From: Candidatus Poseidoniaceae archaeon
Lineage (GTDB): Archaea; Thermoplasmatota; Poseidoniia; Poseidoniales; Poseidoniaceae
Reading direction: 5' to 3'
NCBI GenBank assembly: GCA_049598575.1
Contig: JBMYNT010000003.1
Span: forward strand, 1,155-65,154
DNA length: 64,000 bases
In this document: positions 1-64,000 of the stretch, piece by piece
Position numbering within the stretch: position 1 is the stretch's first letter
Layout of the letters: each line of letters starts with the position of its first letter
Made by a program: the position numbers and the translations under genes
Notes under the pieces: generated by a model
What the model saw: the letters and a program-made list of their open reading frames with translations, nothing else
Databases searched by the model: none
What the model was told of the DNA's origin: nothing

Positions 1-451
1 TCTCATGATCTATTTCTCTGACAACATAACCACGGTGGAATTTGAGGACATCGTCCGAAAATTCTCGGAAGCAAAGGAAGCCCCTGGTTGTCTGTTGTTG
101 GCTCGTGAAGAGGAGCATCCAGAAGCATTCGGTGTTGCAGTTCTTGATGATGATGGCAACATCATCGATGTCGTTGAGAAGCCTGAAAATCCTCCATCGA
201 ATCTTGCAATCGGCGGAATTTATCTGTTCGATGAAACCTTCTGGGACAAACTCGATGATGCTGTTGAAGAGAAGGGTAAGTCCTTCTCAATTTCGGACAT
301 CAATCGCGCTTACATCGCTGAAGGAAAAGCAACCTTCGTTTCTGTAGGCGCAGACACGTGGGTCGACTGTGGTACGCCAGAAACCCTTCTCCAAGCCAGC
401 CTGATGGCAAAAGAAGGGAAGCTCAATCCTCGTCCATATCGGGAGAGATGA
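1..451 (+). CDS. Sugar-1-phosphate nucleotidyltransferase C-terminal part (RmlA / glucose-1-phosphate thymidylyltransferase-like), 5'-truncated by window edge
   Basis: ORF 5..451 in frame with window start; C-terminal region of NDP-sugar pyrophosphorylases (…GGIYLFD…, …[10 protein letters not shown]…). Adjacent to sugar dehydrogenase and GtrA genes. Confidence 0.55.
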
Positions 452-455
452 TTCT

Positions 456-1280
456 ATGAAAATCGGAATAATTGGAGCGGGAATGGTCGGTGGAGCGATT
501 GAGTACTGCTTTGGAGATGCACACGAGTTGTTTGTCCACGATCCTGCTCGTGGAACGGAGTTATCCGTTGTTACGGACAACGTCGATTTTGCGTACATCG
601 CTGTACCGACTCCGCCTCATCCAGAAACTGGAGCATGCGATACTCGCATCGTTGAGGCAACGCTTGATGCCTTACCAGATGGCTTCACTGCCGTCATCAA
701 AAGCACCGTTGTACCGGGGACAACACAACGCTATCACGAACAATACCCTCATCTCAAAATCGCTTATTCTCCAGAATTTTTGGTTGAACGTCAACGGTTA
801 GAGGATTTTGCAAATCAAGACATCTTGGTCTGTGGGACGCATCACGCTGATGTTGCAGAACGCGTGTTTGAACAACATCGCCAAGCAGGCGTTCTACGTC
901 GTGACCAAACCTTCCAAGTCACTCCAACACAAGCTGAATTGGTCAAATACACCAAGAACACATTCTATGCGATGAAAGTGACGTTTGCAAATCAATTGTA
1001 CGATATTTGCGAAGGACTTGGAGAAGATTGGTACAAAATTCGTGAAATCATCACTGCTGAACAAGCACAACCAATTGGTCCATCTCACCTCGATCCCATC
1101 TTCGGGTTGAACCGTGGATTTGGAGGCAAATGTTTGCCAAAAGATTCCTTGGCATTGGGCGTCCTCGCAGAACAACTTGGCGTGAAGTATGAATGGATGG
1201 ATGCGATGCAAAACGACAACAGTCGTTTGCGAACCATCCTGACAGGAAAGCCAAGCGATGTGGTGACCAATGACGACTGA
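456..1280 (+). CDS. UDP-glucose/GDP-mannose dehydrogenase family protein, short form lacking the C-terminal UDP-sugar-binding domain
   Basis: N-terminal Rossmann motif [13 protein letters not shown]; catalytic-Cys motif [10 protein letters not shown] near residue 235. The ORF stops about 40 aa after this motif at 274 aa, where typical family members are about 400-450 aa. Confidence 0.75.
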
Positions 1281-1725
1281 TCTGAGTCATGTCCACAACC
1301 GGTTAGCGCCTCGTGGGTCGCTGTGGCGATTTGGCCTCGCTGGTGGCTTCAACAGCGCTGTATTTTTCAGCGCATGGACCGTTTCGATGTTTCTCTTTCC
1401 AGAGGTTGATGTTCGTATTCTATGGGGAACATTCTGGGGCTTGACTGGGATTATGGCCCATTTTGTTCATCGATGGTACACCTTTGACAATCACAAATCG
1501 TTGCGATGGACCTTGCCCACAGCGATACCTGTTTACTTGGCAAGTATGTACGGCTCAAGTGTGACAATCGGATGGCTTGAAGGTGAATTTCCAGAACAGA
1601 TTGTTTGGCTAGGTATCCCAAATCTGTTGTTTTGGGGCGTCATTATCTGGCTAACCATGAGAATATTCGTCTTCCAATTTTCTCCATCTAGACCGCATGC
1701 GTCTCAAGAAGATCAAATGGAATAA
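1270..1725 (+). CDS. GtrA-family polysaccharide-synthesis membrane protein
   Basis: 151 aa with about 4 predicted TM helices and W/F-rich hydrophobic segments typical of GtrA-like proteins. Sits in a sugar-nucleotide gene context. Overlaps the previous gene by 11 nt. Confidence 0.55.
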
Positions 1726-2083
1726 TGCTCAATGCTTCTTCATGGGTTGCTTCCAAATCAACCGGGCAGGCTGAACCTGCGTGAACCGCAGCGAGCCACG
1801 TTCGTGCACAAACGCACCATGAATCGCCGGGCTTTAACCCAGGAAATGAAAAGTGAGGAGCAGGTGTCATCAAATCATTTCCTTGAGCTTTTGCAAATTC
1901 AAGAAAGTCCTGTGTCACCACACAACAAACCGTATGCGAGCCTCGGTCGTTGTCATCGGTGTTGCAGCAACCATCGCGATACCAACCAGTAAGAGGGTCT
2001 GTAGAACACGACTTGAGCTCAGTTCCAAGGACGTTCACGGATGGGTGCATGGTGAAGGCTTGAAACACCTCCCTATCAATCAT
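1688..2083 (-). CDS. DUF2237-family conserved hypothetical protein
   Basis: Motifs CSTDPLTGWYRDGCCNTDDNDRGSHTVC … RGNDLMTP…FPGLKPGDSWCVCARTW…LEATHEEAL match the characteristic DUF2237 signature. Confidence 0.55.
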   Translation of the reverse strand: MIDREVFQAFTMHPSVNVLGTELKSCSTDPLTGWYRDGCCNTDDNDRGSHTVCCVVTQDFLEFAKAQGNDLMTPAPHFSFPGLKPGDSWCVCARTWLAAVHAGSACPVDLEATHEEALSIIPFDLLETHAV

Positions 2084-2174
2084 CGTGTGGGTCCAAGCAT
2101 TGTTGCATCAAATGTCGATTTGTCCTGCCTTGGAGGCGAGAGGTTCATCATGGAGAAGCACAAGAGTGGTTCAG

Positions 2175-2606
2175 ATGCTACCAGATACTCTCCAGAATTT
2201 GCCCCGTGATGAACGATACGCATATGCTCGTTTGCTTGCATACATGGCCCGTGTCGATGAAGAAATTACCGTGGATGAACTTGCTATGTTTGAACAACAA
2301 CTTGGCAAAGCTCTCCTTTCTCCGAACCAACGAGAAGTCCTCCGAAGAGCGCTCAAGAGTCCTCCAACACTTGAGGAATGCTTGGATGGACTTGGTCCTG
2401 AAGCAGGACGCCTCGCTCTTCGAGATGCTGTCCTCATGGCAGCCTCAGATGGTTCGGTCGACGATGATGAACTCGAAGTTCTAGAAGAAATCGCTGAACA
2501 CCTCGGACTTGTCCCAGACGCTGTTGAACAACTCATCGAATGGACAAAGGTCGGATACACTTGGATGCAAGACGGATACGATCTGTTGAATTCTCTTCAA
2601 GGTTGA
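2175..2606 (+). CDS. TerB-like (tellurite-resistance TerB / DjlA-N-like) domain protein
   Basis: Pattern YAYARLLAYMARVDEEITVDELAMFEQ … DAVLMAASDGSVDDDELEVLEEIAEHLGL is a typical TerB-like helix pair with acidic residues. Start chosen at the internal ATG (2175) to avoid a divergent overlap with the DUF2237 gene. The ORF as computed starts at 2085. Confidence 0.5.
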   Translation: MLPDTLQNLPRDERYAYARLLAYMARVDEEITVDELAMFEQQLGKALLSPNQREVLRRALKSPPTLEECLDGLGPEAGRLALRDAVLMAASDGSVDDDELEVLEEIAEHLGLVPDAVEQLIEWTKVGYTWMQDGYDLLNSLQG

Positions 2607-2612
2607 AGCCCT

Positions 2613-3062
2613 ATGTTTTGCGACGGCGTCGCTGATTTGGACGCTGCTGAGCGAGCGCGTTACGCCGATTTGCTCGTCCTCATTGCTGCAGCGGATGGTG
2701 AGCTTGTTCGAGAAGAAATTCAAGTTCTCGAGGGTTTCATGGGACGAGCCATGGTTCACCCAGAAGCAAGAACATCCATCCGCAAAGGATTGTACGATAC
2801 AAATCGACTTTCAAATCTGTTGAAGAATGCTGAATTGGAAACCCTTCGATATGTCCTTCGGGACGGTGCTTTACTCGCTGCTGCTGATGGTGAATACGAC
2901 CGTAGAGAATTACGCATTCTCAAGAAAATCGCTTCCACTGCAGACGTTGATGAAACCGAATTGAAAGCACTCTTCGATTGGGTTGCAAAAGGTTGGGAGT
3001 GGCATGCTAATGGCGTGGTACTCGCAAAGTTGTCCGCGCGAAACGATTCACCTTCAGAATGA
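2613..3062 (+). CDS. TerB-like domain protein (paralog of the preceding gene)
   Basis: Pattern LLVLIAAADGELVREEIQVLEGFM … DGALLAAADGEYDRRELRILKKIAS is the same TerB-like repeat architecture. It lies 7 nt downstream of the previous TerB-like gene. Confidence 0.5.
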   Translation: MFCDGVADLDAAERARYADLLVLIAAADGELVREEIQVLEGFMGRAMVHPEARTSIRKGLYDTNRLSNLLKNAELETLRYVLRDGALLAAADGEYDRRELRILKKIASTADVDETELKALFDWVAKGWEWHANGVVLAKLSARNDSPSE

Positions 3063-3100
3063 ATCATTTCATGATTTCAACAGGCACATTCAAACCATGA

Positions 3101-5122
3101 TTGAATACCCACTGGTTGGGGCGGACTATGCAAAACGGAGTTAGCGGCTGGTATGCAAGATTAGATCGATGCTTGGACAACAGACAAACACAAATCGAAA
3201 TGTGGCTCGATGCATGGGAAAACTCCCTCCGAACCCACCAACCTATCGCTGCTCTTCTCCCAGAAGATTGGCCAACACTTCCAGCAAATCTTCTGACCGA
3301 TCCAGGTCATGTTCTCGACCATCTCCTCGCACGTCACGATGCAGAATCCGATGGTCGCTCCCCGCGTGGAGCACACCCTACTCCTCCTCGTCTCGCTGAT
3401 TCGATCATCTCATCGGAAATGCTCGAGGCGACCATCCAACCGAAGGTCAAGAAACAAACGACCAATATGCACCTAGCAGACCTTCCTCCTGGCTTCCAAA
3501 AGCACATCAAGAAGCTGAACTTCCCGCCCAGCGAAGAAGAGGTAACCCTCGATGAGGACTCGCTTGAAGCCGTCAAGCGCAGCGAACGCACGAGCAGCGG
3601 TATTCCGCTCCCGTTTTCAGACATGTCTTGTGGAGGAGGCATTTTCCATGCACGTATGCTTCGAAAGCACAGTGAGTTGTTTGAAGGACAGAGTACTGAT
3701 CTACGCAAAGAAGACACGGAACGACTGTTCCGAGGATTCCAACTTGTTGACGTCGATGAGCTTGTCGTCCGTTCCACTCGAAAGCGATTGTTGCTTGAAG
3801 CGATTCGCCTGGGTCTTGTCTCCCTCGAAGGCGAGCAAGAAGGTAAACTCGCTCGGAACCTCGTTGAAACCATCCTCGAGCAAAACATCGTTTGCTCCGA
3901 TACGCTCCAAGAAGACTGGCCATGGGACCAAGCACCTCGTTTGATCATCGCTAACCCTCCTTGGCTGCGCATCAAAGATCGATTCCGTGGCATGGAAGAT
4001 GGTTCACAACGCCGCAAGGACTTGAGCGAAAAACTACGAAGCCTCTCTAATGAGGATGGCCCTCGTTTCTCGACCATGCGTGGAAACGTCAACCTCTACC
4101 GGCTGTTCATCGAGCGCGGTATGCAAGTTCTCTCAACCGATGGAAAAATGCGAATCGTTGCTCCTGACAGCCTTCTACGAGAACAATCCTCTCACCCATT
4201 GCGAAAACTCCTGGTTGAGAAGCACTCGTGGAACGAAGTTTGGGCTATTGAAGAAGCCAATCTCTTGTTCCCTGGCATGACCCAGGGCGTTGCCATTCTT
4301 GGCATCTCATCGACGCCAAATGGAACGGAATCTCTCAACATCATCGGCCCAGTAACTCGTTCAGATCTACGACGTGTTGGCTCTGGAATCTCATCACGCG
4401 TCCCATCGTTCTCACTTACACAGGAACAATGGGTGCAATGGGCAAGAAACACATGGGCGGTGCCTCGTTTACCTCGTGACCAAATTGAGCGAAAGAGCAT
4501 CCTCAAGATTCTTGACAGTATGTCCCAACTTCCACGACTTGGCGATCATGACCACTGGCTTGCAACGCAAGAACAAACGGTCAAGGTCCGTGTTGGAGAA
4601 ATCGATCAAACAGCCCATTCGAACAACATTTCCAGCTGGGATAAGGCAAAGTCATCTCGTCCATTCATCCGAGGTGTTCATTTCACAGAGGACGAAACCG
4701 GTAGTGTCTACATCCGACACCCAGCTTTCCGAAAGGACATCCCATCGCGTGCGAACGAACGACAACTGGCTATGTGGTCTGGAAAAGCTGAAGTCCAAAC
4801 ATACGGTCCTCGCCTCGCTTGCCAAGCCATCGTGAATGCCCACCAAGAGCGTCGACTACGTTGGGCTGTGATTCCGAAAGGATGCATCCTCGGAAACAGT
4901 GTGAACCATATCGAAATGAACCAAGCCATCCTCAACAGATTGAGTGCAGCCAAAGGCGATCTTCAGAAAGCATTGGAGTGGATGTGCGACCAACTCAACC
5001 AACGCGACTTAGACGATTGGGCAAAGGCCTGGTCCGCCAACAACAACGTCAACAATTACGAATTGGAAATGCTCCCTCTTCAACTAGGGCTTGAAACCGG
5101 TGTTGAAGAAGTCGCACAATGA
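3101..5122 (+). CDS. Gamma-class N6-adenine DNA methyltransferase (Eco57I/TaqI-like), stand-alone
   Basis: Motif X-like GAHPTPPRLADSII, motif I-like DMSCGGGIF, and motif IV IIANPPWLRIKDRF (NPPW), in gamma-class order X-I-IV. An NLYRLFIERG…MRIVAPDSLL segment follows NPPW as in the Eco57I family. About 380 aa follow as a candidate target-recognition domain. No endonuclease or HsdS/HsdR gene is adjacent. Confidence 0.75.
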   Translation: MNTHWLGRTMQNGVSGWYARLDRCLDNRQTQIEMWLDAWENSLRTHQPIAALLPEDWPTLPANLLTDPGHVLDHLLARHDAESDGRSPRGAHPTPPRLADSIISSEMLEATIQPKVKKQTTNMHLADLPPGFQKHIKKLNFPPSEEEVTLDEDSLEAVKRSERTSSGIPLPFSDMSCGGGIFHARMLRKHSELFEGQSTDLRKEDTERLFRGFQLVDVDELVVRSTRKRLLLEAIRLGLVSLEGEQEGKLARNLVETILEQNIVCSDTLQEDWPWDQAPRLIIANPPWLRIKDRFRGMEDGSQRRKDLSEKLRSLSNEDGPRFSTMRGNVNLYRLFIERGMQVLSTDGKMRIVAPDSLLREQSSHPLRKLLVEKHSWNEVWAIEEANLLFPGMTQGVAILGISSTPNGTESLNIIGPVTRSDLRRVGSGISSRVPSFSLTQEQWVQWARNTWAVPRLPRDQIERKSILKILDSMSQLPRLGDHDHWLATQEQTVKVRVGEIDQTAHSNNISSWDKAKSSRPFIRGVHFTEDETGSVYIRHPAFRKDIPSRANERQLAMWSGKAEVQTYGPRLACQAIVNAHQERRLRWAVIPKGCILGNSVNHIEMNQAILNRLSAAKGDLQKALEWMCDQLNQRDLDDWAKAWSANNNVNNYELEMLPLQLGLETGVEEVAQ

Positions 5123-5157
5123 TGGAAGAACGTTGCATCTTTGATAGTTTGAATACG

Positions 5158-5219
5158 ATGTTTTATATCCAGACCCTTGTTAGTTTTGATTGGTATTTGT
5201 CAGTTGGAGGATTCTAAGA
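5158..5219 (+). promoter_or_regulatory. Putative archaeal promoter (TATA-like TTTTATAT) and Shine-Dalgarno GGAGG upstream of the NTPase gene
   Basis: TTTTATAT at 5161-5168, GGAGG at 5206-5210, ATG at 5220. The spacing is consistent with an archaeal BRE/TATA promoter followed by a short leader. Confidence 0.4.
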
Positions 5220-5798
5220 ATGGGCATTCATCCAAAAATTGGCATTACGGGGCTCCCCCGTAGTGGGAAATCCGCAGTTATGGAGAAAGTCCTCTCCATG
5301 CTCAAAGAAGAACGTGAGCGTGAGTTGTCTGCTCGAAATTTGAGCGATACAGAAATCATCGGTGGAATTTGTACGGAACCAATCCTCGAAAATGGAGAGC
5401 GCCTCGGATACAAGGTCAGGGACTTGGTTACTGGAGACGAAGGTGAAATCGCTCACAAGAGCATCGATTCCAGATTGCGCGTCCTTGGATATGGTCTCAA
5501 CACAGCTGAACTTGAACGTGTAGCCATCCCTGCGATTCAACATGCTATTGACAACTGCGAAGTCATCGTCATCGATGAAATTGGAAAATTCGCCGTTGAA
5601 TCGGAAGCCTTTGTCAATGCTGTTCGCAACGCTCTCGAAATCGACAAGCCGACGCTCCTTACACTACACAAAAAGAGCCGACACCCATTGTTGCAAGACA
5701 TTCGACGGAGAGACGATGGTCGTATTCTGGAAGTCACTCCAGTCAACCGCGCCCTTCTGCCCTACAAGATTCACAAATTGATGCGAGAAACCTACTGA
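5220..5798 (+). CDS. Nucleoside-triphosphatase THEP1 family (archaeal NTPase)
   Basis: Walker A motif IGITGLPRSGKS and a Walker B-like VIVIDEIGKF. Size of about 190 aa is typical of MJ1559-like THEP1 proteins. Confidence 0.7.
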   Translation: MGIHPKIGITGLPRSGKSAVMEKVLSMLKEERERELSARNLSDTEIIGGICTEPILENGERLGYKVRDLVTGDEGEIAHKSIDSRLRVLGYGLNTAELERVAIPAIQHAIDNCEVIVIDEIGKFAVESEAFVNAVRNALEIDKPTLLTLHKKSRHPLLQDIRRRDDGRILEVTPVNRALLPYKIHKLMRETY

Positions 5799-5808
5799 TA
5801 ACGTTGGT

Positions 5809-6162
5809 TTGATACATTGCGTCATCCTCGAGGGTTCAATGACTCCAGCGGACCGAGCGCGAAAAATCCTCTTGGGAACGGGGATGTGTCTCGTTTTCGT
5901 TTCCGCTGTTGGCCTCCATTCAGGACGTTATTCAACAACTCCTGAGATCGGCTGGCTCTTCCCAATCATTGCCGCAGTTCTCATCGGAGTAGGGCTCAGA
6001 AAGGGAAACCTTGGTCAACAATTCCCTGATGAATCGGATGATGAAATGACGCAACGTGTTCAAGACGATGTTCAACAGACAGAGAAAGAGAAGAATGTTG
6101 GTCAAGCATGGGCTTCTTTGGAACAACACGTCTTGAAGTCAGAAATTGATGAAGCCGAATGA
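5809..6162 (+). CDS. Hypothetical small membrane protein (2 TM) with acidic C-terminal tail
   Basis: Two hydrophobic segments (LLGTGMCLVFVSAVGL, WLFPIIAAVLIGVGL) followed by a D/E-rich tail. No recognisable family. Confidence 0.3.
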   Translation: MIHCVILEGSMTPADRARKILLGTGMCLVFVSAVGLHSGRYSTTPEIGWLFPIIAAVLIGVGLRKGNLGQQFPDESDDEMTQRVQDDVQQTEKEKNVGQAWASLEQHVLKSEIDEAE

Positions 6163-6221
6163 GATATGTCGGAAGCGGTTGATTCATACCCTTCATTTAC
6201 TTCCGTCAATGTGGTGAGAGC

Positions 6222-6605
6222 ATGAGTGAAATACCTGCTGAATTGTTTTACACGAAAGAACACGAATGGATTCGAATGGATGGAGATATTGCAACCATTG
6301 GCATTACAGACCATGCCCAAGATGCACTTACAGACATCGTCTACATTGAACTGCCAGAAGGTGGAGAAATGCTGGAAGATATGGGTGAGTTTGCAATCGT
6401 CGAATCGGTAAAGTCCGCATCCCCTATCTTTGCTCCTCTTGCTGGAGAAATCACAGAGGTCAACTTCGATCTCGAAGACACACCTGAATTGATGAATTCA
6501 AGCCCATATGGCGATGGGTGGATTGTCAAAATGAAGTTGTCGAATCCAGATGATGTTTCAACACTCATGTCTGCAGATGCTTATCGAAGCATGTTAGGCG
6601 AGTGA
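6222..6605 (+). CDS. gcvH: Glycine cleavage system H protein
   Basis: 127 aa with lipoyl-lysine motif …IVESVKSASPIFAPLAGEI… and the conserved EHEWIR/GITDHAQ N-terminus. Confidence 0.85.
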   Translation: MSEIPAELFYTKEHEWIRMDGDIATIGITDHAQDALTDIVYIELPEGGEMLEDMGEFAIVESVKSASPIFAPLAGEITEVNFDLEDTPELMNSSPYGDGWIVKMKLSNPDDVSTLMSADAYRSMLGE

Positions 6606-7150
6606 ACATATTGAGCGAACCAACGCGACTCACGTTGTACGTTGATGGTTCGTGCGATGGGAATCAGAACGTTAACGCGACCACACCTGCGGGCTGGGGC
6701 GTAGTAGTTGTCGAAGGAGATTCAGGCCTTGGACGTGGTAGTGGAGAAATCCTGACAGAATTGTCAGGACCCGTTTCAACCTCGCCCGAAGATGAGGAAT
6801 TCATCGGAGCAGAAGTTGGTTCGAACAATACTGCTGAGCTCTCTGGACTCTTTGCAGCATTACGATGGCTATTAACCGAAGAGAATGAAGATCCTGTTTG
6901 CATTCGTCTCGATAGTCAATATGCGGGAAACATTGCAACTGGAGCGTGGAGGGCAAAAGCGAACAGAGAGTTAGCGGCACGAGTTCAATCGGTTTGGAAC
7001 GAAGTAGCCTCTCAACGAGAACTCTCTTGGAATCACGTTCGTGCACATCGTGGCCATCGGTGGAACGAGCGTGCTGACCATCTTGCAAAACGAGCAATGC
7101 GTCGAGAACGTCCCTTACCTCTCACGTTTTGGAAGCCTGGACAAGATTAA
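6602..7150 (+). CDS. rnhA: Ribonuclease HI
   Basis: Motifs LYVDGSC (Asp), NNTAELSGL (Glu), RLDSQYA (Asp) and HVRAHRGHRWNERADHLA (His/Asp) match the RNase H type 1 catalytic residues. Confidence 0.8.
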   Translation: MNILSEPTRLTLYVDGSCDGNQNVNATTPAGWGVVVVEGDSGLGRGSGEILTELSGPVSTSPEDEEFIGAEVGSNNTAELSGLFAALRWLLTEENEDPVCIRLDSQYAGNIATGAWRAKANRELAARVQSVWNEVASQRELSWNHVRAHRGHRWNERADHLAKRAMRRERPLPLTFWKPGQD

Positions 7151-8007
7151 GCAAGTCGTTCGTTCAACCACGCTTGCAAATCTTCTGCATACTCAGGCCG
7201 ACGTAATGCATGATCGATTTGCGACTTCAGCCATTCGAACGGTAAACCGGAATCATACCACGAAACAGAATCGGACAAGACGTGCGCATGAAGACGATCA
7301 GAATTCATCCAGTGTTTCATCAATGCAATCGATTGAAGTTCCCCGTATTCTTCCACGGAATAATGGTCGAGAAGTTCAAACGTATCCCCTGCAAACACAT
7401 ACCGACCACATAGGGCGTATGTGGAGGGAGCCTCTTCTTGGCCCGGTTTTTCTACAATGGAAACAATTCTTTCTTCGTCCATCGATACGATGCCATAGTT
7501 GCTCACGCGGTCTTTACCCACATTGTAGACTGATGCGCTTGGTTGGCCATGTTTCTCAAACAACTGGACAAGTTCCTTTGAAACGTTCGAAGGTTGAAAT
7601 TCAGTTAACGATGCGTGATTGGAAGTCAAGATGTTGTCTCCAAGCAACACCAGGAATGGTCCTGCAATGGCTTCCTTCGCCATCATGATGGCGTGACCAA
7701 GACCTTTCTGCTCATGTTGAGTGTGGAAGAAGACTTCGACCCCATCAAGCGGATTGAGATGAGCGTTGCCTTTTGCAAACATCGCATATGTTGCATTGAG
7801 ATTTTCTTGGAGAGGGGTGAAATCTTTTGCTGGCGAAGTGATGATGTGAATTCGGTCACACCCTGCATGTTTGGCTTCAAGAATGAGATGATGCATCACA
7901 GGAAGATCAACCAAGGGCAACAATTCCTTTGGAACATACGCGCTTGTTGGAAGCATTCGGGTACCCAAACCTGCGGCGACAATGACAGCATCACGAACCG
8001 TGCCCAT
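7147..8007 (-). CDS. UTP-glucose-1-phosphate uridylyltransferase-like sugar nucleotidyltransferase (GalU family)
   Basis: Motifs VIVAAGLGTRMLP…PKELLP, GLGHAIMMA, VVEKP and LLGDNI. Start set at the internal Met (MGTVRD) because the upstream 56 codons are non-conserved and overlap a divergent gene. Confidence 0.7.
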   Translation of the reverse strand: MGTVRDAVIVAAGLGTRMLPTSAYVPKELLPLVDLPVMHHLILEAKHAGCDRIHIITSPAKDFTPLQENLNATYAMFAKGNAHLNPLDGVEVFFHTQHEQKGLGHAIMMAKEAIAGPFLVLLGDNILTSNHASLTEFQPSNVSKELVQLFEKHGQPSASVYNVGKDRVSNYGIVSMDEERIVSIVEKPGQEEAPSTYALCGRYVFAGDTFELLDHYSVEEYGELQSIALMKHWMNSDRLHAHVLSDSVSWYDSGLPFEWLKSQIDHALRRPEYAEDLQAWLNERLA

Positions 8008-8059
8008 GCTGTTGCTTGCAAGCGACAGGCTATCAAGCGTACACCCACTCGTAGGATTA

Positions 8060-8473
8060 ATGGAGTCAAATCGTAAGGTGGTTCTTCTCGCCAGTGGCGT
8101 GATACTCCTTTCGTTTTCATTCTTTGAATTCCTTCCTGCTGGACCTTGGCTCGATGCTTCCTTCTCGAGAGGCATGAGCGGATTGCTCGGACTGTCGCTT
8201 CTCTATCTCAGTTGGTTTGAGTATGTGTTCAAGGAGGCTGGAGTTGTTCCAACCATCGCAAAATGGAAGCATCCTGAGTCCACTTGGAAGACCGTTGTGG
8301 CTGTAGGATTTTTCGTCCTTGGCTTATCCTGGGTTTCTGGGAACACAGGAGTTGGTGATGTTCTTCCTGAGCCTTCTGCAATGCTCCTCATGTTGATTGG
8401 TTTGCTCATCACCTACACTGGTTTCTACGCCTACTTGGTAACAAATGGACCGCTCAGGAATGAAGAGGAATGA
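8060..8473 (+). CDS. Hypothetical membrane protein
   Basis: Four to five hydrophobic helices. The start is uncertain: the ORF begins at 7982, and internal starts exist at 8060 and 8174. Confidence 0.3.
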   Translation: MESNRKVVLLASGVILLSFSFFEFLPAGPWLDASFSRGMSGLLGLSLLYLSWFEYVFKEAGVVPTIAKWKHPESTWKTVVAVGFFVLGLSWVSGNTGVGDVLPEPSAMLLMLIGLLITYTGFYAYLVTNGPLRNEEE

Positions 8474-8474
8474 G

Positions 8475-10484
8475 TTATTCTTCTTCTGTTGTGAAGACGT
8501 TCTCTTCGTTCCCTTTCATCGATACGATGATGAGAATGTAGGCTGCAATAACGCCCACAATCAGCAACAATGGGAGAGAGATAGAGTCCTCCGATGAGCC
8601 TTCTTTGTCATCAACAAGTTGCGAATCACTCGTATTGTTGGTTTGTTTGATTTCTTCTTCCGGCCAGTCAATTCCGATACGAACAATATGGATATCACCA
8701 TTCACATTTGTTGATTCGATATGAATGAGATTGACAGGTTCCTCGATCTTAATTGAAAACTCATCATCGGACATGGAGGCTGAAGACCAGAATGGATTTG
8801 TGTTCAGAGCATCGGTCCATCGAATGGTTGAATTTGTCTGAGAATGTGTAAACTGAAGCGTGAAAGTGTCGTTCGTTTGTGATTGAAGAGTTACCCAATC
8901 CCCATTCCTCAGTGATCGATTTTCATCTGTTAAATGAAGCATGAATTCGGGTAAATCAACACGCTCGATTGCACTCGAATCGTTGGTTGTTGCAGGATTA
9001 TTGGATTGTTCTTCGGGTGCAAAGAAGACAGCATTCTGTCCAAGAAGAATACGATCATCACGATGGGATCCTGGTGATGCACCCCAAGTGCCTTCCAACG
9101 TCAAGGCGTACCAAGCCTCGCCCAGTTCCCCAAAGGTCATGTGATGCTCAAGCGTTTTCGGGTTCAATCGCGTAAGTTCTTCCCAAGCAGGTGTCATATC
9201 TGGGTTGGGAGAAGTTGACGTCCAGAGAATTGCATCTCCACTGATGAAGCGTGCATCGAGTTCCCACTCAAAGTGAAGTGTAGCATTATCTTGTTCAATA
9301 AGTAATTCAGAAATTGAAATGGGTACATTCCTCTCGAGGATTGGTCCGACCTTCCCCGAAACATCGAACTGATCAATCTGAGCATTGCCTCGAGTGTCAA
9401 CGAGTCCGATGGCATAGTGGGATGTTAACATCCAATCATCGGACAGCTGGTGAATAAACTCTACACTCGTTGTGTCCAATTCAGCGAGAACTTGAACGCC
9501 ACTCTGCTCGAATGATACGATTGGGCTCGTGGCATGGTAAACTCGAATCTTAGCGATGTCCGATTGCGTCACTTCGCTCCATTGCAAAACTGTTTGAGAT
9601 TCACTTGAATTGAATTGTGCGATCAACGAACCACCGTATCTTGGAGCTTGGTTGTCTTCAATAATTGGTGCAGTGAGGCTGTTCGCACTGTGCAAGCGCG
9701 TATCTTCACGTGCAGGATAACATCCAAAGTCATCGCAATATGGAGGATAGAAACATGTCAATGTGTAGTAGACTTCACGATCGATGGATTGGTTTGTCCA
9801 ATCGAGCGTAAATTGCGATGATGTCGCAGGTATGAAATTTGTAACAAGCGTTTTGTCCATACCATCCCATGATGATTTTGTCGCAGGCACGGAATGTTCG
9901 TACAACGAGTGATAGAAATTATTGCCAGCACACGCTGGTCTCCATGTGAATACAGTAGATTGATTGGTTACGTCGTACTGCGCTGCGAATAGTTCGGGCG
10001 CAACTGAGTCAGGGACCACCTCCCGGTGACCTCCTGGAATCTGAGACAATCCGACATTCACTGCCTCAGTTCGCGTCCCATCACGGAGAACAGTTACAAC
10101 TGCGTAGGAAACTTCTCGTGACGTTCCCGGTGCAGGCTCATAGACGAACGTATGCCCTTTTCCTGAACAATCCTCATTCAAGTCGTTCATGTAGCAAGCA
10201 GGAATGTCTTCTGCGACCATGGTTTCAGGCGTAATGGCATTGGCAAAGAACCGCCCGTTTTCGATGCGGTGTACTTCATACGTTGCCATCTTCAACTGAT
10301 CAAGAAGCAACCCATCGGTCGTCTCAATGTTTCTCCATTGTAAAATGGTTGATTCCGAATCTGGGAAGAACTCTGCCCATGTTTCACGCGCTTCCAAAGT
10401 CTCATCCTCTTCTTCAGCGGCGACTGATTGCAAAGGAAATGCGAGTAGAAGGACAAGAACGAGGGCAAAGACTTGCGTTCTCAT
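8475..10484 (-). CDS. Secreted, C-terminally anchored cell-surface glycoprotein with fibronectin-III-like repeats (S-layer/surface protein candidate)
   Basis: Signal peptide MRTQVFALVLVLLLAFPLQSVAA. Recurring roughly 100-aa modules are marked by TILQW/TVFTW/TVLQW/LHFEW/FTLQF. There are many N-x-S/T sequons, and a C-terminal TM helix LPLLLIVGVIAAYILIIV with a short tail. The protein is very acidic. Confidence 0.55.
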   Translation of the reverse strand: MRTQVFALVLVLLLAFPLQSVAAEEEDETLEARETWAEFFPDSESTILQWRNIETTDGLLLDQLKMATYEVHRIENGRFFANAITPETMVAEDIPACYMNDLNEDCSGKGHTFVYEPAPGTSREVSYAVVTVLRDGTRTEAVNVGLSQIPGGHREVVPDSVAPELFAAQYDVTNQSTVFTWRPACAGNNFYHSLYEHSVPATKSSWDGMDKTLVTNFIPATSSQFTLDWTNQSIDREVYYTLTCFYPPYCDDFGCYPAREDTRLHSANSLTAPIIEDNQAPRYGGSLIAQFNSSESQTVLQWSEVTQSDIAKIRVYHATSPIVSFEQSGVQVLAELDTTSVEFIHQLSDDWMLTSHYAIGLVDTRGNAQIDQFDVSGKVGPILERNVPISISELLIEQDNATLHFEWELDARFISGDAILWTSTSPNPDMTPAWEELTRLNPKTLEHHMTFGELGEAWYALTLEGTWGASPGSHRDDRILLGQNAVFFAPEEQSNNPATTNDSSAIERVDLPEFMLHLTDENRSLRNGDWVTLQSQTNDTFTLQFTHSQTNSTIRWTDALNTNPFWSSASMSDDEFSIKIEEPVNLIHIESTNVNGDIHIVRIGIDWPEEEIKQTNNTSDSQLVDDKEGSSEDSISLPLLLIVGVIAAYILIIVSMKGNEENVFTTEEE

Positions 10485-10538
10485 AACAACGAGTTACACA
10501 GCACCCATTATCAGCGTGTCGCATTGTTGATGATACAT

Positions 10539-12038
10539 CTAATCGATGAAGCCCAGCGTATCATCCAACATGTTGAGTGCATCATCAAGATCAGGCAATT
10601 CCTCAGGAGCCTCACCAGTGCTCTGGTGAACATCCTGAACTGGAGCAATGGATTCAGGAAGTGGCCCGTCGTTGGACAACCAGTCTTTCCACAATTGGCT
10701 TCGTCCTTGGCGACGAGCATCCATGGTCATCCACAGGGCTTCAAGGCGCTCTGGTTTGAGTAGTGGAAGATGTTTTGCAAAACGTTGTGGATGGATTTCA
10801 TCCATACGCATGAGTAATTCTCGCAGACGGATTTGGACGACTTCATCACCATCGTTCCATAAAGATGGGATGATTTCTCGAACATCGTCTGGATAGGCCT
10901 CAACGTAATCGCGTAGACTGAGTACGATGTTTCTTCGGACGATAGGAACTTCATGTTCAAGCAAAGAGGCGAGACGGTCTGCCCAAACGTCTTCATCGAG
11001 GAATTTCAAATCACCAACCGTTGCAGAGGCTGCTGCGAGAACGCTTTCATCCTCGTCCTTCAACATCTCATCAAGGAATGGTACGGCTTCCCAACCGGTT
11101 CGTCGGAACATTCGTGTCAAAACATCTGCCATGCCACGTCGAAGGAGCAATTCTTCACGCTCATGTAGGATTTTTGCAACGTGAAGTCCTTGTTCCTGAT
11201 CGTACTCAAGGAGTCGGGCGAGACAGAGAATGACCTTGGAGGCAACTTCTTGGTGTTCATCTTCAGCTCTTCGGACTAGTATGTTCACCAATCCGAGTGG
11301 TTCGATCAACGCGGGCCGCTCCAAGAGAAGTTTGACCCACTCCATCAGCAACAGCCGCCGGTCCAAATCATCGTTTTCCAAACAATTCAGTAGCCACGTA
11401 GCAGCCTCGACACCCGCATCATGCGCAACGACAGATGTCGTTCTTGGGACAACAGCATTCGGATTCCATCCCAAGTTCTGTGGCCCATCCTCGGGTTGTG
11501 TGTGCCAGGTACCAGGGCGTTCAGCTAGCGCAATGGATTCGACCAAATGATAGCCTTGGTGAACGGGTTGGCCGTATGGAGTCGAAGCAAGTCCATTGAC
11601 GAGGGCAACGGCAAGCCACCATCGATCGGTATTCGGAGCGCTCGGGTCAAAGGCTTGAGCCAACCAATCGGTTGCGATGCAGAACAGCATGCGTTGTGCC
11701 ACATCATCGGTACGACGTCCCAACCATTTTTGGTGGACTTCGAACGGATCATCGCTCAGATTCATTCGATGAGGCACGATGAGATCGACAATCGTCGAAA
11801 GGTGTCGATCGAACATACCAACATCAGCATGCAACATGGAGAGACCTTGTGAAATCAAATCTTGATCACGTTCTGGACTTCGAGGAGGGAAGTCTGGGTC
11901 CGTGATAGGGGGAGATGGAAGAGGCCATACTTTGGTCCCATCCTCGAGGGCTTGAACCAACTTCGTAGCAACAACCTCAAACGTTGCTTTCGCAATCGTA
12001 TCACGGCTCTTACTCATGAAGAACCCTCCTTTCCTCAA
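10539..12038 (-). CDS. HEAT/ARM-repeat protein, hypothetical
   Basis: Repeated about 35-40-aa helical units (…[12 protein letters not shown]…, …[15 protein letters not shown]…, …[13 protein letters not shown]…). Its start codon overlaps the tfb stop by 4 nt (ATGA). Confidence 0.5.
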
Positions 12039-12961
12039 ATGTCCAATTCAATGTTGAGGTTTTGAATCAGTTCCTTGTACCGGTTTCGGATGGTAACTTC
12101 GGTGACACCAGCGACTTCAGCAACTTCTCGTTGTGTACGACGCTTTCCGCAAAGAACGGATGCGATGTAAATAATCGAAGCAGCGATACCGGTTGGTCCA
12201 CGACCGCTGGTCAATTCCTTTTCTTGAGCAGCCTTGATCAATTCGTAGGCCTTTGCTTCGACTTCAGAATCCAATCCTAGGCCAGAGCAGAATCGAGAGA
12301 TGTAGTCCTCAGGTCCGGTTGGCATGATTTTCATTTTTAATTCGCGGACCATGAAACGGTATGTACGTCCAATTTCCTTTCGTCCGGTTCGGGACGCTTG
12401 GCCAATTTCATCGAGTGTTCGAGGCACACCACATTGACGGCATGCAGCATAGAGTGATGCTGCAGCTACACCTTCAATCGATCGTCCGCGAATGAGACGC
12501 TTGTCGACGGCTTTCTTGTAATTGACAGCGGCTGCTTCACGGACCGTCTTGGGTAATTCAAGGCGGCTTGCCATTCGGTCAAGCTCAGCCAATGCCATAG
12601 CAAGGTTGCGCTCGGTCGCATTGCTGACACGACTACGCTTCTGCCACTTTCGCATTCGGTAGAATTGAGAACGGTAACGGGAATTAATGGTTTTTCCAGA
12701 GTAATCCTTGTTTTGCCAATCGATATCGGTCGAGAGACCCTTGTCGTGAAGCATGACCGTCATTGGGGCACCAGTACGAGCCCTTTGATCGCCTTGTTCA
12801 GGAGAGAATACTCGCCATTCTGCACCTTGATCGATAACGTTGTCTTCCAAAACAAGTCCGCAGTCGTCACAGGTGACTTCTCCACGGGTCTCGTCTCTCG
12901 TTAGGCTTCGTCCGCCACATTCTTGGCACTTTACAATATCTTCAACTTGCTGATCATCCAT
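12035..12961 (-). CDS. tfb: Transcription initiation factor IIB
   Basis: N-terminal Zn ribbon CQECGG…CDDCG, followed by two cyclin-fold repeats (…[14 protein letters not shown]…, …[16 protein letters not shown]…). 308 aa. Confidence 0.9.
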
Positions 12962-13069
12962 AACATCTCACCTCATGAATATTGAGAAATAGATATATCA
13001 ACGATTGGTATGGTATTTTTAAACCTTATCGTTCGTTATTTTTGTGGAGTATGAGAGTAGGGCAGCGAA
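12962..13069. promoter_or_regulatory. AT-rich divergent intergenic region between tfb (-) and aconitase-family gene (+); likely promoters
   Basis: TATA-like elements are present on both strands (TTTAAAAATA and GATATATC on the minus-strand reading; AGATATATCA on the plus strand). Confidence 0.35.
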
Positions 13070-15097
13070 TTGGTTAAACCTCAATGGCTTGTGAGTAGAT
13101 TGGGGATGAATATGCAGGGAATGCCAGATTCGATTTCGCTCACACCCGGCAAGCGGGTTCTCTTCCTCACCAAAGACCTCGATTTGATTCGTCAGCAGTT
13201 GTACGAAGGCCTCGATTTGCGAATGGAGGACCTGCGTGTGGAGGACCTCCTCGATGACATCAATACCGATGTTATGACACCAGCATGGGTTTGTTTTGAT
13301 CACGAACCAGCCATGATTGCAAAAAACGCATACGCTGGATTGATGCAAAACGGACTTCGCGTGTTCAACGAGAATGCTCTGATCAATGGAAATTTCGAAG
13401 TCATCGTCTCCGGTCAGAGAAAGGGCACTGGATCTAGTCGTGAGACGGCAGCACAGTGCGAGCGATGGGCAGGTATCCGAATCGTTATCGCAGCTTCCTT
13501 CGCTCCGATTCATGAACGGAACAACATCAATCTCGGTCAACTTATGGGCGATCACGCAATGTTGGAACGTTTGCAAAACGGTGAATCCTTGCCATTAAGC
13601 GAGTTCACGTCACAATACGATGATGTTACGGCACTCATCCTCGAGTCAGGAGGTCTGTTCGAATTTTCCAAGCGTCTCAGCAATGGTGAAATCGAACTAC
13701 CTAAACTGTCGACGGAACAACACCCAATGACAATGGCTGAGAAAATCATCGCGCGTAATCTCGTTGGCCAACCAGAAGGCGCATGTGTCAAGCCTGATGA
13801 TCCGGTGATTGCTCAGGTCCAAGGCGGCTATTCTCACGAATTTACAACGGCACAAGTCCACACGTTCCTTCAGGAAACGTATGGAGAGGATTACCAATTG
13901 GCAAATCCGCAAAAATTTGGCGTTTTTGAGGACCACTTGTTGTATGCACATCACAATCCAAAATTTGTACCGTTCATGCACAAAGTCGAGACCCTACGTG
14001 AATTGCAGAAGGTCTTCCAAGATCACACTGGGGTGCGTGATTACTCGGCAGTCGACGGAGTATCGCCCGGCATCTGCCATCAAGTAGCACGCGAGGAGTT
14101 CATCGAAGTCTCCGATTTCATTCAAGCAACAGACTCGCACACCTGCATGGGCGGTGCATCAAATGCACTCACTTGGGGCGTTGGGGCCACCGAATACGCC
14201 AACCTTGTTTCTGCAGGATTCACCTTTGTCAAGGTTCCAGAATCAATTCGATTCGAATTATCAGGATCGCTCAATGAAGGATGTACGGCAAAGGACGTTA
14301 TTCTGCACATTCTCGCAGACCATGCTCGAAAAGAACTGACGTTGAATCGTTCCATGGAATTCGGCGGCCCTGGTCTTCAGTCACTGTCCGCTGACGAGCG
14401 TGCAACATTGTGCAACATGGCAACAGAGTGTTCGGCTCGAACCGGCATCTGTGAAGCAGATGACATTCTCTACGATTGGATGGAGGCACAAATGCCTCAC
14501 TTGAACATGGACGAGCAGCGCCAAAGAGCCGTCGCTCCAGACGAAGGTGCACACTATCACGGAGGCGTTCATCACATCGATTTGTCTTCCATTCGACCAA
14601 TGGTTGCACATCCTGGAAATCCTGACGAGGGTATCCCGAGCGACCCGACCAATGGCGCATACATCGATGAAATCGGTGATGTAGCCATCGATATTGCATA
14701 CGGAGGATCGTGCACTGCAGGGAAGATCGATGACATTGCATACTATGCCAAAGTCTGCCAAGCTGCAAAGGATCAGGGCCTATCGGTCAAGGAAGGTGTT
14801 GATTTTTACATTCAATACGGATCCGGGATTGTCAAGGATGTTGCCGTTTCGAAGGGTTGGCACCAGTTGTTCCTCGATGTTGGCGTGAAACTCATCGATC
14901 CTGGTTGCGGCGCTTGCATCGGAGCAGGCCCTGGCGTGTCTATGACGCCAGACCAAGTCACCGTTTCTGCCATCAACAGAAATTTTCAAGGCCGCTCTGG
15001 CCCTGGAAAACTGTACCTTGCTAGCCCTCTCACCGTAGCGATGAGTGCGTTCAGTGGAACAATTCGATCCTGGAAAACAGAAAGCATCGGACATTGA
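13070..15097 (+). CDS. Aconitase / 3-isopropylmalate dehydratase superfamily hydro-lyase with N-terminal swivel (LeuD-like) domain
   Basis: N-terminal swivel signature VIVSGQRKGTGSSRETAAQCERWAGIRIVIAASFAPIHERNNINLGQL. Catalytic motifs DSHTCMGGASNALTWGVGATE, GGSCTAG and DPGCGACIG conserve the three Cys that ligate the 4Fe-4S cluster. Confidence 0.75.
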   Translation: MVKPQWLVSRLGMNMQGMPDSISLTPGKRVLFLTKDLDLIRQQLYEGLDLRMEDLRVEDLLDDINTDVMTPAWVCFDHEPAMIAKNAYAGLMQNGLRVFNENALINGNFEVIVSGQRKGTGSSRETAAQCERWAGIRIVIAASFAPIHERNNINLGQLMGDHAMLERLQNGESLPLSEFTSQYDDVTALILESGGLFEFSKRLSNGEIELPKLSTEQHPMTMAEKIIARNLVGQPEGACVKPDDPVIAQVQGGYSHEFTTAQVHTFLQETYGEDYQLANPQKFGVFEDHLLYAHHNPKFVPFMHKVETLRELQKVFQDHTGVRDYSAVDGVSPGICHQVAREEFIEVSDFIQATDSHTCMGGASNALTWGVGATEYANLVSAGFTFVKVPESIRFELSGSLNEGCTAKDVILHILADHARKELTLNRSMEFGGPGLQSLSADERATLCNMATECSARTGICEADDILYDWMEAQMPHLNMDEQRQRAVAPDEGAHYHGGVHHIDLSSIRPMVAHPGNPDEGIPSDPTNGAYIDEIGDVAIDIAYGGSCTAGKIDDIAYYAKVCQAAKDQGLSVKEGVDFYIQYGSGIVKDVAVSKGWHQLFLDVGVKLIDPGCGACIGAGPGVSMTPDQVTVSAINRNFQGRSGPGKLYLASPLTVAMSAFSGTIRSWKTESIGH

Positions 15098-15234
15098 GGA
15101 TTTTTGCCTCAACGTTTCAATTTCGTCCGAAATATGAAGTAGCCTCGCCAATCGACTGCTGTTACCTGCTGGCCCGAAGTCTTGGACGGAGGAGGACCTG
15201 GGGTGGATGTGTCGAATTGAGTATTGCAGAAAAG

Positions 15235-17280
15235 ATGGCAGCGAACCAAAAGCAAGTCGCAATTTCAGAATTTTTTGAAAAGAACAAGCATTTCCTTGGG
15301 TTTGATACGCTCAATCGGGCCCTCATCACAGCCGTTAAGGAGGCGGTGGACAACGCACTCGACGCCTGTGAGGAAGCCCGGATTTTGCCCGATATTGTCG
15401 TCAAAATTACCAAACTGGACAACAAGAAAGACATTCTTCAACTCGAAGTTGAAGACAATGGCCCAGGCATTCCTAGAGCCAGCATTGAGAAAGTGTTTGG
15501 GCAACTTCTGTTCGGTTCCCGATTCCATGCCATCCGCCAATCAAGAGGTCAACAGGGTATCGGAATTACCGGTGTTGTGATGTATTCGCAACTGACCACT
15601 GGCGATCCAACGCACGTTGAATCAAAGATTGCCAAAGAAGCGACTGCAGTTTCGGTTGATATTGGCCTTGATACCAGAAAGAACAAGGCCATCAAATCCA
15701 ATCAAGATCGAATTGATTGGGGGGACAAAGCCCACGGCCTAAAGGTCAAAACCAAGATGAAAGCAAAATATCAACGCGGTCGACAATCGGTTTGGCAGTA
15801 CCTTCGAATGACGAGCATCGTCAACCCTCATGCAGACATTCTCTTCATCGACCCTGATGGTGAAAAACATCACTGGCAACGCGTTACAGAACGTCTTCCA
15901 GGGCGTGTTGAAGCCATCAAACCGCATCCAAATGGAATTGAATTGGGTCAACTCCAACGCCTTTGTTCGGAATCCTCGGAATCGAGAATGACAACGTTTC
16001 TTCGACGCACATTTTCCGGAGTTTCTGGCCGTGCCGCAAAAGAACTGTGCGAAGTCTCCGAATTGGAAGAGAAATTGAAACCGAAATCGCTCAATCCTGA
16101 GCAAGTCCGTGCACTTCTCGAAGCTTTCCAAGGCGAGCGATTGTTGAAAGGGAAACCCGTAAAATTGCTCAATCCCCCAACATCGTGTTTGTCACCAATT
16201 GAGGAATTGCTCATCAAGAAAGGGCTCTCCAAAACCATCGATTCGAAATTCGTCACAACAATGACTCGCGCTCCAAGCGTAACCCAAGGGAATCCATTCC
16301 AAGTCGAAGTCGGTTTGATCTTTGGAGAAGGCATGGCAGCAGACAAACCTGTTGAGATTTTACGGTTCGCTAATCGCGTTCCTTTGATGTACCAGCAAGG
16401 AGGTTGTTTGCTGACCAAGGCCATTGAAAGCGTCGACTGGCGACAATACGGGTTGGATCAAGCAGGAGGGCGAGGCGTTCCAAAAGGTCCTGCAGCCATT
16501 CTTGTTCACCTTGCGAGCACCAACGTTCAATTCACATCGGAAGCAAAGGAAGCATTATCGGACAACGAAACGGTCATGGAAGAGGCACGAAAGGCCATGC
16601 TCGAAATGGGACGTGGTCTTCGTAAGCACTTGGAGAAGCAGAAAAAGATGGGTAAGACAAAAGAAAAATTCGAACTCATCAACGATATTATTCCTGCTAT
16701 TGCTGAGAAATCAGCTTCATTGCTCGAATTACCTGTTCCCGACCTTGCTGGATCGATTACCAAAATTATGTCCGCAGTTATTGCAGAGACAACGACAACA
16801 TGGAACAAAGAAACCAAGCAAACCGATGTCCACATCACCCTCTACAACTACACCTCTCGAGCGCGTTCGTACACGATGCTTGTCAATTGGCCAGAACGTC
16901 AAGGTGCGACCATGATCGGTAACGAACTCGGCGGCCGAAAAGAAGCCATGGGCGTGTGGGCATGGAAACTTGAAACACTGCAACCAGGCTCCCGCACCGT
17001 GATTACCTACAGTCTTGATGGGCTCGAAAAGGGAGATTGGAATGAAACCGACGTGTTCTATCGAGGTTCACAAGAAGTGATTGGTGCAACAAAGATGGAC
17101 GAGAAACTCCTAGAAGAAATTCGACGCCAAGAAGAAGCCCTCAATGCTCCACCGTCTGAAGACGAGGCGGAAGAAGAGGAAAGTGCAGAAGAGACTCTCG
17201 AAACAGAGACAGTGGAAGCCGAACCAGCTGCTCCCACCGGTGATACGAAACAGACAACCCTTTTCGGAGGTGATTACTGA
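15235..17280 (+). CDS. top6B: DNA topoisomerase VI subunit B
   Basis: GHKL ATPase motifs EAVDNALDA, VEDNGPGIP and GQQGIGITGV, plus a transducer domain. Start set at MAANQ (15235); the ORF computed from 15094 has a non-conserved leader. Confidence 0.9.
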   Translation: MAANQKQVAISEFFEKNKHFLGFDTLNRALITAVKEAVDNALDACEEARILPDIVVKITKLDNKKDILQLEVEDNGPGIPRASIEKVFGQLLFGSRFHAIRQSRGQQGIGITGVVMYSQLTTGDPTHVESKIAKEATAVSVDIGLDTRKNKAIKSNQDRIDWGDKAHGLKVKTKMKAKYQRGRQSVWQYLRMTSIVNPHADILFIDPDGEKHHWQRVTERLPGRVEAIKPHPNGIELGQLQRLCSESSESRMTTFLRRTFSGVSGRAAKELCEVSELEEKLKPKSLNPEQVRALLEAFQGERLLKGKPVKLLNPPTSCLSPIEELLIKKGLSKTIDSKFVTTMTRAPSVTQGNPFQVEVGLIFGEGMAADKPVEILRFANRVPLMYQQGGCLLTKAIESVDWRQYGLDQAGGRGVPKGPAAILVHLASTNVQFTSEAKEALSDNETVMEEARKAMLEMGRGLRKHLEKQKKMGKTKEKFELINDIIPAIAEKSASLLELPVPDLAGSITKIMSAVIAETTTTWNKETKQTDVHITLYNYTSRARSYTMLVNWPERQGATMIGNELGGRKEAMGVWAWKLETLQPGSRTVITYSLDGLEKGDWNETDVFYRGSQEVIGATKMDEKLLEEIRRQEEALNAPPSEDEAEEEESAEETLETETVEAEPAAPTGDTKQTTLFGGDY

Positions 17281-18374
17281 TGGCTGAACGCAAATCCATT
17301 GAAGAGACAAAGACGGCATTGCATGATGTTGTTCGCGAGATGTACGATCGTATCGTGAAAGGTGACCCGCCGACAATGACACTTCCTGTCCGTACCAAGA
17401 ACAACATCGGTTTTGATCCAAAATTAGGCGTTTACAAATACGGAAAGAAACAGACGATTCGTGATGCTACAAGCCTTGGTTCTGCAAAGCAACTCCTGCG
17501 AGCACTCCACGTTATCGAATTCATCGAGAGTATGATTGATGATGGGAAATCATCAACGCTTCGTGAAATGTACTATATTTCCGAAGGCTGGGGCCTTGGA
17601 AAATTCCAATCCCAAAACGAAAGCAACAACCTTGCCGAGGATCTTGAGATTGTTACCCGATGTCTTCGTGAAGACTTCAAACTTCGACCTGAAGAAGACG
17701 GTGCCAGAATGATTGGAAATCTTACGCTTCGAGAGCGAAACCGCCGTGGAGAGTGGATGCGAATCAATGCTCGTGACGATGTTGGCGATAGTGGTTATGG
17801 GGTCCCTTACAACGTTGAAGCCGAGAAGATTGAATTCCTCGAACACGATATCAATTTCATCATGGCCATCGAGACGGGTGGTATGTTTGACCGACTTGTC
17901 GAGAATGGTTTCGATGAGGATTTCAACTGTGCCTTGTTGCACCTGAAGGGACAACCTGCACGTTCAACTCGGCGAATTATGAAGAGGATGAGTGAGGAGT
18001 GGGATCTCCCTGTTGTCGTCTTCCTCGACGGTGACCCCTGGTCGTTCCGTATCTTTGCTTCAATTGCTTATGGTGCAATCAAAACTGCGCACATTTCTGA
18101 ATACTTGGCAACGCCGACTTCAACGTACCTCGGAATTACCGCAGATGATATCCTCGCTTACGATCTACCAAGCGATGACCTCTCCAAGAAGGATATCGAA
18201 GCGCTGAACGCTGAATTGAGTGACCCGCGATTCGCTGATGGTTGGTGGCAAGAACAGATCAACATGATGTTGGAAGTTGGCAAGAAGGCTGAACAGCAAT
18301 CCTTAGCAAAATACGGTCTTGATTTCGTTACAGAGACCTATTTGCCTGAGAAACTTCAACAGCTTGGATTGTGA
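17280..18374 (+). CDS. top6A: DNA topoisomerase VI subunit A (Spo11-like)
   Basis: Winged-helix region with catalytic Tyr context REMYYISEGW, followed by a Toprim domain (…IMAIETGGMFDRL…, …VFLDGDPWSFRI…). Its ATG overlaps the top6B stop (TGATGG). Confidence 0.9.
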   Translation: MAERKSIEETKTALHDVVREMYDRIVKGDPPTMTLPVRTKNNIGFDPKLGVYKYGKKQTIRDATSLGSAKQLLRALHVIEFIESMIDDGKSSTLREMYYISEGWGLGKFQSQNESNNLAEDLEIVTRCLREDFKLRPEEDGARMIGNLTLRERNRRGEWMRINARDDVGDSGYGVPYNVEAEKIEFLEHDINFIMAIETGGMFDRLVENGFDEDFNCALLHLKGQPARSTRRIMKRMSEEWDLPVVVFLDGDPWSFRIFASIAYGAIKTAHISEYLATPTSTYLGITADDILAYDLPSDDLSKKDIEALNAELSDPRFADGWWQEQINMMLEVGKKAEQQSLAKYGLDFVTETYLPEKLQQLGL

Positions 18375-18401
18375 AAGGAAAAAGCGAGGCTTCTTTGAGG
18401 A

Positions 18402-19406
18402 GTGGCGAATCGAATGAACATGGAGAGCGGCAAAAAGAACCCGTGGCCGCTTCGTATTCTCATCGCTTCGATGGTGTGTTTTGTCATCGGGAGCATCACC
18501 ATTATTGGACAGATGGATACGCTTGGAGATGCTCTCGATCCACAGCGCAACAACATCGGCTCACTTGATGCTAGTTCTGAAGACCAGAAACTGATGAATG
18601 TCGAAGAGTCCGGTTGCTACCGAGCATACGGCGTTGAGTTCGAAGGAACTGTTACACTGTCTGAAGTCAATGGTTCGGATGTTCAAGATGAAGTTGAAGA
18701 ATCGAAATGCAAGCTCGATTGGGGTGCTATGTCTGCGGATGGAAGTGTTGAGTACACCATCCTTGGTTCGTGGGAACTGACTCAAGGAGATTATCTCATG
18801 CGCATCGATTGCGACGGAGCATGTGCAAACGAAACCGTTTGGCTTACTTCGATTGATGCAATGGAAGGCGATATTATGAACTCGCCAATGGTATACATCG
18901 GAGGATCTCTGTGTTGTCTAGGCATCTTCCTATTGCCATTAGCTGGCGTTCTGCAAGCATTTTCTCAAAACCGAAAACAGAATCTCATGATGGTCGTTGG
19001 CCCTGATGGTCAAGTCATGCCACTAACAGATCTCACATCAGATGTTGTACAAGAACAAATCAACAAAATGAATCAAGGTGCAACCGAAGGGGTTGGGTTT
19101 GACGTTCGTACGGGCGAATACATGAATTCGGACAAGAACATTTCAAACCAACAGATGGATGGTGCGCGAGATGTACAGGCAGGAAGTATGTTGACAACTG
19201 AACAGGTCTATGCACTAATGCGAGGTGATGTTGAATCGGCAACTCCACAAGAAGAGCAACATGAACAAGTTGCAGATCCATTCCCTACACCTGCAATTCG
19301 ACAGACATCAACGTCCCCGATTGTTGAGCGAACGACTGTGAACCAATCCGATCGAAAGATTCCAGTCGCGAACAACGAAGATTGGCAGTCATGGGATGAA
19401 GATTGA
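18402..19406 (+). CDS. Hypothetical membrane protein (2 TM, large acidic extracellular region)
   Basis: TM segments LRILIASMVCFVIGSITII and YIGGSLCCLGIFLLPLAGVL. No family recognised. Confidence 0.4.
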   Translation: MANRMNMESGKKNPWPLRILIASMVCFVIGSITIIGQMDTLGDALDPQRNNIGSLDASSEDQKLMNVEESGCYRAYGVEFEGTVTLSEVNGSDVQDEVEESKCKLDWGAMSADGSVEYTILGSWELTQGDYLMRIDCDGACANETVWLTSIDAMEGDIMNSPMVYIGGSLCCLGIFLLPLAGVLQAFSQNRKQNLMMVVGPDGQVMPLTDLTSDVVQEQINKMNQGATEGVGFDVRTGEYMNSDKNISNQQMDGARDVQAGSMLTTEQVYALMRGDVESATPQEEQHEQVADPFPTPAIRQTSTSPIVERTTVNQSDRKIPVANNEDWQSWDED

Positions 19407-19474
19407 ATCCCGGGGTTCTGAACCTCCGACGAGTTCAAATGAGTCCGTCTCTACCTAACTACAGGTTGAGTAGT

Positions 19475-20209
19475 ATGGACGAACTTGAGCGCTCGTTAAT
19501 GTTGCTTCAAAATAAGACACGTCGATCGATTCTTGAACGACTGGTTCGAGAACCGCATTACCCAATGCAGCTGGCTGATTTGATCGGGGTTAGCCAACAG
19601 GCGATTGTCAAACATCTCAAGGAGTTGGAGCGAGGTAATCTTGTTGAAAAAATGAAAGTTCCGAGTGAGAAAGGTGGCCCACCACGAACCATCTTCAGGG
19701 TGTGTGAAGCATTCTCACTTCGAGTCGATCTAGGCCCTGATCTTTTCAAAATTGAACGAAGAAAACTCCCTTCTGGAGGACCTTTACGACTTAGTTCCCG
19801 ATTACCAGGAGGAGCCCAAACCATTGCTGAAATGGTAAGTGGACGAAAGAAGATCAGCGTCACAGAAGGCGTCGTTCATCTTGAACAATTGAATGAACAA
19901 CTCGAACAATTGGATCGGCAACGGGACGCTCTCATTGCCTTACATCAGCAAATACGGGGACGTGTCTCTGCCGCAGTCGATACCGACTTCGAAGACTACT
20001 CACAGCGAACCATGGTTCACGCATTGATCGAAACTCCTCGCGTCAAACCGGACCTCGGATTGATGGCGAAAGAACTCAACCTTAGTGAGAGCGATATCTC
20101 TGCAGTCATGTCACGCGTGCGCGAACTTGTTGAACAACAGCGCTCAGACCGTTCAGGCGAAGTTGTCGCCGTTGACGACAATCCTGGTCTTCGCTGGTGG
20201 CTTGGCTGA
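19475..20209 (+). CDS. Winged-helix (ArsR/TrmB-like) transcriptional regulator with C-terminal coiled-coil
   Basis: HTH region RRSILERLVREPHYPMQLADLIGVSQQAIVKHLKELERGNLV, then a coiled-coil segment (LEQLNEQLEQLDRQRDALIALHQQ). Start set at MDELERS; the ORF computed from 19403 overlaps the previous gene. Confidence 0.5.
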   Translation: MDELERSLMLLQNKTRRSILERLVREPHYPMQLADLIGVSQQAIVKHLKELERGNLVEKMKVPSEKGGPPRTIFRVCEAFSLRVDLGPDLFKIERRKLPSGGPLRLSSRLPGGAQTIAEMVSGRKKISVTEGVVHLEQLNEQLEQLDRQRDALIALHQQIRGRVSAAVDTDFEDYSQRTMVHALIETPRVKPDLGLMAKELNLSESDISAVMSRVRELVEQQRSDRSGEVVAVDDNPGLRWWLG

Positions 20210-20214
20210 TTTGA

Positions 20215-23200
20215 TCAGTTGTCTGCTTCATCACCAAGGACAGACATCAAGGACGATTGCTCAGCAATACGGTCCTTGACGGCTGCACGTCGGCCTCGTC
20301 CTACAAGGTAGAGGACGCCGAAGAGTGAGAAGGTCAAGAGAACGATCAAACTCGGAAGTGCGACCTTTCCTGCGACTTCACCAGCAACATCCAAGAATGG
20401 GTTTGAGGAGCCGAGTTCTTGGGAGATTCGAACAACGTTGTCACCTTCATTTGCTTCAACAATCGTGTTGCCTGGGTCAACAACAACGTAGACGTTCTTA
20501 CTACCTGCAGTAACTGGGTAAAGCATGTACAGCTCGATAACACGCTCATCTTGTGAATCGTCTGGCTTGTCCAATGCACCAATGATTTGGCGCATAACGA
20601 TGCTGTCCTCGTCGCACATGTTGTCGTTCTTACGAATCTCGGTCATCATGTCGTCATCGTCGTATTCACAGAGAATCACTTCAATATCTGAAGCATGGAC
20701 GTTACCAGTGTTGGCAATCTCGATACGAATCGGGATGGATTCACCAACGTCGGCCGATGTAGAATCGACAGAGGCTGATCGCACAACAAGGTCTGGTGCG
20801 CGTAGATTGATGGTTACAATCTTCTCGTTGGAATCCAACAAGTCTCCAACCCACGATGATGAATCATCATGGTCTCCACCTTGCTCAGCGTTACCCATCA
20901 TTGAGACAACTTTCAGACCAAGACTTCGGGTCGTGAGTTGTGCACCTGGGTCGATGGCTACGATAGCGACCATCGTGTAGGTTTCGTATGGAGCCATTTC
21001 TGGGAGGCGCCACGAATCAATATCCGTGAGATAGACACAACTGTCCTCTGGGAAGGATGCCGCGGTCGAGGTGGTCGCAACACAGTCTTCCTCGCTTTCA
21101 AGATCGAGTCCTACTTGTCGGATGATCTTCCACGAAACATCCCATCCGTCGAGCGTACCCATGCCTGGGAACTCTTGGACGGTGATATCGGTACCAGAGC
21201 GGTCGGAAGTGTGGTTGTCGAGCGTTGGTACGTCAGGGACGTTTCCAGCGTTCGTGACATTGACAATAAATCGTACAACACGACCAGGAGCAGAGGTCTT
21301 GACATCGTTCTCAACGGTTGGATCCATTGAAATTTGCATGTCGTAGAACTCACGTACAGTGACAGTGAGCGTTGTAACATCTCGCAAACGTGTCATACGA
21401 CCTGCTGCGTCCTCGTCCTTCTGTTCGGACTTTGTGTGGAAGACAACGGTGTAGTCTCCAGCAGGTACTTGCTGAGGGATGTTCATGAGAACGTCGAAAG
21501 ATTGCGATGAGCCCGCATCGAGTTCTTCCAATGTGCTGCGTGGAACAGTGATGTCCCAGATAACGTCGACACCTGCCTCGTCGGTAACACGGGCAAGGGT
21601 GTAGTCAAAACGATCTGGTCCGTTACCGTTGTTGTTCACGGTTGTCGGGAGGATAATCGAGTCGCCTGGATTGACGGTGAGTGCCTCGTTATCAACAAGG
21701 GAAACATCGGTTGACAAACGGTAGACGTGGTCGACATCGACTTGCAGAATCTTCGCTGCTGAAATCTTCGGGTATCCTTTCAGATGAGCCTTGATGGTCA
21801 CTGCCTTTCCGAGTCCAGCTGGAGCGTCGTCAGGAGCACAGATTTTCACCTTAACCACGTGCATGCGGAAGTCATCACCAGACATGAGGACCCACGGATA
21901 GGAGACACCGTCTGGGTTCAACGTCAGTCCGTTCGGGAAGATGACTTCTGTTGTCCAATTGTCATCGTTTTCAGTGGTTCCAGGGGTTGTGAAGACAAGA
22001 TCACCTGTATCGAAGTATTTCTCAACCTCGATTTCAAAGACGTGGCAATTCGGGTCCAAGGCATTCGGCGCATAAGGAGCCGGCGTTACGATGGCTTCCT
22101 GATCGGTGATGTTGAACACGATGTTGTTCGAGGAACGAATCGAAACGAAGACACCGAGTTCTAGGATGTCGTAGGTTCCCTTCTCAACGGACTTGACAGG
22201 CTCGCCTGCTGACCATCCCTTGAGCAGAATGACGAACGCACCAGGGTCTTCGGACGTAGGTACGCTAATTTCGAGGTTCTTGGTGACCGTCTGCTTTGGA
22301 TCGAGTTGGACACTCAGTGGGAAGTTCACGTCCCACGCAAACGGAAGCAACCATTCTTGACGCCCCTCAAGGGTTTGAGGATCCCAGAACAGGAACGTAT
22401 CTGCTACGTTGCCTGTGTTGGTAATCGTGATCGAGAAGATGGCCGTTTGGCCCTGTTCCACATCAGCGACGCTGTGCGATGCATCCAAATCAATTCCGTG
22501 AACTACGTCCATGAGGGTGAGCGTTGTGATTTCTGAGCGGATAGCCGGATCCTTGTAGGACTTGGCATCGACGCGAATCTCTGCGAGTTCGTCGGCGTTT
22601 GCCTGGTAAATCGATGGCGCTCGGACACGGAGATAGAACCGAATCGATTCTCCACCTTCGAGGAAAATTTCAGTGTCAGGGAAGATAGCAGTGTGATTAT
22701 CGGCGAAGAACAACGTTGCCGTCCAGTTTGTTGGAACACCGGTAATGTTGAGTCCGTAGGAGTCAGCTACCAGATCTTTCGGCCCTGGCGTGGAGTTGTT
22801 CATGGTGAGATTGTAGATGGTTTGTTCACCAGGTTCAATCACATGGTAGAACGTCTCTCCATCGTCAAATTCAACATCAACTTGTCCGGTTAAGACGTGT
22901 GAGTAACAAATCGTAAACCGGTTGTTGTTGGTTTCATCGTTGCACTTGTTGGTATCCGACCATGCCACGTGCGCACCGCTTCCTAGATCATTCGAGAACG
23001 CTGGAGGCATACCGATGCTCGGTTTGTAACCAGAGTTTGGCCCAAGTTTGTTCGAAGACCATGAAGTGATAGCAACGGTTTCCCAAGGATCGAGTGCTGT
23101 GAGTCCATCGCCTTCGAGAGAGGTATGGTTCAATCGCACGTACAGAAGTTCTTCTCCAGCAGACGTGTTTCCAGAGTCAACCCATGCGATGTGGACTTGA

Positions 23201-25224
23201 TTCTGGTCATCCGTGAGGAGAGATGGGAAGACGGAATTACCGCCCCATGGTGCATTCTGCGGCAGTCCAGCGTTGGTTTCAACGTTGGAAATCGGTGTAT
23301 CGTTGATCTTCTTGATGGCGTATGTGGAGAGACCATCATCGCGACCGTCAAATTCTCCAGCACCCTGAAGTCGGAGTTTGGTGTAGTAAATCTCGTAGTT
23401 GACGTCCTTTTCGAAACCGTAGTCACGTCCATCCATCCATGCAATGTGCGTGTTGCCTTCCATGTCAACACCAATCGATGGGTGGAACGAGTAAGCGTCA
23501 TCAATCGTGACACGCGTGTCATTGACAACAACGAGGTGGCCCTCGGAGCCTTTTCCGGTGTCTTCTCTGTAACCGCCGTTCTGAGCAACAGTTCCGGAGA
23601 CACCAGGCGTCCAGCTTGGGTCGTTGTTCATCTTGCCATATGGGTCGAGAACGGACATGTAGATCTCACGTGAGTTGTTGGTGGAGATGTAAACCATTGC
23701 TTCCACAAGGAGCGACATTTGGCTTGCGCCGCCGCTTCCGGATGGGAATTCGTAGACTTGTCCACCTGCGTCTGTTGAGCGGATGGTATTACCTGGGCAG
23801 TTTCGAGCAGCTGTGCTTTGGACACCGTTTGGGCACTGGGCCAAGTCCTTGAAGTGAGATTGAACACTTGTAGCACCGCCGTAGGTTTGTCCGTACATTC
23901 CGACTGGAACGACACCAGCGTTGACACAGTTGTCGTGCGCTTCCTCAATGGAGGTCGTGTCGTCCGCTTGCTGTGCAGGGTCACCGTCCTTTGGCCCCTC
24001 ATCGGAAATTGGGATGGCGATCTTGGTTGCGTTCGGGTTCCACTTGTGATCGTCTTGTGTCGGGGGGTTTCCTGGAACGTTGCCCTGTGCATCCTTCCAA
24101 GAGAGACATGCCCAGTTGGTTCCTGGGCCCCAGTCCTCACCAGAGTATCCAGAGTACGTGTTACCGTTGTAAACGGTTCCTGGGAGCTTACGGATACCAC
24201 CAGAGTCGTCTCCTGGAGTGATACCGAGGGCTGTTGAACGAGGTCCGGCGTTCTTGTTGTGTGTTGCACAGTTACCACTGCTTGCAGCACCTGGGAGTGT
24301 GTTTCCAAGACCATAAATGGTCTCGTAAACCGTCATGTTTCCTTCTTGGAGCATTGGCTTGAGACCTTGGAAGTAGCCACCTGCAGCGAAGTTTCCGCCG
24401 TAAATGACCGTACAAACGTCGGCCCACTCAGAGTACATCGATCCAGATGTGTCGACGAGGAAGACGAGCTCGACCTTTCCACCACGAGTGTCGTCCCAAG
24501 CGATTTGGACGAGGTCATTTGAATCGACAACAATGTCTGGGTGACCCTTGTGCCCGATGATTGGTGTCAAGAGTGTATCTTCGAAGAGTGTGAGGACGGT
24601 TCCACCACTGAACTCAGGTTGAATCATGGAGTAATAGATTTGAGGTTGGTTGAAGAATTGCTGCAACTCATCGTAGGAATCTTGCCAAGCGATGTGGAGG
24701 TTGCCTTGGCTGTCAACATCAATGGATGGCCAGTCACGGTCTTGTGCGCGCATGGAGATGATGGTATCATCGATAACGGAGATTGCAGTATCCTCTGCAG
24801 CCATTCCATCGAGTGGTGCAAGGTACGGGTTGATCGAGGTGTACATGATCTTGTGTTGACCGGACTTGTCCGCCCAAACCAAGTGGATTCTGTCGTTGTC
24901 GTCGATAACCATGTCTGGGTGCCAGACCTTGTGGAGTCCTGGATTGGTGATTTGCGTCGCATCAATCAGGGTCTCACCACGTGGAGAAAGCATGGAATAG
25001 TACAGGTGTTGTGTGTTCCTTGCCCAGACGATGTGAACGTTTCCTTCACTATCTGATGCAACTGCGGCTTGGTTGTCGGATGCTGTTCCACCGTCAACAA
25101 TTCGAACGGCTTCAGTAATGACGACTTGAGAGGCTTCGGCTTGCTCAGTTCCAATCACCATTCCAGAGAACAGAGACAGAAGAAAAAGGCTAACGAGGGT
25201 AATCGATTTGGTTGTTTGACGCAT
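20215..25224 (-). CDS. Giant secreted/anchored adhesin-like protein: beta-propeller-like repeats + VWA (MIDAS) domain + CARDB-like domains + C-terminal TM anchor
   Basis: Signal peptide (start at MRQTTKSITLVSLFLLSLFSGMVIG). Seven or more copies of a roughly 40-aa blade motif '…D..GN.HIaW.D…….iYYs' (e.g. NVHIVWARNTQHLYYSM, RIHLVWADKSGQHKIMYTSI, NLHIAWQDSYD…QIYYSMI, NTHIAWMDGRD…EIYYTKL). VWA domain with MIDAS LVFLVDTSGSMYSEW. Several N[VIA]TN[AT]GN (CARDB-like) motifs: VNVTNAGNVPD, ITNTGNVADT, IANTGNVHASD. C-terminal TM LPSLIVLLTFSLFGVLYLV followed by a basic tail. Confidence 0.7.
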   Translation of the reverse strand: MRQTTKSITLVSLFLLSLFSGMVIGTEQAEASQVVITEAVRIVDGGTASDNQAAVASDSEGNVHIVWARNTQHLYYSMLSPRGETLIDATQITNPGLHKVWHPDMVIDDNDRIHLVWADKSGQHKIMYTSINPYLAPLDGMAAEDTAISVIDDTIISMRAQDRDWPSIDVDSQGNLHIAWQDSYDELQQFFNQPQIYYSMIQPEFSGGTVLTLFEDTLLTPIIGHKGHPDIVVDSNDLVQIAWDDTRGGKVELVFLVDTSGSMYSEWADVCTVIYGGNFAAGGYFQGLKPMLQEGNMTVYETIYGLGNTLPGAASSGNCATHNKNAGPRSTALGITPGDDSGGIRKLPGTVYNGNTYSGYSGEDWGPGTNWACLSWKDAQGNVPGNPPTQDDHKWNPNATKIAIPISDEGPKDGDPAQQADDTTSIEEAHDNCVNAGVVPVGMYGQTYGGATSVQSHFKDLAQCPNGVQSTAARNCPGNTIRSTDAGGQVYEFPSGSGGASQMSLLVEAMVYISTNNSREIYMSVLDPYGKMNNDPSWTPGVSGTVAQNGGYREDTGKGSEGHLVVVNDTRVTIDDAYSFHPSIGVDMEGNTHIAWMDGRDYGFEKDVNYEIYYTKLRLQGAGEFDGRDDGLSTYAIKKINDTPISNVETNAGLPQNAPWGGNSVFPSLLTDDQNQVHIAWVDSGNTSAGEELLYVRLNHTSLEGDGLTALDPWETVAITSWSSNKLGPNSGYKPSIGMPPAFSNDLGSGAHVAWSDTNKCNDETNNNRFTICYSHVLTGQVDVEFDDGETFYHVIEPGEQTIYNLTMNNSTPGPKDLVADSYGLNITGVPTNWTATLFFADNHTAIFPDTEIFLEGGESIRFYLRVRAPSIYQANADELAEIRVDAKSYKDPAIRSEITTLTLMDVVHGIDLDASHSVADVEQGQTAIFSITITNTGNVADTFLFWDPQTLEGRQEWLLPFAWDVNFPLSVQLDPKQTVTKNLEISVPTSEDPGAFVILLKGWSAGEPVKSVEKGTYDILELGVFVSIRSSNNIVFNITDQEAIVTPAPYAPNALDPNCHVFEIEVEKYFDTGDLVFTTPGTTENDDNWTTEVIFPNGLTLNPDGVSYPWVLMSGDDFRMHVVKVKICAPDDAPAGLGKAVTIKAHLKGYPKISAAKILQVDVDHVYRLSTDVSLVDNEALTVNPGDSIILPTTVNNNGNGPDRFDYTLARVTDEAGVDVIWDITVPRSTLEELDAGSSQSFDVLMNIPQQVPAGDYTVVFHTKSEQKDEDAAGRMTRLRDVTTLTVTVREFYDMQISMDPTVENDVKTSAPGRVVRFIVNVTNAGNVPDVPTLDNHTSDRSGTDITVQEFPGMGTLDGWDVSWKIIRQVGLDLESEEDCVATTSTAASFPEDSCVYLTDIDSWRLPEMAPYETYTMVAIVAIDPGAQLTTRSLGLKVVSMMGNAEQGGDHDDSSSWVGDLLDSNEKIVTINLRAPDLVVRSASVDSTSADVGESIPIRIEIANTGNVHASDIEVILCEYDDDDMMTEIRKNDNMCDEDSIVMRQIIGALDKPDDSQDERVIELYMLYPVTAGSKNVYVVVDPGNTIVEANEGDNVVRISQELGSSNPFLDVAGEVAGKVALPSLIVLLTFSLFGVLYLVGRGRRAAVKDRIAEQSSLMSVLGDEADN

Positions 25225-25313
25225 AGGAACACCTGTGTGTCTATAAGCAACCTTCACCACTACTTAACCGCGACCCTTACGCGTCAGAAATCAAAGGGGG
25301 CGAAATGTGTTAT

Positions 25314-25940
25314 TCAAGCCCATTCATCCGGATCCAATCCAGTGCCGAAAGGCATCATATCGTTGTACTCGATTTGAGCAGGTTCTGGTGCACTTTCTTC
25401 GGGTTGCTTACGCTTCTTTTGTTCTGTCCAATCGTCAACAGGACCCGGCTCTCCTTTCCCTGGACCATATGCGAATTTGATCTCATGAATCATGCTTAAT
25501 TTGGCAAGCCAAAGACGGCGCAGGCTATGCATGAGAGCATTTTTGTTGAGGCCATCATGCCATATTGGCAAACTCACATTGAATGCTTGAAGAGGTCCCG
25601 GTTTTTCTTTGCCTACGTGACCCATGTGGATGCCCCAGTCGAGGTCTGCACGCATAAGCGAGAGGCGGCACTCGTGCACCCACTCTGACCAGACCTCTGG
25701 CTCTTCGTTCATGTGCTCCTTCATCTGTTCTTGTTGACCCAAATCTACTCGCGTCATGCTCGAAACGAAAACGAGGTCTCTTCCTTTTGGTAGGACGACG
25801 GCGAACATGTGGCCTTGAGGGCCTGGAGGGTAACGAACGAGAAAGTGTGCATCCGCCCGGGGGTCGTTCTTATCTCGAATTTCGAGACGTTCGCTTGCAA
25901 GCCACTGACGGATTTGCTGGACGTGTCCGGAATCGACCAT
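25314..25940 (-). CDS. Conserved hypothetical cytoplasmic protein, immediately upstream of the giant adhesin gene
   Basis: 208 aa with an acidic C-terminal tail and no TM. Lies 53 nt upstream of the 20215..25224 gene on the same strand. No motif I can name with confidence. Confidence 0.4.
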   Translation of the reverse strand: MVDSGHVQQIRQWLASERLEIRDKNDPRADAHFLVRYPPGPQGHMFAVVLPKGRDLVFVSSMTRVDLGQQEQMKEHMNEEPEVWSEWVHECRLSLMRADLDWGIHMGHVGKEKPGPLQAFNVSLPIWHDGLNKNALMHSLRRLWLAKLSMIHEIKFAYGPGKGEPGPVDDWTEQKKRKQPEESAPEPAQIEYNDMMPFGTGLDPDEWA

Positions 25941-25970
25941 GATGAACCGGAGTGTTTGGGTGTTTTGAAC

Positions 25971-27596
25971 TCAACGCTCGTGGGAGCTTTGGAGTTCTCC
26001 TTTCAAATTCTTCAACTTCTCTTCGAGCGTCTGTTTGTATGTACTGCTCACAAAGATTCGTGCGAACGCTCTTCGGGCATCGACGTATCCGTCCCACCAA
26101 AATCCAAACATCCTACCTGATGCCCAAAAGAGCGGAATCATGGAAACATAAAGAAGGACGAATGCTCCGACGTAATGCATCGATTCATCCCCAAACAATG
26201 TTCGAACATCGAGCGATGTGAGTGCACTGATATCACCCGAGTTTAACCACAGTATCCCAGCGCCAACGAAGGCCATGAATGGCCAAAGGATGACGGAACC
26301 AAACATGGCTGCAAGGAATTGGTAGGTCGTTCGAGCATCGACGCCTTCATCGGTTCGATCGCCTAAAAATCGACCAAGAGCCAACTGAGGCGAGAGCGAG
26401 AGAAGGAATGCTGGCAGCAGCACCGCCATGAGTGCCGTTTTGACCCCAAACCCAATTCCGCGTAGTGGGTTGCCAGTCCGCAATCGTTCACCCTTTGCAT
26501 CCAAATCCCGGCCATCAAGCCCGCGTTCTTCAAGTTGCAAATGTACGTCCTTGGCCATATCGACAATTGGATGATGAACGGGGGCAGGGTCTCCATCTTC
26601 GCCTTCAGGTTCAGTTTGGTACCTGTCACGTACTTGGCGTGCGGCAAGAACTTCTTTTCGCCATGTATCGAGGGGTTGTTTCTTCATCCGAGATTCAAGT
26701 TGTGCTACGAGGTGGTATGCTCCATGTTCGTCCCAACTCGAAACGTTTGGTGTGATTGGTGAGAGGTGTGGCCGCAGTCCATCTCGAAGAGAGCGGACAA
26801 GATCACCCGGCGGCTCAACCCATTCCCTCTTCTGAACTGCTTCGATGAGATCCTCGGGGATGTCATCCTCTGGGAGATAATGCGGTTCCCCAAATTCAAC
26901 CCACATGTCGGTGCGATAGTGATGACGGACCCGGAAGTGCAAACCTACGGGCTGCATGACAGGACATTTCTTCCCTGAGCCTTTTGCAATGGCAGCTGCA
27001 GCAAGGACAGTGCGCATCGGCCCGGTTCGAAAGCGCATCATATGTGCTAAGTCGTGGCTCGTTCCTTCAGGGAACAAGACGCATCCAAAGCCACTTGCAA
27101 TACCGGTTGCGAGTGTAAGCAGGGAGCGGCCGTTGAGATTCGTAGCTTCTTCTTCGCTGCAACCACCACGGAGCAACTCTGCTTTGCGGACCACTGGCTG
27201 TACCGCCAATCGTCGAGTCCAAAACGAAAGTACGGGACGCGTGACCAAATCATGACGTCCACCCATGACGAACTCTTTTGGATGTGCCAGCATAATACCA
27301 AGAGGATCGATGAGCCCGTTTGTGTGCCACGCTGCACAAAGTGAGCCTCGGTCTGTTGGTATGTTTTCCATGCCCGAATATTCAATCGTTCGAAATTGAT
27401 TCGCAGCAGTGCGTCGGCAAAGGAAGAAAGCAAATTTGGTCCAAAAAGGGCTTCCTGGAGTTTCTTTATCGAACGAGGGCATCGGCGTGTTGAGGAGTTT
27501 TTCCATCTTCATGTTCGCCGAGGACTTCGACAGAACGGGAAGCGCTTCTCCTCGATGATCAACAACGCCATCAAATGGTGCAACGCCTTTGGCCAC
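25971..27596 (-). CDS. Lysophospholipid/glycerol-phosphate acyltransferase (LPLAT/PlsC-like) superfamily membrane protein
   Basis: Acyltransferase block I-like AAWHTNGLIDP and block III FPEGTSHD (FPEGTR-like). Hydrophobic C-terminal half with several TM segments. Alternative start at MKMEKLL (27512). Confidence 0.55.
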   Translation of the reverse strand: MAKGVAPFDGVVDHRGEALPVLSKSSANMKMEKLLNTPMPSFDKETPGSPFWTKFAFFLCRRTAANQFRTIEYSGMENIPTDRGSLCAAWHTNGLIDPLGIMLAHPKEFVMGGRHDLVTRPVLSFWTRRLAVQPVVRKAELLRGGCSEEEATNLNGRSLLTLATGIASGFGCVLFPEGTSHDLAHMMRFRTGPMRTVLAAAAIAKGSGKKCPVMQPVGLHFRVRHHYRTDMWVEFGEPHYLPEDDIPEDLIEAVQKREWVEPPGDLVRSLRDGLRPHLSPITPNVSSWDEHGAYHLVAQLESRMKKQPLDTWRKEVLAARQVRDRYQTEPEGEDGDPAPVHHPIVDMAKDVHLQLEERGLDGRDLDAKGERLRTGNPLRGIGFGVKTALMAVLLPAFLLSLSPQLALGRFLGDRTDEGVDARTTYQFLAAMFGSVILWPFMAFVGAGILWLNSGDISALTSLDVRTLFGDESMHYVGAFVLLYVSMIPLFWASGRMFGFWWDGYVDARRAFARIFVSSTYKQTLEEKLKNLKGELQSSHER

Positions 27597-27598
27597 AT

Positions 27599-28030
27599 TC
27601 AGGCCCCCATCGTAATGTCAGTGGCAAGCGAAGCCAACGCTTGGTGGTCTGGATCATGAGGCGGATTGGACGGCCACATCGCAGCGAGTGTTGACCCACT
27701 ATCGCCTTCCGTCCTTGGAAGAACGTGTACGTGGACATGTGGAACTTCTTGTCCGGCAAGAGGGCCATCGTGGATAAGGATGGTGAAATCCGTTGTTCCA
27801 AAGTAGTTAGAGAGTCGAGTTTGAACCTCAACAACGCCTGACATCAATTGTGACCGCTCACGCTCATCAAGTTGAGCAAGTCGTTGGACTGGTGTTGTTG
27901 GAATGACCAGTGTGTGGCCTTCTCTTCTTGGAAAGATATCGAGGAAAGCGTACCACCCTTCACCTTCTCCAATCTTGTGCGAGGGAATCTCTCCTGACAG
28001 AATGCGTTCAAACAACGTTGGTTCTGCCAT
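27599..28030 (-). CDS. HIT-family (histidine triad) nucleotide hydrolase
   Basis: Histidine triad HVHVHVLPR preceded by TLVIPT…; about 140 aa from the internal start MAEPTLFERIL. The N-terminal 48 codons of the ORF are not conserved. Confidence 0.8.
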   Translation of the reverse strand: MAEPTLFERILSGEIPSHKIGEGEGWYAFLDIFPRREGHTLVIPTTPVQRLAQLDERERSQLMSGVVEVQTRLSNYFGTTDFTILIHDGPLAGQEVPHVHVHVLPRTEGDSGSTLAAMWPSNPPHDPDHQALASLATDITMGA

Positions 28031-28058
28031 GGTTGGGCGAAGCAGCCCGAACAAATAA

Positions 28059-29693
28059 TCAAACCGCAGCGGAAGGAGGAAGAATCCAATTTCCAGATGG
28101 TCCTTTTCGCAACGCAAGTGTTGTGTTTGTCCCATCTGCAAAGACGAGATTGTGGTGAAGTTGCTCATTGTCAATATCTGGGAAATCTGAGCGTTGGTGC
28201 AGGCCTCGCGATTCGGTTCGCATCGAAGCAGATTGAACGTAGGCTTGTGCCATGCGGATTGCAGCCTGTGTTCGAAGGATTTCTAGAAGATTTTGATTCG
28301 CAATAAGCGATGATTGATCGCAATAGAGTTGCTCTGCCTTAAGAGAGAGTGCTTCAAGCATTTCACCGGCGTTGTCGTAGTCAGAAGCAACACTTGCAGG
28401 TGTTTGCAGTGAGTTGAGCGTCTCTTTCAGCCCGGTCACGACTGGGTTCAATCGCTGAACTGGTCCTTCGGATTCACCACCAAGCATGCTCAGTTCTGCT
28501 TCAGCAAGACCATGCGCTTCTTCGAGTGATGATGCGCCAGTGAATTTTCTCTTTTCAATCCACTCGGATGCATTTGCGCCCGCTGCTTCCCCTACTGCGA
28601 TGGCATCGAGGAGGCGATTTCCTTCGAGAACATCTGCTCCATGTAGGCCACTCGAGGCTGCTGATCCTGCAGCATAAAGTCCTGTGAACCATCGTGCCCA
28701 TGATTGTAAAACGACACGGCCGTGTTCATCGGTTGGCAACCCTCCCAGTGTGTGCGCAGCGACAGGCGCAACTTCGACGGTTTGTCTGTGCATGTCAATG
28801 CCCGTGCGCTGCTTGATGGTGTCAAAGAGAACAGTCCACCAGTCTGCATTTTCTCCGAGGTTCCGTGCATCGAGAACCGTTGTTCCAGCTTCGTGCATTT
28901 TCGAGCAAATTTCAGAGGTAGGTGTGGTCGAAGTTGTCTCGAGAGTAGTGCCTGAGGGCGTATGCAACGTTGCACCATCCGAAAGAATTGATTGAGGTAC
29001 GACCAAGTTGGTTCCAACGACCCCGAGTGGGGCTTCGGCAACGAATTCCATGTTGCGCAATGGTGCACCAGCACGATACGCGAGGTCCATTCCAAGTGAG
29101 GTTGATCCATTGGTATATGCGCCCTCAAACCCTCCATCTGCGATGATGAGTGCCTTGCATTGTATGGAGAGGATGCGCCCGTTCAACATGTCAATGGCAA
29201 TCAAACCGTTGACAGAATAGTCGGTGTGAATCAATTCCAAAGGAACCTGATCGCCTCGACGAGTTACACCATGCTTCATGCATTGTTCTTCAAGAACTTG
29301 TTGAATTTCACGAGTTGTTGCATCTCCAGCATTGATGAGGCGAGGTTTGGAATGGCCAGAAGCGTAATGTCCTTTGACAATCCCTTTTGCGTCACGTCGG
29401 AAATTGACACCTCTTCGCTCGAGAAGATCAACAATCCGCAAAGCCTTGGTCGTTTGTTCAGCGACAATGTCTTGGTCGCAAAGGAACGAACCCATCTTGA
29501 TTGTATCTTCTCGATGACCGCGATTGCTTTCCTCTTGGATGTGGCATGCGATGCCATTCATGGCATCCAAACCGGCATCGCCGAGACCGGTAGAACTCAT
29601 CATGAGGACGCTTGCTCCATCCTTCGATGCTTGTGCAGCAGCAGACAATGCTGCAGGACCGTCTCCCAGAATCACGACATCCCATGCTTCCAT
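28059..29693 (-). CDS. FAD-dependent flavoprotein of the succinate dehydrogenase/fumarate reductase/L-aspartate oxidase family
   Basis: N-terminal dinucleotide fold DVVILGDGPAALSAAAQA, and the C-terminal FAD-binding signature GLYAAGSAASSGLHGADVLEGNRLLDAIAVGEAAG. Central 'TNGST…YRAGAPL' region resembles SdhA/FrdA/NadB. Confidence 0.7.
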   Translation of the reverse strand: MEAWDVVILGDGPAALSAAAQASKDGASVLMMSSTGLGDAGLDAMNGIACHIQEESNRGHREDTIKMGSFLCDQDIVAEQTTKALRIVDLLERRGVNFRRDAKGIVKGHYASGHSKPRLINAGDATTREIQQVLEEQCMKHGVTRRGDQVPLELIHTDYSVNGLIAIDMLNGRILSIQCKALIIADGGFEGAYTNGSTSLGMDLAYRAGAPLRNMEFVAEAPLGVVGTNLVVPQSILSDGATLHTPSGTTLETTSTTPTSEICSKMHEAGTTVLDARNLGENADWWTVLFDTIKQRTGIDMHRQTVEVAPVAAHTLGGLPTDEHGRVVLQSWARWFTGLYAAGSAASSGLHGADVLEGNRLLDAIAVGEAAGANASEWIEKRKFTGASSLEEAHGLAEAELSMLGGESEGPVQRLNPVVTGLKETLNSLQTPASVASDYDNAGEMLEALSLKAEQLYCDQSSLIANQNLLEILRTQAAIRMAQAYVQSASMRTESRGLHQRSDFPDIDNEQLHHNLVFADGTNTTLALRKGPSGNWILPPSAAV

Positions 29694-29762
29694 TCCACTA
29701 CCCCGGTGTTCGTTGCGAGGTAAACCCCCGCCATAAGCAAAGCGCTTGTTCCCCTAGGTAAA

Positions 29763-31334
29763 TCAACTCGTTAAGGTCGGTACATCAAGCTCAGAGAATC
29801 GACGGACGCGTAGCAATTGACGAATTCGCTCAATGCGTTGCCGGCTTTCTTTTGGCAATACATTTGTTCGAACAATTCTGGAACCAAGAACGACCCCCTC
29901 ATCGTCACGAAGCGTCACTTGAACTTGCGCTGCACCCTTGAAACTACGATTCCAAGCAACATTGATCCAGAGAACGACTGTACGCTCGAGATATCGCGGT
30001 AGCCAACTCAAAACATCGTCATCAGAAGCATGCGTAAGTTCGATGGCTTTCGTTGGAGGGGGGCAGGGAGCCAATTCAAACCGGTGGTCAATGGACTGCG
30101 GCTCCCCTCCGGGAACTTGAACTTCGACACGAACGTGGGTAGCATCAAACGTCTGATTGTTGAGTGCAATAAAGAGGCTGCCTGACCCATCGTAACATGT
30201 CGAATCAAGTGAGATATCCATCCTCCACGGAGAGAGCAAAATCTCAGGCGCTCCAGAAAGGAAATCGTTCTGCAATCGTTCAAACAATCGGAAAGCTCCA
30301 GGCTGCCAAGCCCTTGCATGTTCAAGGGCGCGTTGGAGTGTTCGCCAATTGAAAAATTGAGTTTCAGAGAGAAGCGTTCGTTCGATAGCATCCGGCGGCA
30401 TGAAGTCACGTAATGAGTCAAGAACAACCTCATCGCTAATGATGGAATGAGCATTAAGATGCAAAAGGAAGAGAAGACGTTCTCTTGCCTGTATCGGGTC
30501 AGTCCCGGGAAGAATAGCATCATGAAACCGAGCCTCCCACTCAGCCCATTCGATTTGCGAATCCGGATCGAGATGCGATTGAAGCAATTGACCCAATGGA
30601 GAGCCTAATTGTGTTGGATGGTGCGTTGGTGCATAATGTATCAGCAATGGCATCGTATCTGCCTGAAGTCGGATGTAATAAGTCGTCAAAATAGAGTGAA
30701 TGCTCAAGCCAATTCCCGCAGTCATCGATGCCAGTAAGAGCAAATTCCATGCGACTGAACGAGGCGTAATGAGCATTGAAAGACACAACAACGTCAGAGA
30801 CGTGGTCGCAAGGAAGGCACTGATGTTGTTTTGTCGGCGTCCATCTCGAAGGCCTTCAAGGACTCGGTCCATCCCTGGTTGCGCTCTGAGCGTGTGTCGC
30901 TTTCCATCCCCAAATCCTCCCTGCTCACGAAGAGAAATCTTTGCTTCTACTGCAGACCATGTCGCTTCGCTTCCTGCGATAGGGGGGACGAATGCTGCAA
31001 GAGCCGGAATCAACCAAATAGCGAGGATGAACAACGGAGAAGTGTATGGCAAGATGGAAGGATCGATAACGAGCAAAACTGCAGTTATGGCGATACCAAA
31101 ACCGACGACGTTTCGAAACGCAAGGAAGAACGAGTTGTTGGCAATTTGTCCGCTTTTCATGCGGAAACGTTCGCTCTTGACCCAGGCTTCACGTGTACGT
31201 TCGAGAGGATCTTCGTTTCGAGCAAAGCCATGGCCGTAAGGATCTGGCAAGGACTTGATGGTTCGCCGGGTACGAGCAACGATGGATTCTTCCTCTGGCT
31301 CCATCTGACTCAGTCCTCTGTACGAACAGCCCAC
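29763..31334 (-). CDS. Hypothetical polytopic membrane protein
   Basis: Six or more hydrophobic helices in the N-terminal half and a soluble C-terminal domain. No family recognised. Confidence 0.4.
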   Translation of the reverse strand: MGCSYRGLSQMEPEEESIVARTRRTIKSLPDPYGHGFARNEDPLERTREAWVKSERFRMKSGQIANNSFFLAFRNVVGFGIAITAVLLVIDPSILPYTSPLFILAIWLIPALAAFVPPIAGSEATWSAVEAKISLREQGGFGDGKRHTLRAQPGMDRVLEGLRDGRRQNNISAFLATTSLTLLCLSMLITPRSVAWNLLLLASMTAGIGLSIHSILTTYYIRLQADTMPLLIHYAPTHHPTQLGSPLGQLLQSHLDPDSQIEWAEWEARFHDAILPGTDPIQARERLLFLLHLNAHSIISDEVVLDSLRDFMPPDAIERTLLSETQFFNWRTLQRALEHARAWQPGAFRLFERLQNDFLSGAPEILLSPWRMDISLDSTCYDGSGSLFIALNNQTFDATHVRVEVQVPGGEPQSIDHRFELAPCPPPTKAIELTHASDDDVLSWLPRYLERTVVLWINVAWNRSFKGAAQVQVTLRDDEGVVLGSRIVRTNVLPKESRQRIERIRQLLRVRRFSELDVPTLTS

Positions 31335-31375
31335 ATATCTCTTCTTCGCTGCATCTTCGGTGAATCAATCCGGTT

Positions 31376-31452
31376 TGGCGGGCGTGGCAGGATTCGAACC
31401 CGCGATCTTCGGCTTAGGAGGCCGACGCATTATCCAGCTGTGCTACACGCCC
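31376..31452 (-). tRNA. tRNA-Arg (anticodon CCU), CCA encoded
   Basis: Reverse complement GGGCGTGTAGCACAGCTGGATAATGCGTCGGCCTCCTAAGCCGAAGATCGCGGGTTCGAATCCTGCCACGCCCGCCA. The 7-bp acceptor stem GGGCGTG/CACGCCC pairs. Anticodon stem TCGGC/GCCGA with loop CTCCTAA gives anticodon CCT. T-arm GCGGG-TTCGAATC-CTGCC. Confidence 0.85.
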
Positions 31453-31483
31453 AGCGTTGCCAAAACGCCCCCTATGATGGAGG

Positions 31484-32617
31484 TTACTGTTGCTGAATTG
31501 CAGCAAAGTCATGCAACATCTGCTCGATTTGAATACGTCCTTGCGACGAGCGCCGAAGCCGTACATCGCAGTCTGATAATGCACTAAGAGCGAGCGTCAA
31601 TTGATCCTCTGGAAGATTGAGGCGCCCTCCAGTGAGAACCTGATGCGCTTGTTCAACAACATCCTCGGCTTCCAAACTCTGTTGTGTAATGATCTCATCA
31701 TAGATTCCCAAGGCGCCCTTGAGTTTTCTCGTGTTCTTGTAACCGTCTTTCTCCCAACGCCATTCGACAACTTGGCCTCGCAATGCAGATTCTATCATAC
31801 GTTGGACCTCATTGGTCGATATCATTGTAAGAAGACGGTGAAGATTACCTCGTTCACCAAGAAGACCTCGAAGTGCTAGAACTTCAGTTGTGAAGATGGC
31901 TTTTCGAAGATTCCCGTTCGAAATGTGAGCAATGTCTCCAAGAATGCCTCGAACCGGTTCAACGCCTGCAGAAGTGCACAACTCTGAGAGTTTGGACTCG
32001 ATTTGCTTGCGTGGGACGCCCGTAAGTCGGATGTGTTGTGTCCGACTACGAAGCGCATCGATCAATCGAGAAGGGGTTTGGGCTGTGAAAATGAATCGCG
32101 ATGTTTGGCTTGTTGCCTCCATCATACGGCGCAAGAGTGGTTGACGTTTGTGCCCGAGATAGTCAGCATCTTCAATAACGATGATGCGAGAAATATGGAC
32201 GTCGGTTTGACTCCCACGTTGGGATTCATGGCCTGCTGGCGCAACGTCGTCCGTAGCTACCTGCGAAAATGTTGAGTCAAACGCATCGAGAGATGTTCTG
32301 CTTGCGAGTGTGTCGCTTGAATCCTTTCCTCCAGGTCGCAAGAACGACTCAAAGGCAGCCATCGCACCAGCAGACTTCGCAAGATCCTTGGCTTGCAGAA
32401 CGTGGGTGGTTGAGCGCCACGAAGGGCCGAGAACCTGTCGGACAATGAGGCGCCATGCAGCGGTTTTTCCAGATCCAGGAGGGCCAGAAAGAAGAAGATG
32501 GGGTGGGTTGGCTTGGAGCGCTACGCGTTCGATGGTCTCGATGGTTGATCCCTCAAGCGCAAGGTCCGAAAAGCGACGAGGGGGGTGGGTCTCAAGCCAA
32601 CTCGCCATGCGTATCAA
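31484..32617 (-). CDS. Replication factor C small subunit-like AAA+ clamp-loader ATPase
   Basis: SWLETHPPRRFSD (PWVEKYRP-like), Walker A HLLLSGPPGSGKTA, DEAD-like IIVIEDADYL, and sensor 'ALRSRTQHIRL' (SRC-like). Carries an inserted roughly 70-aa acidic/Ser-rich segment. Confidence 0.7.
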   Translation of the reverse strand: MIRMASWLETHPPRRFSDLALEGSTIETIERVALQANPPHLLLSGPPGSGKTAAWRLIVRQVLGPSWRSTTHVLQAKDLAKSAGAMAAFESFLRPGGKDSSDTLASRTSLDAFDSTFSQVATDDVAPAGHESQRGSQTDVHISRIIVIEDADYLGHKRQPLLRRMMEATSQTSRFIFTAQTPSRLIDALRSRTQHIRLTGVPRKQIESKLSELCTSAGVEPVRGILGDIAHISNGNLRKAIFTTEVLALRGLLGERGNLHRLLTMISTNEVQRMIESALRGQVVEWRWEKDGYKNTRKLKGALGIYDEIITQQSLEAEDVVEQAHQVLTGGRLNLPEDQLTLALSALSDCDVRLRRSSQGRIQIEQMLHDFAAIQQQ

Positions 32618-32651
32618 TCAACGACAAAGGTCTTTGACCATTTGTGTGAAT

Positions 32652-32813
32652 TCACTCTGCCTTGAGTGTCTTCTTCTTTCGGTCTCCGCTGCTTCTACGG
32701 AGCTTCATGAAGATCTTGCAACCGCAATGGCTGCAGTGAATTCCGTTTCGCTCACGGTCAAAGCTTTCGATGGTGCCGCAAAGCGCACACTTGTAGTCTA
32801 CAAGTTCCGACAT
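32652..32813 (-). CDS. rpoP: DNA-directed RNA polymerase subunit P (Rpb12/RpoP-like zinc ribbon)
   Basis: YKCALCGTIESF…GIHCSHCGCKIFMKLRR matches the C-x2-C…C-x2-C…KI(I)F(M) pattern of RpoP. Start set at the internal Met, since the 23 upstream codons of the ORF are unlikely to be coding. Confidence 0.5.
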   Translation of the reverse strand: MSELVDYKCALCGTIESFDRERNGIHCSHCGCKIFMKLRRSSGDRKKKTLKAE

Positions 32814-32865
32814 AGCCCAACCGACCTGCCCATTGGTTTTGAACCTGTCCGTCGAGAAATCGATC

Positions 32866-33486
32866 TCAGAGACCGCCAACAAGCGGTCGCGTCATGCGAA
32901 TCTCAGTTGCCTGGGAAAGGTCTGTGTCTGCAATAGCGCTTGCAGCAACCATCTGGCCGTCGACAAACACCCAGTTGTTGGCTTCCTTTGCGCTAGAAGC
33001 GATTTCTTCCTTTGTCATTTCACAGACCGAATGGCCTGTCGCATCTGTAATTTGAACCGTGAACGTTTCGGATCCGCCAACAATGGACGGTACCAATCGC
33101 AAGACGTTGTCTTGGTTGAGTTCGGTGTTTGCAATGGTGGCAGCATCAACCATTTGGCCGTCAACGAAGAGCCAGTTGCCTTGGTTGGTTGTCAACTCAT
33201 TCGTAAGTTCCTGCTTCGTCATAGTCATGGCTTGGTCGCCTGCTTCGCTTGCGACAAGAACGGTGAAGGTCTCTGCTCCACCGACCATACCAGGGTTGAT
33301 TCGAATCTCGGTAGAATCGTTCAACTCGATGTTTTCGAGTTCTTCGACACTGACCATTTGTGAATCGACAAAGACCCATGTGTTTTCGTTTGCGGAGACC
33401 ATCTCAACGATGTCCTCTCGGGTCATGAGTTCTTGCTCGTGACCACTCTCTCGTGCTACGTGAACTGTGAATTTCTTATCCAACAT
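32866..33486 (-). CDS. Tandem triple beta-grasp (MoaD/ThiS/SAMP-like) protein; each unit ends in Gly-Gly (polyubiquitin-like arrangement)
   Basis: Three 67-68-aa units: …NTWVFVDSQMV…IRINPGMVGG | AETFTV…GNWLFVDGQMV…RLVPSIVGG | SETFTV…NNWVFVDGQMV…RMTRPLVGG-L-stop. The consensus 'xVxVdgqmV….….r..P..vGG' is typical of MoaD/ThiS/SAMP sulfur-carrier or ubiquitin-like modifiers. Confidence 0.6.
   Translation of the reverse strand: MLDKKFTVHVARESGHEQELMTREDIVEMVSANENTWVFVDSQMVSVEELENIELNDSTEIRINPGMVGGAETFTVLVASEAGDQAMTMTKQELTNELTTNQGNWLFVDGQMVDAATIANTELNQDNVLRLVPSIVGGSETFTVQITDATGHSVCEMTKEEIASSAKEANNWVFVDGQMVAASAIADTDLSQATEIRMTRPLVGGL
32872..33477 (-). repeat. Three head-to-tail about 201-204-nt coding repeats (beta-grasp units), diverged at DNA level
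   Basis: The protein-level triplication described above. Units are about 35-45% identical to each other, indicating an old duplication. Confidence 0.6.
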
Positions 33487-33574
33487 TTTTGTTCCTCGCA
33501 AACTGTGAATCTCTAGAGTATATGAACGCGCGGAATTCGGCATGTTCAAGGATGTTCTCGGAACAAGGAACATC

Positions 33575-34168
33575 ATGGGCGAAGATACACCTCTTGTCAT
33601 CGATGTTGTAGACAACGGTGGTCAATGGACACATCGTGAATGGAGGATGTTGAAGTATCTTAAAGTCGACACTCAAATTATTCCAAACGATACACCTATT
33701 GATCAACTCCGAGAATTGGATGGACTCATCCTCTCCGGAGGTGCTGCAAGGATAGGGCTGTCCGGTGAGTTGGGAAACTGTGCTGAATTCTTGAAACTCG
33801 AAATTCCAATCCTTGGCATATGCGCAGGCCACCAATTTATGGCTCGATTCTATGGCGGCGATGCCCGTGAATCACCAATCCCCGAATTTGGCGCTATGGA
33901 AATTCAACTTCACGATGGTGGGGGCAAAATCTTCGCCGGAACATCAGAAACCCAGACCGTATGGGAATCTCATAATGATGAAGTTCATGTCGTACCTGAA
34001 GGATTCTTTGTTACCGCAAGCAGTCCATCTTGTGAAGTACAAGGCATGGAGAACGATGCAGGAGATCGTTTCGGTTTGCAATTTCATCCTGAAGTCAACG
34101 ATTCAGAGTTCGGCAAAGTGATGTTCGAAAACTTTGTCGAAGTTTGTCGAAAAGCACGGGATGCCTAA
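33575..34168 (+). CDS. guaAA: GMP synthase [glutamine-hydrolysing] subunit A (class I glutamine amidotransferase)
   Basis: Motifs VIDVVDNGGQW, GLILSGG, and GICAGHQ (catalytic Cys), with a C-terminal H…E region. About 190 aa is typical of the archaeal split GuaA. The ORF as computed starts at 33542. Confidence 0.8.
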   Translation: MGEDTPLVIDVVDNGGQWTHREWRMLKYLKVDTQIIPNDTPIDQLRELDGLILSGGAARIGLSGELGNCAEFLKLEIPILGICAGHQFMARFYGGDARESPIPEFGAMEIQLHDGGGKIFAGTSETQTVWESHNDEVHVVPEGFFVTASSPSCEVQGMENDAGDRFGLQFHPEVNDSEFGKVMFENFVEVCRKARDA

Positions 34169-35541
34169 ATCTTGAGATTGGCTTGTCGAGCAAGTAGAAG
34201 CACTTGCATGGAATGCTCAAGCATGGCTGCATTCGCCATGGCTTGGTCAAGATTGGCTCCAACCGCGTAGGCTCCATGACCTCGAACTACAACACAGCGC
34301 ATGCCACCTTGTTGCAATGCTTCTGCGACTTGACGAAGGAATTCATCTGGAGCATCATCGTCAGGGTCGACAATGACGACCTTGCCAATGTGTTCTTTAC
34401 CAAGGACATCGATTGGTTGGACAAGAATGAGGTCCTTCTCACAACTTGCCGCTGTTGTGTATGGCCCTTGCATATGGATGCATGCTGCCGGACCACCTGT
34501 GGCAAGTGCTGCAACGGAAGCAAGGAGAACTTCGTGGACCTTCCATTCACCAATGGCGCCACGAGGAGGGTTTCCTCCAAGGGGACCTCCGACAATGCCT
34601 CGTTCGTCAAGACGAGCAAGCATGGTTGAATGGCGAGTGCTGATCATCAAGCCTGGCTCATCTGGATGGAGCATGGAAATAGCACCCATTGTTCCTTTGA
34701 CCAGTCCTTCACGACTGAGTTGGCGCCCCATTCGAGCGAAGTCGGCCACGATGTGTGGGGGAACGACAATGTTGTCGAGGACAACCGGCGGCATCGGTGT
34801 TTCTTCGATTTCTTCAATCACTTCGACTGCGCCGGTAAGGCTTCCACGTAGACGTTCGATTTCTGCTGTAAGTCGAGCGATTTCCATTTCTCGATCTGCG
34901 TCAACAGGGGGTTCTTCTTCGTGCTCTTCTTCAGAAACAGGTTCCTCAACCGGCGTTTCTTCTGAAGGATTGTCTTCCTGTGTAGGCTCAGCTGCAGTTG
35001 GTTCTGGAACCTCTTCTTCGATGACTGGAGGGGTTTCTGTTGCGGCCGCCTCTGAAGCAACTTCTTCAGTAGGAGGTACTGCTTCAGACGGCTCTTCCAC
35101 CACCTCAGGCTCTTCACTTGCCGGTTCATCTTGAACGGATTCTGATTCTTCTTGTACAGGTTCTGGGGACGTTTCTGAGACTTCCTCAATAACATGTTCT
35201 GCCTCTTCGATTGGTTCCTCCTCAACAGCAGGATGAGCGGATGGAGGTCCTTGAGGCGGACCTTTTGGAGGGCCAGAAGGAGGGCCGGTTGGAGGACCCG
35301 ATGGAGGACCTGTCGGCCCATCGCTTGGAGGACCTTGGGGCGGGCCTGACGGAGGATCTGTCGGAGGACCTGTCGGTCCTGATGGTGGACCTGAGGGTCC
35401 AGGTGGACCAGATGGCCCCGGTGATGGAGTCGTGTTTTCAATTCCTTCCATGGCACCAAATGCGCCATCAAGCATGGAGCCTAGAGCGGCTTCCTCTGCT
35501 TGTTCTCGTGCTTCTTCCGCCGAGGTTTTCTTTGCTGCCAT
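34165..35541 (-). CDS. Class II aldolase/adducin-domain protein with long disordered N-terminal extension (Gly-Pro-Pro repeats + acidic region)
   Basis: The C-terminal roughly 200 aa carry class II aldolase motifs (…MISTRHS…, EWKVHEVLL, ACIHMQGPY, VVVRGHGAYAVGANLDQAMANAAMLEHSMQVLLLA). The N-terminal roughly 250 aa are (PSGPP/GPPxGP)n followed by an E/P/V-rich acidic stretch. Confidence 0.6.
   Translation of the reverse strand: MAAKKTSAEEAREQAEEAALGSMLDGAFGAMEGIENTTPSPGPSGPPGPSGPPSGPTGPPTDPPSGPPQGPPSDGPTGPPSGPPTGPPSGPPKGPPQGPPSAHPAVEEEPIEEAEHVIEEVSETSPEPVQEESESVQDEPASEEPEVVEEPSEAVPPTEEVASEAAATETPPVIEEEVPEPTAAEPTQEDNPSEETPVEEPVSEEEHEEEPPVDADREMEIARLTAEIERLRGSLTGAVEVIEEIEETPMPPVVLDNIVVPPHIVADFARMGRQLSREGLVKGTMGAISMLHPDEPGLMISTRHSTMLARLDERGIVGGPLGGNPPRGAIGEWKVHEVLLASVAALATGGPAACIHMQGPYTTAASCEKDLILVQPIDVLGKEHIGKVVIVDPDDDAPDEFLRQVAEALQQGGMRCVVVRGHGAYAVGANLDQAMANAAMLEHSMQVLLLARQANLKI
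35242..35430 (-). repeat. Low-complexity coding repeat (GPPSGPPGPS…, degenerate 9-nt GGAGGACCT-like units)
   Basis: Visible directly in the DNA as reiterated ggaggacc(t/c)g… units. Encodes a collagen-like Gly-Pro-Pro stretch. Confidence 0.55.
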
Positions 35542-35607
35542 GGTCGTCCCTGACTATGCCATACCTCGCGGCTTAAATAGCGGTTCCGTTACGGATGGAT
35601 GCCTACG

Positions 35608-35679
35608 GCCCGCTTGGTGTAGAGGTTATCATGCAGGATTGTCATTCCTGCGACCCGGGTTCAATTCCCGGAGCGGGCG
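35608..35679 (+). tRNA. tRNA-Asp (anticodon GUC), no encoded CCA
   Basis: GCCCGCTTGGTGTAGAGGTTATCATGCAGGATTGTCATTCCTGCGACCCGGGTTCAATTCCCGGAGCGGGCG. Acceptor stem GCCCGCT/AGCGGGC. Anticodon stem CAGGA/TCCTG with loop TTGTCAT gives anticodon GTC. T-arm CCGGG-TTCAATT-CCCGG. Confidence 0.85.
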
Positions 35680-35840
35680 CCTCACTCATCTCTCTGATGT
35701 ACTGTCACCGTACCGCACACTCGGCACCAAACCTTGATGCCGTCAATTCGTGGGGTTGCCCCTGCGATATCGATGCTTGCTCCACATTGGCATTGGACAA
35801 CATTGCGCATGGTCGTGCCAACGCTTCGACGTTCATGAAT

Positions 35841-36761
35841 TCAGCGCTTGTTTTGGTTTGACAAGACCAGTTCGTAGCGAAACATGGCTTTTGCAGTTGA
35901 GAATCCTTTGATCTCTTCAACATGAATCCTGATAATCGTCCAATCTCTCTCTTCGATAACTGCACGCAGTTGATGTTCGATATCGGCTTGCTTTTCCTGA
36001 ATCGACCAGCCGCAAACCATCGATTCATCGTCTAATAGCAGAGGGAGAAGATCTGGTAAATGATCGACGCTCTCATGGGGCAGGTTTACCAAAAGAACGT
36101 CAACAGTACCAATCATCTCTGGCCTTGATTTCACGAGTTTGCGTGCGTCCATACAATCCACAACGTAAGTGCCATCTTGCTTGCGCTTGGAATGAAAATA
36201 TTCCATATTCTGCTTCAGAAGAGGAGTTGCGTCCGGATTCATATCGTTGACGTACGCTTTGGAAACAAGGTTTGCATCTGTATACAACAGTGCCATCGAT
36301 GGGCCAACGCCTGCATATGGATCGGCGACGACAAGTGGTCGGCCTTTCGACTGCGACACCGAAGTGACTGCATCAAGAGTTCGCATTCGTTGGGTTCCTA
36401 GGCGACCTGAAAAGTATGCAACAGCAGGATTGATGTTGAATTCATGGCCGTGTTCTCGGTATCGTGTTAGCGTCGAGTCGTCGTCGTTTCGAGCCTTGAG
36501 TACTCGTAAGTTACGAACTCTAAATTCACCTACAACACCGTCGTCATGACACACGACGCGAACCGATGGAAATTGTTCCAACATCGCTCGTGCAATTTCG
36601 TGTTCAACCTCAATCATCCCGTCTGGGATCTTGACGAGTAAAACATCTCCTTGTATCTCAAACGCTTGTGGGAACTCATCACCAAACTCAGTCCGTATCT
36701 CATCCGAAATGTGTTCCCAATAATGCCGAGCTTTCTTATCCGTTACATCTAGCTCAATCAT
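35841..36761 (-). CDS. trm5: tRNA (guanine37-N1)-methyltransferase Trm5 / Taw2-like class I SAM methyltransferase
   Basis: SAM-binding region GRPLVVADPYAGVGPSMALL, with NLP-containing motif VDVLLVNLPHES. Start uncertain: MIELD at 36761 or an upstream Met. The ORF as computed runs to 37034 and overlaps the dph5 start. Confidence 0.55.
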   Translation of the reverse strand: MIELDVTDKKARHYWEHISDEIRTEFGDEFPQAFEIQGDVLLVKIPDGMIEVEHEIARAMLEQFPSVRVVCHDDGVVGEFRVRNLRVLKARNDDDSTLTRYREHGHEFNINPAVAYFSGRLGTQRMRTLDAVTSVSQSKGRPLVVADPYAGVGPSMALLYTDANLVSKAYVNDMNPDATPLLKQNMEYFHSKRKQDGTYVVDCMDARKLVKSRPEMIGTVDVLLVNLPHESVDHLPDLLPLLLDDESMVCGWSIQEKQADIEHQLRAVIEERDWTIIRIHVEEIKGFSTAKAMFRYELVLSNQNKR

Positions 36762-36984
36762 TATGTTATCTCCCCAAACAGAGTCGTCTGCTTGAGGTGC
36801 ATTCGAATTGAGTGGAATGGCCGTGTCGTGACCAACTCGTTGCACTCGATACCCGGTTTCATACCAGCCATTCGTTTTGCAAAGGTCAATCCAATGCGAC
36901 GTCTGAGCACTCGGCACCCTCAAATGACGCATAGTTCTCGGAGAACCATCGCAAGTATGAGGTTTGAGGATGGAAAATGGCAGC

Positions 36985-37788
36985 ATGACTGGCTTTGCGC
37001 TGATTGGAATGGGGCCCGGAAAGGTCGAATCCATGACGCTTGAGGCTGTTGAAGTTGCAAAAAAGGCTGATGTCCGTCTCTACGAAGCCTATACAGCATT
37101 GTGGCCTGAAGATGAATTGTCCAAATTGGAAGCGTTGATTGGCCCAATTGAACGCATCATGCGGCCTGCTGTTGAGCGGCCTGAAGAGCTGTTCGAACGA
37201 GCGAAAACGCAATCCATCGCCATCTTGGTTGTTGGTGATCCAATGCAGGCAACGACCCACATCGACTTTCAACTGCGTGCTCAGAAAGCTGGTCATTCTG
37301 TTCGAGTGATTCATGGCATCTCTGTGACAACGCTTGTTCCAGGTTCAACAGGTCTTTCGGATTACAAATTTGGACGGTCAACAACGTTGACGTATCCGTA
37401 CGGTGACTGGATTGTTACATCGCCACTCGAGGTGATGTTGAGAAATCAGATGCAAGGCCTCCACACCTTGGTGTTGTTTGACCTCGATCCTACTGGCGCA
37501 GGAACCGGTGACCAGCGCCCCATGCAGCCAGTGGATGCATTCGCAAGCATCGAAAAAATGGCTCAGAAACTCAGTGAATCAGATGTTGATGGGGCTTTGA
37601 AGGAACAAGCTGCATCCTTGTTTGAATCCATGTGCGTCCTTTGTTGTGACTTGGGTACAAACGATGCATCCATGCAAACGACTTCCATCAACAATCTCAA
37701 GACCCAATCAGGCGGGAGATTGAATTGCATGGTCTTCTTAGCCAACTTGTCGGAGATGGAACAAGAGGCCATCAACCGCTGGATGTGA
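36985..37788 (+). CDS. dph5: Diphthine synthase
   Basis: Tetrapyrrole-methylase fold: MTGFALIGMGPG…VRLYEAYTALW…ILVVGDPM…HGIS, typical of Dph5. Confidence 0.8.
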   Translation: MTGFALIGMGPGKVESMTLEAVEVAKKADVRLYEAYTALWPEDELSKLEALIGPIERIMRPAVERPEELFERAKTQSIAILVVGDPMQATTHIDFQLRAQKAGHSVRVIHGISVTTLVPGSTGLSDYKFGRSTTLTYPYGDWIVTSPLEVMLRNQMQGLHTLVLFDLDPTGAGTGDQRPMQPVDAFASIEKMAQKLSESDVDGALKEQAASLFESMCVLCCDLGTNDASMQTTSINNLKTQSGGRLNCMVFLANLSEMEQEAINRWM

Positions 37789-37792
37789 TACG

Positions 37793-39856
37793 ATGGATGT
37801 TGGAATTCTTCTTTCCTTCTTGCTGTTTCTCGGATTCTTTGCAGGTGTTGGACTTGCAAGCATGCGCGTCAAACAAGACACAACCGATGACTACCTCGTA
37901 GCAGGGCGCGGAATGCATCCTGCTCTCGCAGCGCTCTCAGCGGTCAGTACGTGGAACTCTGGTTACATGTTCATCGGTTTCATTGGATTCATCTACCTAA
38001 TGGGTTACTCTGCCATCTGGATCGGTTTGATTTCCACTGTTGGCCAATTGGTTGCATGGGCTTGGCTGTACAAATTCATCCAAAAAGAAGGAAATGAACG
38101 TGGATTACGCTCGCTTTCTTCCCTTGTCTCTGAGAAAGCTGGGGCTCCGGAAGCAAAATTGGCAGCGGTACTCTCCGTGTTCTTCTTGTCAATCTATGCT
38201 GCAGCACAACTTACTGCAGGAGGAAAGGCGCTCTATGTTATGCTCGGCTGGCCTGAATTGGTTGGTATTCTCATCGGATTCGTTCTCGTCGTTGCGTACT
38301 GTTACGCAGGAGGTATTCGAGCATCAATTTGGACCGATGCTGCTCAATCCTGCGTGATGATCGTTGGATCGGTTATCTTGTGTTGGGTTGCTCTTGGTGA
38401 TGTTGGAGGGTTCTCTGGAATGCACAGCGAACTGGAATCGCAAAGTGCGACCCTTGTCAATTTCCTACCGACGGATATCTCATTGGGCATCTCACTTTAC
38501 CTACTCGCATTCTTCCTTGGTGGATTGGGTGTTGCAGGTCAACCACAAGTTGTATCCAGAGTCATGACGCTCAAATCCGATGAGGATCGAAAGCAGGCCA
38601 TGATTTGGTTTTTCGTCTGGCAAACGCCGTTCATCGCTTTGATGTTCATCGTTGGACTTGCCAGTCGAGTCTTGTTTACAGATGGTGATTTCGATGCAGA
38701 ACTTGGTCTACCTGCACTCGCTATGGACACACTACCTGCACTTGGCGTTGGAATGATTCTTGCATCAATTTTCGCTGCAACAATGTCAACTGCTGACAGT
38801 CAAGTCCTTGCTTGTACCGCCGCCATTACCGACGACATCAAACCAGAATGGCGAGAAAATCACAAGACGACCAAGAAAGTCACCTTGTACGTCGCTGCTG
38901 CTGCTACTATGATTTCGATCGGAGGACTTTACGTGCCCGGTGGCGATTCCGTCTTTGCGCTCGTCGTTCTTGCAGTCTACGGCCTCGGTGGCATCTTCGT
39001 TCCTCTTCTCATCGTTCGCTGGACAGGTTACAAGCCCGACACATTTCACTCGATTGTCATGATGATATCGGCCTTCACAGGCGTCATCGTTTGGACATTC
39101 CTCGGTCTTGGAGAGGACGTCTTCCCATCTGTTCCAGGCGTTGGATCTGCATTCATTGCACACTTCATCATGTGCGCAGTTCGTGAAGATTCTGCTTCCA
39201 ATCCGTTTGGTCGATTCGAAATTTCACAAGAGCGGCGGCGGCAATTTGCAACAGTTGGAATCATCGCACTGTGTTTTGTTGGCGTTGCAGAAGGTGCCTA
39301 TGCAGTCTACGGACCGGAGGGCGATGGAGAATCGGATGCAAACAGAGTCGCTATGTATCAAATCGATGGAAATTTTTCTCTTATTGAAATTGGATCCGGG
39401 ACTGAAGTGATTTCAGATAGCGCTCAAGTTTCAGCTTCAAGCGATGCTGTAGATTGGAATGGGTTGAACGTCGTAGGGTTCCACATGATGACGAGCCATA
39501 CGGACAATGAACAGGGTTGCAATTTCCTCGCAAATACGGAAGATGACGAAGTTGGGTATGATGGAGGCATCGATGGTTCAACTGTAGCGAATTCAGGATT
39601 GCAACAAACACTCGAATCTGAATTCTATTGGATAGATTCTACTCTTGTCGGGAGCACAACGACCAACTCAACCTCCTCAATCGCTTCGATGCTCGATGGC
39701 GGTGATGTTGGAATGGGAATGTACGAATTTACAATCAACGTCGTTGTCAACAGCGGAGGTTCTCCAGTCTGTCAAAACGATGATTCAAACGAATCAATTG
39801 ATTGGACAATCTCTCTGATTACGCTTGACTATACGTTAACAGAAGTCAAAGAGTGA
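37793..39856 (+). CDS. Sodium:solute symporter (SSS family) with about 200-aa acidic C-terminal extension
   Basis: N-terminal DYLVAGRGMHPALAALSAVSTWNSGYMFIG is typical of PutP/SSS transporters, and there are about 13 TM helices. The final roughly 200 aa are hydrophilic, D/E/N/S-rich and contain sequons. Confidence 0.7.
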   Translation: MDVGILLSFLLFLGFFAGVGLASMRVKQDTTDDYLVAGRGMHPALAALSAVSTWNSGYMFIGFIGFIYLMGYSAIWIGLISTVGQLVAWAWLYKFIQKEGNERGLRSLSSLVSEKAGAPEAKLAAVLSVFFLSIYAAAQLTAGGKALYVMLGWPELVGILIGFVLVVAYCYAGGIRASIWTDAAQSCVMIVGSVILCWVALGDVGGFSGMHSELESQSATLVNFLPTDISLGISLYLLAFFLGGLGVAGQPQVVSRVMTLKSDEDRKQAMIWFFVWQTPFIALMFIVGLASRVLFTDGDFDAELGLPALAMDTLPALGVGMILASIFAATMSTADSQVLACTAAITDDIKPEWRENHKTTKKVTLYVAAAATMISIGGLYVPGGDSVFALVVLAVYGLGGIFVPLLIVRWTGYKPDTFHSIVMMISAFTGVIVWTFLGLGEDVFPSVPGVGSAFIAHFIMCAVREDSASNPFGRFEISQERRRQFATVGIIALCFVGVAEGAYAVYGPEGDGESDANRVAMYQIDGNFSLIEIGSGTEVISDSAQVSASSDAVDWNGLNVVGFHMMTSHTDNEQGCNFLANTEDDEVGYDGGIDGSTVANSGLQQTLESEFYWIDSTLVGSTTTNSTSSIASMLDGGDVGMGMYEFTINVVVNSGGSPVCQNDDSNESIDWTISLITLDYTLTEVKE

Positions 39857-40685
39857 ATCGTTGAGCCTCGTATCCAATTGACCAGCCTGATGCTTCAAGT
39901 TGTCTAAATGCATCCGAATGTGGGTTATACAACAGGTTTGTATGATTGAGATGAATAAAATAGATGTCTGGATCATCCTCGCGTCGTAGTCCCAATCGGT
40001 AAAGTGATTCTTCGACCGTCGGATGTGGAACGACGCCCATGTCACGGCCTTGCAGTTCACCACCAGACCAAAACGTTCCATCGAGGAGTGCGACATCGAT
40101 GTTGAATTTCCGAAGGAACGCTCGAATTGATTCACAACCGTGTAGTTCCAGAGTTTGATCCCAAGAATCGTGATCGGGTAAGAACAGCAAGGACTTCTCT
40201 TCGCCTCTGATGATTGTAGCATGCATGTCCGAAAGTTCAGCTCGATGAGGTACTGGAATGAATTCGACAATCACATCATCGATCTCAACCTGCGGAAACG
40301 TACTAGGCTCAAGCACATTTTGTTGCAACAATTGATTCCAAGCCGGTGTTGCTTCAATGAGTGCTTGCATCGATGGACTGCAATGGAGTTTGATGTTTCG
40401 TGCTGACATCGTTTCTCGGCCAAACAAACCCAGTCCATCCACGTGGCCAAGGTGTGCATGGGTGATGAAGAGATGATCGATGCTCGGATTGCCAATCATC
40501 CGCAATTGACGCCCAAGGTCTCGGGTTGCTTCGACAAGGAGTGTTGTCCCACCGCTTGTTTGAATTCCAAGAGCAACTGGACTCCTGTAATCATCTTCTG
40601 TCAATCCTTGACAGCACGAACGAGTGCAGCCAGGTTGGGGGCGCCCTCCGTCTTGGGCGATTCCAAGCAGTGTAACGACCGCCAT
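39846..40685 (-). CDS. Metallo-beta-lactamase-fold hydrolase, PqqB-like
   Basis: N-terminal LLGIAQDGGRPQPGCTRSCC resembles PqqB 'LGSAAGGGFPQWNC…C'. HxHxDH-type motif FITHAHLGHVDG. Later HR/D/H ligand residues are present. Confidence 0.55.
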   Translation of the reverse strand: MAVVTLLGIAQDGGRPQPGCTRSCCQGLTEDDYRSPVALGIQTSGGTTLLVEATRDLGRQLRMIGNPSIDHLFITHAHLGHVDGLGLFGRETMSARNIKLHCSPSMQALIEATPAWNQLLQQNVLEPSTFPQVEIDDVIVEFIPVPHRAELSDMHATIIRGEEKSLLFLPDHDSWDQTLELHGCESIRAFLRKFNIDVALLDGTFWSGGELQGRDMGVVPHPTVEESLYRLGLRREDDPDIYFIHLNHTNLLYNPHSDAFRQLEASGWSIGYEAQRFTL

Positions 40686-40771
40686 GATGACAGCACACAC
40701 TCCTGCAACATAGACATATTCAGGGGGAAGACCTCAAGCGAGACGCCTGTCTGGAATGGGATGACGGGCTT

Positions 40772-42526
40772 ATGGCACGACCAGCGCAGGTATCCTTCCC
40801 TGGCCAAAAACAACGGATGCGGATGCGTGGAACAAAGCATGCAAACGATGCTACGGCGAAGCGGCTCAGTCGGCAATTGCGACAGCTCCTCGATGACCCG
40901 GACAAGTATCTCCCAACCATGACATGGAAAGGCCGCTTGAGTTGGGGTCGGAAAGATCCGGTAACGAAGACCTTGCAAGAACTCCGAAAGATTGTTGCCA
41001 AAAAAGACGATATGAAATGGCTCTCAAAGAGAATGCTTGCAAAACGTGGCGATCCAGTCGGGAAAGCCCTTGCTGGCTCATTGCATGCTGCTCATGATGA
41101 GGAGATTTCACTGGTTGGAAATTTCAAATCCCCGAATTTTGGGTCGGGCTCGTTTATTCGACGTGGCGACGGGAAGCAAGGATATCTTGCTGGATTACAA
41201 AATCATCAGAATCTCACATTACGGATGTTGCCATGGGAAGAACATGCACGGAAAGGGATGTACTTCTTTTCCTGGGAAGATGGATTCGTATGCACTGGAC
41301 CAAATCCAAACCCTCCAAAGGGATGGCTGGAAGATGTTCTCGAACGATCTCGTTTTGATTTCAAACACGAAGAATTGGAGGGTGTCGATGTTTACGTGGC
41401 CGGAGAGATAACTGGACAAGATGTTCTCAACGGAACGCCTTCCTCACAAGGATGGGTTCGTCTCACATTCAAACACGGACCGATTGTTGGCATCGATTTG
41501 CAATCTCTGAAGGCTACCAAAGAAAAACAGAGTGCATTTGTTCACCATCTTGCACTTTCGATGCTTCCTCCATTGCTGACTTCAATTGTTGACATTGATG
41601 CGATGTGGGTTCCAAATGGATGGGATCTGAAGGACAGTCTTCCAACTGGTGCGCAAGAAGGTCTTGAGAAGTTGATGGCTGGTTGGCATGGTTTGACTGT
41701 TCCAGAAGGCAACCTTACACGGGCTTGTGAACGTGCAGTTCTTGATTCACTGGATTTCGGTTTGCTCATTGGCTCTTCATGGAGCAAAGGAGATTCCATT
41801 GAACAAATCCTAGCATCTTTGGAGGACATGCAAGGCTCACAGGATGAGAAACTGCTTGCAGCTGGTGTGTTCCTTGAGGCCATGGGACTGACAAAAGAAG
41901 GAATTCGAATCGATGCAAGAGGTGGACGACAGGAACGTGAAGGAAGCATCGTCGAAGTCATGGAAGGTGCAAGCCTTACCGATGCAGTGCAAGCCTTGTG
42001 GGAAGATTTCGGCCTCGCAGGACTCACATCCATTGGAATTGAAGGCGATGAAGCCGAAATCATTTGGGAGCAGCAGTTGAAGAAACCAAAGCCCCTCAAA
42101 ACCTTCCTCAAAGGATTGGACTCGTCGAGGAAGAAAGCACAACAAAAAGCAAAATTCCCTTACCGCATTGGCGATCTTCCAGGACCTGTTGGTGCGATTC
42201 ATGATTTGATTCTCACTGGCCTATTGGAAGGTCCAGGAATTGCTGAACGAAAAGCCACATCACGACATGACGATATCGATGGCGCCGCTGCGGGGTGGGC
42301 ATGGTTGCGTGCTGCTGAACGCTCAACAGGACAAGAATGGCATTTTGAATCGCTTGCTCGAGACCGTGGTGGGGCTTGGATGGAAGCAACGAAAGCATTG
42401 CTCGAAGCAGGAAAAGGGCTCCTCAATTCAGAAGAAAGTACGGCTGCAGATTTCATTGAGGCCTTGAACGTCCTACATACATCGACAGGACAGCAAGAGC
42501 CTCTTCCAAATCAGCCTAATGCTTGA
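40772..42526 (+). CDS. Hypothetical protein (584 aa), no recognisable domain
   Basis: Long ORF with good coding character: acidic, with no low-complexity artefacts. No motifs I can assign. Start uncertain. Confidence 0.4.
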   Translation: MARPAQVSFPGQKQRMRMRGTKHANDATAKRLSRQLRQLLDDPDKYLPTMTWKGRLSWGRKDPVTKTLQELRKIVAKKDDMKWLSKRMLAKRGDPVGKALAGSLHAAHDEEISLVGNFKSPNFGSGSFIRRGDGKQGYLAGLQNHQNLTLRMLPWEEHARKGMYFFSWEDGFVCTGPNPNPPKGWLEDVLERSRFDFKHEELEGVDVYVAGEITGQDVLNGTPSSQGWVRLTFKHGPIVGIDLQSLKATKEKQSAFVHHLALSMLPPLLTSIVDIDAMWVPNGWDLKDSLPTGAQEGLEKLMAGWHGLTVPEGNLTRACERAVLDSLDFGLLIGSSWSKGDSIEQILASLEDMQGSQDEKLLAAGVFLEAMGLTKEGIRIDARGGRQEREGSIVEVMEGASLTDAVQALWEDFGLAGLTSIGIEGDEAEIIWEQQLKKPKPLKTFLKGLDSSRKKAQQKAKFPYRIGDLPGPVGAIHDLILTGLLEGPGIAERKATSRHDDIDGAAAGWAWLRAAERSTGQEWHFESLARDRGGAWMEATKALLEAGKGLLNSEESTAADFIEALNVLHTSTGQQEPLPNQPNA

Positions 42527-43680
42527 TTCAAATCTTCCCAAAGATCCTCAACATCTTCGATTCCAACGCTGATTCGGACATATCCTGGCTCAATTCCTGC
42601 AGCGATACGAACATCGACTGGCATGGCCATGTGACTCGAGGTAGCAGGCACTTCAATGAGCGATTCAACACCACCAAGCGAGGTTGCTTCATAGAACAAC
42701 TTCAGCTTGGACATGAATTCCATAGCACCCTCGTCGCCACCAGCGACAACAATTCCAAGCATTCCGCAACCTTTCGGTACAACCCGCTGTGCAATTTCAT
42801 ATTCGGAATGTGAAGGAAGTGTAACATGCTGAACACGGACCACGTTCGGGTGATCTTGGAGTCGACGTGCAAGTTCTGCAGAATTTGATGTGAGGATCGG
42901 CATACGTGCGTGGAGGGTGCGCATACCTCGTTCGAGGAGGTAGCAATTGTGAGGATCTGGAGCGCCTCCAAAGTGAACACGACCCATGAAAATCTTCGAA
43001 ATCAGCTCCTTTGACCCAACGACTGCTCCTCCAAGGAGGTCAGAGTGGCCACCGAGGTATTTCGTTGTGGAATGGATGACCAAATCTGCGCCCATGCTCA
43101 AAGGCTGGCAGCCCCAAGGTGATGCGAATGTGTTGTCGACGATGACCAACAAATTGTGTCGCTTTGCAACCTCAACCATCGCTGGAATGTCGCAAACTTT
43201 GAGGTTTGGATTTGTGATGGTTTCGATGTACATGATTTTCGTATTGTCTTGGATGGCTGCTTCGTACGAAGAAGGATCACGAATATCGGCCATGGTTGTC
43301 TCAATACCAAGTCTTGGCAATTCTTCCGTCATCAGACCATAGGTTCCCCCATAAACATCGGCAGATGCGACGATGTGGTCGCCTTGGTTGAGGAGCATCA
43401 GCATGGTTGTCGAGATAGCGGCCATACCGCTTGCAAACGTTTCAGCATCTTCTCCGCCCTCCATCGCACAAATTTTCTGGGCGACTGCATCTGAATTAAC
43501 AGAGGAAAGGCGCGAGTAAAGAAGTGTATGCTGAGCACCAGCAGCCCAACCAGCATAGCGTTCTTCCGTGAGTTTGTAGGTCGATGAAAGGAAGATTGGC
43601 GTGTTCACAGAATCGCCAACATGATTGGTTCCTGCGTGCACGTTTTTGGTCGCATCGCGGTGATTGTTGTGTTCTGCCAT
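42511..43680 (-). CDS. Cystathionine gamma-synthase/beta-lyase / O-acetylhomoserine sulfhydrylase family PLP enzyme
   Basis: PLP-lysine motif STTKYLGGHSDLLGGAVV. N-terminal HAG…TPIFLSSTY, ESLGGVESL, and …RISVGIEDVEDL at the C-terminus are the Cys/Met-metabolism PLP-enzyme signatures. Confidence 0.8.
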   Translation of the reverse strand: MAEHNNHRDATKNVHAGTNHVGDSVNTPIFLSSTYKLTEERYAGWAAGAQHTLLYSRLSSVNSDAVAQKICAMEGGEDAETFASGMAAISTTMLMLLNQGDHIVASADVYGGTYGLMTEELPRLGIETTMADIRDPSSYEAAIQDNTKIMYIETITNPNLKVCDIPAMVEVAKRHNLLVIVDNTFASPWGCQPLSMGADLVIHSTTKYLGGHSDLLGGAVVGSKELISKIFMGRVHFGGAPDPHNCYLLERGMRTLHARMPILTSNSAELARRLQDHPNVVRVQHVTLPSHSEYEIAQRVVPKGCGMLGIVVAGGDEGAMEFMSKLKLFYEATSLGGVESLIEVPATSSHMAMPVDVRIAAGIEPGYVRISVGIEDVEDLWEDLNQALG

Positions 43681-43743
43681 GGTCTCGCCCGATTTTTTCC
43701 TCATGGCAGACAGGACTTGAACGATGTGCTACTTTTCGATGGC

Positions 43744-44706
43744 TTATTCTTCCTCAGGTTCGAAGATAACAACTGATATTGGAGCTTGTTTGTTTGGATT
43801 CTCGCGTAGCTCAACCATGAGATTACCAATGAGTAAGGCGCCACCGCCAACCGCAATCCAGCCTGTCCAACTGGTCATGCCCAAGCCTAAGGCAAAGATG
43901 GTCGCCCAGACCGGTTCAAGGGCATAGATGATGGCTGCTTGGACAGGGTGGAGGAAGCGTTGAAGCAGATTCAACAACAACAGAGCAAACAGCGATCCAA
44001 TCAGGCCCAAACAAAACAGTGGAATAATGACTCCGTCGTTCGTGAGAACCGATAATGCATCGGTTGTTGACGTCCCTGCTGTGAGGATCGCCACCACAAG
44101 GCTTCCTATAGCAACGATGAGAAAGGAAGTACTCGTTACGCCAATTGGACTCATTTCTTCGGTTATCTTCTGTGTATAGAGGATATGTAGAGCGAAGAAA
44201 AAGGCGCAAAAGACCGTAAGAACTTCCCCTGCACCCCATGACAGATGAGGCGGTCCTTCGATGAAACCTGCTCCAAATGTTGCAAGGGCAACACCGAGAA
44301 TCATGGTCCGAGTCACTTTTTGTCCGGTTAGTGTCGTCGTGATCAACGCCGTAAACACGACGTAGAGTGAGGTCAAGAACGCTGATGTCGATGGTGTGAT
44401 TGAATCAAGACCAATCATCTGGGTGATGAAACCAACAAGCAAGATACCTCCAAGAATTGCTCCTCCTTTCCACAATTGTTGATCTCCTAATGCTGAACGG
44501 GCCTCTCTTGAAATCAAAAAGAGAGCAATAAAGGCGATGAAAAATCGTCCACCAACGAGCGTTGCAACAACGGGTGTTCGGCCATATGCCTCGATTTCTG
44601 GCTGGATGGCATTCATGGCTTGTTTCATCCAAATGAAGGTTGCACCCCAGGCGAACGTCACGGCGAGGAGGCCCCATGCCGCCTTTCGACGCATCAATGC
44701 CTCCAT
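43744..44706 (-). CDS. EamA/DMT-superfamily transporter
   Basis: Ten predicted TM helices in a duplicated 5+5 arrangement, which is typical of EamA-like proteins. Start set at MEALMRRK. Confidence 0.6.
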   Translation of the reverse strand: MEALMRRKAAWGLLAVTFAWGATFIWMKQAMNAIQPEIEAYGRTPVVATLVGGRFFIAFIALFLISREARSALGDQQLWKGGAILGGILLVGFITQMIGLDSITPSTSAFLTSLYVVFTALITTTLTGQKVTRTMILGVALATFGAGFIEGPPHLSWGAGEVLTVFCAFFFALHILYTQKITEEMSPIGVTSTSFLIVAIGSLVVAILTAGTSTTDALSVLTNDGVIIPLFCLGLIGSLFALLLLNLLQRFLHPVQAAIIYALEPVWATIFALGLGMTSWTGWIAVGGGALLIGNLMVELRENPNKQAPISVVIFEPEEE

Positions 44707-44786
44707 GATTCCCCTCTTCCATTCATAGTGCATAGTGATGATGGTCGGTCAAGAAGGCTCAAAGAGCGTCGATAAGTGGTCAAACC

Positions 44787-46133
44787 ATGTCGTCTTGGGA
44801 GGAGCCCATTGAAACCGGCGAAGTGCCTGAATCCGGGTCTACATTTGATGCCATTGTTGTTGGCGGTGGACCGGGCGGTTGTTCTGCTGCAGGCTATCTC
44901 GCTATGGCTGACAAGAAAGTGCTCCTTATCGAAAAAGGCGTTTGGCCTCGGGACAAAATATGCGGTGATGCCGTGGGCGGAAAATCACTGTCGCATGTCA
45001 AAGCCCTTGGTGTCAAAAAAACGCTTGAGTCTACGCCTCATTTCAGAGTGAATGGAATTCTGTTCTCCAGTCCAAATGGGAACGAGGTGCGCGTTCCACT
45101 ACCAGAGGAAGACGTTGCTCGGCTTGAAGCTGGGTATGCATTGCCTCGGCAACAGTTCGATCATTTGCTCTTTGATCGGGTCCAAGAATTGGTTCGCGAG
45201 AAAGGCGGGTCTGTCATTCAAGGAGGCTCTGTCAAGGAAGTCTTGTACAACGATGGAAACGACCCCGGAAAAGGAACTGGTTCGAAGCGAAAGGCCACCG
45301 GCATTCAATTAACGGTGGGTGGAAGAAAAGGTACTGTCATGGAATTTCATGCTCCGGCCATCGTCGGGGCAGGCGGTTACCTTTGCCCAGTTGCCACCTC
45401 ACTCGTTGTCGATACGTACCAAGAGACGATGGTTGATCGGAAGCATTACTGTGGCGGATACCGCGAATATTGGGATGGCGTAACAGGCTGTGAAGGAAAC
45501 ATCGGAGACATTGAAATTCACTTTGTTGACACCATCATTCCAGGATATTTCTGGATCTTCCCAATCGGAGAAGGTCGAGTCAATGTTGGCTGTGGTATGG
45601 TCATGCATTTGATGGACAAGCAGTCGAAGAAGCTGAAGTCCTTACAGAAGGAGATCATCACCAACCATCCACAATTTAAGGAACGTTTTGCAAATGCGAC
45701 CATGGTGGAAGGGAGTGCAAAAGGGTGGCAACTTCCATTCGGTTCTCCGAGGAAGAAACAGAAGAACCAGCCACGAAGAATGGCCATGAACGGTGCGTGG
45801 CTCGTCGGTGATGCTGCAAGCCTCATCGATCCATTCTCTGGAGAAGGCGTTGGTAATGCACTCGTTACTGGTGAAATCGCTGCACGCCACATCGTTGAGG
45901 GACGCTCTCCTGAAGAATACCAAACCGAAGTTTGGGCGACACTTGGTGCTGAACTCAAAAACAGTTACCGAATGCAGTCACTAAGCCGGAAGTCTTGGTT
46001 GCTCAATTGGTTTGTTGGGAAAGCAAGTCGCAAACCAGAGTTGCAAGAAATGATGACCGAGATGATTGCAAGCAAAGAAGCGCAAGAAAACTTGCACTCG
46101 CCATGGTTCATGTTCAAGACCTTGATGTTCTAA
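44787..46133 (+). CDS. Geranylgeranyl reductase family FAD-dependent oxidoreductase (digeranylgeranylglycerophospholipid reductase-like)
   Basis: FAD motif DAIVVGGGPGGCSAAGYLA…LLIEKG, ICGDAV, and the C-terminal WLVGDAASLIDPFSGEGVGNALVTG motif of the GGR/ChlP family. Confidence 0.8.
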   Translation: MSSWEEPIETGEVPESGSTFDAIVVGGGPGGCSAAGYLAMADKKVLLIEKGVWPRDKICGDAVGGKSLSHVKALGVKKTLESTPHFRVNGILFSSPNGNEVRVPLPEEDVARLEAGYALPRQQFDHLLFDRVQELVREKGGSVIQGGSVKEVLYNDGNDPGKGTGSKRKATGIQLTVGGRKGTVMEFHAPAIVGAGGYLCPVATSLVVDTYQETMVDRKHYCGGYREYWDGVTGCEGNIGDIEIHFVDTIIPGYFWIFPIGEGRVNVGCGMVMHLMDKQSKKLKSLQKEIITNHPQFKERFANATMVEGSAKGWQLPFGSPRKKQKNQPRRMAMNGAWLVGDAASLIDPFSGEGVGNALVTGEIAARHIVEGRSPEEYQTEVWATLGAELKNSYRMQSLSRKSWLLNWFVGKASRKPELQEMMTEMIASKEAQENLHSPWFMFKTLMF

Positions 46134-46142
46134 GGTGACATC

Positions 46143-46931
46143 ATGGGGACTGCACTTGAAGGCATCAAAGCGGTTTTTCTCGATTTAGATGGAACGATCT
46201 ACCTCGGTGGAGAATTGATTGATGGCGCCTTGGATTTTCTTCAGCGTTGCGATGATCAAGGTGTGATGCGCTTCTTCCTTTCCAACAATTCTTCTCGGAG
46301 CGTTGATCAATACGTCAAGAAGCTGGAGAAAATGGGGATTCCTGCAACATCGGATGATGTCTTGCTCTCCACTCATGATTGCATTGCGTGGTTGAAGCGG
46401 AACAACATCACAGAAACCTACTGTGTTGGAACGCAGGGAATGTGTGAAATGCTCGAAGCTGAAGGGATTTCAACGCGTTCCGCAGACCCTCAGTACGTTG
46501 TCCTAGGATACGACACTGAGACGACCTATGAGCGTCTCGAAACAGCAAGTCTCTATCTTCATGCAGGCGTGCCTTTGATGGCATCACACCCGGACATGGT
46601 TTGTCCATCACCAGCCGGTGGACTTCCAGATGTTGGAGCCTTCCTCGCACTTTTCAAGGCAACAACAGGCGTTGAGCCGACCCATATTTCTGGTAAGCCA
46701 AATCCTGGGATGATTCTGCACAAAATCGATGAACTTGGATTGAAACCTGAGGAGTGCGCTATGGTTGGCGATCGACTTTACACGGATATTGCCATGGCCA
46801 ATCGTGCCAGTTGCATGGGCATCTTGGTTCTTTCAGGAGAGGCTACGGAAGCGGATGTTGCTGCCTTACCCGAAGGTGCTGAACAACAACCCTCGCTCAT
46901 TGTCCCATCTGTTGATGCATTACTCAGGTGA
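46143..46931 (+). CDS. HAD-superfamily hydrolase, subfamily IIA (NagD-like sugar phosphatase)
   Basis: Motif I FLDLDGTIY, SNNSS (motif II), and the C-terminal MVGDRLYTDI (motif IV). 262 aa. Confidence 0.75.
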   Translation: MGTALEGIKAVFLDLDGTIYLGGELIDGALDFLQRCDDQGVMRFFLSNNSSRSVDQYVKKLEKMGIPATSDDVLLSTHDCIAWLKRNNITETYCVGTQGMCEMLEAEGISTRSADPQYVVLGYDTETTYERLETASLYLHAGVPLMASHPDMVCPSPAGGLPDVGAFLALFKATTGVEPTHISGKPNPGMILHKIDELGLKPEECAMVGDRLYTDIAMANRASCMGILVLSGEATEADVAALPEGAEQQPSLIVPSVDALLR

Positions 46932-47832
46932 TGAATTGGGTCTCAAGCAGCGTTGGCAACTGTGGCGGAAACGACGTGTTGTCTTCCCTCCAGATGAAAT
47001 TCATCAGGCTGGAGAAAATGCAGAATTGAGATTGGAGAAACTCTGCAGAGCTGCTGGGAAAACAAAGCGATGGTCCGTCTATCCATCCGTACGGATTCCT
47101 GATCCGGATGGTGGCCGTCGTGAAATCGATTTGATTCTTGTTTCAGGTACGACCGTTCTTGTCGTTGAACAGAAACACTGGTCTGGTCGATTCGAAGTGT
47201 TTGAAGATGGAGAATTTCTTCAACACAGAAACAAAGGCGGTGAGCACAGTCATGCGACCGTCGCTCATCGAATTGCTCGTAAAGCGAGATTGCTGGAAGA
47301 AATTCATCGTCAACGATATCCTGACAACGAAATGTCATTTCATGTTCTTGTTGCAATGACACATCCGAGACTGGAGTGGCCGGATAAGATTCCTGACATT
47401 CCAGCTGAAATGGTCAACGAGCGACAATTACTCGATCGAATTCAGTCGATTGGAGGTGAAGAAATCAACTCAGACTTTTTCGAAACGATGGATGGGTTTG
47501 GCACATGGGATGAGATTCACATGCATGGTGGGTTGAAACTCAAGGGCGACCTCCTCGATATCGGCCTTGGAACAGGAGTGGAAGAATGGGATGTTCATCG
47601 AAATGGTGAATTGAAAGCAACAGTTAACCATCCGCGTGGATTCTTTTCCATTTTCAAGGACACAACAAGTCAAATTACACTGAGCGATTCAGGCGGTAGG
47701 CATATCGACATCAAATGCAAAGAAGGCCCGATGTTGAAAATGCATGTCGTTGGACGAACAAGTTCTGAAGAGGTTGATTGGATGCAAATCGATGGCATCC
47801 TCGCTTCAAAGAAACCTGCGGAGTGGGGCTAA
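46915..47832 (+). CDS. NERD (nuclease-related) domain protein
   Basis: REIDLILVSGTTVLVVEQKHWSG matches the NERD core (EIDLvlv…gvfviEvK.w.G). Start at ATG 46915 (MHYSGDE), which overlaps the end of the HAD gene by 17 nt. Confidence 0.55.
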   Translation: MHYSGDELGLKQRWQLWRKRRVVFPPDEIHQAGENAELRLEKLCRAAGKTKRWSVYPSVRIPDPDGGRREIDLILVSGTTVLVVEQKHWSGRFEVFEDGEFLQHRNKGGEHSHATVAHRIARKARLLEEIHRQRYPDNEMSFHVLVAMTHPRLEWPDKIPDIPAEMVNERQLLDRIQSIGGEEINSDFFETMDGFGTWDEIHMHGGLKLKGDLLDIGLGTGVEEWDVHRNGELKATVNHPRGFFSIFKDTTSQITLSDSGGRHIDIKCKEGPMLKMHVVGRTSSEEVDWMQIDGILASKKPAEWG

Positions 47833-48140
47833 TGGCAGCACTTTGGGTCGAGTCGATCGGTCTTGTTGCCGGATTCATTGGTATCGTTGCTTGGATTCCT
47901 CAAATTCGACGTGTCTGGGTCGATGAAAAGGAGGAGGGGATCTCTCTCCCAACCTTCATTGCCGTGACGGCTTCACTTTCGCTATGGCTTGTTTATGGAA
48001 TCATTGTCAATTCCATTGCCATGATCGTATCGAACATACTGACGCTTGCGTTCATCATTGCGATAACGCTTGGCGTCTATCGAATACGCAACAAACGATC
48101 CGAAGAGGAACTTAGCAAACCGACTTCGTCGTCTCAATGA
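47833..48140 (+). CDS. SemiSWEET / PQ-loop family small sugar transporter (3 TM)
   Basis: About 100 aa with three TM helices. PQ motif in TM1 (VAWIPQIRRVW); conserved …LWLVYG… in TM2 and N-containing TM3 (VSNILTLAF). Confidence 0.55.
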
Positions 48141-49170
48141 TAACGGCACCAATCTTGTATGGGTCGCCATTGGAAGCAGGTCGTCGATCTTCAAGACGTC
48201 CGACCCAACCATCGGTTGGAACAGATGCAGGAACTCGAATCGATGCTCCACGGTCGGAGACGCCGTATGAGAACTGGTCAATCGCTTGTGTCTCGTGCAA
48301 TCCGGTCAAGCGCTCTTCGTTGTGTGCACCGTAGACAGACATGTGCTTCTCGATGTTGCGGCCGAATGCTTCACAAATGCTGTCAAACAATTCCTTGCCA
48401 CCCTTGTCACGCATGGCTCCATTGGAGAAGTTCGCGTGCATTCCTGAACCATTCCAGTCGCCCTTGATTGGTTTTGGATGGTATTCGATGTAGTAGCCGT
48501 AGCTTTCTGTAAGTCGATCGAGCATGTAGCGAGCAACCCAAAGTTCGTCACCAGCTTGCTTTGCACCCTTAGCGAAGATTTGGAATTCCCACTGACCGCA
48601 TGCAACTTCTTGGTTGATTCCTTCAAAGTTGAGGCCAGCCTCGAGGCATAGATCTGCGTGCTCTTCAACGAGTGATCGGCCGTGTGTGTTCTTACCACCG
48701 ACGGAACAGTAGTAGAGTCCTTGTGGACCTGGGTAACCGCCAACTGGGAAACCAAGTGGCAGTTGTGTGTCAACATCCATGATGAAGTATTCCTGCTCAA
48801 ATCCAAACCAGAAATCATCGTCGTCATCATCGATTGTTGCTCGGCCGTTGCTTGGGTGAGGAGTGCCATCTGGGTTGAGAACTTCGCACATGACGAGGTA
48901 GCCGTTGACACGTTGTGGATCGGGGAAGATGTTCACAGGCTTGAGAAGGCAGTCGGATGAACTGCCATCTGCTTGCTTGGTTGAGGAACCGTCAAACATC
49001 CAAATTGGACATTCTTCCAGTGTTCCAGTAAAGTTCGAACGAACCATTGTTTTGCTACGCATGTTTTGCGTTGGTTCATATCCATCTAGCCAAATATACT
49101 CAAGTTTTGCTTTATCACTCATGGTATCAGACGCCCCGCTGTGAGGGCGGTATATGAACCATTTGCCCAT
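48112..49170 (-). CDS. glnII: Glutamine synthetase type II (eukaryote/GSII-like)
   Basis: About 340-350 aa (GSII size rather than the 450+ aa of GSI). Motifs EYIWLDG…MRSKT, FGFEQEY, and NGSGMHANFS with an ATP-binding region. Alternative start at MSDKAK (49122). Confidence 0.8.
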   Translation of the reverse strand: MGKWFIYRPHSGASDTMSDKAKLEYIWLDGYEPTQNMRSKTMVRSNFTGTLEECPIWMFDGSSTKQADGSSSDCLLKPVNIFPDPQRVNGYLVMCEVLNPDGTPHPSNGRATIDDDDDDFWFGFEQEYFIMDVDTQLPLGFPVGGYPGPQGLYYCSVGGKNTHGRSLVEEHADLCLEAGLNFEGINQEVACGQWEFQIFAKGAKQAGDELWVARYMLDRLTESYGYYIEYHPKPIKGDWNGSGMHANFSNGAMRDKGGKELFDSICEAFGRNIEKHMSVYGAHNEERLTGLHETQAIDQFSYGVSDRGASIRVPASVPTDGWVGRLEDRRPASNGDPYKIGAVIIETTKSVC

Positions 49171-49331
49171 TATTCTTGAGAAAAAATGTCATTATTGAGC
49201 AATAAATTTGTATTTTTCTTATCAAACGAGGATTTTGAGCAGATTATGATAGTCCTCATTTAACCAATTGCGCGAAAAAGTAACTTGAAATTTAGCAAAC
49301 GCCCAAATTATCACATCCCATATGAGAAGCG

Positions 49332-51149
49332 TCACTGATTGTTCGCCGCTTCGTCTGATTGTGGGGTGATGAGAACATCGTCCGAGGAGCGTTCAATGAC
49401 CGGTAGTTCTGCAACCGATAGTGAAGGTAGTACGTGGACCGTGCAGGTATTACCGCATGCAGGTGCTAGGTAATCCTCTCCTTGATCGCTCAGAACGAAT
49501 CGTATACCGTGCCCTGCTGGCAAGAGTGCGTCAATCGCTTGAAACTCCATTAGCATGGTAATTTCTTGGCCGGGTACAACGGTTTGCGCCTCATATCCGC
49601 CAGCATGGTAGCGTACATCCATCGTTGCATGACCGAGTCGCAGTCCAGTCTCAGCGTCTTGCATCTCAACAAAGATTTGCCCACCATCAAAGGTCGGAAC
49701 TGCTGACAGATGGATTGTTGCTAAACCGGCGATGTGGAGATCATCGGTTTCGCTTAATGCCGAACATTCCACAGTCAACGATTGTCCTCCTCCAACAACG
49801 GGAGCGCCTCCACCAACGAATGCTCCATCGTTGGTGCAATCGCTCAAATCGAGTTGTAAACGCTCGACATCAGCAGGTGGCCAAGTCTCTTCAATTCTCC
49901 ATTGGCCATCGTTTCGCTGAACTTGGGCATGCAATGCTGGCTTCTCACCGACACCTTTCAGATAGTACTCCATCCATTCAAACAAGTCTTGGCCCCAGTC
50001 CCAGCGTGTCATGTTCTGAATTGCTTCGCCGCCGTAACCAGAATCCTGAGCGTTGTGTTTGGTCCATTGGTCAGGATAATTGTGCTCCCATTGACCGATC
50101 ATTCCAGCAACGTCGTATCCATTGTCAATGTACTCCTGATACCAGTTGACACCAGGTGGTCCACCAAAGACCATGTGAGGATCAACGTTCCAATCCTGAA
50201 GACCCTGAACCCAGTAGATGCTTCCATTGTACTTGCCCAATGCCTTGTCGATGTGGCTTCGTTCATCGTAGTAATTATCCATGTAAGGGTCGAGTTCGCC
50301 AAGCCCATAACGCGTTGGCCCTGCGAGGAATCCTTCAACGACGTCACTGCACAGGTTGTCTAGATCGTCACCATCGTAATCGAGAATCGACCCTCCGTAA
50401 TTCGAGTGCATCACCTGGCTTCGTGCTTCTGCGCTACCATTCTTGTAGAGAAGTGGTCCAAGAGCAGTTGTACCCGATATTGGAACGATGGTTTTCAGAT
50501 ACTGGCTGCCTTGTGCAGCAGCTTCCCATGCAGTTGCACCTTCGTAGGATTTTCCATAAATAGCGACATGGCCATTGCTCCAATTCTGAGTTCCTAGCCA
50601 TTCGACGGCCATGTGGATGCCAAGTCCTTCACCATCGCCACGATAGTCGAAACATCCTGTGCTCTCTTCGGTTGCGAACACGGCCACCTGTGCAAGAGCA
50701 TAGCCATGCGGTACGAAATTGTCGTAAATGAATTCGCCGCGACCAGCGCTAACTACGTTGGTTGGTGATGATTGGCTTCCCGGAGACCCGTAATCGAAAT
50801 ATGGGCTCACGACTGCTATGACTGGGACTTGTTCGCCTCCTTGCGTGTTTGATGGCAACCAGTACGAAAGGTGCACTTCAGCGGTATTCGGACCGCCTTC
50901 CCAAGTACCAGATGTATCAACCTCGATGTTCACTTCTTGAACGGGAAGTGGTTCGTATGGTCCATCCTCAAGCACCCGAGAATAGGAACCTGTCCAATTC
51001 CATTCGAGCGTATGGCGTTCGTAGATGTCTGGGTATGTTTCAACGACCTTCTCTTCCGAGGATGGGGTTGAATTTCCAAAGCATCCTGAGAGCGTCATGC
51101 TGAGCATCATTGTTACGAGAAGAACGGTCAGTCCACTCCTTCTCGCCAT
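49332..51149 (-). CDS. Secreted CocE/NonD (peptidase S15 / X-Pro dipeptidyl-peptidase-like) alpha/beta hydrolase, probable lipoprotein
   Basis: Signal peptide plus lipobox-like LTVLLVTMMLSMTLSGC. Nucleophile elbow VAIYGKSYEGA (GxSYxG) after a roughly 140-aa N-terminal region, with a large C-terminal beta-sandwich-like domain. Start set at MARRSG. Confidence 0.55.
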   Translation of the reverse strand: MARRSGLTVLLVTMMLSMTLSGCFGNSTPSSEEKVVETYPDIYERHTLEWNWTGSYSRVLEDGPYEPLPVQEVNIEVDTSGTWEGGPNTAEVHLSYWLPSNTQGGEQVPVIAVVSPYFDYGSPGSQSSPTNVVSAGRGEFIYDNFVPHGYALAQVAVFATEESTGCFDYRGDGEGLGIHMAVEWLGTQNWSNGHVAIYGKSYEGATAWEAAAQGSQYLKTIVPISGTTALGPLLYKNGSAEARSQVMHSNYGGSILDYDGDDLDNLCSDVVEGFLAGPTRYGLGELDPYMDNYYDERSHIDKALGKYNGSIYWVQGLQDWNVDPHMVFGGPPGVNWYQEYIDNGYDVAGMIGQWEHNYPDQWTKHNAQDSGYGGEAIQNMTRWDWGQDLFEWMEYYLKGVGEKPALHAQVQRNDGQWRIEETWPPADVERLQLDLSDCTNDGAFVGGGAPVVGGGQSLTVECSALSETDDLHIAGLATIHLSAVPTFDGGQIFVEMQDAETGLRLGHATMDVRYHAGGYEAQTVVPGQEITMLMEFQAIDALLPAGHGIRFVLSDQGEDYLAPACGNTCTVHVLPSLSVAELPVIERSSDDVLITPQSDEAANNQ

Positions 51150-51280
51150 GTTCGACCCTCGATGAGGTGACATAAACGGTTTGCGTCTTTTCCGCAAACT
51201 ATGATTGGTGGCAATGCTTGGGGTAAAGCATGGAGGTAAGTGATGCATGGGGTGTTCGTTGGGATGACTCAACCTTGCCC

Positions 51281-52024
51281 ATGGCAAAAACGTTCATGGA
51301 AGTCGCTTGGCGAAAACAGAGCTTGGTTTGCCTCGCCGCTGATCGATACACAATGGCTGAGTTGTTCGAGTTGCTCGAATCCGTAGGCGCTTCCATTGCA
51401 GCATTGAAAACGCACGTCGACCTCATCGATGATTGGAATATGGAAGAATGGAAGCGTTTCTGTGAACGTGCCCAAGCATTGGACCTCCTTATCTTTGAAG
51501 ACAGAAAATTTGCAGACATCGGGAAAATTTCCCGGAAGCAAATGGGTGGAATCTACAACATCAAAGAGTGGAGTGACCTTGTGACAGCCCACCTCATTAG
51601 TGGACCAGATATTGTCGACGGGTTGCAAGCAGCATGGAGTGAGGCATCAAGAGAAGGTGGTGTTCTATTGCTCGCACAAATGTCCAGTCGTGGCAATCTT
51701 CTCAATCCCGAGTACACTTCAACGGTTGTCGAAGCAGGACGAGTCCATCCAGGAGTGTTTGGCTTTATTGGAAACGGATCCAATCCTAATTCTGTACGTG
51801 AATTGCGTTCGAAGGTTGGCGAAGGCAAGATGATCTGGACGCCCGGAGTCAACCTTGCGACTGGTGATGGAGAAATGGGTCAACGATACGGCGATCCATA
51901 CGAAGCGGTCATGGCTGGTTCGGATTGCATCATCGTTGGGTCCGGAATTCATGGGTCGAGTGACCCCGCTGCTGCAGCAGCAGCATATGCAAAAGCTTCC
52001 TGGAAAGCATTACTGGAGCGGTGA
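51281..52024 (+). CDS. pyrF: Orotidine 5'-phosphate decarboxylase (eukaryote-like URA3-type)
   Basis: LVCLAADRYTMAELFELLE…IAALKTHVDLIDDW and the hallmark FEDRKFADIG. About 250 aa. Start set at MAKTF; the ORF as computed begins at 51230. Confidence 0.8.
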   Translation: MAKTFMEVAWRKQSLVCLAADRYTMAELFELLESVGASIAALKTHVDLIDDWNMEEWKRFCERAQALDLLIFEDRKFADIGKISRKQMGGIYNIKEWSDLVTAHLISGPDIVDGLQAAWSEASREGGVLLLAQMSSRGNLLNPEYTSTVVEAGRVHPGVFGFIGNGSNPNSVRELRSKVGEGKMIWTPGVNLATGDGEMGQRYGDPYEAVMAGSDCIIVGSGIHGSSDPAAAAAAYAKASWKALLER

Positions 52025-52287
52025 ACGTGGAGGCCTTTCTGTTTCTGGTAGGCCTTTTCCTGTTTGTAGGTTTGCTCGCACTGTTGTACTGGGGCTATTG
52101 GAATGCCCGTAAATTGGACCGTCAAATCATGCAGGGCGATCCTTCACTTCTTACAACAAGCACCTACCAGCGTGAGCAAGTCATCCAAGCGCCTCATGGC
52201 TCAACCATCATGGAAGGACAAATCGTTCAGTTGCCTGGCCAGTACGTTCAGCCGATTCAGGTTCATCACAATCAATTACAACAGTGA
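52021..52287 (+). CDS. Hypothetical small membrane protein (1 TM)
   Basis: N-terminal TM FLFLVGLFLFVGLLALLYW followed by a Q-rich tail. Weak call. Confidence 0.3.
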   Translation: MNVEAFLFLVGLFLFVGLLALLYWGYWNARKLDRQIMQGDPSLLTTSTYQREQVIQAPHGSTIMEGQIVQLPGQYVQPIQVHHNQLQQ

Positions 52288-52941
52288 ATCAAGGTATCCT
52301 TGCTGGTAAGCAATACCAGCACCAAGACCAATGAGAACGAGCAACAACAGAAGTTTTCTGCCACGTTTTTTCGGACGAGCAACATCGACAACTTCTGGTT
52401 CGATTGCGGGTAATTCTGCAATTGGAGGAAGAACTTCGAGTGGGGGGAGTTCGGCAAGAGGGGGAAGTTGAATTTCGTCCGGTTGTGGCTTGATACGATC
52501 CTCGGGATACAATTCATCAAGGTCTTCAAGACCTGGAGCTTCGGGAATCGGCCCGAGAACTTGGTCCCAGATTTCATCCAATTGTGCTTGACTAACTGGT
52601 TTGGCAAGCCAGCCTACGGCTCCGGCTGAGTATGTCGCATGAACGGCTAATTCCTGAAGGCGATTTGGAGCGATAAAGAGAATACGTGAGTCACCTCCAT
52701 GCTCGCGCATTTCCAAGGCTGCAAGATGGCCATCCAATGAGGGAATGTCCAGGGACATAACCACGAGCTCCGGATCGATCTTGATGTATTCGTCAACAGC
52801 AAGGTCTCCATCTTCGCAGACTTGTGTCGCAAATCCTCGTTTCTTGAACACTTCACGCAAGCGCATAATCGACATCTGATTGTTGTCAACAATCAACACA
52901 GTCGGTGCTTCATCCGAGGAGACTTCACTGACGTAAGACAT
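52276..52941 (-). CDS. Stand-alone response-regulator receiver (REC) domain protein with Pro-rich repeat linker and C-terminal TM anchor
   Basis: REC motifs VLIVDNN, phospho-acceptor context VVMSLDIPSLDG, and AxK-like LAKP. LPP(L/I)AELP repeats follow. C-terminal KKRGRKLLLLLVLIGLGAGIAY TM segment. Confidence 0.6.
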   Translation of the reverse strand: MSYVSEVSSDEAPTVLIVDNNQMSIMRLREVFKKRGFATQVCEDGDLAVDEYIKIDPELVVMSLDIPSLDGHLAALEMREHGGDSRILFIAPNRLQELAVHATYSAGAVGWLAKPVSQAQLDEIWDQVLGPIPEAPGLEDLDELYPEDRIKPQPDEIQLPPLAELPPLEVLPPIAELPAIEPEVVDVARPKKRGRKLLLLLVLIGLGAGIAYQQGYLDSLL

Positions 52942-53005
52942 TGCGACCAAATCCACTGAAACAATCCTTGCTCATCAATCAACCGATGAAATGAATGGAA
53001 TTCGG

Positions 53006-53362
53006 TCATTCTTCGCTTGAAACATCTTCAACCGGGCCTTCTCGAGGATTTTCAAAGGTTTGGCGGACGTTTTCCATGTTCGCCTCTTCCTCTTCCATAC
53101 GCTTCTTGCGTTTTGGTGCTTGCATGAATTGCATCTGTAGTTCGCTGATGACGCCTTTCAACATCGCGTCGGCAGATGCATCAAGATTTCCTTTGGTTTT
53201 GTTTTGCAGCATCCGAAGAATATCGATGATGTCCTTGGCCTCCGAGAAATTGAATTGGAGGCCACCGGCAGGATGTTCCAAGAGTCCGAGATTGGCCATA
53301 GCAGAGCGTTGAAACATGTGAACGACGGTAAAGAACGTCTCAGTTTCTTTGTCCTCGAACAT
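53006..53362 (-). CDS. Conserved hypothetical small acidic protein
   Basis: 118 aa, helical and acidic. No confident family assignment. Confidence 0.3.
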   Translation of the reverse strand: MFEDKETETFFTVVHMFQRSAMANLGLLEHPAGGLQFNFSEAKDIIDILRMLQNKTKGNLDASADAMLKGVISELQMQFMQAPKRKKRMEEEEANMENVRQTFENPREGPVEDVSSEE

Positions 53363-53371
53363 GATTCACCC

Positions 53372-54736
53372 TCACGAAAACATCTCATCCAACAACCAAT
53401 CGGGATTGAACTGTAGGAGATCGTCGTACCCCTGACCTACGCCGGCGAAGACGATTGGTCGTCCGGTTGCAAAAGCGATTGAGAGGCCTGCGCCGCCCTT
53501 CGCATCCGTATCCATTTTGGAAAGAACTGCTCCATCAAAACGCATCATCTCTTGAAACATCTTTGCTTGATCGACTGCATCGTTGCCTGCAAGGGCATCG
53601 CCTACAAAGAGAACAAGGTGTGGATTGGCAACTCTTCGGACCTTTTCAAGTTCCTTCATGAGGTTGGTCTTGTTCTGCATTCTTCCTGCTGTATCGACCA
53701 AAACAACGTCGATGTTCTTGGCCTTTGCCGATTCAATCGCATCGCGAGCAATGGCTGCGGCATCGCCCCCACGCTGACTCGAAATGCATCGAATTCCCAA
53801 GTTCTCGCAATGCGATTCAAGTTGTTGAATCGCTCCGGCTCGGAATGTATCGCCTGCTGCTGCAATAACGGAGTGGCCATTCGACTGCAATCTGTTTGCA
53901 ATTTTCGCAGCGGTGGTTGTTTTACCAGTCCCATTGACACCTACGAGCATGACAACAACTGGCGCGTCACCCTGGTCCAAGTAAGATTGAACGGAAGCAT
54001 CGAAATCCCAATATCCTGCTGAAAGGAGATTACGAAGTGCACGCTTGAGAGCAGCTTCGAGAACTTTGGCAAGTTCCGCCCCACGTCGCAATCGTGCCCC
54101 AACGAGACTTTTACGCAATGCAGCGAGAACTGATGTAACTGCTTCACTCGAGATATCCGACTCGAGGAGCATCCATTCAAGTTCTTCAAGGAGGTCGTCG
54201 AGAACTTTTCCCGCCTTGATGACTCGGCCACCTTGCTCAACAATTCCTCCACCGAGGTCGATGGAGACTGAGCCGGCTTCCGTTTCAATGTCTGTGCTCT
54301 TTGATGAGCCTCGAGGAGCGGCTTTCACTTCCACGAGTTGTCGACCTGTTGTCGTCCGCATCATCGAAAGGTCGACTTTCGAACCCTTCGGTTTTGCAAT
54401 GGTTGTCGCTTTTCGCCGCTTCAATTCCTTTGCTCGCTGCTTTTCCATCTTCTCAAGCCGCTTGCGCTCTTTCTTTGTAAGTGTTACAGGTAGAGCGATG
54501 TCATCGTCTTCATCGTCCCAATCATCCCAGTCGTCATCCGAGGATTCAGCAACTGGTTCTTCGAATTGTTTCTCTTCGATTTCAGGTACATCCTCTTCCC
54601 AATCTTCCTCAACATGTTTGGACGATTCGAGGGCTGCTGCGCCTTCTTCTGAATCTTCCATGGCAGTGAGCGCGTCAGAGTCGACATCTTCGGCGACCTC
54701 TTTGACGCGCTTCTTGAATCGATCGAAGAGGCCCAT
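53372..54736 (-). CDS. ftsY: Signal recognition particle receptor FtsY
   Basis: NG domain motifs: G1 LVGVNGTGKTTT, G3 DTAGR, G4 SKMD, and a closing GxGQ motif. Acidic N-terminal A-domain. Confidence 0.9.
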   Translation of the reverse strand: MGLFDRFKKRVKEVAEDVDSDALTAMEDSEEGAAALESSKHVEEDWEEDVPEIEEKQFEEPVAESSDDDWDDWDDEDDDIALPVTLTKKERKRLEKMEKQRAKELKRRKATTIAKPKGSKVDLSMMRTTTGRQLVEVKAAPRGSSKSTDIETEAGSVSIDLGGGIVEQGGRVIKAGKVLDDLLEELEWMLLESDISSEAVTSVLAALRKSLVGARLRRGAELAKVLEAALKRALRNLLSAGYWDFDASVQSYLDQGDAPVVVMLVGVNGTGKTTTAAKIANRLQSNGHSVIAAAGDTFRAGAIQQLESHCENLGIRCISSQRGGDAAAIARDAIESAKAKNIDVVLVDTAGRMQNKTNLMKELEKVRRVANPHLVLFVGDALAGNDAVDQAKMFQEMMRFDGAVLSKMDTDAKGGAGLSIAFATGRPIVFAGVGQGYDDLLQFNPDWLLDEMFS

Positions 54737-54744
54737 GTTCTCAC

Positions 54745-55293
54745 CTAATCATCCAAGGTTAGTTCGTTACCAAACATACCGCCTCTGCGACGCTTGGGCT
54801 TCGAGACTGGTGTCTCTGCTGCTTCTGGCTGCGTTTCGGTTTCGATGACAGTTGTGGATGGCTCAGGTTGAGTTTGTACTTCTGCTGCTGCAGTAAAGGT
54901 TTGAGCCAATGTAGCAATGGTTGATTCAAGTTGCTGGCTTTGCGATTGAAGGCTTTCGAGGAGTGTTCCCAATTCTTCCATTCGTTCTCGAGTAAGTGAT
55001 GCCGCATCCGACCAAGTTCGTTCACCGAAGATACCGCTTCCGAGATCGACGATGGTGGTTCCTTCTCCGCCACCAGGATGTTGACAAGTGAGCGTTACAC
55101 CGGCTCCAATGGAGACGTGCATTTTCATCTCTGAATCATGATCTTTTTTCGACAATGTTTCGAGGATTGTTGCGGTTACGTCGTGTTCGCCGAGAACATT
55201 GATCACCTGTTCGATTCGCTCTTGAACTTCATGAAACCGTTCACGATTCATTTCAACGAGTCGTGCTGTTCGTTGAAGTTCAGATTGTTCCAC
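54745..55293 (-). CDS. pfdA: Prefoldin alpha subunit
   Basis: Coiled-coil / beta-hairpin / coiled-coil layout with HVSIGAGVTLTC and VDLGSGIFGERTW hairpins. Sits in the conserved rplX-pfdA-ftsY neighbourhood. Confidence 0.7.
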   Translation of the reverse strand: MEQSELQRTARLVEMNRERFHEVQERIEQVINVLGEHDVTATILETLSKKDHDSEMKMHVSIGAGVTLTCQHPGGGEGTTIVDLGSGIFGERTWSDAASLTRERMEELGTLLESLQSQSQQLESTIATLAQTFTAAAEVQTQPEPSTTVIETETQPEAAETPVSKPKRRRGGMFGNELTLDD

Positions 55294-55349
55294 AAGACCG
55301 CCTCAACAACGCCTGTGGTGCGACCTTCATGAATGCGGCGATGCTACAA

Positions 55350-55622
55350 TCACTCTTCTTCGGCCACTGGGGCAATGGTGCCGCCAGCAGCTGCGATTTC
55401 TTCACGGAAGTGATGAAGAACGCTTGGCTCGGATGAGGTTCGTGGATCGATTTCGTTGACGGAAGCGATGTTGATTGAACGGCGATTGGCCTTGTGACGC
55501 GAGCCGATAATCGAGTATACACGGTGCTCAGCATCGGCTTTGGAGGATGCTACAACATCGAGCGAGAATTTCTGTCGGAGACGACCGAACGGGGCTTGTC
55601 CATCAACACGGAAGGCCTTCAT
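55350..55622 (-). CDS. rplX: Ribosomal protein L18Ae/LX
   Basis: MKAFRVDGQ…EHRVYSIIGSRHKANRRSINIASVNEIDP closely matches the archaeal LX consensus (KVFRVKG … YSELGSKHRV.RS.V.I..IEEIDP). The ORF as computed has a 32-codon N-terminal extension. Confidence 0.7.
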   Translation of the reverse strand: MKAFRVDGQAPFGRLRQKFSLDVVASSKADAEHRVYSIIGSRHKANRRSINIASVNEIDPRTSSEPSVLHHFREEIAAAGGTIAPVAEEE

Positions 55623-55718
55623 GAATCCAAGGCGACTCGTTTCTTGATTTAAACGCGATGGTTGAGAGTTGGCGGGTGCATCGCGTGTTTCATCAACGTG
55701 GAAGAATAGCACAAACAC

Positions 55719-58568
55719 GTGCGAAGTCTTCTCTTAGCAGTGCTCCTCCTCGTTGCGCCTCTTCCTCTCGGAGATGTGGATGATGAGACGTTCTACTCTG
55801 GCGAAGAAGCCATTCTACGCCTTCCAGAAGGTCAAGTATGGGAGCAATCCGACTGGGATATGTTGAGCAATTTTGGTTTCACGCCGCTACGTTCGATTTC
55901 TCCATCTGAACTGCTCGTTTGGAAGTCGGAAGGGGGGGCGTATCATCCAACTGCCAGTGAATTAAATGCTGAAAGGGCAGTATGGAAATCGCCTCCACTT
56001 GATGGTCAAACGGTTCGAGTTGTTCTTGAACCTGGACTTCCGTCTAGCGTTGTCAATGATATTCATGGTCAAATTCAACTCTTCGGGAACAGCCTTGTAG
56101 GCTCAGTTGATGATGGCTATTTGCCATTCATCGAGATAACATGGGCTTCCAACTTGGATATGAGTTGGTTCGCCAACATTGACGGCGTCCTTTGGCTGGA
56201 GTCGGTTTTACCAACAAGTGGGCGAAATCTCGATTCTGGATCGATTCTCTCAGGATCCGCTACGGAAACGTACCCTGCTGCTTGGACATTTGGGCTCAAC
56301 GGGTCCGGTGTTGTCATCGGTGTTGCAGATACGGGGATTGATTCCGACCATTCCTGTTTCCGTAATGTGTCCAATGCGTCGATCGGTCTCGACCATCGGA
56401 AGCTGTTGCACGTGAACACAACCATTGACGAATGGGACAGTTCAGGTCACGCAGATTATCGTCATGGCACACACACCGCAGGAATTCTTGGTTGCCATCC
56501 TATCGCAACGGCGGTTGAAGATACCATTCCGTCCTCAATCATGTCCCTCGGTTATGGATCTCAATTGGTCGTTCAAGACATTGTCTCCGAACAAGGCTGG
56601 CAACCGCCAGACGTCGATCTGTTGCTTGCTGAATCAGCCTTGTATGGCGGATATCTCCATTCCAATTCATGGGGCGATGATACCACGGATTACACCCTAA
56701 GGTCTGGCGATTTTGATGCTTTCACACGCGAGTTTCCGTGGACGTTACCGCTGATTGCGCCAGGCAACAACGGTGGCTTGGTTCTCGAGCCGGCCAATGC
56801 AAGGAACGTCATTGCCATCGGGGCCGCTACGAAGGACCTCGATACCGAACGTTGGATGTCATCGGTCCATGGACCAACCGATGCCGAAACCCGTGGTATC
56901 TTCGCTCTCGCCCCAGGCGTATCAATTGTCTCCGCACGATCGGACGGCTCTCCAGATACGTACAACTCAGGGCAGCATACATTGAGTGGAACCAGCATGT
57001 CTACCCCAATGGCTGCGGCGTACGCAAGCGTGATTCAACAAATGGTTGAGGAGGGTTGGCTAACAGGGCACAACGAGACGCTGGCTGAGCATTCATTGGC
57101 GGATCGAGCACCTTGGTTTGAGGCTGATGCATCGCAGCATGATATCTTACTTGGAAGCGGATTTACGCCATCTGCGCCAATGATGAAGGCTCTCCTTTCG
57201 CTCTCTGCAACACCACTCAGTGAAGCACATCGAAATGGGGGAGACGGGGGGTCCCATGCTCCAAATGCATACGATGGATGGGGCATACTCAACCTGAGCG
57301 AAATCATTGATTTCGAACTGCTAACTTCACCCTCCTCTGATGGCGAACGACCGATTTCCGATGTCTGGATTCATGACTCCTATCGGTTAGTGGAGGGTGG
57401 CCCTTCCGAACATTTCGAAGGACGAGTCGGATCAAAGCAACCAATCGAGTACCTCATGGAGAACAGTTGGGGCGGTGCAGGTGCGGTCGGGCCGTTCCTT
57501 GCAACAAACGACGTCTTTCAACAACGTTTCATCCTGAATGGTGAAGCGCTTGATGTGCGGTTATCCATACAAGCAAAGCCAGAGCCGCATCTCGTCGACG
57601 ATGTTCAACTCATGGTTCGCTTACCCGACGGTCGGTTTGCTATTGGTGAAAGCTATCGAAGCGACGGTCGTTCAATGCTGTATTATGATTTTGCTGACCA
57701 CCTCAATACCACAGCCTTCCCTCCATCCAACGAAACCACCGTCGGCATTCACCTCGATGAAGAAACGCTCAACGGGATTGAGTTTGTTGATATCATCGTG
57801 ACGGGACGTTATGTGACGCCTGGAAATTTGCCCGGTACATTGGGTATAGAGGGCGATCGACTTGGATTTGGTCTTGCTGTCCGTGGTGTTGAACTCGACC
57901 CATTGAATCACTCTGATGCTGATGGGGATGGTGTGCCGTACGAAGGCGATGTCTGTCCGTTCGTCAGTGCACTTGGCTGGGATACCGACAGAGATGGCTG
58001 TATCGATGATCTCGATAAAGACGGAGTCGAAGACAACTTCGATGATTGCTTGCTGACGCCCCTGGATGTTCCTGTAACCCAACAAGGCTGTGCGCAACAA
58101 AACGACGCCCCTCGGGTGTTTTTGGACGAGGTTTCATTGCAGCAGCATGATAATGAAACCATATCAATTCTCTTTTCAATTCTCGATGAGGATGCTGTTA
58201 ACGTTACGATTGTTCTGGAACGCTTGAGCTCACATGCAGGTACTGTACACGTCTGCACCATGCTTCTCTTGGATGATGCTTGGAATACGTGTTCGGTGAA
58301 TGTGAGTCAAGATTTCTTTCCGTTGAGTGCAGCAGGGAATTGGACGATTGAAATTGATGCTACCGATTTGAATTCCAGCTCATGGACCGCTCCTGCATCG
58401 ACAAGTTACACTTCAGAACAGATCACAATTCATGTTTCACAGCCAATTCAAGAAGAAAAGAACCGTGCTAGCTCATGGACGAATGCTGCACTGTGGTCTT
58501 CTATCACTGCCGCAATTGTCATCTCTCTCATCGCACAATTTATTCTCCGAAAATCTCGAAATGTATGA
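55719..58568 (+). CDS. Subtilisin-like serine protease (peptidase S8) with thrombospondin-type-3-like Ca-binding repeats and C-terminal TM anchor
   Basis: Signal peptide MRSLLLAVLLLVAPLPLG. Catalytic triad in VVIGVADTGID (Asp), HGTHTAGIL (His) and GTSMSTPMAAAYAS (Ser). TSP3-like repeats DADGDGVPYEGDVCP…DTDRDGCIDDLDKDGVEDNFDDC. C-terminal TM ITAAIVISLIAQFIL. Confidence 0.8.
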   Translation: MRSLLLAVLLLVAPLPLGDVDDETFYSGEEAILRLPEGQVWEQSDWDMLSNFGFTPLRSISPSELLVWKSEGGAYHPTASELNAERAVWKSPPLDGQTVRVVLEPGLPSSVVNDIHGQIQLFGNSLVGSVDDGYLPFIEITWASNLDMSWFANIDGVLWLESVLPTSGRNLDSGSILSGSATETYPAAWTFGLNGSGVVIGVADTGIDSDHSCFRNVSNASIGLDHRKLLHVNTTIDEWDSSGHADYRHGTHTAGILGCHPIATAVEDTIPSSIMSLGYGSQLVVQDIVSEQGWQPPDVDLLLAESALYGGYLHSNSWGDDTTDYTLRSGDFDAFTREFPWTLPLIAPGNNGGLVLEPANARNVIAIGAATKDLDTERWMSSVHGPTDAETRGIFALAPGVSIVSARSDGSPDTYNSGQHTLSGTSMSTPMAAAYASVIQQMVEEGWLTGHNETLAEHSLADRAPWFEADASQHDILLGSGFTPSAPMMKALLSLSATPLSEAHRNGGDGGSHAPNAYDGWGILNLSEIIDFELLTSPSSDGERPISDVWIHDSYRLVEGGPSEHFEGRVGSKQPIEYLMENSWGGAGAVGPFLATNDVFQQRFILNGEALDVRLSIQAKPEPHLVDDVQLMVRLPDGRFAIGESYRSDGRSMLYYDFADHLNTTAFPPSNETTVGIHLDEETLNGIEFVDIIVTGRYVTPGNLPGTLGIEGDRLGFGLAVRGVELDPLNHSDADGDGVPYEGDVCPFVSALGWDTDRDGCIDDLDKDGVEDNFDDCLLTPLDVPVTQQGCAQQNDAPRVFLDEVSLQQHDNETISILFSILDEDAVNVTIVLERLSSHAGTVHVCTMLLLDDAWNTCSVNVSQDFFPLSAAGNWTIEIDATDLNSSSWTAPASTSYTSEQITIHVSQPIQEEKNRASSWTNAALWSSITAAIVISLIAQFILRKSRNV

Positions 58569-58655
58569 AAATTGAGCAAAAATTCTTCATGGTTATGAAG
58601 GGCTATCTTCAAACCTTATGGCATCCACGGTGGTTTATCCGAGAAGGTGTTCAAG

Positions 58656-59660
58656 ATGAGCGGACGATTATATGTTGGAATTGACCTAGGAACGTTTCAG
58701 TCAACCATTGCTTCAAGCGCAGGTGCCATGCACTCTGTTGAAACTGTGGTTGGGCGACCAAAGGACCCTGTAGCACGTAACTTCCTCAAGCGTGATGTCC
58801 TCTTTGGTGCTGATGCACTCAAGAACAAACTCGCTTGCAACCTCTACCGCCCAATGGCAGCCGGTGTTGCCCAGGATGATGAAGCCAATCTTGCTGCTGC
58901 AAAGGCCTTCGTATCTCACCTCATCGAAACCGTTGACCCAGAAGAGTTCGACGAAGTATTTGGCGTCATTTGCTCCCCAAGTCACGTTTCATTTACCGAC
59001 AAAAGCAACCTCGTAGCAACCCTCCGTGGCCAAGTCAATGCAATCATGGTCGTTACTGAACCGTTTGCAACAGCCTTTGCAATCGGTGAAATCGGTGGCT
59101 CCATTGTCGTCGATATCGGCGCTGGTACGACCGACATTGCTCGAATCCACGGAACATTCCCAACCGATGAGGATCAAGTCACCATCCAGGAAGCAGGTGA
59201 TTGGCTCGATCTTGAACTAAAAAACCTCATCGCAAAGAAGTTCACTGGAGCGCAAATTACCAAGGACATGGTCCGAAAGTGGAAGGAAGAATCCTCATAC
59301 GTCGGCGGCGACGTTCGAACCGTTGAGGTTTCACTTTCCGTTGATGGTAAGAGCCAGAATGTCGACATTGGTGACCTCATTCAAGAGGCATGTGAACTCT
59401 TGATTCCTAAGGTCGGTAACGCCATCAAGCGCATCGTCGCTGAGGCAGACCCTGAGTACCAACCAGTTCTGCGAAACAACATCATTCTCTCCGGTGGAGG
59501 TTCCCTCATCGAAGGACTTGCAGAGCGGGTCGCTCGAGAAATCTCTGATATTGGTGATGTCAACGTCTGGTGCGTTGAAAACCCATTGGAAAAGGTCGCT
59601 GAAGGTGCACTCATGCTCGCAGGTGAAATGCCTGATGACATGTACACCTCCATCAACTGA
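58656..59660 (+). CDS. Actin-fold (ASKHA) ATPase, archaeal actin/MreB/ParM-like filament protein candidate
   Basis: Phosphate-1 motif VGIDLGT, phosphate-2 motif IVVDIGAGTTDIA, an adenosine-motif-like IILSGGGSLIEGL, and a connect-region GxP (ENPLEKVAEGA). About 335 aa. Confidence 0.65.
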   Translation: MSGRLYVGIDLGTFQSTIASSAGAMHSVETVVGRPKDPVARNFLKRDVLFGADALKNKLACNLYRPMAAGVAQDDEANLAAAKAFVSHLIETVDPEEFDEVFGVICSPSHVSFTDKSNLVATLRGQVNAIMVVTEPFATAFAIGEIGGSIVVDIGAGTTDIARIHGTFPTDEDQVTIQEAGDWLDLELKNLIAKKFTGAQITKDMVRKWKEESSYVGGDVRTVEVSLSVDGKSQNVDIGDLIQEACELLIPKVGNAIKRIVAEADPEYQPVLRNNIILSGGGSLIEGLAERVAREISDIGDVNVWCVENPLEKVAEGALMLAGEMPDDMYTSIN

Positions 59661-59752
59661 TTTGGTTTCTTCAAGCAACACCAAAATCAAGCGCCTAATG
59701 CCCTGATTCACAGGGAAGGTTCAAGAGTGGTTGAGGTTCGATAGTTCCCTGT

Positions 59753-61033
59753 ATGACGCTTGGCGCTCCGAACCCAGATGCCTCACGAGGTTCAACAACC
59801 AGCTCTGGAAACGATAGAGCTGCTCTTGAAGGGATGCTGAAAAGTTACCCCGTTGATCAACTCGTTGAAGAGGTTTTGATCGCTTGGGATGAACTCGGTC
59901 GTCGCAACGATGAAGTTGTCACAATCAAGCAACGGTTACGAGTCTTGGAACTCGATCTCGCTGAGCGCGAAGACGAGGTTGCTCCTGAAATTCAACGCCT
60001 TCACGAATCCGAAGAGCAGTTGAAAGAGGCGGAAGCTCGTATTGTTCACCTTGATCGATTGTTAAACGATACTCGACAAGAGCTCGATGCCCAGGCATCC
60101 TCCTTGTCCAAGGAACAACAAGACGCGCTCCATGAAGAACTCGAACAATTGAGGGCGCTGAGTGTTTCACAGGATGAAGTCATTGCAGAAATGGAAGGTC
60201 GAATGGGGCTCATGGTTGAGGCTTTAGAAAAGGCCGCCGATGCAGGACTTACCTCGGTTACTGCGGATGAAGTTCGTTCTTTGAAACATCAGCTTGAAGA
60301 AAAATCTGCTCAATACGATGCAGAAGTTGCCGCCAACAATGCTTTGGAAGAAGAGCGACAACGTCTGCGTGATATCGCTGACCGGATGCGTGGACTCCTC
60401 GATGCTCGCGACAAGCGTCTTGCAGACCTTGAAGAGCAACTTGAACGCGTCATGCAGGGTCCACGCTCTGTTTCCGCTGAGCACGACTACTTGGTGGAGC
60501 AAATCGAAGAAATGAAGCGAAGGCTCCTCGAGCGAAATCGAGAATATGAGTCGTTGCGTCGACGTGAGCGACGTCTTCACACCGATGTATTCGAGCGCGA
60601 TGAGCGCATCCAACAGATGTCGCTCACCATTACCGATCTCGAGGCGGCTCTTACAGACCGTGTTGCTGAAATCCGTGAATTGGAATCCCAGAACGCTGTT
60701 GCTATGCAGGAGGTAACCAGTGTCCGTCGCGGTGAGCGAACGCGTGAAGTTGTCGGACGTGTCTTTGCTGATTCCCTCTCCTTGGTACGTGGTCATGATG
60801 CACGAGAGGCCAAGCGAGAGGCGTATGCGAACAGCCCTGATGTTGAACGTACACTTTCAACACCTGATGCCGATGATATGCGTAACCTTGCAGATGGTGG
60901 AACCATTGATTTGGGTGTTGAGGAATCTGAACTACCTCAAGGAATGGATGTGGATGATGTTCGCCCACCTTCACCTGGTGGTAGTGGAGATCCTGTTCTC
61001 TTTGAAGATGAATCAGAGAACGCTGATGAGTGA
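59753..61033 (+). CDS. Acidic coiled-coil protein (426 aa), hypothetical
   Basis: Long heptad-like E/R/L/Q-rich helices (…LRVLELDLAEREDEVAPEIQRLHESEEQLKEAEARIVHLDRLL…). Acidic C-terminal tail. Lies 90 nt downstream of the actin-like gene on the same strand. Confidence 0.45.
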   Translation: MTLGAPNPDASRGSTTSSGNDRAALEGMLKSYPVDQLVEEVLIAWDELGRRNDEVVTIKQRLRVLELDLAEREDEVAPEIQRLHESEEQLKEAEARIVHLDRLLNDTRQELDAQASSLSKEQQDALHEELEQLRALSVSQDEVIAEMEGRMGLMVEALEKAADAGLTSVTADEVRSLKHQLEEKSAQYDAEVAANNALEEERQRLRDIADRMRGLLDARDKRLADLEEQLERVMQGPRSVSAEHDYLVEQIEEMKRRLLERNREYESLRRRERRLHTDVFERDERIQQMSLTITDLEAALTDRVAEIRELESQNAVAMQEVTSVRRGERTREVVGRVFADSLSLVRGHDAREAKREAYANSPDVERTLSTPDADDMRNLADGGTIDLGVEESELPQGMDVDDVRPPSPGGSGDPVLFEDESENADE

Positions 61034-61819
61034 TTGTAGTCGCTCTTTCAGTACTTGTAGGTCATCGAATTCTTCAGTAATTGTTCCAGTAACAATGTAG
61101 TCGGCTCCTGCATCTGCAGCAGCCTTCATTTGTTCTGGAGTACGTATTCCCCCACCGACAAGAAGGGTACACTGCATGGATGATTTTGCTGTCTTGATCA
61201 GATCGAGTGAAACTGGTGAAGATGCGCCGGAGCCTGCTTCAAGATACACGGTTGAGAAACCGTACATTTCGGCTGTTTGGCAGTATGCTGAAACGAGTTT
61301 TGAGTCGTCTGGGTGAATCAAGTCCGCTTGTCCGACTTCACCAACTGCACCTCCTGGAGCACAAACAATGTATCCTGTTGGAATGGTTTGAAGGCCTGCT
61401 TGAGCAATGTACGGGGCGCCAGTAAGCTGTTCTTCTATCAAAAAGCGGCGAGAAGTACTGTTCATCAACATCATGAACAAAATTCCATCTGCCTTTGCTG
61501 ACATAGCATGTGCCCCACCGGGGAATAAAATCACTGGAATGTTCCACATCTCTTCGTCAGCATCTGGATGTTGGCTGGCTGCAAACATAGCAAGTTCAAG
61601 CGCTTCCTGAATGGATGCGCAGGTTGCATCAACGATGTTGCTACCAGTATCTGTTGACCCGCCCACAAAAATAGCAGATGTGCCGCACTCGACAGCTACA
61701 AGCGCACGTTGTGCTGCAACTTCTGGAGATTGTTTGTCTGGATCGATGAGCGTAATGTGCTTGGTTCGAGACCCGTCTCGAGGGAGCATTGGCTCGTCAT
61801 GCATCCACATTCCATTCAC
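61013..61819 (-). CDS. Geranylgeranylglyceryl phosphate synthase (PcrB/GGGPS family)
   Basis: TIM-barrel motifs HITLIDPDK, ILFPGG, YLEAGSGA and LLVGGGIRTPEQ. Confidence 0.8.
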   Translation of the reverse strand: MNGMWMHDEPMLPRDGSRTKHITLIDPDKQSPEVAAQRALVAVECGTSAIFVGGSTDTGSNIVDATCASIQEALELAMFAASQHPDADEEMWNIPVILFPGGAHAMSAKADGILFMMLMNSTSRRFLIEEQLTGAPYIAQAGLQTIPTGYIVCAPGGAVGEVGQADLIHPDDSKLVSAYCQTAEMYGFSTVYLEAGSGASSPVSLDLIKTAKSSMQCTLLVGGGIRTPEQMKAAADAGADYIVTGTITEEFDDLQVLKERLQSLISVL

Positions 61820-61861
61820 CCGTTGATGGGAGTGTGTAGCAGAGAGTTGTTAAGGAATTTC

Positions 61862-63691
61862 ATGATTCATGAGCAAGAATTCACATACCGTATCGAAGAA
61901 GCCTCAATCATGGTTGATGTTGAGAGGCCCTTACGAACCATCCTCTCGCGTTCCGACGCTCCAAAAGGAAAGATTCGTCTTGCCATACTTTGTTCCATTC
62001 TCAACAAAATATGGGATTTGGCCCCCCCTCTCCTCATCGGTGTTGCAGTTGACGTGGTCGTCCAGAAAGAAGATTCTTTGTTAGCCCAATGGGGTATCAT
62101 CGACCCATGGAATCAACTCATTGTCCTAGCGGTAGCAACATTTGTCATATGGGGTCTCGAATCGTTGTTCGAATACTTCTATGCAGTTTTGTGGCGAAAT
62201 CTCGCTCAGACAGTACAGCACAATCTCCGGATTACAACCTTTGATCACGTCCAGAACCAATCCATGACATGGTTTGATGAACATCAGAAAGGCGATCTTC
62301 TTGCAATCATGAACGATGACGTCAACCAACTTGAACGGTTCCTCGACAAAGGTGCAAACGATCTCTTGCAGGTGACAACGACCGTGATTGTTGTTGGTGC
62401 CGTGTTCTTGTATCTCTCATGGGAAATTGCGCTCTTTGCAGTACTTCCAATTCCTATTATCCTTTGGGGCTCCTTCCTGTACCAAAAGAAACTCGAGGTT
62501 CGATATCGCGATGTTCGAGCAACTGCAGGACAGTTGAATGCACTGCTTGAAAACGACTTAACAGGAATGGCGACAATTCAATCGTTCACAAATGAGACGC
62601 TGGAACTGGAACGAGTTCGTTCCCTTTCTGAAGAGTATAGAAGTGCGAATCGATCTGCTATTCGCCTTTCAGCAGCATTCGTTCCACTCATCCGGATGGC
62701 GATTCTTGCAGGGTTCACAGCGACGCTTCTTCTCGGTGGACGCCTCGCATTGGATGGTGTATTGGCAGTCGGCGCATACTCCGTTCTCGTATTCATGACG
62801 CAACGATTGTTGTGGCCACTTACTCGCCTTGGCGAGACGTTTGACTTATACCAACGTGCTATGGCTTCCTCGGTTCGTATTCTTACACTCCTCAACGAAC
62901 CTCAAACGGTAACCGATGGGGAACATGTCCTGGATGAGGCAATAGCGAAGGAATCGCCAATACGCTTTGAAGATCTCAGTTTTGCATATCCAGATCGTTC
63001 TGCCCTATTCGATGGCTTTAGCGTTGAAATAGAAGCTGGATCAACCCTTGGAGTTGTTGGCTCGACCGGTTCTGGTAAAACAACACTTACTCGGTTTCTC
63101 TTACGTTTTGTTGAGCCGAGCAGTGGAGGTATCTCATGGGGAGGAAAGGACATCAGGGAGTACACTCTTGAGTCATTACGTCATTCGATCGCTCTTGTCT
63201 CGCAACACGTTACACTCTTTCCTACTTCGATCCTTGAAAACATTCGATACGGTCGAAACAATGCTACGGATGAAGAGGTCAAGCAAGCAGCACTCACCGC
63301 TGAAGCGTTTGATTTCATCGAAGAGCTCCCCAATCAATGGGATACGTTTGTTGGTGAAGGTGGATATCGACTCTCCGGTGGTCAACGTCAACGCATTGCC
63401 ATTGCTCGAGCAGTACTGAAAGATGCTCCATTACTCATTCTCGATGAGGCAACGTCTGCGGTCGACAATGAAACAGAAGCAGCACTGCAACGCAGTATTA
63501 CTCGAATCAGCAAAGATCGTACGACGATTATTGTCGCCCACAGACTCTCGACCGTTCGTCATTCAAATTCCATTCTGGTGTTAGAAAGTGGAGAAGTAAT
63601 TGAACATGGAAAACATGAGGATTTACTGGCCTTAAAGGGTAAGTATGCCTCTCTGTGGTCCGTTCAGATGGGTGAAAAAATCGACAAATAA
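61862..63691 (+). CDS. ABC transporter, fused permease/ATPase (MsbA-like exporter)
   Basis: Six-TM domain followed by an NBD with Walker A GSTGSGKTT, signature LSGGQRQR, Walker B LLILDEATSAVD, and H-loop VAHRL. Start set at MIHEQEF (61862) to avoid an antisense overlap with the GGGPS gene. Confidence 0.8.
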   Translation: MIHEQEFTYRIEEASIMVDVERPLRTILSRSDAPKGKIRLAILCSILNKIWDLAPPLLIGVAVDVVVQKEDSLLAQWGIIDPWNQLIVLAVATFVIWGLESLFEYFYAVLWRNLAQTVQHNLRITTFDHVQNQSMTWFDEHQKGDLLAIMNDDVNQLERFLDKGANDLLQVTTTVIVVGAVFLYLSWEIALFAVLPIPIILWGSFLYQKKLEVRYRDVRATAGQLNALLENDLTGMATIQSFTNETLELERVRSLSEEYRSANRSAIRLSAAFVPLIRMAILAGFTATLLLGGRLALDGVLAVGAYSVLVFMTQRLLWPLTRLGETFDLYQRAMASSVRILTLLNEPQTVTDGEHVLDEAIAKESPIRFEDLSFAYPDRSALFDGFSVEIEAGSTLGVVGSTGSGKTTLTRFLLRFVEPSSGGISWGGKDIREYTLESLRHSIALVSQHVTLFPTSILENIRYGRNNATDEEVKQAALTAEAFDFIEELPNQWDTFVGEGGYRLSGGQRQRIAIARAVLKDAPLLILDEATSAVDNETEAALQRSITRISKDRTTIIVAHRLSTVRHSNSILVLESGEVIEHGKHEDLLALKGKYASLWSVQMGEKIDK

Positions 63692-63743
63692 AGTTACACG
63701 CGAAAACGAAAGTATATATTCGCGACGAAATCATTACACCTTG

Positions 63744-64000
63744 ATGAACATGCAGTATGAAAACTCATCAAAACTACGAAGCCTGAAGTTGAACCGCCGA
63801 AACAGCGCTGTACTCGCTGTTATGCTGTTTGCACTTGCAGCCGTTGCTCTACCAGCGGCTGCTGCGACCACAAACCCTGCTACAGAATGTGTTGAAGTTG
63901 CAGGTACTGTTGTAAACCAAGCCGATTGTTGGTTGAATGACGGTGTCGATGACGGGCTACAACTCGTCACCTTCTTCCTGTTCTTCGTCGGATACATTTC
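63744..64000 (+). CDS. Secreted/membrane protein, 3'-truncated by window edge
   Basis: Open frame from ATG 63744/63750 to the window end. Signal-peptide-like LAVMLFALAAVALPAAAATT, followed by a second hydrophobic stretch. Confidence 0.35.
   Translation, partial: MNMQYENSSKLRSLKLNRRNSAVLAVMLFALAAVALPAAAATTNPATECVEVAGTVVNQADCWLNDGVDDGLQLVTFFLFFVGYI

Follow-up and report, generated by a model that had tools for sequence, protein, structure and literature searches.

The 64-kb window analysed here belongs to the core chromosome of an archaeon of Marine Group II (Poseidoniaceae). It contains a predicted orphan gamma-class N6-adenine DNA methyltransferase gene (hereafter the MTase), which follows a tandem pair of genes for TerB-domain proteins and precedes a gene for a THEP1-type NTPase, all on the plus strand (Table 1). 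An earlier note on this DNA had placed motifs X, I and IV in an open reading frame with two TerB-like genes immediately upstream; we found the reading frame and the three peptides where described, identified motifs II, III, V and VI in addition, and obtained matches above the Pfam TerB cutoff for both upstream genes. The longest reading frame in the ORF list (3101..5122, plus strand) starts with TTG and encodes 673 aa. However, orthologs start MQNGVSGWY, and hence the real start is most likely the ATG at 3128, which would give a protein of 664 aa.

Table 1. Features of the MTase locus, with positions in the window.
Feature	Position	Strand	Basis
TerB-domain protein 1, 143 aa	2175..2606	+	Pfam TerB E=2.6e-7, 31.4 bits vs 24.4
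TerB-domain protein 2, 149 aa	2613..3062	+	Pfam TerB E=2.1e-8, 34.9 bits vs 24.4
Conserved upstream box CAGGCACATTCAAACC (CACATTCAAA box), ~40 nt 5' of MTase ATG	3083..3098	+	Ortholog upstream regions
Shine-Dalgarno-like run GGGGCGG	3116-3122	+	Sequence
Orphan gamma-class N6-adenine DNA methyltransferase CDS (predicted)	3128..5122	+	ORF, Pfam Eco57I, TIGR02987, ortholog starts, AlphaFold
N-terminal helical domain, ending in motif X GAHPTPPRLADSII (nt 3368-3409)	3128..3415	+	Ortholog conservation, model, profile
Variable acidic linker, motif X to motif I	3416..3595	+	Identity and pLDDT
Rossmann-fold catalytic domain, motifs I-VI	3596..4300	+	Motif coordinates, ortholog and CamA/TaqI alignments
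Motif I FSDMSCGGGIF	3614-3646	+	Translation check
Motif II FQLVDVDE	3737-3760	+	Translation check
Motif III VCSDTL	3890-3907	+	Translation check
Motif IV NPPW	3953-3964	+	Translation check
Motif V NVNLYRLFIERGMQVLSTDG	4085-4144	+	Translation check; residue-by-residue TaqI alignment
Motif VI RIVAPDSLL	4151-4177	+	Translation check; residue-by-residue TaqI alignment
C-terminal target-recognition domain, ending in invariant ANNNVNNYELE.LP	4301..5086	+	TIGR02987, PADLOC, outgroup TaqI_C, conservation
TATA-like TTTATATC before THEP1 NTPase	5162-5169	+	Sequence
THEP1-type NTPase (PF03266)	5220..5798	+	Pfam E=1.6e-40; NCBIfam PRK13695 E=5.5e-44

The motifs of the MTase follow the gamma order (X, I, II, III, IV, V-VI, then the C-terminal recognition domain), and Pfam Eco57I (PF07669) matches residues 216-384 above its cutoff (E=2.2e-10, 41.3 bits vs cutoff 25.3), in agreement with the earlier assignment to the gamma-class N6-adenine DNA MTases with an Eco57I-like segment. 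We examined conservation in an alignment of 16 divergent orthologs with 51-85% identity. D174, G178, G180, D217, P286-P287-W288 and the LRIKDRFRG that follows are invariant, and N285 and D267 are conserved in at least 90% of the sequences. The catalytic and SAM-binding motifs are therefore intact, with nearly all key residues invariant; the earlier note had allowed that the protein might be inactive, and this alignment, in which both motif IV and the SAM-binding residues are conserved, gives no sign of that. Conservation in the same 16 orthologs is highest in the N-terminal helical domain (74% mean pairwise identity, 49% invariant columns), which is all-helical in an AlphaFold model of the MTase (pLDDT 87.5, pTM 0.85) and of which profile positions 18-80 align with the helical region N-terminal to the MTase core in LlaGI, LlaBIII and HsdM. 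The acidic linker has 34% mean pairwise identity and contains the blocks of lowest pLDDT in the model (52-73). The C-terminal region had been proposed to be a target-recognition domain of roughly 380 aa; TIGR02987, PADLOC and TaqI_C matches support its identity. Its length is ~260 aa (residues 401-662), since the catalytic domain reaches approximately residue 400. Recognition and catalytic domains are under equal constraint, with 57% vs 61% mean pairwise identity and 31% vs 30% invariant columns.

Among family models, NCBIfam TIGR02987, which represents the Alw26I/Eco31I/Esp3I m6A MTases, matches residues 281-660 (E=4e-24), at a score below its cutoff (85.2 bits vs 353.5), and PADLOC MTase_II PDLC03237 matches residues 281-661 (E=1e-25). 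These profiles indicate homology of the C-terminal domain with its counterpart in m6A MTases of the Alw26I/Eco31I/Esp3I type; since the score is so far below the NCBIfam trusted cutoff, specificity is not transferable from a known enzyme. In two outgroup MTases (P0172 and P0173), TaqI_C matches the region corresponding to the recognition domain. A PDB search with the single MTase sequence gave marginal matches only, and profile and fold searches were needed. The top match of the family profile (A2) is CamA (3.6e-37), extending from motif X to the end of the catalytic domain, with the catalytic motifs aligned residue by residue. CamA is also the first Foldseek match of the model (9e-20), followed by M.BseCI, BrxX/PglX, M.TaqI and BpuSI, and the 50 best matches listed comprise DNA adenine MTases and type IIG/BREX enzymes only. 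By sequence profile and predicted fold, CamA is the closest solved relative. Pfam and NCBIfam scans gave no match of the MTase to RNA MTase families at E<=0.01, and no nuclease family matched within it in the Pfam scan. We considered a type IIG or MmeI-like fused restriction-modification enzyme and rejected it, since residues 1-160 are all-helical or disordered with no beta-sheet and there is no nuclease match; the PADLOC IIG matches are restricted to the MTase core.

Full-length orthologs of the MTase, with 42-99% identity, occur across Poseidoniales. We found 332 matching stretches in GTDB species genomes, and the homologs extend over the full length and carry the labels Poseidoniaceae, Poseidonia or Thalassarchaeaceae; the gene is also present in P-MAG CM1_5m.P78, on BOYQ01000001.1 at about 57.5-59.5 kb. 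At 50% identity there are only two full-length cluster representatives, beyond which scores drop from 568 to 92 bits; the family forms an isolated clade. Synteny is maintained in both Poseidoniales families and extends over at least 6 kb on each side, MTase divergence follows that of neighbouring genes (Spearman 0.58-0.83), base composition is flat over the region, and no relative was found in viral contigs (IMG/VR). It therefore looks as if essentially the whole order has kept this gene in one chromosomal place. In the UBA443 ortholog (L021), an apparent insertion of 330 nt consists of N only. Database names for the family include "BREX PglX" and "hypothetical protein".

In line with the earlier note, window scans revealed no REase, HsdR or HsdS gene near the MTase and its neighbours are housekeeping genes: besides the TerB and NTPase genes, they encode UDP-glucose dehydrogenase, DUF2237, GcvH, RNase H, NTP-transferase, TFB, aconitase and Topo VI. 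An adjacent partner nuclease is lacking both in the window and at 87 related loci, and in none of those loci did we see the conserved operon of an ortholog with a cognate REase that the note had held possible. PADLOC detected no defence system; its MTase matches are to generic type I, II and IIG methyltransferase models and one weak mad2, and TerB1 has a weak PDC-S48 match (E=1.5e-4). A defence island was rejected because only housekeeping genes were found when the neighbours and most window ORFs of at least 90 aa were scanned with PADLOC, Pfam and NCBIfam models. The sole nuclease-like gene in the window encodes a NERD protein (46765..47832), lies 41 kb from the MTase and matches defence proteins over the NERD part only. 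We conclude that the locus is a vertically inherited housekeeping synteny block and not an island, and that the MTase, having no restriction partner in the 64-kb window or at ortholog loci, is probably solitary. Because it is order-wide, in the same place, intact and without such a partner, it looks like a lineage-wide epigenetic "housekeeping" enzyme and not like a component of antiviral defence.

The region 5' of the MTase contains a putative promoter or operator: [AC]TTCAAA is present at -40 to -43 in 74 of 79 distinct ortholog upstream regions, where chance would place it in 1.3% per region. An RNA structure in the 5' leader was rejected (RNAalifold -1.08 kcal/mol, no covariation), and the box is a sequence element. 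The TATA-like box of the NTPase, at about -50, is kept in most orthologs inspected. The presence of a conserved box in front of each of the two genes suggests that MTase and NTPase have separate promoters.

Published SMRT metagenomes offer candidate targets. The main text of one study reports GATC for almost every archaeal MAG, two MAGs being GATC-negative, and in addition CGCG and, weakly, AGCT (PMC8919816); that of another reports CGCG and an unassigned GGTAG for MGIIa (PMC9516812). These main texts name MGII motifs, but link none to the gene studied here, and report no single m6A motif common to all MGII MAGs (PMC8919816, PMC9516812). In the window, the most depleted biological 4-bp palindromes are GATC, AGCT and CGCG (O/E 0.41-0.61), suggesting restriction pressure in the lineage, whereas depletion is slight or absent for GGTAG, GAGAC and GAAAC, the asymmetric candidates (O/E 0.81-0.94). 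Motif depletion is uninformative on the target of the orphan MTase.

We consider it probable that the gene encodes an active, monomeric, CamA/TaqI-like gamma-class N6-adenine DNA MTase, a single-copy, vertically inherited core gene of Poseidoniales with a solitary, chromosomal role. An orphan or epigenetic MTase was one of two options raised in the earlier note, and it is the one favoured by the conserved motifs, by the CamA-first fold and profile matches, and by the 87 loci without an adjacent nuclease. DNA is the substrate predicted from sequence and modelled structure, and we infer enzymatic activity, a fixed motif and a biological role. The C-terminal domain would read one short DNA motif, identical across Poseidoniales; the NPPW pocket would take up the flipped target adenine, whose N6 would receive the methyl group from SAM bound at motifs I-III. 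The resulting mark may have an epigenetic or housekeeping role on the chromosome, for example in gene regulation or in the timing of replication or repair, rather than in self-protection from a nuclease.

The conserved neighbourhood raises the alternative of a functional module made up of the TerB pair, the MTase and the THEP1 NTPase, in which stress- or metal-sensing TerB proteins and the NTPase would control or assist the MTase, or which would act as a nuclease-free defence system or epigenetic switch. TerB domains have been tied by comparative genomics to DNA-processing proteins. TerB1-TerB2 is immediately 5' of the MTase in 75 of 78 loci, and the NTPase adjoins it downstream in 85 of 86, the sole exception being a run of N; the genes share one strand, with gaps of 65-190 nt. 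Nevertheless, the whole region is syntenic, and adjacency by itself is therefore uninformative on a TerB-MTase module. Moreover, the adjacency is not universal: TerB2 is absent at loci L005-L007, the P0121 lineage of Poseidoniales has the order Iso_dh, a 216-aa ORF, MTase and NTPase, with no TerB nearby, and the outgroup MTases have neither TerB nor NTPase beside them. The earlier note had asked whether TerB-MTase adjacency is conserved in relatives; its suggestion of a defence pairing is not supported, given the vertical synteny block, the PADLOC result and a lineage that keeps MTase and NTPase without an adjacent TerB pair. No nuclease or effector is present, and the separate upstream boxes of the MTase and the NTPase also speak against a module, which we regard as unlikely. 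The simplest reading is that the TerB pair and the NTPase are conserved neighbours within a block that rearranges slowly.

A housekeeping MTase that evolved from an Eco57I-like DNA MTase but acts on rRNA, tRNA or protein would explain why the gene behaves as a core gene and why published methylomes contain no DNA motif universal to MGII. N/D-PP-Y/F/W pockets are not exclusive to DNA MTases and are also present in RNA and protein amino-MTases. The housekeeping-like conservation of the MTase and its location among housekeeping genes would fit such a substrate, as would the main texts of the two metagenome studies, in which no universal asymmetric m6A motif is reported for MGII (PMC8919816, PMC9516812). 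Yet the structural and profile matches listed are almost entirely DNA MTases, C-terminal domain included, that domain has its homologs in the parts of Alw26I-type and TaqI_C-type enzymes that recognise DNA, and no RNA MTase family matched at the threshold given above; a non-DNA substrate is thus quite improbable. We regard as very improbable that the MTase is the modification half of a restriction-modification (R-M) system whose nuclease is encoded elsewhere in the genome, a reading to which the depleted palindromes and the NERD nuclease-domain gene lend some support. Genes of R-M systems usually lie side by side, are mobile and have a patchy distribution, and their recognition domains evolve fast. 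The MTase, however, is order-wide and syntenic with a constrained recognition domain, the NERD gene is distant and matches in its NERD part only, and the depleted palindromes are, in published work and as far as matches were found, attributed to other MTases (for CGCG, in the main text of PMC9516812).

Marine Group II, still uncultured, ranks among the most abundant archaeal groups of the plankton. From a single-copy core DNA MTase whose recognition domain is constrained, one would predict an epigenetic mark universal to Poseidoniales. If its motif is indeed lineage-wide, it could be used for methylation-based binning of MGII contigs, would tie MGII viruses and mobile elements to their hosts, and would give a first handle on epigenetic regulation in MGII; it would also correct the names now attached to the family. 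A bolder version, which we consider unlikely, is that a single, order-invariant m6A mark is written on every Poseidoniales chromosome by the MTase as one part of a conserved four-gene module, its methylation gated by the TerB pair and the THEP1 NTPase as sensors of stress or metal status; candidates for such a mark would be the unassigned GGTAG and the near-universal GATC signal of marine archaeal metaepigenomes.

Several known systems resemble the MTase in part. It shares an Eco57I-type catalytic core with BREX PglX/BrxX (Foldseek E ~1e-14), but PglX has ~1200 aa and is encoded in a brxABC-pglX-pglZ-brxL operon, of which nothing is present here. PADLOC matched none of the MTase, the two TerB proteins and the NTPase to PglX, PglZ or BrxC, and we rejected identity with BREX type 1 PglX on size, neighbours (TerB, NTPase, GcvH, RNase H) and PADLOC; the BREX PglX name given by NCBI to ortholog P0031 is very likely a misnomer. 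The Alw26I/Eco31I/Esp3I m6A MTases are the best family-level match, from motif IV through the recognition domain, and the nearest relatives outside Poseidoniales are named after this family. The TIGR02987 model leaves the first 280 residues uncovered, and the archaeal enzyme differs in having neither a fused or adjacent m5C MTase nor a type IIS nuclease, no such partner being found in the window or in ortholog flanks. M.TaqI and M.BseCI are likewise monomeric two-domain enzymes with an N/D-PP-Y/W catalytic loop, and motifs V and VI align residue by residue; unlike the MTase, they belong to R-M pairs with an adjoining nuclease and are not lineage-wide core genes.

CamA, an orphan DNA adenine MTase found in all C. 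difficile genomes (PMC8187626), provides the closest parallel. In CamA, too, a gamma-class catalytic domain precedes a DNA-recognition domain at the C terminus (PDB 7LNI and related entries), and both enzymes are lineage-wide without a partner nuclease (PMC8187626 for CamA). Identity in the structural alignment is, however, ~13%, CamA lacks the conserved N-terminal helical domain of ~80 residues and the acidic linker, and it is bacterial and restricted to one species, whereas the MTase family covers an archaeal order. The CamA motif is CAAAAA. Dam, CcrM and other clade-wide orphan MTases also have no partner nuclease, are vertically inherited and have a specificity constrained across a large clade. 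Dam and CcrM are alpha-class and beta-class, respectively, whereas the archaeal MTase is gamma-class, and the lineages are therefore unrelated; for Dam and CcrM, unlike the archaeal MTase, motifs and roles in the cell cycle or repair are established. An invariant mark across Poseidoniales, if true, would make the MTase an archaeal counterpart of Dam, CcrM or CamA.

The open reading frame assigned by the earlier note to a gamma-class N6-adenine DNA methyltransferase (MTase) is present in the window, and its motif X, I and IV peptides were located where they had been placed. Because orthologs start at MQNGVSGWY, the real start is probably an internal ATG. The protein passes the Pfam Eco57I model (41.3 bits, gathering score 25.3, E=2.2e-10), and residues 281-660 match NCBIfam TIGR02987, a model of Alw26I/Eco31I/Esp3I m6A MTases, at E=4e-24, far under its cutoff; PADLOC hits were confined to generic models (MTase_II, IIG and type I MTase). 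NCBI names the ortholog P0031 from Candidatus Poseidonia sp. a 'BREX-1 system adenine-specific DNA-methyltransferase PglX', which is likely wrong, since no BREX genes lie beside the MTase in any locus examined.

Features of the MTase locus and of other window genes
Feature	Position (strand)	Sequence or match
DUF2237 gene	1688..2083 (-)	
TerB-like gene 1	2175..2606	Pfam TerB
TerB-like gene 2	2613..3062	Pfam TerB
MTase upstream box	3083..3098	GG(G/N)TCAC(A/C)TTCAAA(C/G)
MTase ORF	3101..5122 (+)	
Probable MTase start	3128	ATG
Motif X	3368-3409	GAHPTPPRLADSII
Motif I	3614-3646	FSDMSCGGGIF
Motif II		FQLVDVDE
Motif III		VCSDTL
Motif IV	3953-3964	NPPW
Motif V		NVNLYRLFIERGMQVLSTDG
Motif VI		RIVAPDSLL
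Probable NTPase TATA box	5162..5169	TTTATATC
THEP1-type NTPase, downstream of MTase	5220..5798	PF03266, E=1.6e-40
669-aa protein	8475..10484 (-)	
1681-aa protein	20215..25260 (-)	CARDB, NPCBM-associated
355-aa NERD protein	46765..47832 (+)	Pfam NERD, E=4.7e-14

The earlier note had allowed that motif IV or the SAM-binding residues might not be conserved; in an alignment of 16 orthologs (51-85% identity) they are. G90, H92, T94, P95, A99 and D100 of motif X are invariant, as are D174, G178, G180 and D217 of motifs I-III, where D267 is at least 90% conserved. Within motif IV, P286-P287-W288 and the LRIKDRFRG that follows are invariant, and one sequence has D in place of N285; conservation extends to motifs V and VI and to a C-terminal ANNNVNNYELE.LP. 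Mean pairwise identity is 74% in the N-terminal helical domain, 34% in the acidic linker, 61% in the catalytic domain and 57% in the C-terminal domain, and the last two have 30% and 31% invariant columns, respectively. Given this similarity, the predicted recognition domain is constrained equally to the active site. R-M and defence MTases usually show the opposite, with a recognition domain not constrained like the active site. The constraint argues for a single fixed specificity throughout Poseidoniales.

We modelled the MTase with AlphaFold2 from a 34-sequence alignment (pLDDT 87.5, pTM 0.85). The best Foldseek match in the PDB was DNA-bound CamA, a C. difficile DNA adenine MTase (E=9e-20, TM 0.5-0.6), followed by M.BseCI, BrxX/PglX, M.TaqI and BpuSI. 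The MTase-family profile likewise put CamA first (E=3.6e-37, aligned between motif X and the end of the catalytic domain), ahead of LlaGI, BseCI, LlaBIII, BsaXI, TaqI and HsdM. CamA is an orphan that methylates CAAAAA and is present in all sequenced C. difficile genomes (PMC8187626). In outgroup MTases, weak TaqI_C matches fall within the stretch corresponding to the C-terminal domain. Action of the Poseidoniales enzyme on a non-DNA substrate seems very unlikely to us.

Scanning one genome per GTDB species, we identified 332 stretches that encode an MTase relative. The best 80 of the 332 all come from Poseidoniales, 'Euryarchaeota' or Marine Group II (MGII) assemblies, save one evidently misbinned contig; among them are the MG-II chromosome CM001443.1 (2.06 Mb) and the P-MAG CM1_5m.P78, which was sequenced by SMRT. 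The top homologs are full length and labelled Candidatus Poseidoniaceae, Poseidonia or Thalassarchaeaceae. An 11-kb contig (L010, CALDQY010000253.1), 98% identical to the Poseidoniaceae region of the window, was deposited within a MAG under the name 'uncultured Rhodobiaceae bacterium', almost certainly through a binning error. When 1.84 billion cluster representatives were searched exhaustively with HMMER, only two full-length ones emerged, P0085 (54% identity) and P0121 (about 42-43%), after which scores fall from 568 to 92 bits; for the generic Alw26I-type MTases at 92 bits and below, the alignments start no earlier than residue 171 or 257. P0121 is likewise a Poseidoniales protein, and no relatives were found among IMG/VR viral contigs. 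We therefore conclude that the family is a tight, isolated clade restricted to Poseidoniales.

Poseidoniaceae and Thalassarchaeaceae share one gene order: UDP-glucose dehydrogenase, membrane protein, (DUF2237), TerB, TerB, MTase, NTPase, small membrane protein, GcvH and RNase H, with TFB farther on. MTase divergence follows that of the neighbours (Spearman 0.58-0.83). The DUF2237 gene, present in most Poseidoniaceae loci and missing from Thalassarchaeaceae loci, marks the sole variable place in this otherwise fixed block; a glutaredoxin gene adjoins in some loci. What looks like a 330-nt insertion in the ortholog from UBA443 (L021, 7969..8274) is not biological but a run of N at a scaffold gap. 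P0172 and P0173, the outgroup MTases closest to the family, also stand alone amid housekeeping genes, the P0173 contig being archaeal (fibrillarin, Nop); neither has TerB or NTPase neighbours.

The two TerB-like genes of the earlier note both clear the Pfam threshold, and their adjacency to the MTase, which it proposed checking in relatives, is kept, as a tandem directly upstream, in 75 of the 78 loci that have sufficient flanking sequence. All three TerB-less loci (L005-L007) belong to the divergent P0121 lineage and lack the upstream segment from UDP-glucose dehydrogenase to TerB, the order being isocitrate dehydrogenase, 216-aa ORF, MTase, NTPase, small ORF, GcvH and RNase H. The NTPase lies immediately downstream in 85 of 86 loci, the lone exception being a scaffold gap. 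Of 79 distinct upstream regions taken from orthologs, 74 carry the upstream box 40-43 nt before the MTase start (chance expectation 1.3% per region, the regions being phylogenetically related). It lies at the equivalent position in related loci (L003-L087), with a diverging spacer around it, and is followed by a GGTGGGG-type Shine-Dalgarno sequence; RNAalifold found no RNA structure there. The box may be a non-canonical promoter or operator. About 50 nt before the NTPase ATG, and followed by a GGAGGA Shine-Dalgarno sequence, lies a probable archaeal TATA box belonging to a separate NTPase promoter; a TTTAT(A/C/T)T TATA-like box is at the equivalent position in most divergent orthologs inspected. 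We infer that MTase and NTPase each have their own promoter, which weakens the operon-based case for coupling, and consider a TerB-MTase-NTPase functional module unlikely.

The window also codes for TFB, aconitase, Topo VI A and B, an RFC-like clamp loader, Trm5/Tyw2, glutamine synthetase, an SRP54-family GTPase, peptidases, transporters and large surface proteins, and its base composition is flat; it is core chromosome of an MGII archaeon, not an island. The 1681-aa protein and the 669-aa protein, which has an apparent N-terminal signal sequence and C-terminal membrane anchor and no Pfam match, are presumably cell-surface proteins. The MTase could be the modification enzyme of an R-M system whose nuclease is encoded elsewhere, but just one gene in the window is nuclease-like; it lies 41 kb away and encodes the NERD (nuclease-related domain) protein. 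This protein matches PADLOC MkoA and PglW over their NERD portion alone, and no link to the MTase is evident; we regard an R-M role as highly improbable.

SMRT metagenomics reported GATC in almost all archaeal MAGs, CGCG in part of the Euryarchaeota, weakly modified AGCT in Poseidoniia and solitary GTAC and GAAAC motifs (PMC8919816), and in a second study MGIIa was reported to have CGCG plus a novel GGTAG that is unassigned (PMC9516812); neither paper mentions the MTase gene. Across the window (1..64000), observed/expected ratios among 4-bp palindromes are lowest for AGCT (0.41), TATA (0.55), GATC (0.57) and CGCG (0.61), and it is precisely AGCT, GATC and CGCG whose methylation has been reported in MAGs of marine Euryarchaeota/Poseidoniia. 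GGTAG, GAGAC and GAAAC are hardly depleted, if at all. The depletion of the three palindromes looks like a restriction-avoidance signature and weakly suggests that they belong to other, R-M-type systems.

The orphan or epigenetic option of the earlier note is the best-supported reading: the MTase is likely a gamma-class m6A DNA MTase that is solitary throughout the order, recognises a fixed motif and serves an epigenetic or housekeeping function. It stands out in spanning an entire order of archaea that are abundant and uncultured, and also for its strongly conserved N-terminal helical domain. Full-text searching of the literature on Poseidoniales/Marine Group II methyltransferases, methylomes and restriction-modification found no description of it. 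Clade-wide orphan MTases are already known in Dam, CcrM and CamA; the Poseidoniales MTase is a new, previously undescribed clade-wide orphan.

What the first reader, a model, noticed from the sequence alone, without database searches (positions are those of the whole stretch)
20215..25260. Giant (~1670 aa) anchored adhesin-like surface protein combining a 7-plus-blade repeat propeller, a VWA/MIDAS domain and CARDB-like domains
The protein has a signal peptide, then seven or more copies of a roughly 40-aa '…GN.HIaW.D……iYY' motif, which looks like a beta-propeller of a type I cannot assign to a named family. A von Willebrand A domain is inserted, with a complete MIDAS start (LVFLVDTSGSM) and a G/N-rich loop region. 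At least three CARDB-like modules follow (N[VIA]TNxGN), then a single C-terminal TM helix and a basic cytoplasmic tail. This architecture is typical of cell-cell or cell-surface adhesion proteins. In a halophilic archaeon it is a candidate for host or partner attachment, or biofilm formation; giant surface proteins of halophiles are poorly characterised. A small conserved gene (25314..25940) sits 53 nt upstream on the same strand and may be co-transcribed.
Basis: partly seen in the sequence, partly recalled or inferred. Interest (0 to 1): 0.7.

Follow-up and report, generated by a model that had tools for sequence, protein, structure and literature searches.

The report
Integrin-like surface receptor of marine archaea
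This gene encodes a 1,669-residue membrane-anchored surface protein, found throughout the Marine Group II (Poseidoniales) archaea, whose predicted seven-bladed propeller carrying an inserted VWA domain on a stalk resembles the layout of animal integrin alpha chains; its function has not been tested.

Summary
The gene is window 20215..25224 (-), 1,669 aa. It starts at the ATG at 25224, not the GTG at 25260.

- **Organism.** It is a Poseidoniales (Marine Group II) archaeon, not a halophile.
- **Metal site.** D258-x-S260-x-S262 plus D408 are present. Across 134 relatives the Ser motif never occurs without the Asp.
- **Stalk and anchor.** About six beta-sandwich modules follow (one significant CARDB), then a transmembrane helix and a 28-aa tail with a conserved AEQSSL motif.
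- **Conservation.** The gene sits in one housekeeping block in both Poseidoniales families (54% identity between them). The VWA insert is its best-conserved part.

The most likely function is a constitutive, metal-dependent ligand-binding receptor or adhesin, analogous to an integrin alpha chain but not homologous to one. A cell-envelope scaffold role is not excluded. I rate it a new variant of a known kind, of moderate interest.

The parts
20215..25224 (-). Whole gene, 1,669 codons plus stop; corrected start ATG at 25224
   Evidence: ORF. Translation. Homologue lengths and N-terminal alignment. Upstream sequence.
25129..25224 (-). Signal peptide, aa 1-32 (MRQTTK / hydrophobic core / AEAS)
   Evidence: Read directly from the sequence. 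Relatives keep a hydrophobic N-terminus. No predictor was run.
24478..25128 (-). Propeller, N-terminal part (aa 33-249): blades 1-3 and strands A-B of blade 4
23665..24477 (-). VWA-fold domain (aa 250-520) inserted between strands B and C of blade 4. It includes ~120 aa of family-specific conserved loops (WGPGxNWACLSW, PGNPPTxxDHxWNP, EAHDxC) and six conserved Cys.
24439..24453 (-). MIDAS-type motif D258-T-S260-G-S262. The partner Asp D408 is encoded at 24001..24003.
   Evidence: Sequence. 111 of 134 relatives keep DxSxS together with the Asp after strand beta-4, and none keeps DxSxS without that Asp. The residues align with D140/S142/S144/D242 of an integrin alpha-M I-domain sequence that I recalled from memory (low hhalign probability).
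22885..23664 (-). Propeller, C-terminal part (aa 521-780): strands C-D of blade 4 and blades 5-7, with conserved Cys761/Cys773
   Evidence: Repeat motifs at aa 590, 675 and 749. AlphaFold2 strands.
20407..22884 (-). Stalk of about six beta-sandwich modules (aa 781-1606). Working boundaries: A 781-902, B 903-1030, C 1031-1168, D 1169-1290, E 1291-1470, F 1471-1606.
   Evidence: NCBIfam choice-of-anchor T, 79.3 bits against a cut-off of 70. Weak Ig-like and NPCBM_assoc matches. hhalign relates B to D (94%) and A to B (71%). No structure was predicted for this half.
20431..20799 (-). CARDB domain (aa 1476-1598), the membrane-proximal module
   Evidence: Pfam PF07705, E 4.6e-9 on the whole protein and 2.5e-10 on the segment.
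20302..20364 (-). Single transmembrane helix, aa 1621-1641 (VALPSLIVLLTFSLFGVLYLV)
   Evidence: Hydropathy scan: 125 of 126 full-length relatives have a C-terminal helix.
20218..20301 (-). Cytoplasmic tail, aa 1642-1669 (GRGRRAAVKDRIAEQSSLMSVLGDEADN), with a conserved R-x-AE[QK]SS[LM] motif and an acidic end
   Evidence: The motif is conserved in the short-tailed relatives, which are the majority of the 126 examined and include both Poseidoniales families.
25314..25940 (-). Upstream DUF2299 gene (208 aa, no signal peptide), 89 nt from the true start. Whether it belongs to the same system is uncertain.
   Evidence: Pfam DUF2299, E 1.3e-12. A homologue of unknown function has a solved structure, 3cxj. 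Adjacent in 78 of 80 Poseidoniaceae loci and in a Thalassarchaeaceae genome. Absent at the locus of the second lineage.

Best explanation
The gene encodes a constitutive type-I membrane protein of the Poseidoniales cell surface that works as a metal-ion-dependent ligand-binding receptor or adhesin.

**Shown or predicted.** A Sec-type signal peptide should export about 1,590 residues. The distal head is a seven-bladed beta-propeller. A VWA domain is inserted into the loop between strands B and C of blade 4.

**Inferred.** By the usual propeller convention, that loop lies on the top face, which is the face propellers normally use for binding. The VWA domain carries a MIDAS-type site (D258, S260, S262, D408) that should hold Mg2+ or Mn2+ and complete its coordination with an acidic group of a ligand, as in integrin I-domains, TRAP or anthrax-toxin receptors. 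About six beta-sandwich modules hold the head away from the membrane. One helix anchors the protein. The short, conserved cytoplasmic tail (R-x-AEQSSL plus an acidic end) contacts an unidentified cytoplasmic partner, so that occupancy or load at the head could be coupled to the cell interior.

**Unknown.** The ligand. Candidates are polymers or surfaces of particles and phytoplankton, or other cells.
For: **Fold**
- The model of aa 30-800 has pLDDT 85.4 and pTM 0.86, with seven blades plus an alpha/beta insert.

**Metal site**
- The DxSxS motif and the Asp after beta-4 vary together. Of 134 relatives, 111 have both, 15 have the Asp only, 8 have neither and none has DxSxS alone.

**Constraint on the head**
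- The VWA insert is the best-conserved domain in 15 of 18 comparisons. It is 72-80% identical in relatives whose remaining domains are mostly 10-35% identical.

**Topology**
- Signal peptide, one C-terminal helix and a basic stop-transfer cluster are present.

**Cytoplasmic coupling**
- 125 of 126 relatives have a helix followed by a tail carrying conserved linear motifs.

**Constitutive role**
- Relatives are found in 424 species-level genomes.
- The same HIT / acyltransferase / DUF2299 / gene / HTH / hypothetical / topoisomerase VI block occurs in Poseidoniaceae and Thalassarchaeaceae, at 54% identity over the full length.
- There is no paralogue in the window and no copy on viral contigs.
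Against: - No experiment, expression data or ligand exists.
- The VWA assignment rests on predicted structures. Sequence models fail: Pfam VWA E 0.18, 12.4 bits against a cut-off of 23.8, and a family profile finds nothing in the PDB.
- I could not read model coordinates. The geometry of the metal site, the residue playing the role of the MIDAS Thr, and the orientation of the VWA domain on the propeller are therefore unverified. The hhalign alignment to an I-domain has only 5% probability, and around the Thr position it disagrees with the model's secondary structure.
- About 120 aa of invariant, Cys-rich loops in the insert have no counterpart in known VWA domains and could carry a different activity.
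- Strong conservation of a surface-exposed head would also fit a structural envelope protein.
- The stalk was not modelled.
Confidence: 0.55

Rival explanations
1. It is the major cell-envelope (S-layer or canopy) protein of Poseidoniales. The beta-sandwich modules form a lattice or pillars anchored by the C-terminal helix. The propeller-VWA head forms the outer canopy, and the metal site stabilises lattice contacts rather than binding an external ligand.
For: - The protein is an order-wide orthologue of fixed length in a housekeeping block.
- It is acidic, with pI 4.3.
- It combines an array of Ig-like or CARDB-like modules with a C-terminal membrane anchor. From my own knowledge, the solved haloarchaeal and Nitrosopumilus S-layer proteins have this general design.
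- I found no description of a Poseidoniales envelope protein in the literature I searched, so the role is vacant.
Against: - The family keeps cytoplasmic tails of 23-190 aa with conserved linear motifs. A passive lattice protein would not be expected to need these.
- No PGF-CTERM or other archaeosortase signal was detected; the only S-layer-type hit (PACE-CTERM-PROT) has E 0.4.
- To my knowledge, a propeller with an inserted VWA domain is not known in S-layer proteins.
- I found no abundance data.
- N-glycosylation sequons (17) are close to my rough estimate of ~14 expected by chance (my arithmetic from the composition).
Confidence: 0.2
2. It is a surface-tethered carbohydrate-active enzyme or lectin. 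The propeller is the catalytic or sugar-binding module, related to GH145, PL25, PL42 or sialidase-type propellers. It would act on algal polysaccharides, with the VWA domain as an accessory.
For: - The Foldseek matches with the lowest E-values are GH145 BT3686 (1.6e-7), the sialidases NanB and NanC, PL25 ulvan lyase (target TM 0.53), PL42 rhamnose-glucuronate lyase (target TM 0.57) and Photorhabdus fucose-binding lectins.
- There are weak BNR_4 matches (E 0.0014).
- MGII archaea are linked to phytoplankton-derived organic matter (abstract of PMC8821943, listed).
Against: - Sequence identity to the enzymes is 6-14%.
- The conserved propeller positions I could identify are repeat-motif residues rather than an obvious catalytic set, whereas the strongest conservation lies in the VWA insert.
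- No match to any glycoside-hydrolase or polysaccharide-lyase catalytic family passes a threshold in Pfam or NCBIfam.
Confidence: 0.1
3. It is a receptor exploited by viruses or a cell-cell recognition protein, and partner recognition rather than particle attachment shapes its evolution.
For: It is a large, exposed and universally present surface protein. A second lineage of the family has a degenerate metal site and a different tail, which shows that the function has diversified.
Against: The exposed head is the most conserved part, the opposite of what an arms race predicts. No homologue occurs on viral contigs. There is no positive evidence for this reading.
Confidence: 0.05

Closest known systems
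Integrin alpha subunits that carry an inserted I-domain (alpha-M, alpha-L, alpha-1 and others)
   Different: - No FG-GAP repeats are detected, so there is no evidence of common descent.
- The blades carry a 'P-[DS]-I-x-V-D...GN-x-H-I-A-W-x-D...I-Y-Y' motif.
- The VWA domain sits inside blade 4, between strands B and C, not between blades 2 and 3.
- The stalk is CARDB-like or choice-of-anchor-T-like, not thigh and calf domains.
- There is no GFFKR motif.
- No beta-subunit partner is known.
- The insert has ~120 extra residues with three probable disulfides.

This is an analogue, not a family member.
Stand-alone prokaryotic and parasite VWA adhesins and receptors (Bacteroides BatB 3ibs, Plasmodium TRAP, pilus-tip adhesins SpaC, PitA and Mfa5, LapA VWA domain)
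   Different: In those proteins the VWA domain is a terminal or tandem module, not nested in a propeller blade. Sequence similarity is below Pfam detection.
PilY1 (type IV pilus-associated adhesin and mechanosensor of bacteria)
   Same: It combines a VWA domain with a seven-bladed-type propeller in one surface protein that is implicated in attachment and surface sensing. This rests on PMC11331964 (listed) and my own knowledge.
   Different: In PilY1 the VWA domain is N-terminal and the propeller C-terminal. PilY1 is pilus-borne, not membrane-anchored, and it has no beta-sandwich stalk or cytoplasmic tail. I made no direct comparison.
NCBIfam 'PDIAV motif-containing lipoprotein' (NF053835) and Pfam BNR_4 propeller repeats
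   Same: They share the blade motif (P-D-I-A-V-D type strand). Aa 38-130 match NF053835 at E 2.6e-13. The same repeat occurs in more than 1,400 cluster representatives, many of them giant multi-propeller proteins.
   Different: The score of 50.2 bits is below the 90-bit cut-off. There is no lipobox. Whether those families carry an inserted VWA domain was not checked.
CARDB and choice-of-anchor T surface-protein modules
   Same: Aa 1476-1598 are a CARDB domain. Aa ~1107-1272 pass the NCBIfam choice-of-anchor T cut-off. NCBI already names some orthologues 'CARDB domain-containing protein'.
   Different: These names describe only the stalk. They say nothing about the head, which makes up about 45% of the protein and is its most conserved part.

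Membership tests
VWA domain (von Willebrand factor type A fold) | Alpha/beta Rossmann-like fold: a central, mostly parallel sheet flanked by helices | tested here: met
VWA domain (von Willebrand factor type A fold) | Sequence match to Pfam VWA models above the gathering score | tested here: not met
   PF00092 scores E 0.18, 12.4 bits against 23.8, and covers the first strand only. Only 3 of 19 family members reach E <= 1. A family profile finds no VWA chain in the PDB.
VWA domain (von Willebrand factor type A fold) | MIDAS DxSxS after strand beta-1 | tested here: met
   D258-T-S260-G-S262. The motif is intact in 111 of 134 relatives.
VWA domain (von Willebrand factor type A fold) | MIDAS Asp after strand beta-4 | tested here: met
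   D408 in 'IPISDEGP'. It is present in 126 of 134 relatives, and the 8 that lack it also lack DxSxS. It aligns with D242 of an alpha-M I-domain sequence recalled from memory.
VWA domain (von Willebrand factor type A fold) | MIDAS Thr from the loop before helix alpha-3 | tested here: inconclusive
   hhalign places G338/D339 of the conserved 'GDDSGGIR' at this position. That alignment has 5% probability, and the AlphaFold2 model makes this segment a strand. Coordinates could not be inspected.
VWA domain (von Willebrand factor type A fold) | Binding of a divalent cation | not testable with these tools
   Needs biochemistry or an experimental structure.
Integrin alpha subunit | Seven-bladed propeller built of FG-GAP repeats with Ca2+-binding hairpins | tested here: not met
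   Seven blades are present. No FG-GAP family appears at E <= 1 to 10, and the repeat motif is different.
Integrin alpha subunit | I-domain inserted between blades 2 and 3 | tested here: not met
   The insert lies within blade 4, between its second and third strands.
Integrin alpha subunit | Beta-sandwich leg, single transmembrane helix, short tail with a membrane-proximal GFFKR | tested here: inconclusive
   A beta-sandwich stalk, one helix and a 28-aa tail are present. GFFKR is absent (read from the tail sequences); the conserved motif here is GRGRR...AEQSSL. No thigh or calf family appeared in the Pfam scans, but the stalk was not modelled.
Integrin alpha subunit | Obligate heterodimer with a beta subunit | not tested
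   No candidate partner was sought. None is evident among the neighbouring genes.
CARDB (PF07705) | Pfam match above the gathering score | tested here: met
   Aa 1476-1598 score 36.8 bits against 22.7. As an isolated segment they score 40.9 bits. Only this one module passes.
Choice-of-anchor T (NCBIfam NF041740) | Score above the curated cut-off | tested here: met
   79.3 bits against 70, in three stretches, the best at aa 1107-1272.
PDIAV motif-containing lipoprotein (NCBIfam NF053835) | Score above the curated cut-off, and a lipoprotein signal | tested here: not met
   50.2 bits against 90. There is no Cys in or next to the signal peptide; the first Cys is at aa 271.
Archaeal S-layer glycoprotein | Most abundant envelope protein, forming a regular lattice | not testable with these tools
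   No expression or imaging data were found.
Archaeal S-layer glycoprotein | Archaeosortase-type C-terminal signal (PGF-CTERM or similar), or a known S-layer family match | tested here: not met
   No such family appears at E <= 1 apart from PACE-CTERM-PROT at E 0.4, 9.3 bits against 110. The tail extends 28 aa beyond the helix.
   No sequence was compared. The host is Poseidoniales. No protease, endonuclease or mucin-like family was found.

The most novel reading that the evidence does not exclude
Poseidoniales, the most abundant planktonic archaea of the surface ocean, may carry an independently evolved counterpart of an integrin. This would be a universal transmembrane receptor whose propeller-plus-VWA head binds an external ligand through a metal site. 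Its conserved cytoplasmic tail motif (AEQSSL plus an acidic end; TIGDLIDDLL in a second lineage) would recruit a cytoplasmic partner. That partner could be the DUF2299 protein, which stays next to the gene in both families of the order. Attachment to particles, algae or other cells would then be sensed and transmitted across the membrane.
Probability: 0.2. Interest if true: 0.8.

Novelty: new variant of a known kind. Interest (0 to 1): 0.5.

Why it matters
Marine Group II archaea are uncultured, and how they touch particles, phytoplankton or each other is argued mainly from archaellum, thrombospondin and flotillin genes (PMC6461757). This gene gives a concrete, order-wide candidate for the cell's main extracellular contact point. 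It also names testable residues (D258, S260, S262, D408) and a conserved intracellular motif.

Structurally, it shows that the design 'VWA domain nested in a seven-bladed propeller, on a stalk, with one helix and a short tail' arose outside the integrin lineage. That bears on how this kind of receptor evolves.

In practice, current annotation ('CARDB domain-containing protein', 'hypothetical protein', 'uncharacterized membrane protein') misses the head entirely. No Pfam or NCBIfam model covers it.

Tried and rejected
- **Sequence detection of the head failed.** Pfam and NCBIfam on the whole protein and on pieces, phmmer against PDB sequences, and a family profile against the PDB all found nothing significant. 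Only structure prediction settled the fold.
- **Halophile origin rejected**.
- **Frameshifted pseudogene rejected.** Full-length relatives of near-constant length are abundant.
- **GTG start at 25260 rejected** in favour of the ATG at 25224.
- **Integrin homology rejected.** There are no FG-GAP repeats and the insertion point differs.
- **Viral origin or viral copies:** none found.
- **Paralogue in the window:** none.
- **Expression level:** supplementary tables of a MAG-resolved metatranscriptome paper could not be mapped to this gene.
- **AlphaFold database fold search:** the library was unavailable.
- **Glycosylation-site enrichment:** 17 sequons are close to my rough estimate of ~14 expected by chance, so I make no claim (plus my arithmetic).
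- **Promoter or terminator in the 89-nt gap:** the available scanner models bacterial signals, so I did not run it, and reading the sequence gave no convincing archaeal TATA box.
- in my notebook entries and I numbered the MIDAS Asp one residue too high (D259). This was corrected to D258/S260/S262.
Full report
**1. What is in the sequence**

The minus strand carries one uninterrupted ORF at 20215..25260. The ATG twelve codons downstream (25224) is the real start:
- Homologues are 1,669-1,676 aa and align from that Met.
- A GGTG lies 5-8 nt upstream of it.

The product has 1,669 aa and pI 4.3. Its N-terminus reads as a Sec-type signal peptide: a basic MRQTTK, a 19-residue hydrophobic core, then AEAS. 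Every relative has a hydrophobic N-terminus. I had no signal-peptide predictor.

The fourth copy is broken after its 'VQIAWDD' strand by about 270 residues that begin ELVFLVDTSGSM. The blade sequence resumes at 'REIYMSVL'.

The C-terminus has one 21-residue hydrophobic helix (aa 1621-1641), then GRGRR and a 28-residue tail.

**2. Whose gene it is**

The closest relatives, 69-97% identical, come from marine metagenomes. Where they are named, the source is Poseidonia sp., Candidatus Poseidoniaceae or Candidatus Poseidoniales. A 100% identical N-terminal region lies on MAG contig JAAZUV010000030.1. The gene is also present in the first assembled MG-II genome, CM001443.1.

The window has about 50% G+C, and its proteins have a median pI of ~5.0. 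This is a marine planktonic archaeon of Marine Group II, not a halophile.

**3. The head: a propeller with a VWA domain nested in a blade**

Sequence methods do not recognise the first 800 residues:
- Pfam gives only a weak BNR_4 match (E 0.0014) and a 19-residue VWA match (E 0.18, 12.4 bits against a 23.8 cut-off).
- NCBIfam gives a sub-threshold match to 'PDIAV motif-containing lipoprotein'.
- The PDB sequence searches, with the protein and with a family profile, found nothing.

I therefore collected diverse relatives with an exhaustive profile-free search of 1.84 billion cluster representatives. It returned 1,429 hits at E <= 1e-3. About fifteen 50%-identity clusters share the whole head. 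I used them as the alignment for AlphaFold2.

*Propeller.* The model of aa 30-800 has mean pLDDT 85.4 and pTM 0.86. It shows seven four-stranded blades plus an alpha/beta domain.
- Foldseek ranks GH145, sialidases, PL25 and PL42 lyases and lectins first.
- The fold is therefore certain, but no particular propeller family is indicated.

*Position of the insert.* It lies between the second and third strands of blade 4. By the usual propeller convention, that loop is on the top face. This last point is my inference; I could not open the coordinates.

**4. The metal site and what is conserved**

The numbering is D258-T-S260-G-S262, with D408 in 'IPISDEGP' after the fourth strand. The overall probability of that alignment is only 5%. 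Around the MIDAS Thr position it places the conserved 'GDDSGGIR' segment where the model has a strand rather than a helix. The fifth ligand is therefore unresolved.

Comparative evidence is stronger. Counts among 134 family members:

| State | Members |
|---|---|
| DxSxS and the beta-4 Asp | 111 |
| Asp only | 15 |
| Neither | 8 |
| DxSxS without the Asp | 0 |

These sequences are not phylogenetically independent. Still, joint loss is what a single functional site predicts.

The insert also carries about 120 residues with no VWA counterpart. They are almost invariant: WGPGxNWACLSW, PGNPPTxxDHxWNP, EAHDxC and six Cys.

Domain by domain, the VWA insert is the best-conserved part in 15 of 18 comparisons. 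In three relatives it is 72-80% identical while most other domains are 10-35% identical. The functional centre of the protein is this insert.

**5. The stalk, the anchor and the tail**

Only aa 1476-1598 are a significant CARDB domain. Other evidence for the stalk:
- Aa ~1107-1272 pass the NCBIfam cut-off for choice-of-anchor T.
- The remaining segments give weak Ig-like or NPCBM_assoc matches.
- Profile comparison relates segments B and D (94%) and A and B (71%).

I read the region aa 781-1606 as about six beta-sandwich modules.

Of 126 full-length relatives, 125 end in a transmembrane helix. The cytoplasmic tails are conserved as short linear motifs:
- Most tails, including the query's, are 23-30 aa: G[RK]GRR..V..R[IL]AE[QK]SS[LM]..., followed by an acidic end that often finishes in Phe.
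- A second class has tails of 70-190 aa that end in [DE][EF]TIGDL[IL][DG]DL[LWI].
- A third class contains VGYSPEVARAI.

The second class largely coincides with the relatives that have a degenerate or lost metal site.

**6. Genomic setting**

The neighbours are housekeeping genes: aconitase, topoisomerase VI B and A, an ArsR-type regulator, an acyltransferase, a HIT protein, an FAD flavoprotein and RFC.

The block HIT / acyltransferase / DUF2299 / this gene / HTH / hypothetical / topoisomerase VI A is found in 65-78 of 80 Poseidoniaceae loci. It is also found intact in a Thalassarchaeaceae (MGIIb) genome. There the orthologue is 54% identical over its full length, and the DUF2299 neighbour is also 54% identical.

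A pattern scan of one genome per GTDB species found relatives in 424 stretches.

The second lineage, with the long tail, sits at a different but also conserved locus: glycosyltransferase / UDP-glucose dehydrogenase / GcvP1 / GcvP2 / gene / ... / PurE. Whether both lineages coexist in one genome is not established.

There is no paralogue in the window and no copy on viral contigs.

The DUF2299 protein has no signal peptide. Its homologue 3cxj has a solved structure but no known function. The gap to the true start is 89 nt. Co-transcription is possible but not shown.

**7. How it most likely works**

*Shown or predicted:* export signal, propeller head with a nested VWA fold, metal-site residues, stalk modules, one helix, and a conserved tail.

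*Inferred:* the VWA domain sits on the binding face of the propeller. Its metal ion completes its coordination with an acidic group of an external ligand. The stalk projects the head away from the membrane. The tail engages a cytoplasmic partner.

This is the working logic of an I-domain integrin alpha chain. Membership of that family fails on every sequence criterion I could test: there are no FG-GAP repeats, the insertion point differs, and there is no GFFKR. The protein is an analogue, not a homologue.

The pattern of conservation points to a constant ligand or a constant structural role, not to strain-specific adhesion. The gene is order-wide, has a fixed length and sits in a housekeeping block, and its head is more conserved than its stalk.

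I give the receptor/adhesin reading 0.55. The envelope-scaffold reading gets 0.2; it is favoured by ubiquity and design, and disfavoured by the conserved cytoplasmic motifs and the lack of any S-layer signature. A tethered carbohydrate enzyme or lectin gets 0.1, and a viral or cell-recognition target 0.05.

**8. Novelty and verdict**

All the parts are known kinds. The family is uncharacterised: it is annotated only as hypothetical, CARDB-containing or 'uncharacterized membrane protein', and no Pfam or NCBIfam model covers its head. I found no paper describing it.

The nested propeller-VWA head on a stalk with a conserved tail is a new variant of the VWA surface-receptor theme. It is apparently a convergent parallel to integrins. 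The interest is moderate. It would be high only if transmembrane coupling or a defined ligand were demonstrated.

Noticed in passing
window 20218-20301 (-); relatives P0298-P0414 and P0121-P0139: The cytoplasmic tails fall into three motif classes. The first is short, with AE[QK]SS[LM] and an acidic end. The second is long and ends in TIGDLIDDLL. The third contains VGYSPEVARAI. The TIGDLIDDLL class largely coincides with a degenerate or lost MIDAS motif and sits at a different conserved locus (GcvP1 / GcvP2 / gene / PurE).
   Followed up: partly
P0131 (relative), inside the VWA insert: One relative has an extra ~290-aa segment nested inside the VWA insert, which is itself nested in the propeller blade. 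This is a three-level domain nesting.
   Followed up: no
L082 2921-4180 and L083 2963-4180 (Thalassarchaeaceae loci): In the MGIIb version of the conserved block, a 405-419-aa FG-GAP-repeat protein (the integrin-type propeller repeat) lies three genes upstream of the orthologue, between the FAD flavoprotein and HIT genes. The window has no such gene at that position.
   Followed up: no
window 25314-25940 (-): The DUF2299 protein stays immediately upstream of the large gene in both Poseidoniales families and is 54% identical between them. It has a homologue of unknown function with a solved structure (3cxj). It is a candidate cytoplasmic partner, but the whole surrounding block is syntenic too.
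   Followed up: partly
window 55719-58568 (+) and 49332-51287 (-): There is a 949-aa acidic subtilase (Peptidase_S8, pI 4.3) and an S15 X-Pro dipeptidyl-peptidase. Both fit the protein-degrading lifestyle proposed for MGII archaea.
   Followed up: no
window 58647-59660 (+): An actin/MreB-superfamily protein (337 aa) matches the MreB_Mbl and Actin models and passes the gathering score of the archaeal Salactin model (27.4 bits against 27.1). The Volactin match (23.1 against 35) is below threshold.
   Followed up: no
window 3101-5122 (+): A 673-aa protein with an Eco57I-type restriction-modification methylase domain.
   Followed up: no
window 8475-10484 (-), 40772-42526 (+), 29763-31334 (-), 18402-19406 (+), 59753-61033 (+): Five sizeable ORFs (334-669 aa) have no Pfam match at the thresholds used (E <= 1e-3 or 1e-4). 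Some are very acidic: 8475-10484 has pI 4.3 and 18402-19406 has pI 4.1. The 334-aa ORF diverges fast between genera (29-33% identity) even though its position is conserved.
   Followed up: no
window 31376-31452 (-) and 35608-35681 (+): tRNA-Arg(CCT) and tRNA-Asp(GTC) are the only RNA genes detected in the window.
   Followed up: yes
one search hits P0142, P0154, P0156, P0157, P0176, P0193 (relatives elsewhere): The same blade motif recurs in giant proteins of 2,800-5,960 aa, with up to 10 matched stretches. The repeat family is therefore widespread well beyond this orthologue group.
   Followed up: no

Follow-up and report, generated by a model that had tools for sequence, protein, structure and literature searches.

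A three-unit ubiquitin-like gene of Poseidoniaceae: a probable prokaryotic equivalent of eukaryotic polyubiquitin genes

Introduction

Archaeal tagging by ubiquitin-like proteins (Ubls) is known from single-unit SAMPs, from Urm1-like proteins and from a few eukaryote-like operons, and multi-unit Ubl precursors that are cleaved are, to our knowledge, regarded as a eukaryotic trait. The precursor of ISG15 carries a C-terminal extension, and both ISG15 and FAT10 are conjugated intact, their inter-domain linkers not being sites of Gly-Gly processing. In the SAMP/UbaA/HvJAMM1 and Caldiarchaeum pro-ubiquitin/Rpn11 systems, an E1-like activator is found together with a JAMM protease whose cut in precursors falls exactly behind the Gly-Gly (PMC2948915, PMC6043591); archaeal JAMM proteases cut linear fusions just as precisely at this position (PMC6043591). 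Bacterial tandem Ubls include the 'polyUbl' of operon type 6e of Iyer et al. 2006 (PMC1779556) and the Ubl3 of Bil/Bub systems, which have three domains, act uncut and assemble into Ca2+-dependent dimers and filaments (10.1101/2024.11.21.623966).

Poseidoniaceae (Marine Group II, MGII) are among the most abundant planktonic archaea. From one MGII single-cell genome, Grau-Bove et al. mention no more than a UCH DUB and RING domains, and our literature search found no paper tying Poseidoniales to ubiquitin-like proteins. Here, a three-unit Ubl gene from this group was analysed and compared with these systems.

Results

Three units encoded head to tail

The window, i.e. the whole 64-kb stretch of DNA that was analysed, contains a minus-strand ORF with an ATG start and a TGA stop, the translation of which gives a product of 206 amino acids. 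Its parts are as follows.

32866..33486, minus strand: complete three-unit ubiquitin-like gene (ORF and translation, orthologues, AlphaFold), TGA at 32866-32868
33277..33486, minus strand: unit 1, aa 1-70, end NPGMVGG, Gly-Gly codons 33277-33282
33073..33276, minus strand: unit 2, aa 71-138, end PSIVGG, Gly-Gly codons 33073-33078
32872..33072, minus strand: unit 3, aa 139-205, end RPLVGG, Gly-Gly codons 32872-32877
32869..32871, minus strand: codon of the cap residue, Leu206, behind the final Gly-Gly; the residue varies among orthologues

The first-pass annotation of this DNA had described three tandem units with Gly-Gly ends and one extra Leu, each following unit starting at once, and the translation reads exactly so: the units are 70, 68 and 67 amino acids long, all three end in VGG, the junctions (GG|AETFTV and GG|SETFTV) have no spacer, and a single Leu closes the protein. 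Pairwise identity between units is 38-44%, and BLASTP E values of 6e-19, 1e-18 and 3e-17 place their sequence similarity far beyond chance. Tandem Repeats Finder detected no DNA-level repeat in the gene. An artefact of assembly across the repeat junctions, which had been raised as a concern, was excluded, because the three-unit architecture recurs in 28 independent species-representative metagenome-assembled genomes (MAGs) of Poseidoniaceae and in more than 100 metagenome protein clusters; the orthologues are truly multi-unit.

A longer, mechanical ORF opens at a TTG further upstream (33615). Most gene calls begin at the ATG at 33486 (206 aa in the majority of clusters), and an SD-like GAGG lies 7 nt before this ATG (33494-33497). 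An A/T-rich, TATA-like stretch near 33518-33526 could be read from the intergenic region between the Ubl gene and a GATase gene; together, these two elements are possible ribosome-binding and promoter signals. A sigma-70 promoter scan of the region is not applicable to archaea.

Each unit is predicted to adopt a beta-grasp fold

AlphaFold modelled a single unit as one beta-grasp domain (pLDDT 90.9) and the full protein as three independent beta-grasp domains (pLDDT 84.9). The topology beta-beta-alpha-beta-beta-(short helix)-beta occurs three times in the full model, which ends in a flexible C-terminal tail. Confidence was low only at the two junctions and in the tail, and pTM was 0.42; no fixed packing between the domains is thus predicted. 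The best structural matches overall were ISG15, linear di-ubiquitin, ubiquitin and SUMO. For the full model, Foldseek ranked ISG15 and linear di-ubiquitin at the top (E about 5e-6), ISG15 being best with an E of 4.7e-6. Judged by the topology of the models and their likeness to solved Ubl structures, the units belong to the ubiquitin-like beta-grasp superfamily, in agreement with the fold first proposed for them.

The units form a separate sequence family

The units had also been assigned to the ThiS/MoaD/SAMP type, with the expectation that each would match ThiS, MoaD or ubiquitin profiles; here the results went the other way. Against Pfam ThiS (PF02597) the full protein scored 18.8 bits, below the cut-off of 22.5 (E 0.0024), and single units gave at most 13.7 bits or no match. 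The NCBIfam SAMP1 model (NF041918) gave 18.6 bits against a cut-off of 60 (E 0.0021). ThiS was matched by only 1 of 38 single-unit relatives (E 0.097), and Pfam gave no match to ubiquitin, even at E <= 10. The sole PADLOC match, to PDC-M16B (E 5.9e-4, 16.6 bits), was weak and unrelated. With all matches in Pfam, NCBIfam, PADLOC and PHROG either sub-threshold or unrelated, membership of a known family is not supported.

Profile-profile comparison by hhalign gave probabilities of 62% for ubiquitin (E 7.5e-5), 52% for MoaD and 45% for ThiS. By phmmer, di-ubiquitin was matched with an E of about 0.06, the unit junction lying in register with the polyubiquitin junction; lower E values for longer polyubiquitin chains (9x-ubiquitin) are repeat-on-repeat inflation, at ~7 bits per stretch. 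A PDB search with a single-unit profile found neither a Ubl nor ubiquitin. By these sequence comparisons, the units make up a family of their own, ~68 amino acids long and with P-x-L-V-G-G as its end motif, which lies roughly as far from ubiquitin as from MoaD or ThiS. It has no model in any of the four libraries, and a literature search did not find such a small-protein family described.

Conserved Gly-Gly ends, a variable cap and a variable number of units

Conservation of the Gly-Gly termini in orthologues, on which the first annotation depended, was confirmed. Across 44 family members, residues 60-70 of unit 1, including the tail N64-G70, are invariant, as are P201, L202, V203, G204 and G205 in the tail of unit 3. 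Unit 1 is the most conserved of the three, and each unit is conserved as its own orthologue. In the orthologues the Gly-Gly ends are conserved, and variation is seen in the cap and in the first residue behind each junction. The cap can be L, V, I, F or Q, or a tail of 3-6 residues (IKLQ, IDSV, IESL, TGPV, LDEVSR); the Gly-Gly before it is conserved, one cluster alone (P0072) reading DG. Junction 2 is Ala-Gly, not Gly-Gly, in a clade with 208-aa proteins. A two-unit relative (P0122), however, has Ala-Gly at its true C-terminus too. In the wider family the final Gly never varies and the Gly before it hardly does, Ala-Gly and Phe-Gly being the exceptions.

At the Ubl-rpoP-RFCs locus described below, the Ubl gene may have one unit (L039), three units that are nearly the same (L036/P0121, pairwise identity 71-89%) or three diverged units (the window and the 28 species representatives). 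Two-unit variants (P0096, P0103) and single-unit family members with the C-terminus exactly at the GG also exist. In a neighbour-joining tree, a rough one built on pairwise identities, the units group within each of four proteins (P0121, P0122, P0124 and P0129), so that the duplications appear independent. These proteins keep the end motif at their internal junctions, as LVGG or LLGG in P0121, P0124 and P0129 and as LQAG in P0122. In a divergent allele (L004), a different sequence takes the place of units 2-3, its limits falling precisely at junction 1 and at the stop, in a background (including unit 1) that is ~85% nucleotide-identical. A viral origin of the three-unit gene was considered and rejected, as IMG/VR contained no relative of it.

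A housekeeping gene neighbourhood

The Ubl gene stands divergently to the GATase gene and is followed by two co-oriented genes.

33487..33541, minus strand: 55-bp intergenic region, apparently common to the divergent GATase gene, as read from the sequence
32652..32813, minus strand: RNA polymerase subunit P (rpoP, Zn ribbon), co-oriented, 52 bp downstream of the Ubl stop
31484..32608, minus strand: RFCs, replication factor C small-subunit-like AAA+ (matches to AAA, RCF1-5-like_lid and Rep_fac_C), co-oriented

The rpoP product matched Zn_ribbon_RPAB4 with an E of 6e-5 and 23.1 bits, just below the 24-bit cut-off. A terminator scan of the minus strand gave no terminator-like site between the Ubl gene and rpoP. 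The order GATase<-|->Ubl-rpoP-RFCs is conserved, with synteny in L001-L032, L036 and L039, and rpoP lies directly 3' of the Ubl gene in 32 of the 34 loci compared; in the two exceptions the sequence 3' of it is truncated (L031) or disrupted (L024). Among the 50 ORFs scanned in the window there were no ThiF, UBC-like or JAB genes, in keeping with the earlier remark that neither an E1 nor a JAMM gene is visible there. A JAMM-like regular-expression match at 7147-8175 proved to be a nucleotidyl transferase. The window also holds a Trm5/TYW2 tRNA-modification gene.

Relatives of the units are linked to E1 and JAMM genes

The tie to an E1 and a JAMM protease that the first reading called for was found in the family elsewhere, in fusions and in adjacent genes. 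A profile built from the family only retrieved Ubl-Ubl-ThiF and Ubl-ThiF fusions (P0127, E 3.8e-30; P0161, E 2.2e-13), and the ThiF domain was confirmed in both. Together with P0296 and P0392, four proteins carry homologous units fused to ThiF, and in L041, L042, L044 and L054 a homologous Ubl gene adjoins a ThiF gene. The label of some of the Ubl-ThiF fusions is Candidatus Poseidoniales or Candidatus Poseidoniaceae, and in Poseidoniales GG-linked fusions of this kind adjoin a gene for a JAMM-motif protein. The linked E1 is minimal (~200 aa); ThiF is its only Pfam match, no rhodanese domain was matched, and it is closest to PRTRC-type ThiF, though below the cut-off.

In the archaeal loci, the gene 3' of the fusion encodes a protein of 131-199 aa with an intact H-x-H-x7-S-x2-D motif. 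Prok-JAB was the only Pfam family matched by these JAMM-motif proteins (five of five, with sub-threshold scores), and in the PDB such a protein best matched AMSH-LP, weakly (E 0.36) and at the motif. In L044 a separate 94-aa Ubl with GG and a 10-residue tail is followed by the E1 and then by the JAMM-like protein. Two phage-like contigs (L041 and L042) each carry a 70-71-aa Ubl with an LVGG end, followed by Prok-JAB and then ThiF, the Prok-JAB assignment being a precomputed Pfam annotation with no weak flag. Among cultured phages the phage-type Ubl had no match, and the one match of the phage-type E1, weak and partial, was in Acinetobacter phage ME3.

Linkage of Ubl to E1 and to JAMM thus holds at the level of the family, the window gene itself having no such neighbours. 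Among the contig records and NCBI accession series compared, within the limit of the look-ups, no E1/JAMM cluster could be tied to a genome with the three-unit gene, their WGS prefixes and accession ranges not coinciding. As the E1 clusters have a Ubl of their own, the product of the three-unit gene may use another activating enzyme. MoaE, ThiG, TtuA/NcsA and rhodanese genes were found neither in the 50 window ORFs nor in the E1/JAMM locus gene tables that were looked up. A Taw1 gene adjoins the E1 cluster, on the opposite strand.

Discussion

Because relatives of its units adjoin, or are fused to, E1 and JAMM genes, the three-unit gene is probably a prokaryotic equivalent of the polyubiquitin gene of eukaryotes. 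The reading that we favour, if only slightly, is that it encodes a polyprotein precursor of three different Ubl modifier units and that the precursor is cut after each Gly-Gly. Under this reading, the three units would be translated like beads on a string from the housekeeping string with rpoP and RFCs. A JAMM/MPN+ metalloprotease would then cut after each Gly-Gly (or Ala-Gly), at the internal junctions as at the end, and trim the variable cap, releasing three free units of ~7.5 kDa with the C-terminal glycine exposed. This glycine would be adenylated by a minimal ThiF-type E1, and the activated unit would be attached to target proteins, a role as sulfur carrier being less likely. What the data show are the architecture, the fold, the conserved Gly-Gly ends with their variable cap, and the fusion or adjacency of homologous units to E1 and JAMM genes in Poseidoniales and on phage-like contigs; for the window gene, we infer the cuts at the internal junctions, the protease and E1 involved, and the targets. 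The full proposal for Poseidoniaceae, namely that one housekeeping transcript gives three Ubl tags, released by a JAMM protease and activated by a minimal E1 without E2 or E3, so that this is a true polyubiquitin-type gene, is more tentative, and we would put it somewhat short of an even chance.

Several points count against the precursor reading: ThiF and JAB genes are absent from the 50 window ORFs, no E1/JAMM cluster could be tied to a genome with the three-unit gene in the records compared, the E1 clusters have a Ubl of their own, junction 2 is Ala-Gly in one clade, and the likeness in sequence to ubiquitin, MoaD and ThiS is weak (45-62% by hhalign). The units are only 38-44% identical and separately conserved, which also fits a single protein with three specialised domains. 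Such a protein would keep its internal junctions uncut, lose the cap and have only the last Gly-Gly activated; the whole 22-kDa protein would be conjugated or oligomerised in the manner of ISG15, FAT10 and the Bil/Bub Ubl3, and the internal Gly-Gly would be flexible linkers left from duplication. Apart from the distinctness of the units, this is consistent with the two-domain Ubl (ISG15) that best matches the whole model, with the Ala-Gly tolerated at junction 2 and with the bacterial Ubls of three beta-grasp domains, which are frequent and work uncut, as dimers or filaments (10.1101/2024.11.21.623966). We nevertheless consider it unlikely, though deserving of real weight. P-x-x-V-G-G is kept at internal ends despite a unit identity of ~40%, and the end motif is likewise kept in relatives that were duplicated independently; the number of units at one locus ranges over 1, 2 and 3; no packing between domains is predicted (pTM 0.42, with low pLDDT at the junctions only); and in relatives the unit is fused through Gly-Gly to an E1, where the glycine would first have to be freed for adenylation. 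The PADLOC defence models, moreover, gave just the one weak and unrelated match to PDC-M16B.

An improbable reading is that the units are sulfur carriers, released or not, which an E1-like enzyme would thiocarboxylate at the C-terminal glycine as it does ThiS, MoaD, TtuB, Urm1 or SAMP2, and which would donate sulfur for a cofactor or for tRNA thiolation. The weak, in-register matches to ThiS (E 0.0024) and SAMP1 (E 0.0021), those to MoaD and ThiS by hhalign, and the nearby tRNA-modification genes, Trm5/TYW2 in the window and Taw1 beside the E1 cluster, would agree with it; Taw1, however, is on the opposite strand, the window ORFs and E1/JAMM gene tables lack MoaE, ThiG, TtuA/NcsA and rhodanese, and the associated E1 is a minimal one of ~200 aa with ThiF only and no rhodanese match. 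Phage-borne Ubl-JAB-E1 triads and multi-copy precursors are also atypical of cofactor pathways. Still less credible to us is a non-conjugated adaptor, a structural or scaffolding partner of the RpoP/RFC machinery of transcription and replication encoded downstream, in which the beta-grasp domains would be interaction modules and Gly-Gly would have no chemical role. The Ubl-rpoP-RFCs string that is strictly conserved across Poseidoniales and the window's lack of an E1 or JAMM gene speak for such an adaptor, but it leaves unexplained the invariant Gly-Gly with its variable cap, the family members that end exactly at GG, and the E1 fusions and JAMM adjacency of relatives.

The processing signature at every unit end, taken with the tie of the family to E1 and JAMM, makes an independent evolution of polyubiquitin in prokaryotes testable. 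The family is a Ubl family that lacks a library model and is widespread in an ecologically dominant order of marine archaea, occurring also on phage-like contigs, and it offers a starting point from which to find out which proteins are tagged in uncultured archaea of Marine Group II. If the polyubiquitin-type reading is true, a Ubl family absent from four libraries would have given rise to poly-unit precursors several times independently, whole units would have been swapped at Gly-Gly junctions, and phage-like contigs would carry their own Ubl-JAB-E1 sets; this would be convergent evolution outside eukaryotes, possibly shaped by virus-host conflict.

Comparison with known systems

ISG15 and FAT10 share with the window protein tandem beta-grasp domains and a terminal Gly-Gly; they are eukaryotic and unrelated in sequence (10-17% identity in structural alignments). 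The first-pass annotation had regarded a tandem, cleavable precursor as unusual for archaea; this needs qualifying, tandem Ubl proteins being already known in bacteria (PMC1779556; bioRxiv 10.1101/2024.11.21.623966). What does set the window gene apart from the bacterial Bil/Bub Ubls is that it is archaeal and that each of its units ends in the complete Gly-Gly tail motif. The Bil/Bub Ubls sit inside E1/E2/DUB operons, often in defence contexts, whereas the window gene belongs to an enzyme-free housekeeping string. The Bil/Bub protein has three packed domains; three domains are also present in the model of the window protein, which shows no packing between them (pTM 0.42).

With SAMPs/UbaA/HvJAMM1 and Caldiarchaeum pro-ubiquitin/Rpn11 (PMC2948915, PMC6043591), the window gene has in common an archaeal beta-grasp fold and a C-terminal Gly-Gly, and its family a link to an E1-like activator and a JAMM-type protein. 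Those Ubls are single units within the ThiS/MoaD or ubiquitin families, whereas the window units fall below the thresholds of these families, and the E1 linked to the window family, unlike that of the SAMP and Caldiarchaeum systems, is a minimal ThiF of ~200 aa.

The likeness to polyubiquitin that was first proposed stands in part. The units differ in sequence and are each conserved as a separate orthologue, whereas eukaryotic polyubiquitin consists of identical copies; they lie outside the ubiquitin Pfam family; the processing enzyme expected here would be a JAMM metalloprotease in place of a cysteine DUB; and, unlike in the polyubiquitin system, no E2 or E3 genes were detected here. The architecture is nonetheless that of UBB, UBC and UBI4: head-to-tail beta-grasp units, each new unit starting directly behind the Gly-Gly of the one before, and one or few variable residues at the end of the last. 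As with polyubiquitin, copy number differs between lineages, and in one related lineage (P0121) the repeats, at 71-89% identity, come near to being identical.

The three-unit gene and its product

Translation of the ORF confirmed the first-pass description of a 206-aa product composed of three ubiquitin-like (Ubl) units, each ending in Gly-Gly, followed by a single Leu. The ORF runs from an ATG start to a TGA stop, with an SD-like GAGG 7 nt upstream of the ATG, and most independent gene calls start at this same codon.

Features of the three-unit gene and its product
32866–33486 (−), three-unit gene, 206 aa
aa 1–70, unit 1, C-terminal end NPGMVGG
aa 71–138, unit 2, C-terminal end PSIVGG
aa 139–205, unit 3, C-terminal end RPLVGG
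one Leu after unit 3, then stop (from translation), cap

The units are 38–44% identical to one another and align without large gaps, and unit-versus-unit BLASTP gave E values of 6e-19, 1e-18, and 3e-17 for the three pairs. Tandem Repeats Finder detected no DNA-level repeat in the gene; the unit duplication is therefore old, and assembly collapse or expansion was ruled out as a source of the units.

Fold and family assignment

An AlphaFold2 model of the three-unit protein (mean pLDDT 84.9), for which a 44-sequence family alignment served as input, showed three copies of a beta-beta-alpha-beta-beta-(short helix)-beta topology. Because low confidence was confined to the unit 1/2 and 2/3 boundaries (junctions 1 and 2) and the last four residues, with a pTM of 0.42, the predicted domains appear strung together like beads. 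The units had initially been described as MoaD/ThiS/SAMP-type beta-grasp modules; the predicted topology agrees with the beta-grasp fold, but the family scores were sub-threshold both for Pfam ThiS (18.8 bits versus a cut-off of 22.5) and for NCBIfam SAMP1 (18.6 bits versus 60). Pfam Lambda_tail_I was likewise sub-threshold (E = 0.0067), and PADLOC and PHROGs searched with the three-unit protein gave no meaningful match.

Against PDB sequences, phmmer placed the junction region in register with polyubiquitin at ~7 bits per stretch. Di-ubiquitin was matched at an E value of about 0.06, and the striking values for 9x-ubiquitin are a product of repeat summation. A single-unit profile found no Ubl in the PDB. 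When a wider-family profile was compared with single target sequences by hhalign, alignments always reached the terminal Gly-Gly, with ubiquitin (probability 62%, E = 7.5e-5), Escherichia coli MoaD (52%, 1.5e-4), and E. coli ThiS (45%, 2.2e-4) as targets. We conclude that the units are members of the ubiquitin-like superfamily, outside the ThiS/MoaD/SAMP and ubiquitin families as now defined.

Conservation of unit ends and variation at the locus

A word-indexed search returned 137 relatives, nearly all of 206 aa, whose names point to Poseidoniaceae/Marine Group II. Scanning one genome per species gave 28 loci, labeled as Poseidoniales, Poseidoniaceae, Euryarchaeota, or Methanobacteriota MAGs except for two obviously mis-binned contigs. 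All complete copies at these loci carry three units (one contig stops within the gene), and the Gly-Gly termini proved conserved. Invariant positions in the 44-sequence alignment comprise the unit 1 tail (N64–G70), the unit 3 tail (P201–G205), V136, and G138, while the first residue past junction 1 may be A, S, G, V, or I, that past junction 2 S, A, or I, and the cap L, V, I, F, Q, IKLQ, IDSV, IESL, TGPV, or LDEVSR. A fixed Gly-Gly followed by residues that vary and can be dispensed with is the pattern classically seen in Ubl precursors that are processed. In a 208-aa clade (about 50% identity), junction 2 reads Ile-Val-Ala-Gly, and two-unit variants consist of units 1 and 3 or of unit 1 and a unit 2/3 chimera.

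One locus, L004, is ~85% nucleotide-identical to the window over the glutamine amidotransferase gene, unit 1, and the downstream genes for RNA polymerase subunit P and the replication factor C small-subunit-like protein, but falls to an unalignable 40–50% precisely between junction 1 and the stop codon (window 32866–33277 versus L004 2282–2698). Protein identity is 76% for unit 1, 28% for unit 2, and 44% for unit 3, compared with 91–96% for the flanking proteins, and junction 2 of L004 is Ala-Gly. Since the loss of identity is confined to this segment, units 2–3 look like an exchangeable or fast-evolving cassette bounded at the Gly-Gly junction.

Genomic setting

The gene is flanked by a divergent class-I glutamine amidotransferase (GATase) gene and followed, co-oriented, by RNA polymerase subunit P (rpoP), a replication factor C small-subunit-like gene (RFCs), and tRNA-Arg. 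rpoP starts 52 bp past the stop codon, with no terminator-like site between the two genes on the same strand, and the string of divergent GATase and Ubl-rpoP-RFCs is kept in every locus extending far enough. The 50 larger ORFs of the window, all scanned against Pfam, belong to archaeal housekeeping genes such as TFB, topoisomerase VI A/B, FtsY, prefoldin, L18Ae, and GGGP synthase; no ThiF/E1 or JAB/MPN protein was found among them, as the initial annotation had stated. Further genes were recorded in the window.

Other features of the window
29763–31304 (−), conserved 513-aa protein with no Pfam match, N-terminal half apparently with membrane segments; always after RFCs in the syntenic string, 80–97% identity across loci
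34165–35541 (−), class II aldolase/adducin-domain protein extended at the N terminus by about 260 aa, in which Pro/Gly/Ser-rich repeats (PGPSGPPGPSGPPSGPTGPP...) precede a very acidic Glu/Pro/Val-rich part
58656–59660 (+), MreB/actin-like protein, weakly matching the Salactin and Volactin families of archaea
59753–61033, adjoining 426-aa ORF, no Pfam match
2112–3062 (+) and 3128–5122 (+), two neighboring TerB-domain genes, followed by a 664-aa Eco57I-type restriction-modification methylase-domain protein

The wider family and its unit number

Scoring 1.84 billion representative proteins with a profile built from the units of the three-unit gene family alone gave 155 matches at E ≤ 1e-3. These form a coherent family of about 66–75 aa (...V-x-I-x-D-x-x-G-H...W-V-F-V-D-x-x-L-V...V-R-L-x-P-x-L-V-G-G), in which many members are single units ending precisely at Gly-Gly and others carry 1–10 additional residues. 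Protein clusters P0122, P0124, and P0155 have two units and P0121 has three. In a rough neighbor-joining tree from pairwise identities, the units of each of P0121, P0122, P0124, and P0129 cluster together, so unit duplication appears to have occurred several times independently. P0121, found in the same Ubl-rpoP-RFCs string (L036), has units 71–89% identical and in this resembles a young polyubiquitin gene; at the Ubl-rpoP-RFCs locus of another Poseidoniales lineage (L039) a single 69-aa unit (Gly-Gly plus Phe) is present.

The end motif is retained at internal junctions as LVGG or LLGG in P0121, P0124, and P0129 and as LQAG in P0122. The last is an abundant 144-aa cluster of 58 members, one of which (P0327) occurs on 65 contigs, many from Tara Oceans. 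Both P0122 units end in Ala-Gly (ALQAG before KDSNDE..., and ALLAG-Q at the C terminus), so the penultimate glycine is not essential in the wider family. Because the true C terminus is itself Ala-Gly-Gln, the wider family seems to accept Ala-Gly as an end motif.

Linkage to E1 and JAMM proteins

In P0127, P0343/P0392, and P0344, two units and a Gly-Gly are followed immediately by a ThiF domain, and in P0161 a GGGGSGG linker joins one unit to ThiF. NCBI labels among these fusions include Candidatus Poseidoniales and Candidatus Poseidoniaceae. At five loci (L033, L043, L044, L050, L054) the gene after the E1 encodes a 131–199-aa protein with an invariant W-V-H-T-H-P-x3-A-Y-W-S-x-T-D, an intact JAMM H-x-H-x7-S-x2-D motif; Pfam gave Prok-JAB alone, sub-threshold, for all five, and the best PDB match was AMSH-LP, at the motif. 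L044 also encodes a separate 94-aa Ubl in which 10 residues follow the Gly-Gly, its gene overlapping the E1 start. On L054, a contig of 1.66 Mb, a protein joining two units to an unknown domain of about 300 aa is followed by a standalone ThiF gene and the JAMM-like gene. The linked E1s are minimal (about 200 aa), the closest model being PRTRC-type ThiF, below its cut-off. A Ubl (70–71 aa, LVGG end)-Prok-JAB-ThiF order occurs on two phage-like contigs of 141 and 70 kb (L041 8001–9283 and L042 8001–9294) that also encode dUTPase, RNR, RecA, RNA ligase, DNA polymerase A, a sigma-70-type factor, and RecU. Against cultured phages, their Ubl gave no match and their E1 one weak partial match. Archaeal JAMM proteases cut Ubl precursors and linear fusions after Gly-Gly (PMC6043591). 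As a unit fused via Gly-Gly to its own E1 would need a freed C-terminal glycine before adenylation, cleavage after Gly-Gly is probably part of how the wider family works.

Several other genes were seen at these loci. The compact triads of L041 and L042 sit directly after very large ORFs (1414 and 720 aa), and their JAB proteins have matches among PHROG tail-protein families. The Poseidoniales Ubl-E1-JAMM cluster lies a few genes downstream of an about 1290-aa T7-like single-subunit RNA polymerase (RNA_pol, PF00940; L033 1–2053, L043 1–1165, L044 3627–7496, L054 3165–7025); one would not expect this in an archaeal chromosome, and it may point to an integrated element. Proteins of 307–466 aa (P0300 at L054 10001–11242, P0129, P0203, P0173, P0183) join one or two units via Gly-Gly to a 230–300-aa domain with no significant Pfam match, an arrangement recalling ubiquitin-fusion precursor genes. 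In clusters with a Ubl-E1 fusion, the JAMM-like gene is always followed by one for a conserved 81-aa protein that has no Pfam match (L033 9523–9768, L043 5714–5959, L050 11628–11873); judging by its sequence, this may be a small protein of the helical or ribbon-helix-helix type, perhaps with a regulatory role.

Discussion

The architecture, fold, conservation pattern, and modularity of the three-unit gene were shown by the analysis, as was E1/JAMM linkage at the level of the family. Most likely, the gene encodes a polyprotein precursor of three different Ubl units. Cleavage by a JAMM protease behind each Gly-Gly would give the three units, which a minimal E1 would then activate for conjugation; that the protein is cut internally, which enzymes act on it, and what the targets are is here inferred.

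The chief competing explanation is that the protein stays intact as a three-domain Ubl, in the manner of ISG15 or of bacterial Bil/Bub Ubl3, the latter forming Ca2+-dependent filaments while remaining uncut. The units are indeed distinct and individually conserved, and neither E1 nor JAMM could be tied to the same genome as the three-unit gene. Ala-Gly at junction 2 in one clade also fits an uncut protein, but the Ala-Gly C terminus of P0122 weakens this objection to processing. An intact protein is harder to reconcile with the entire tail motif being kept where internal units end, although the units have diverged by about 60%, with the variable unit number at the locus, with relatives fused to E1, and with the model, in which no inter-domain packing is predicted. 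Compared with a processed precursor, a sulfur-carrier role of the units or a purely structural role of the three-unit protein is less likely.

In the literature searched, no paper connecting Poseidoniales with ubiquitin-like proteins was found. Prokaryotic tandem Ubl proteins were predicted in 2006 as "polyUbl" (PMC1779556) and characterized in bacteria in 2024 (bioRxiv 10.1101/2024.11.21.623966), and archaeal Ubl precursors with C-terminal extensions are already known (PMC6043591). New here are an archaeal gene, in a housekeeping position, whose unit ends all bear the complete polyubiquitin-like signature, a Ubl family covered by none of the four libraries searched, the repeated independent multiplication of units in the wider family, and the occurrence of that family in E1 fusions and on phage-like contigs.
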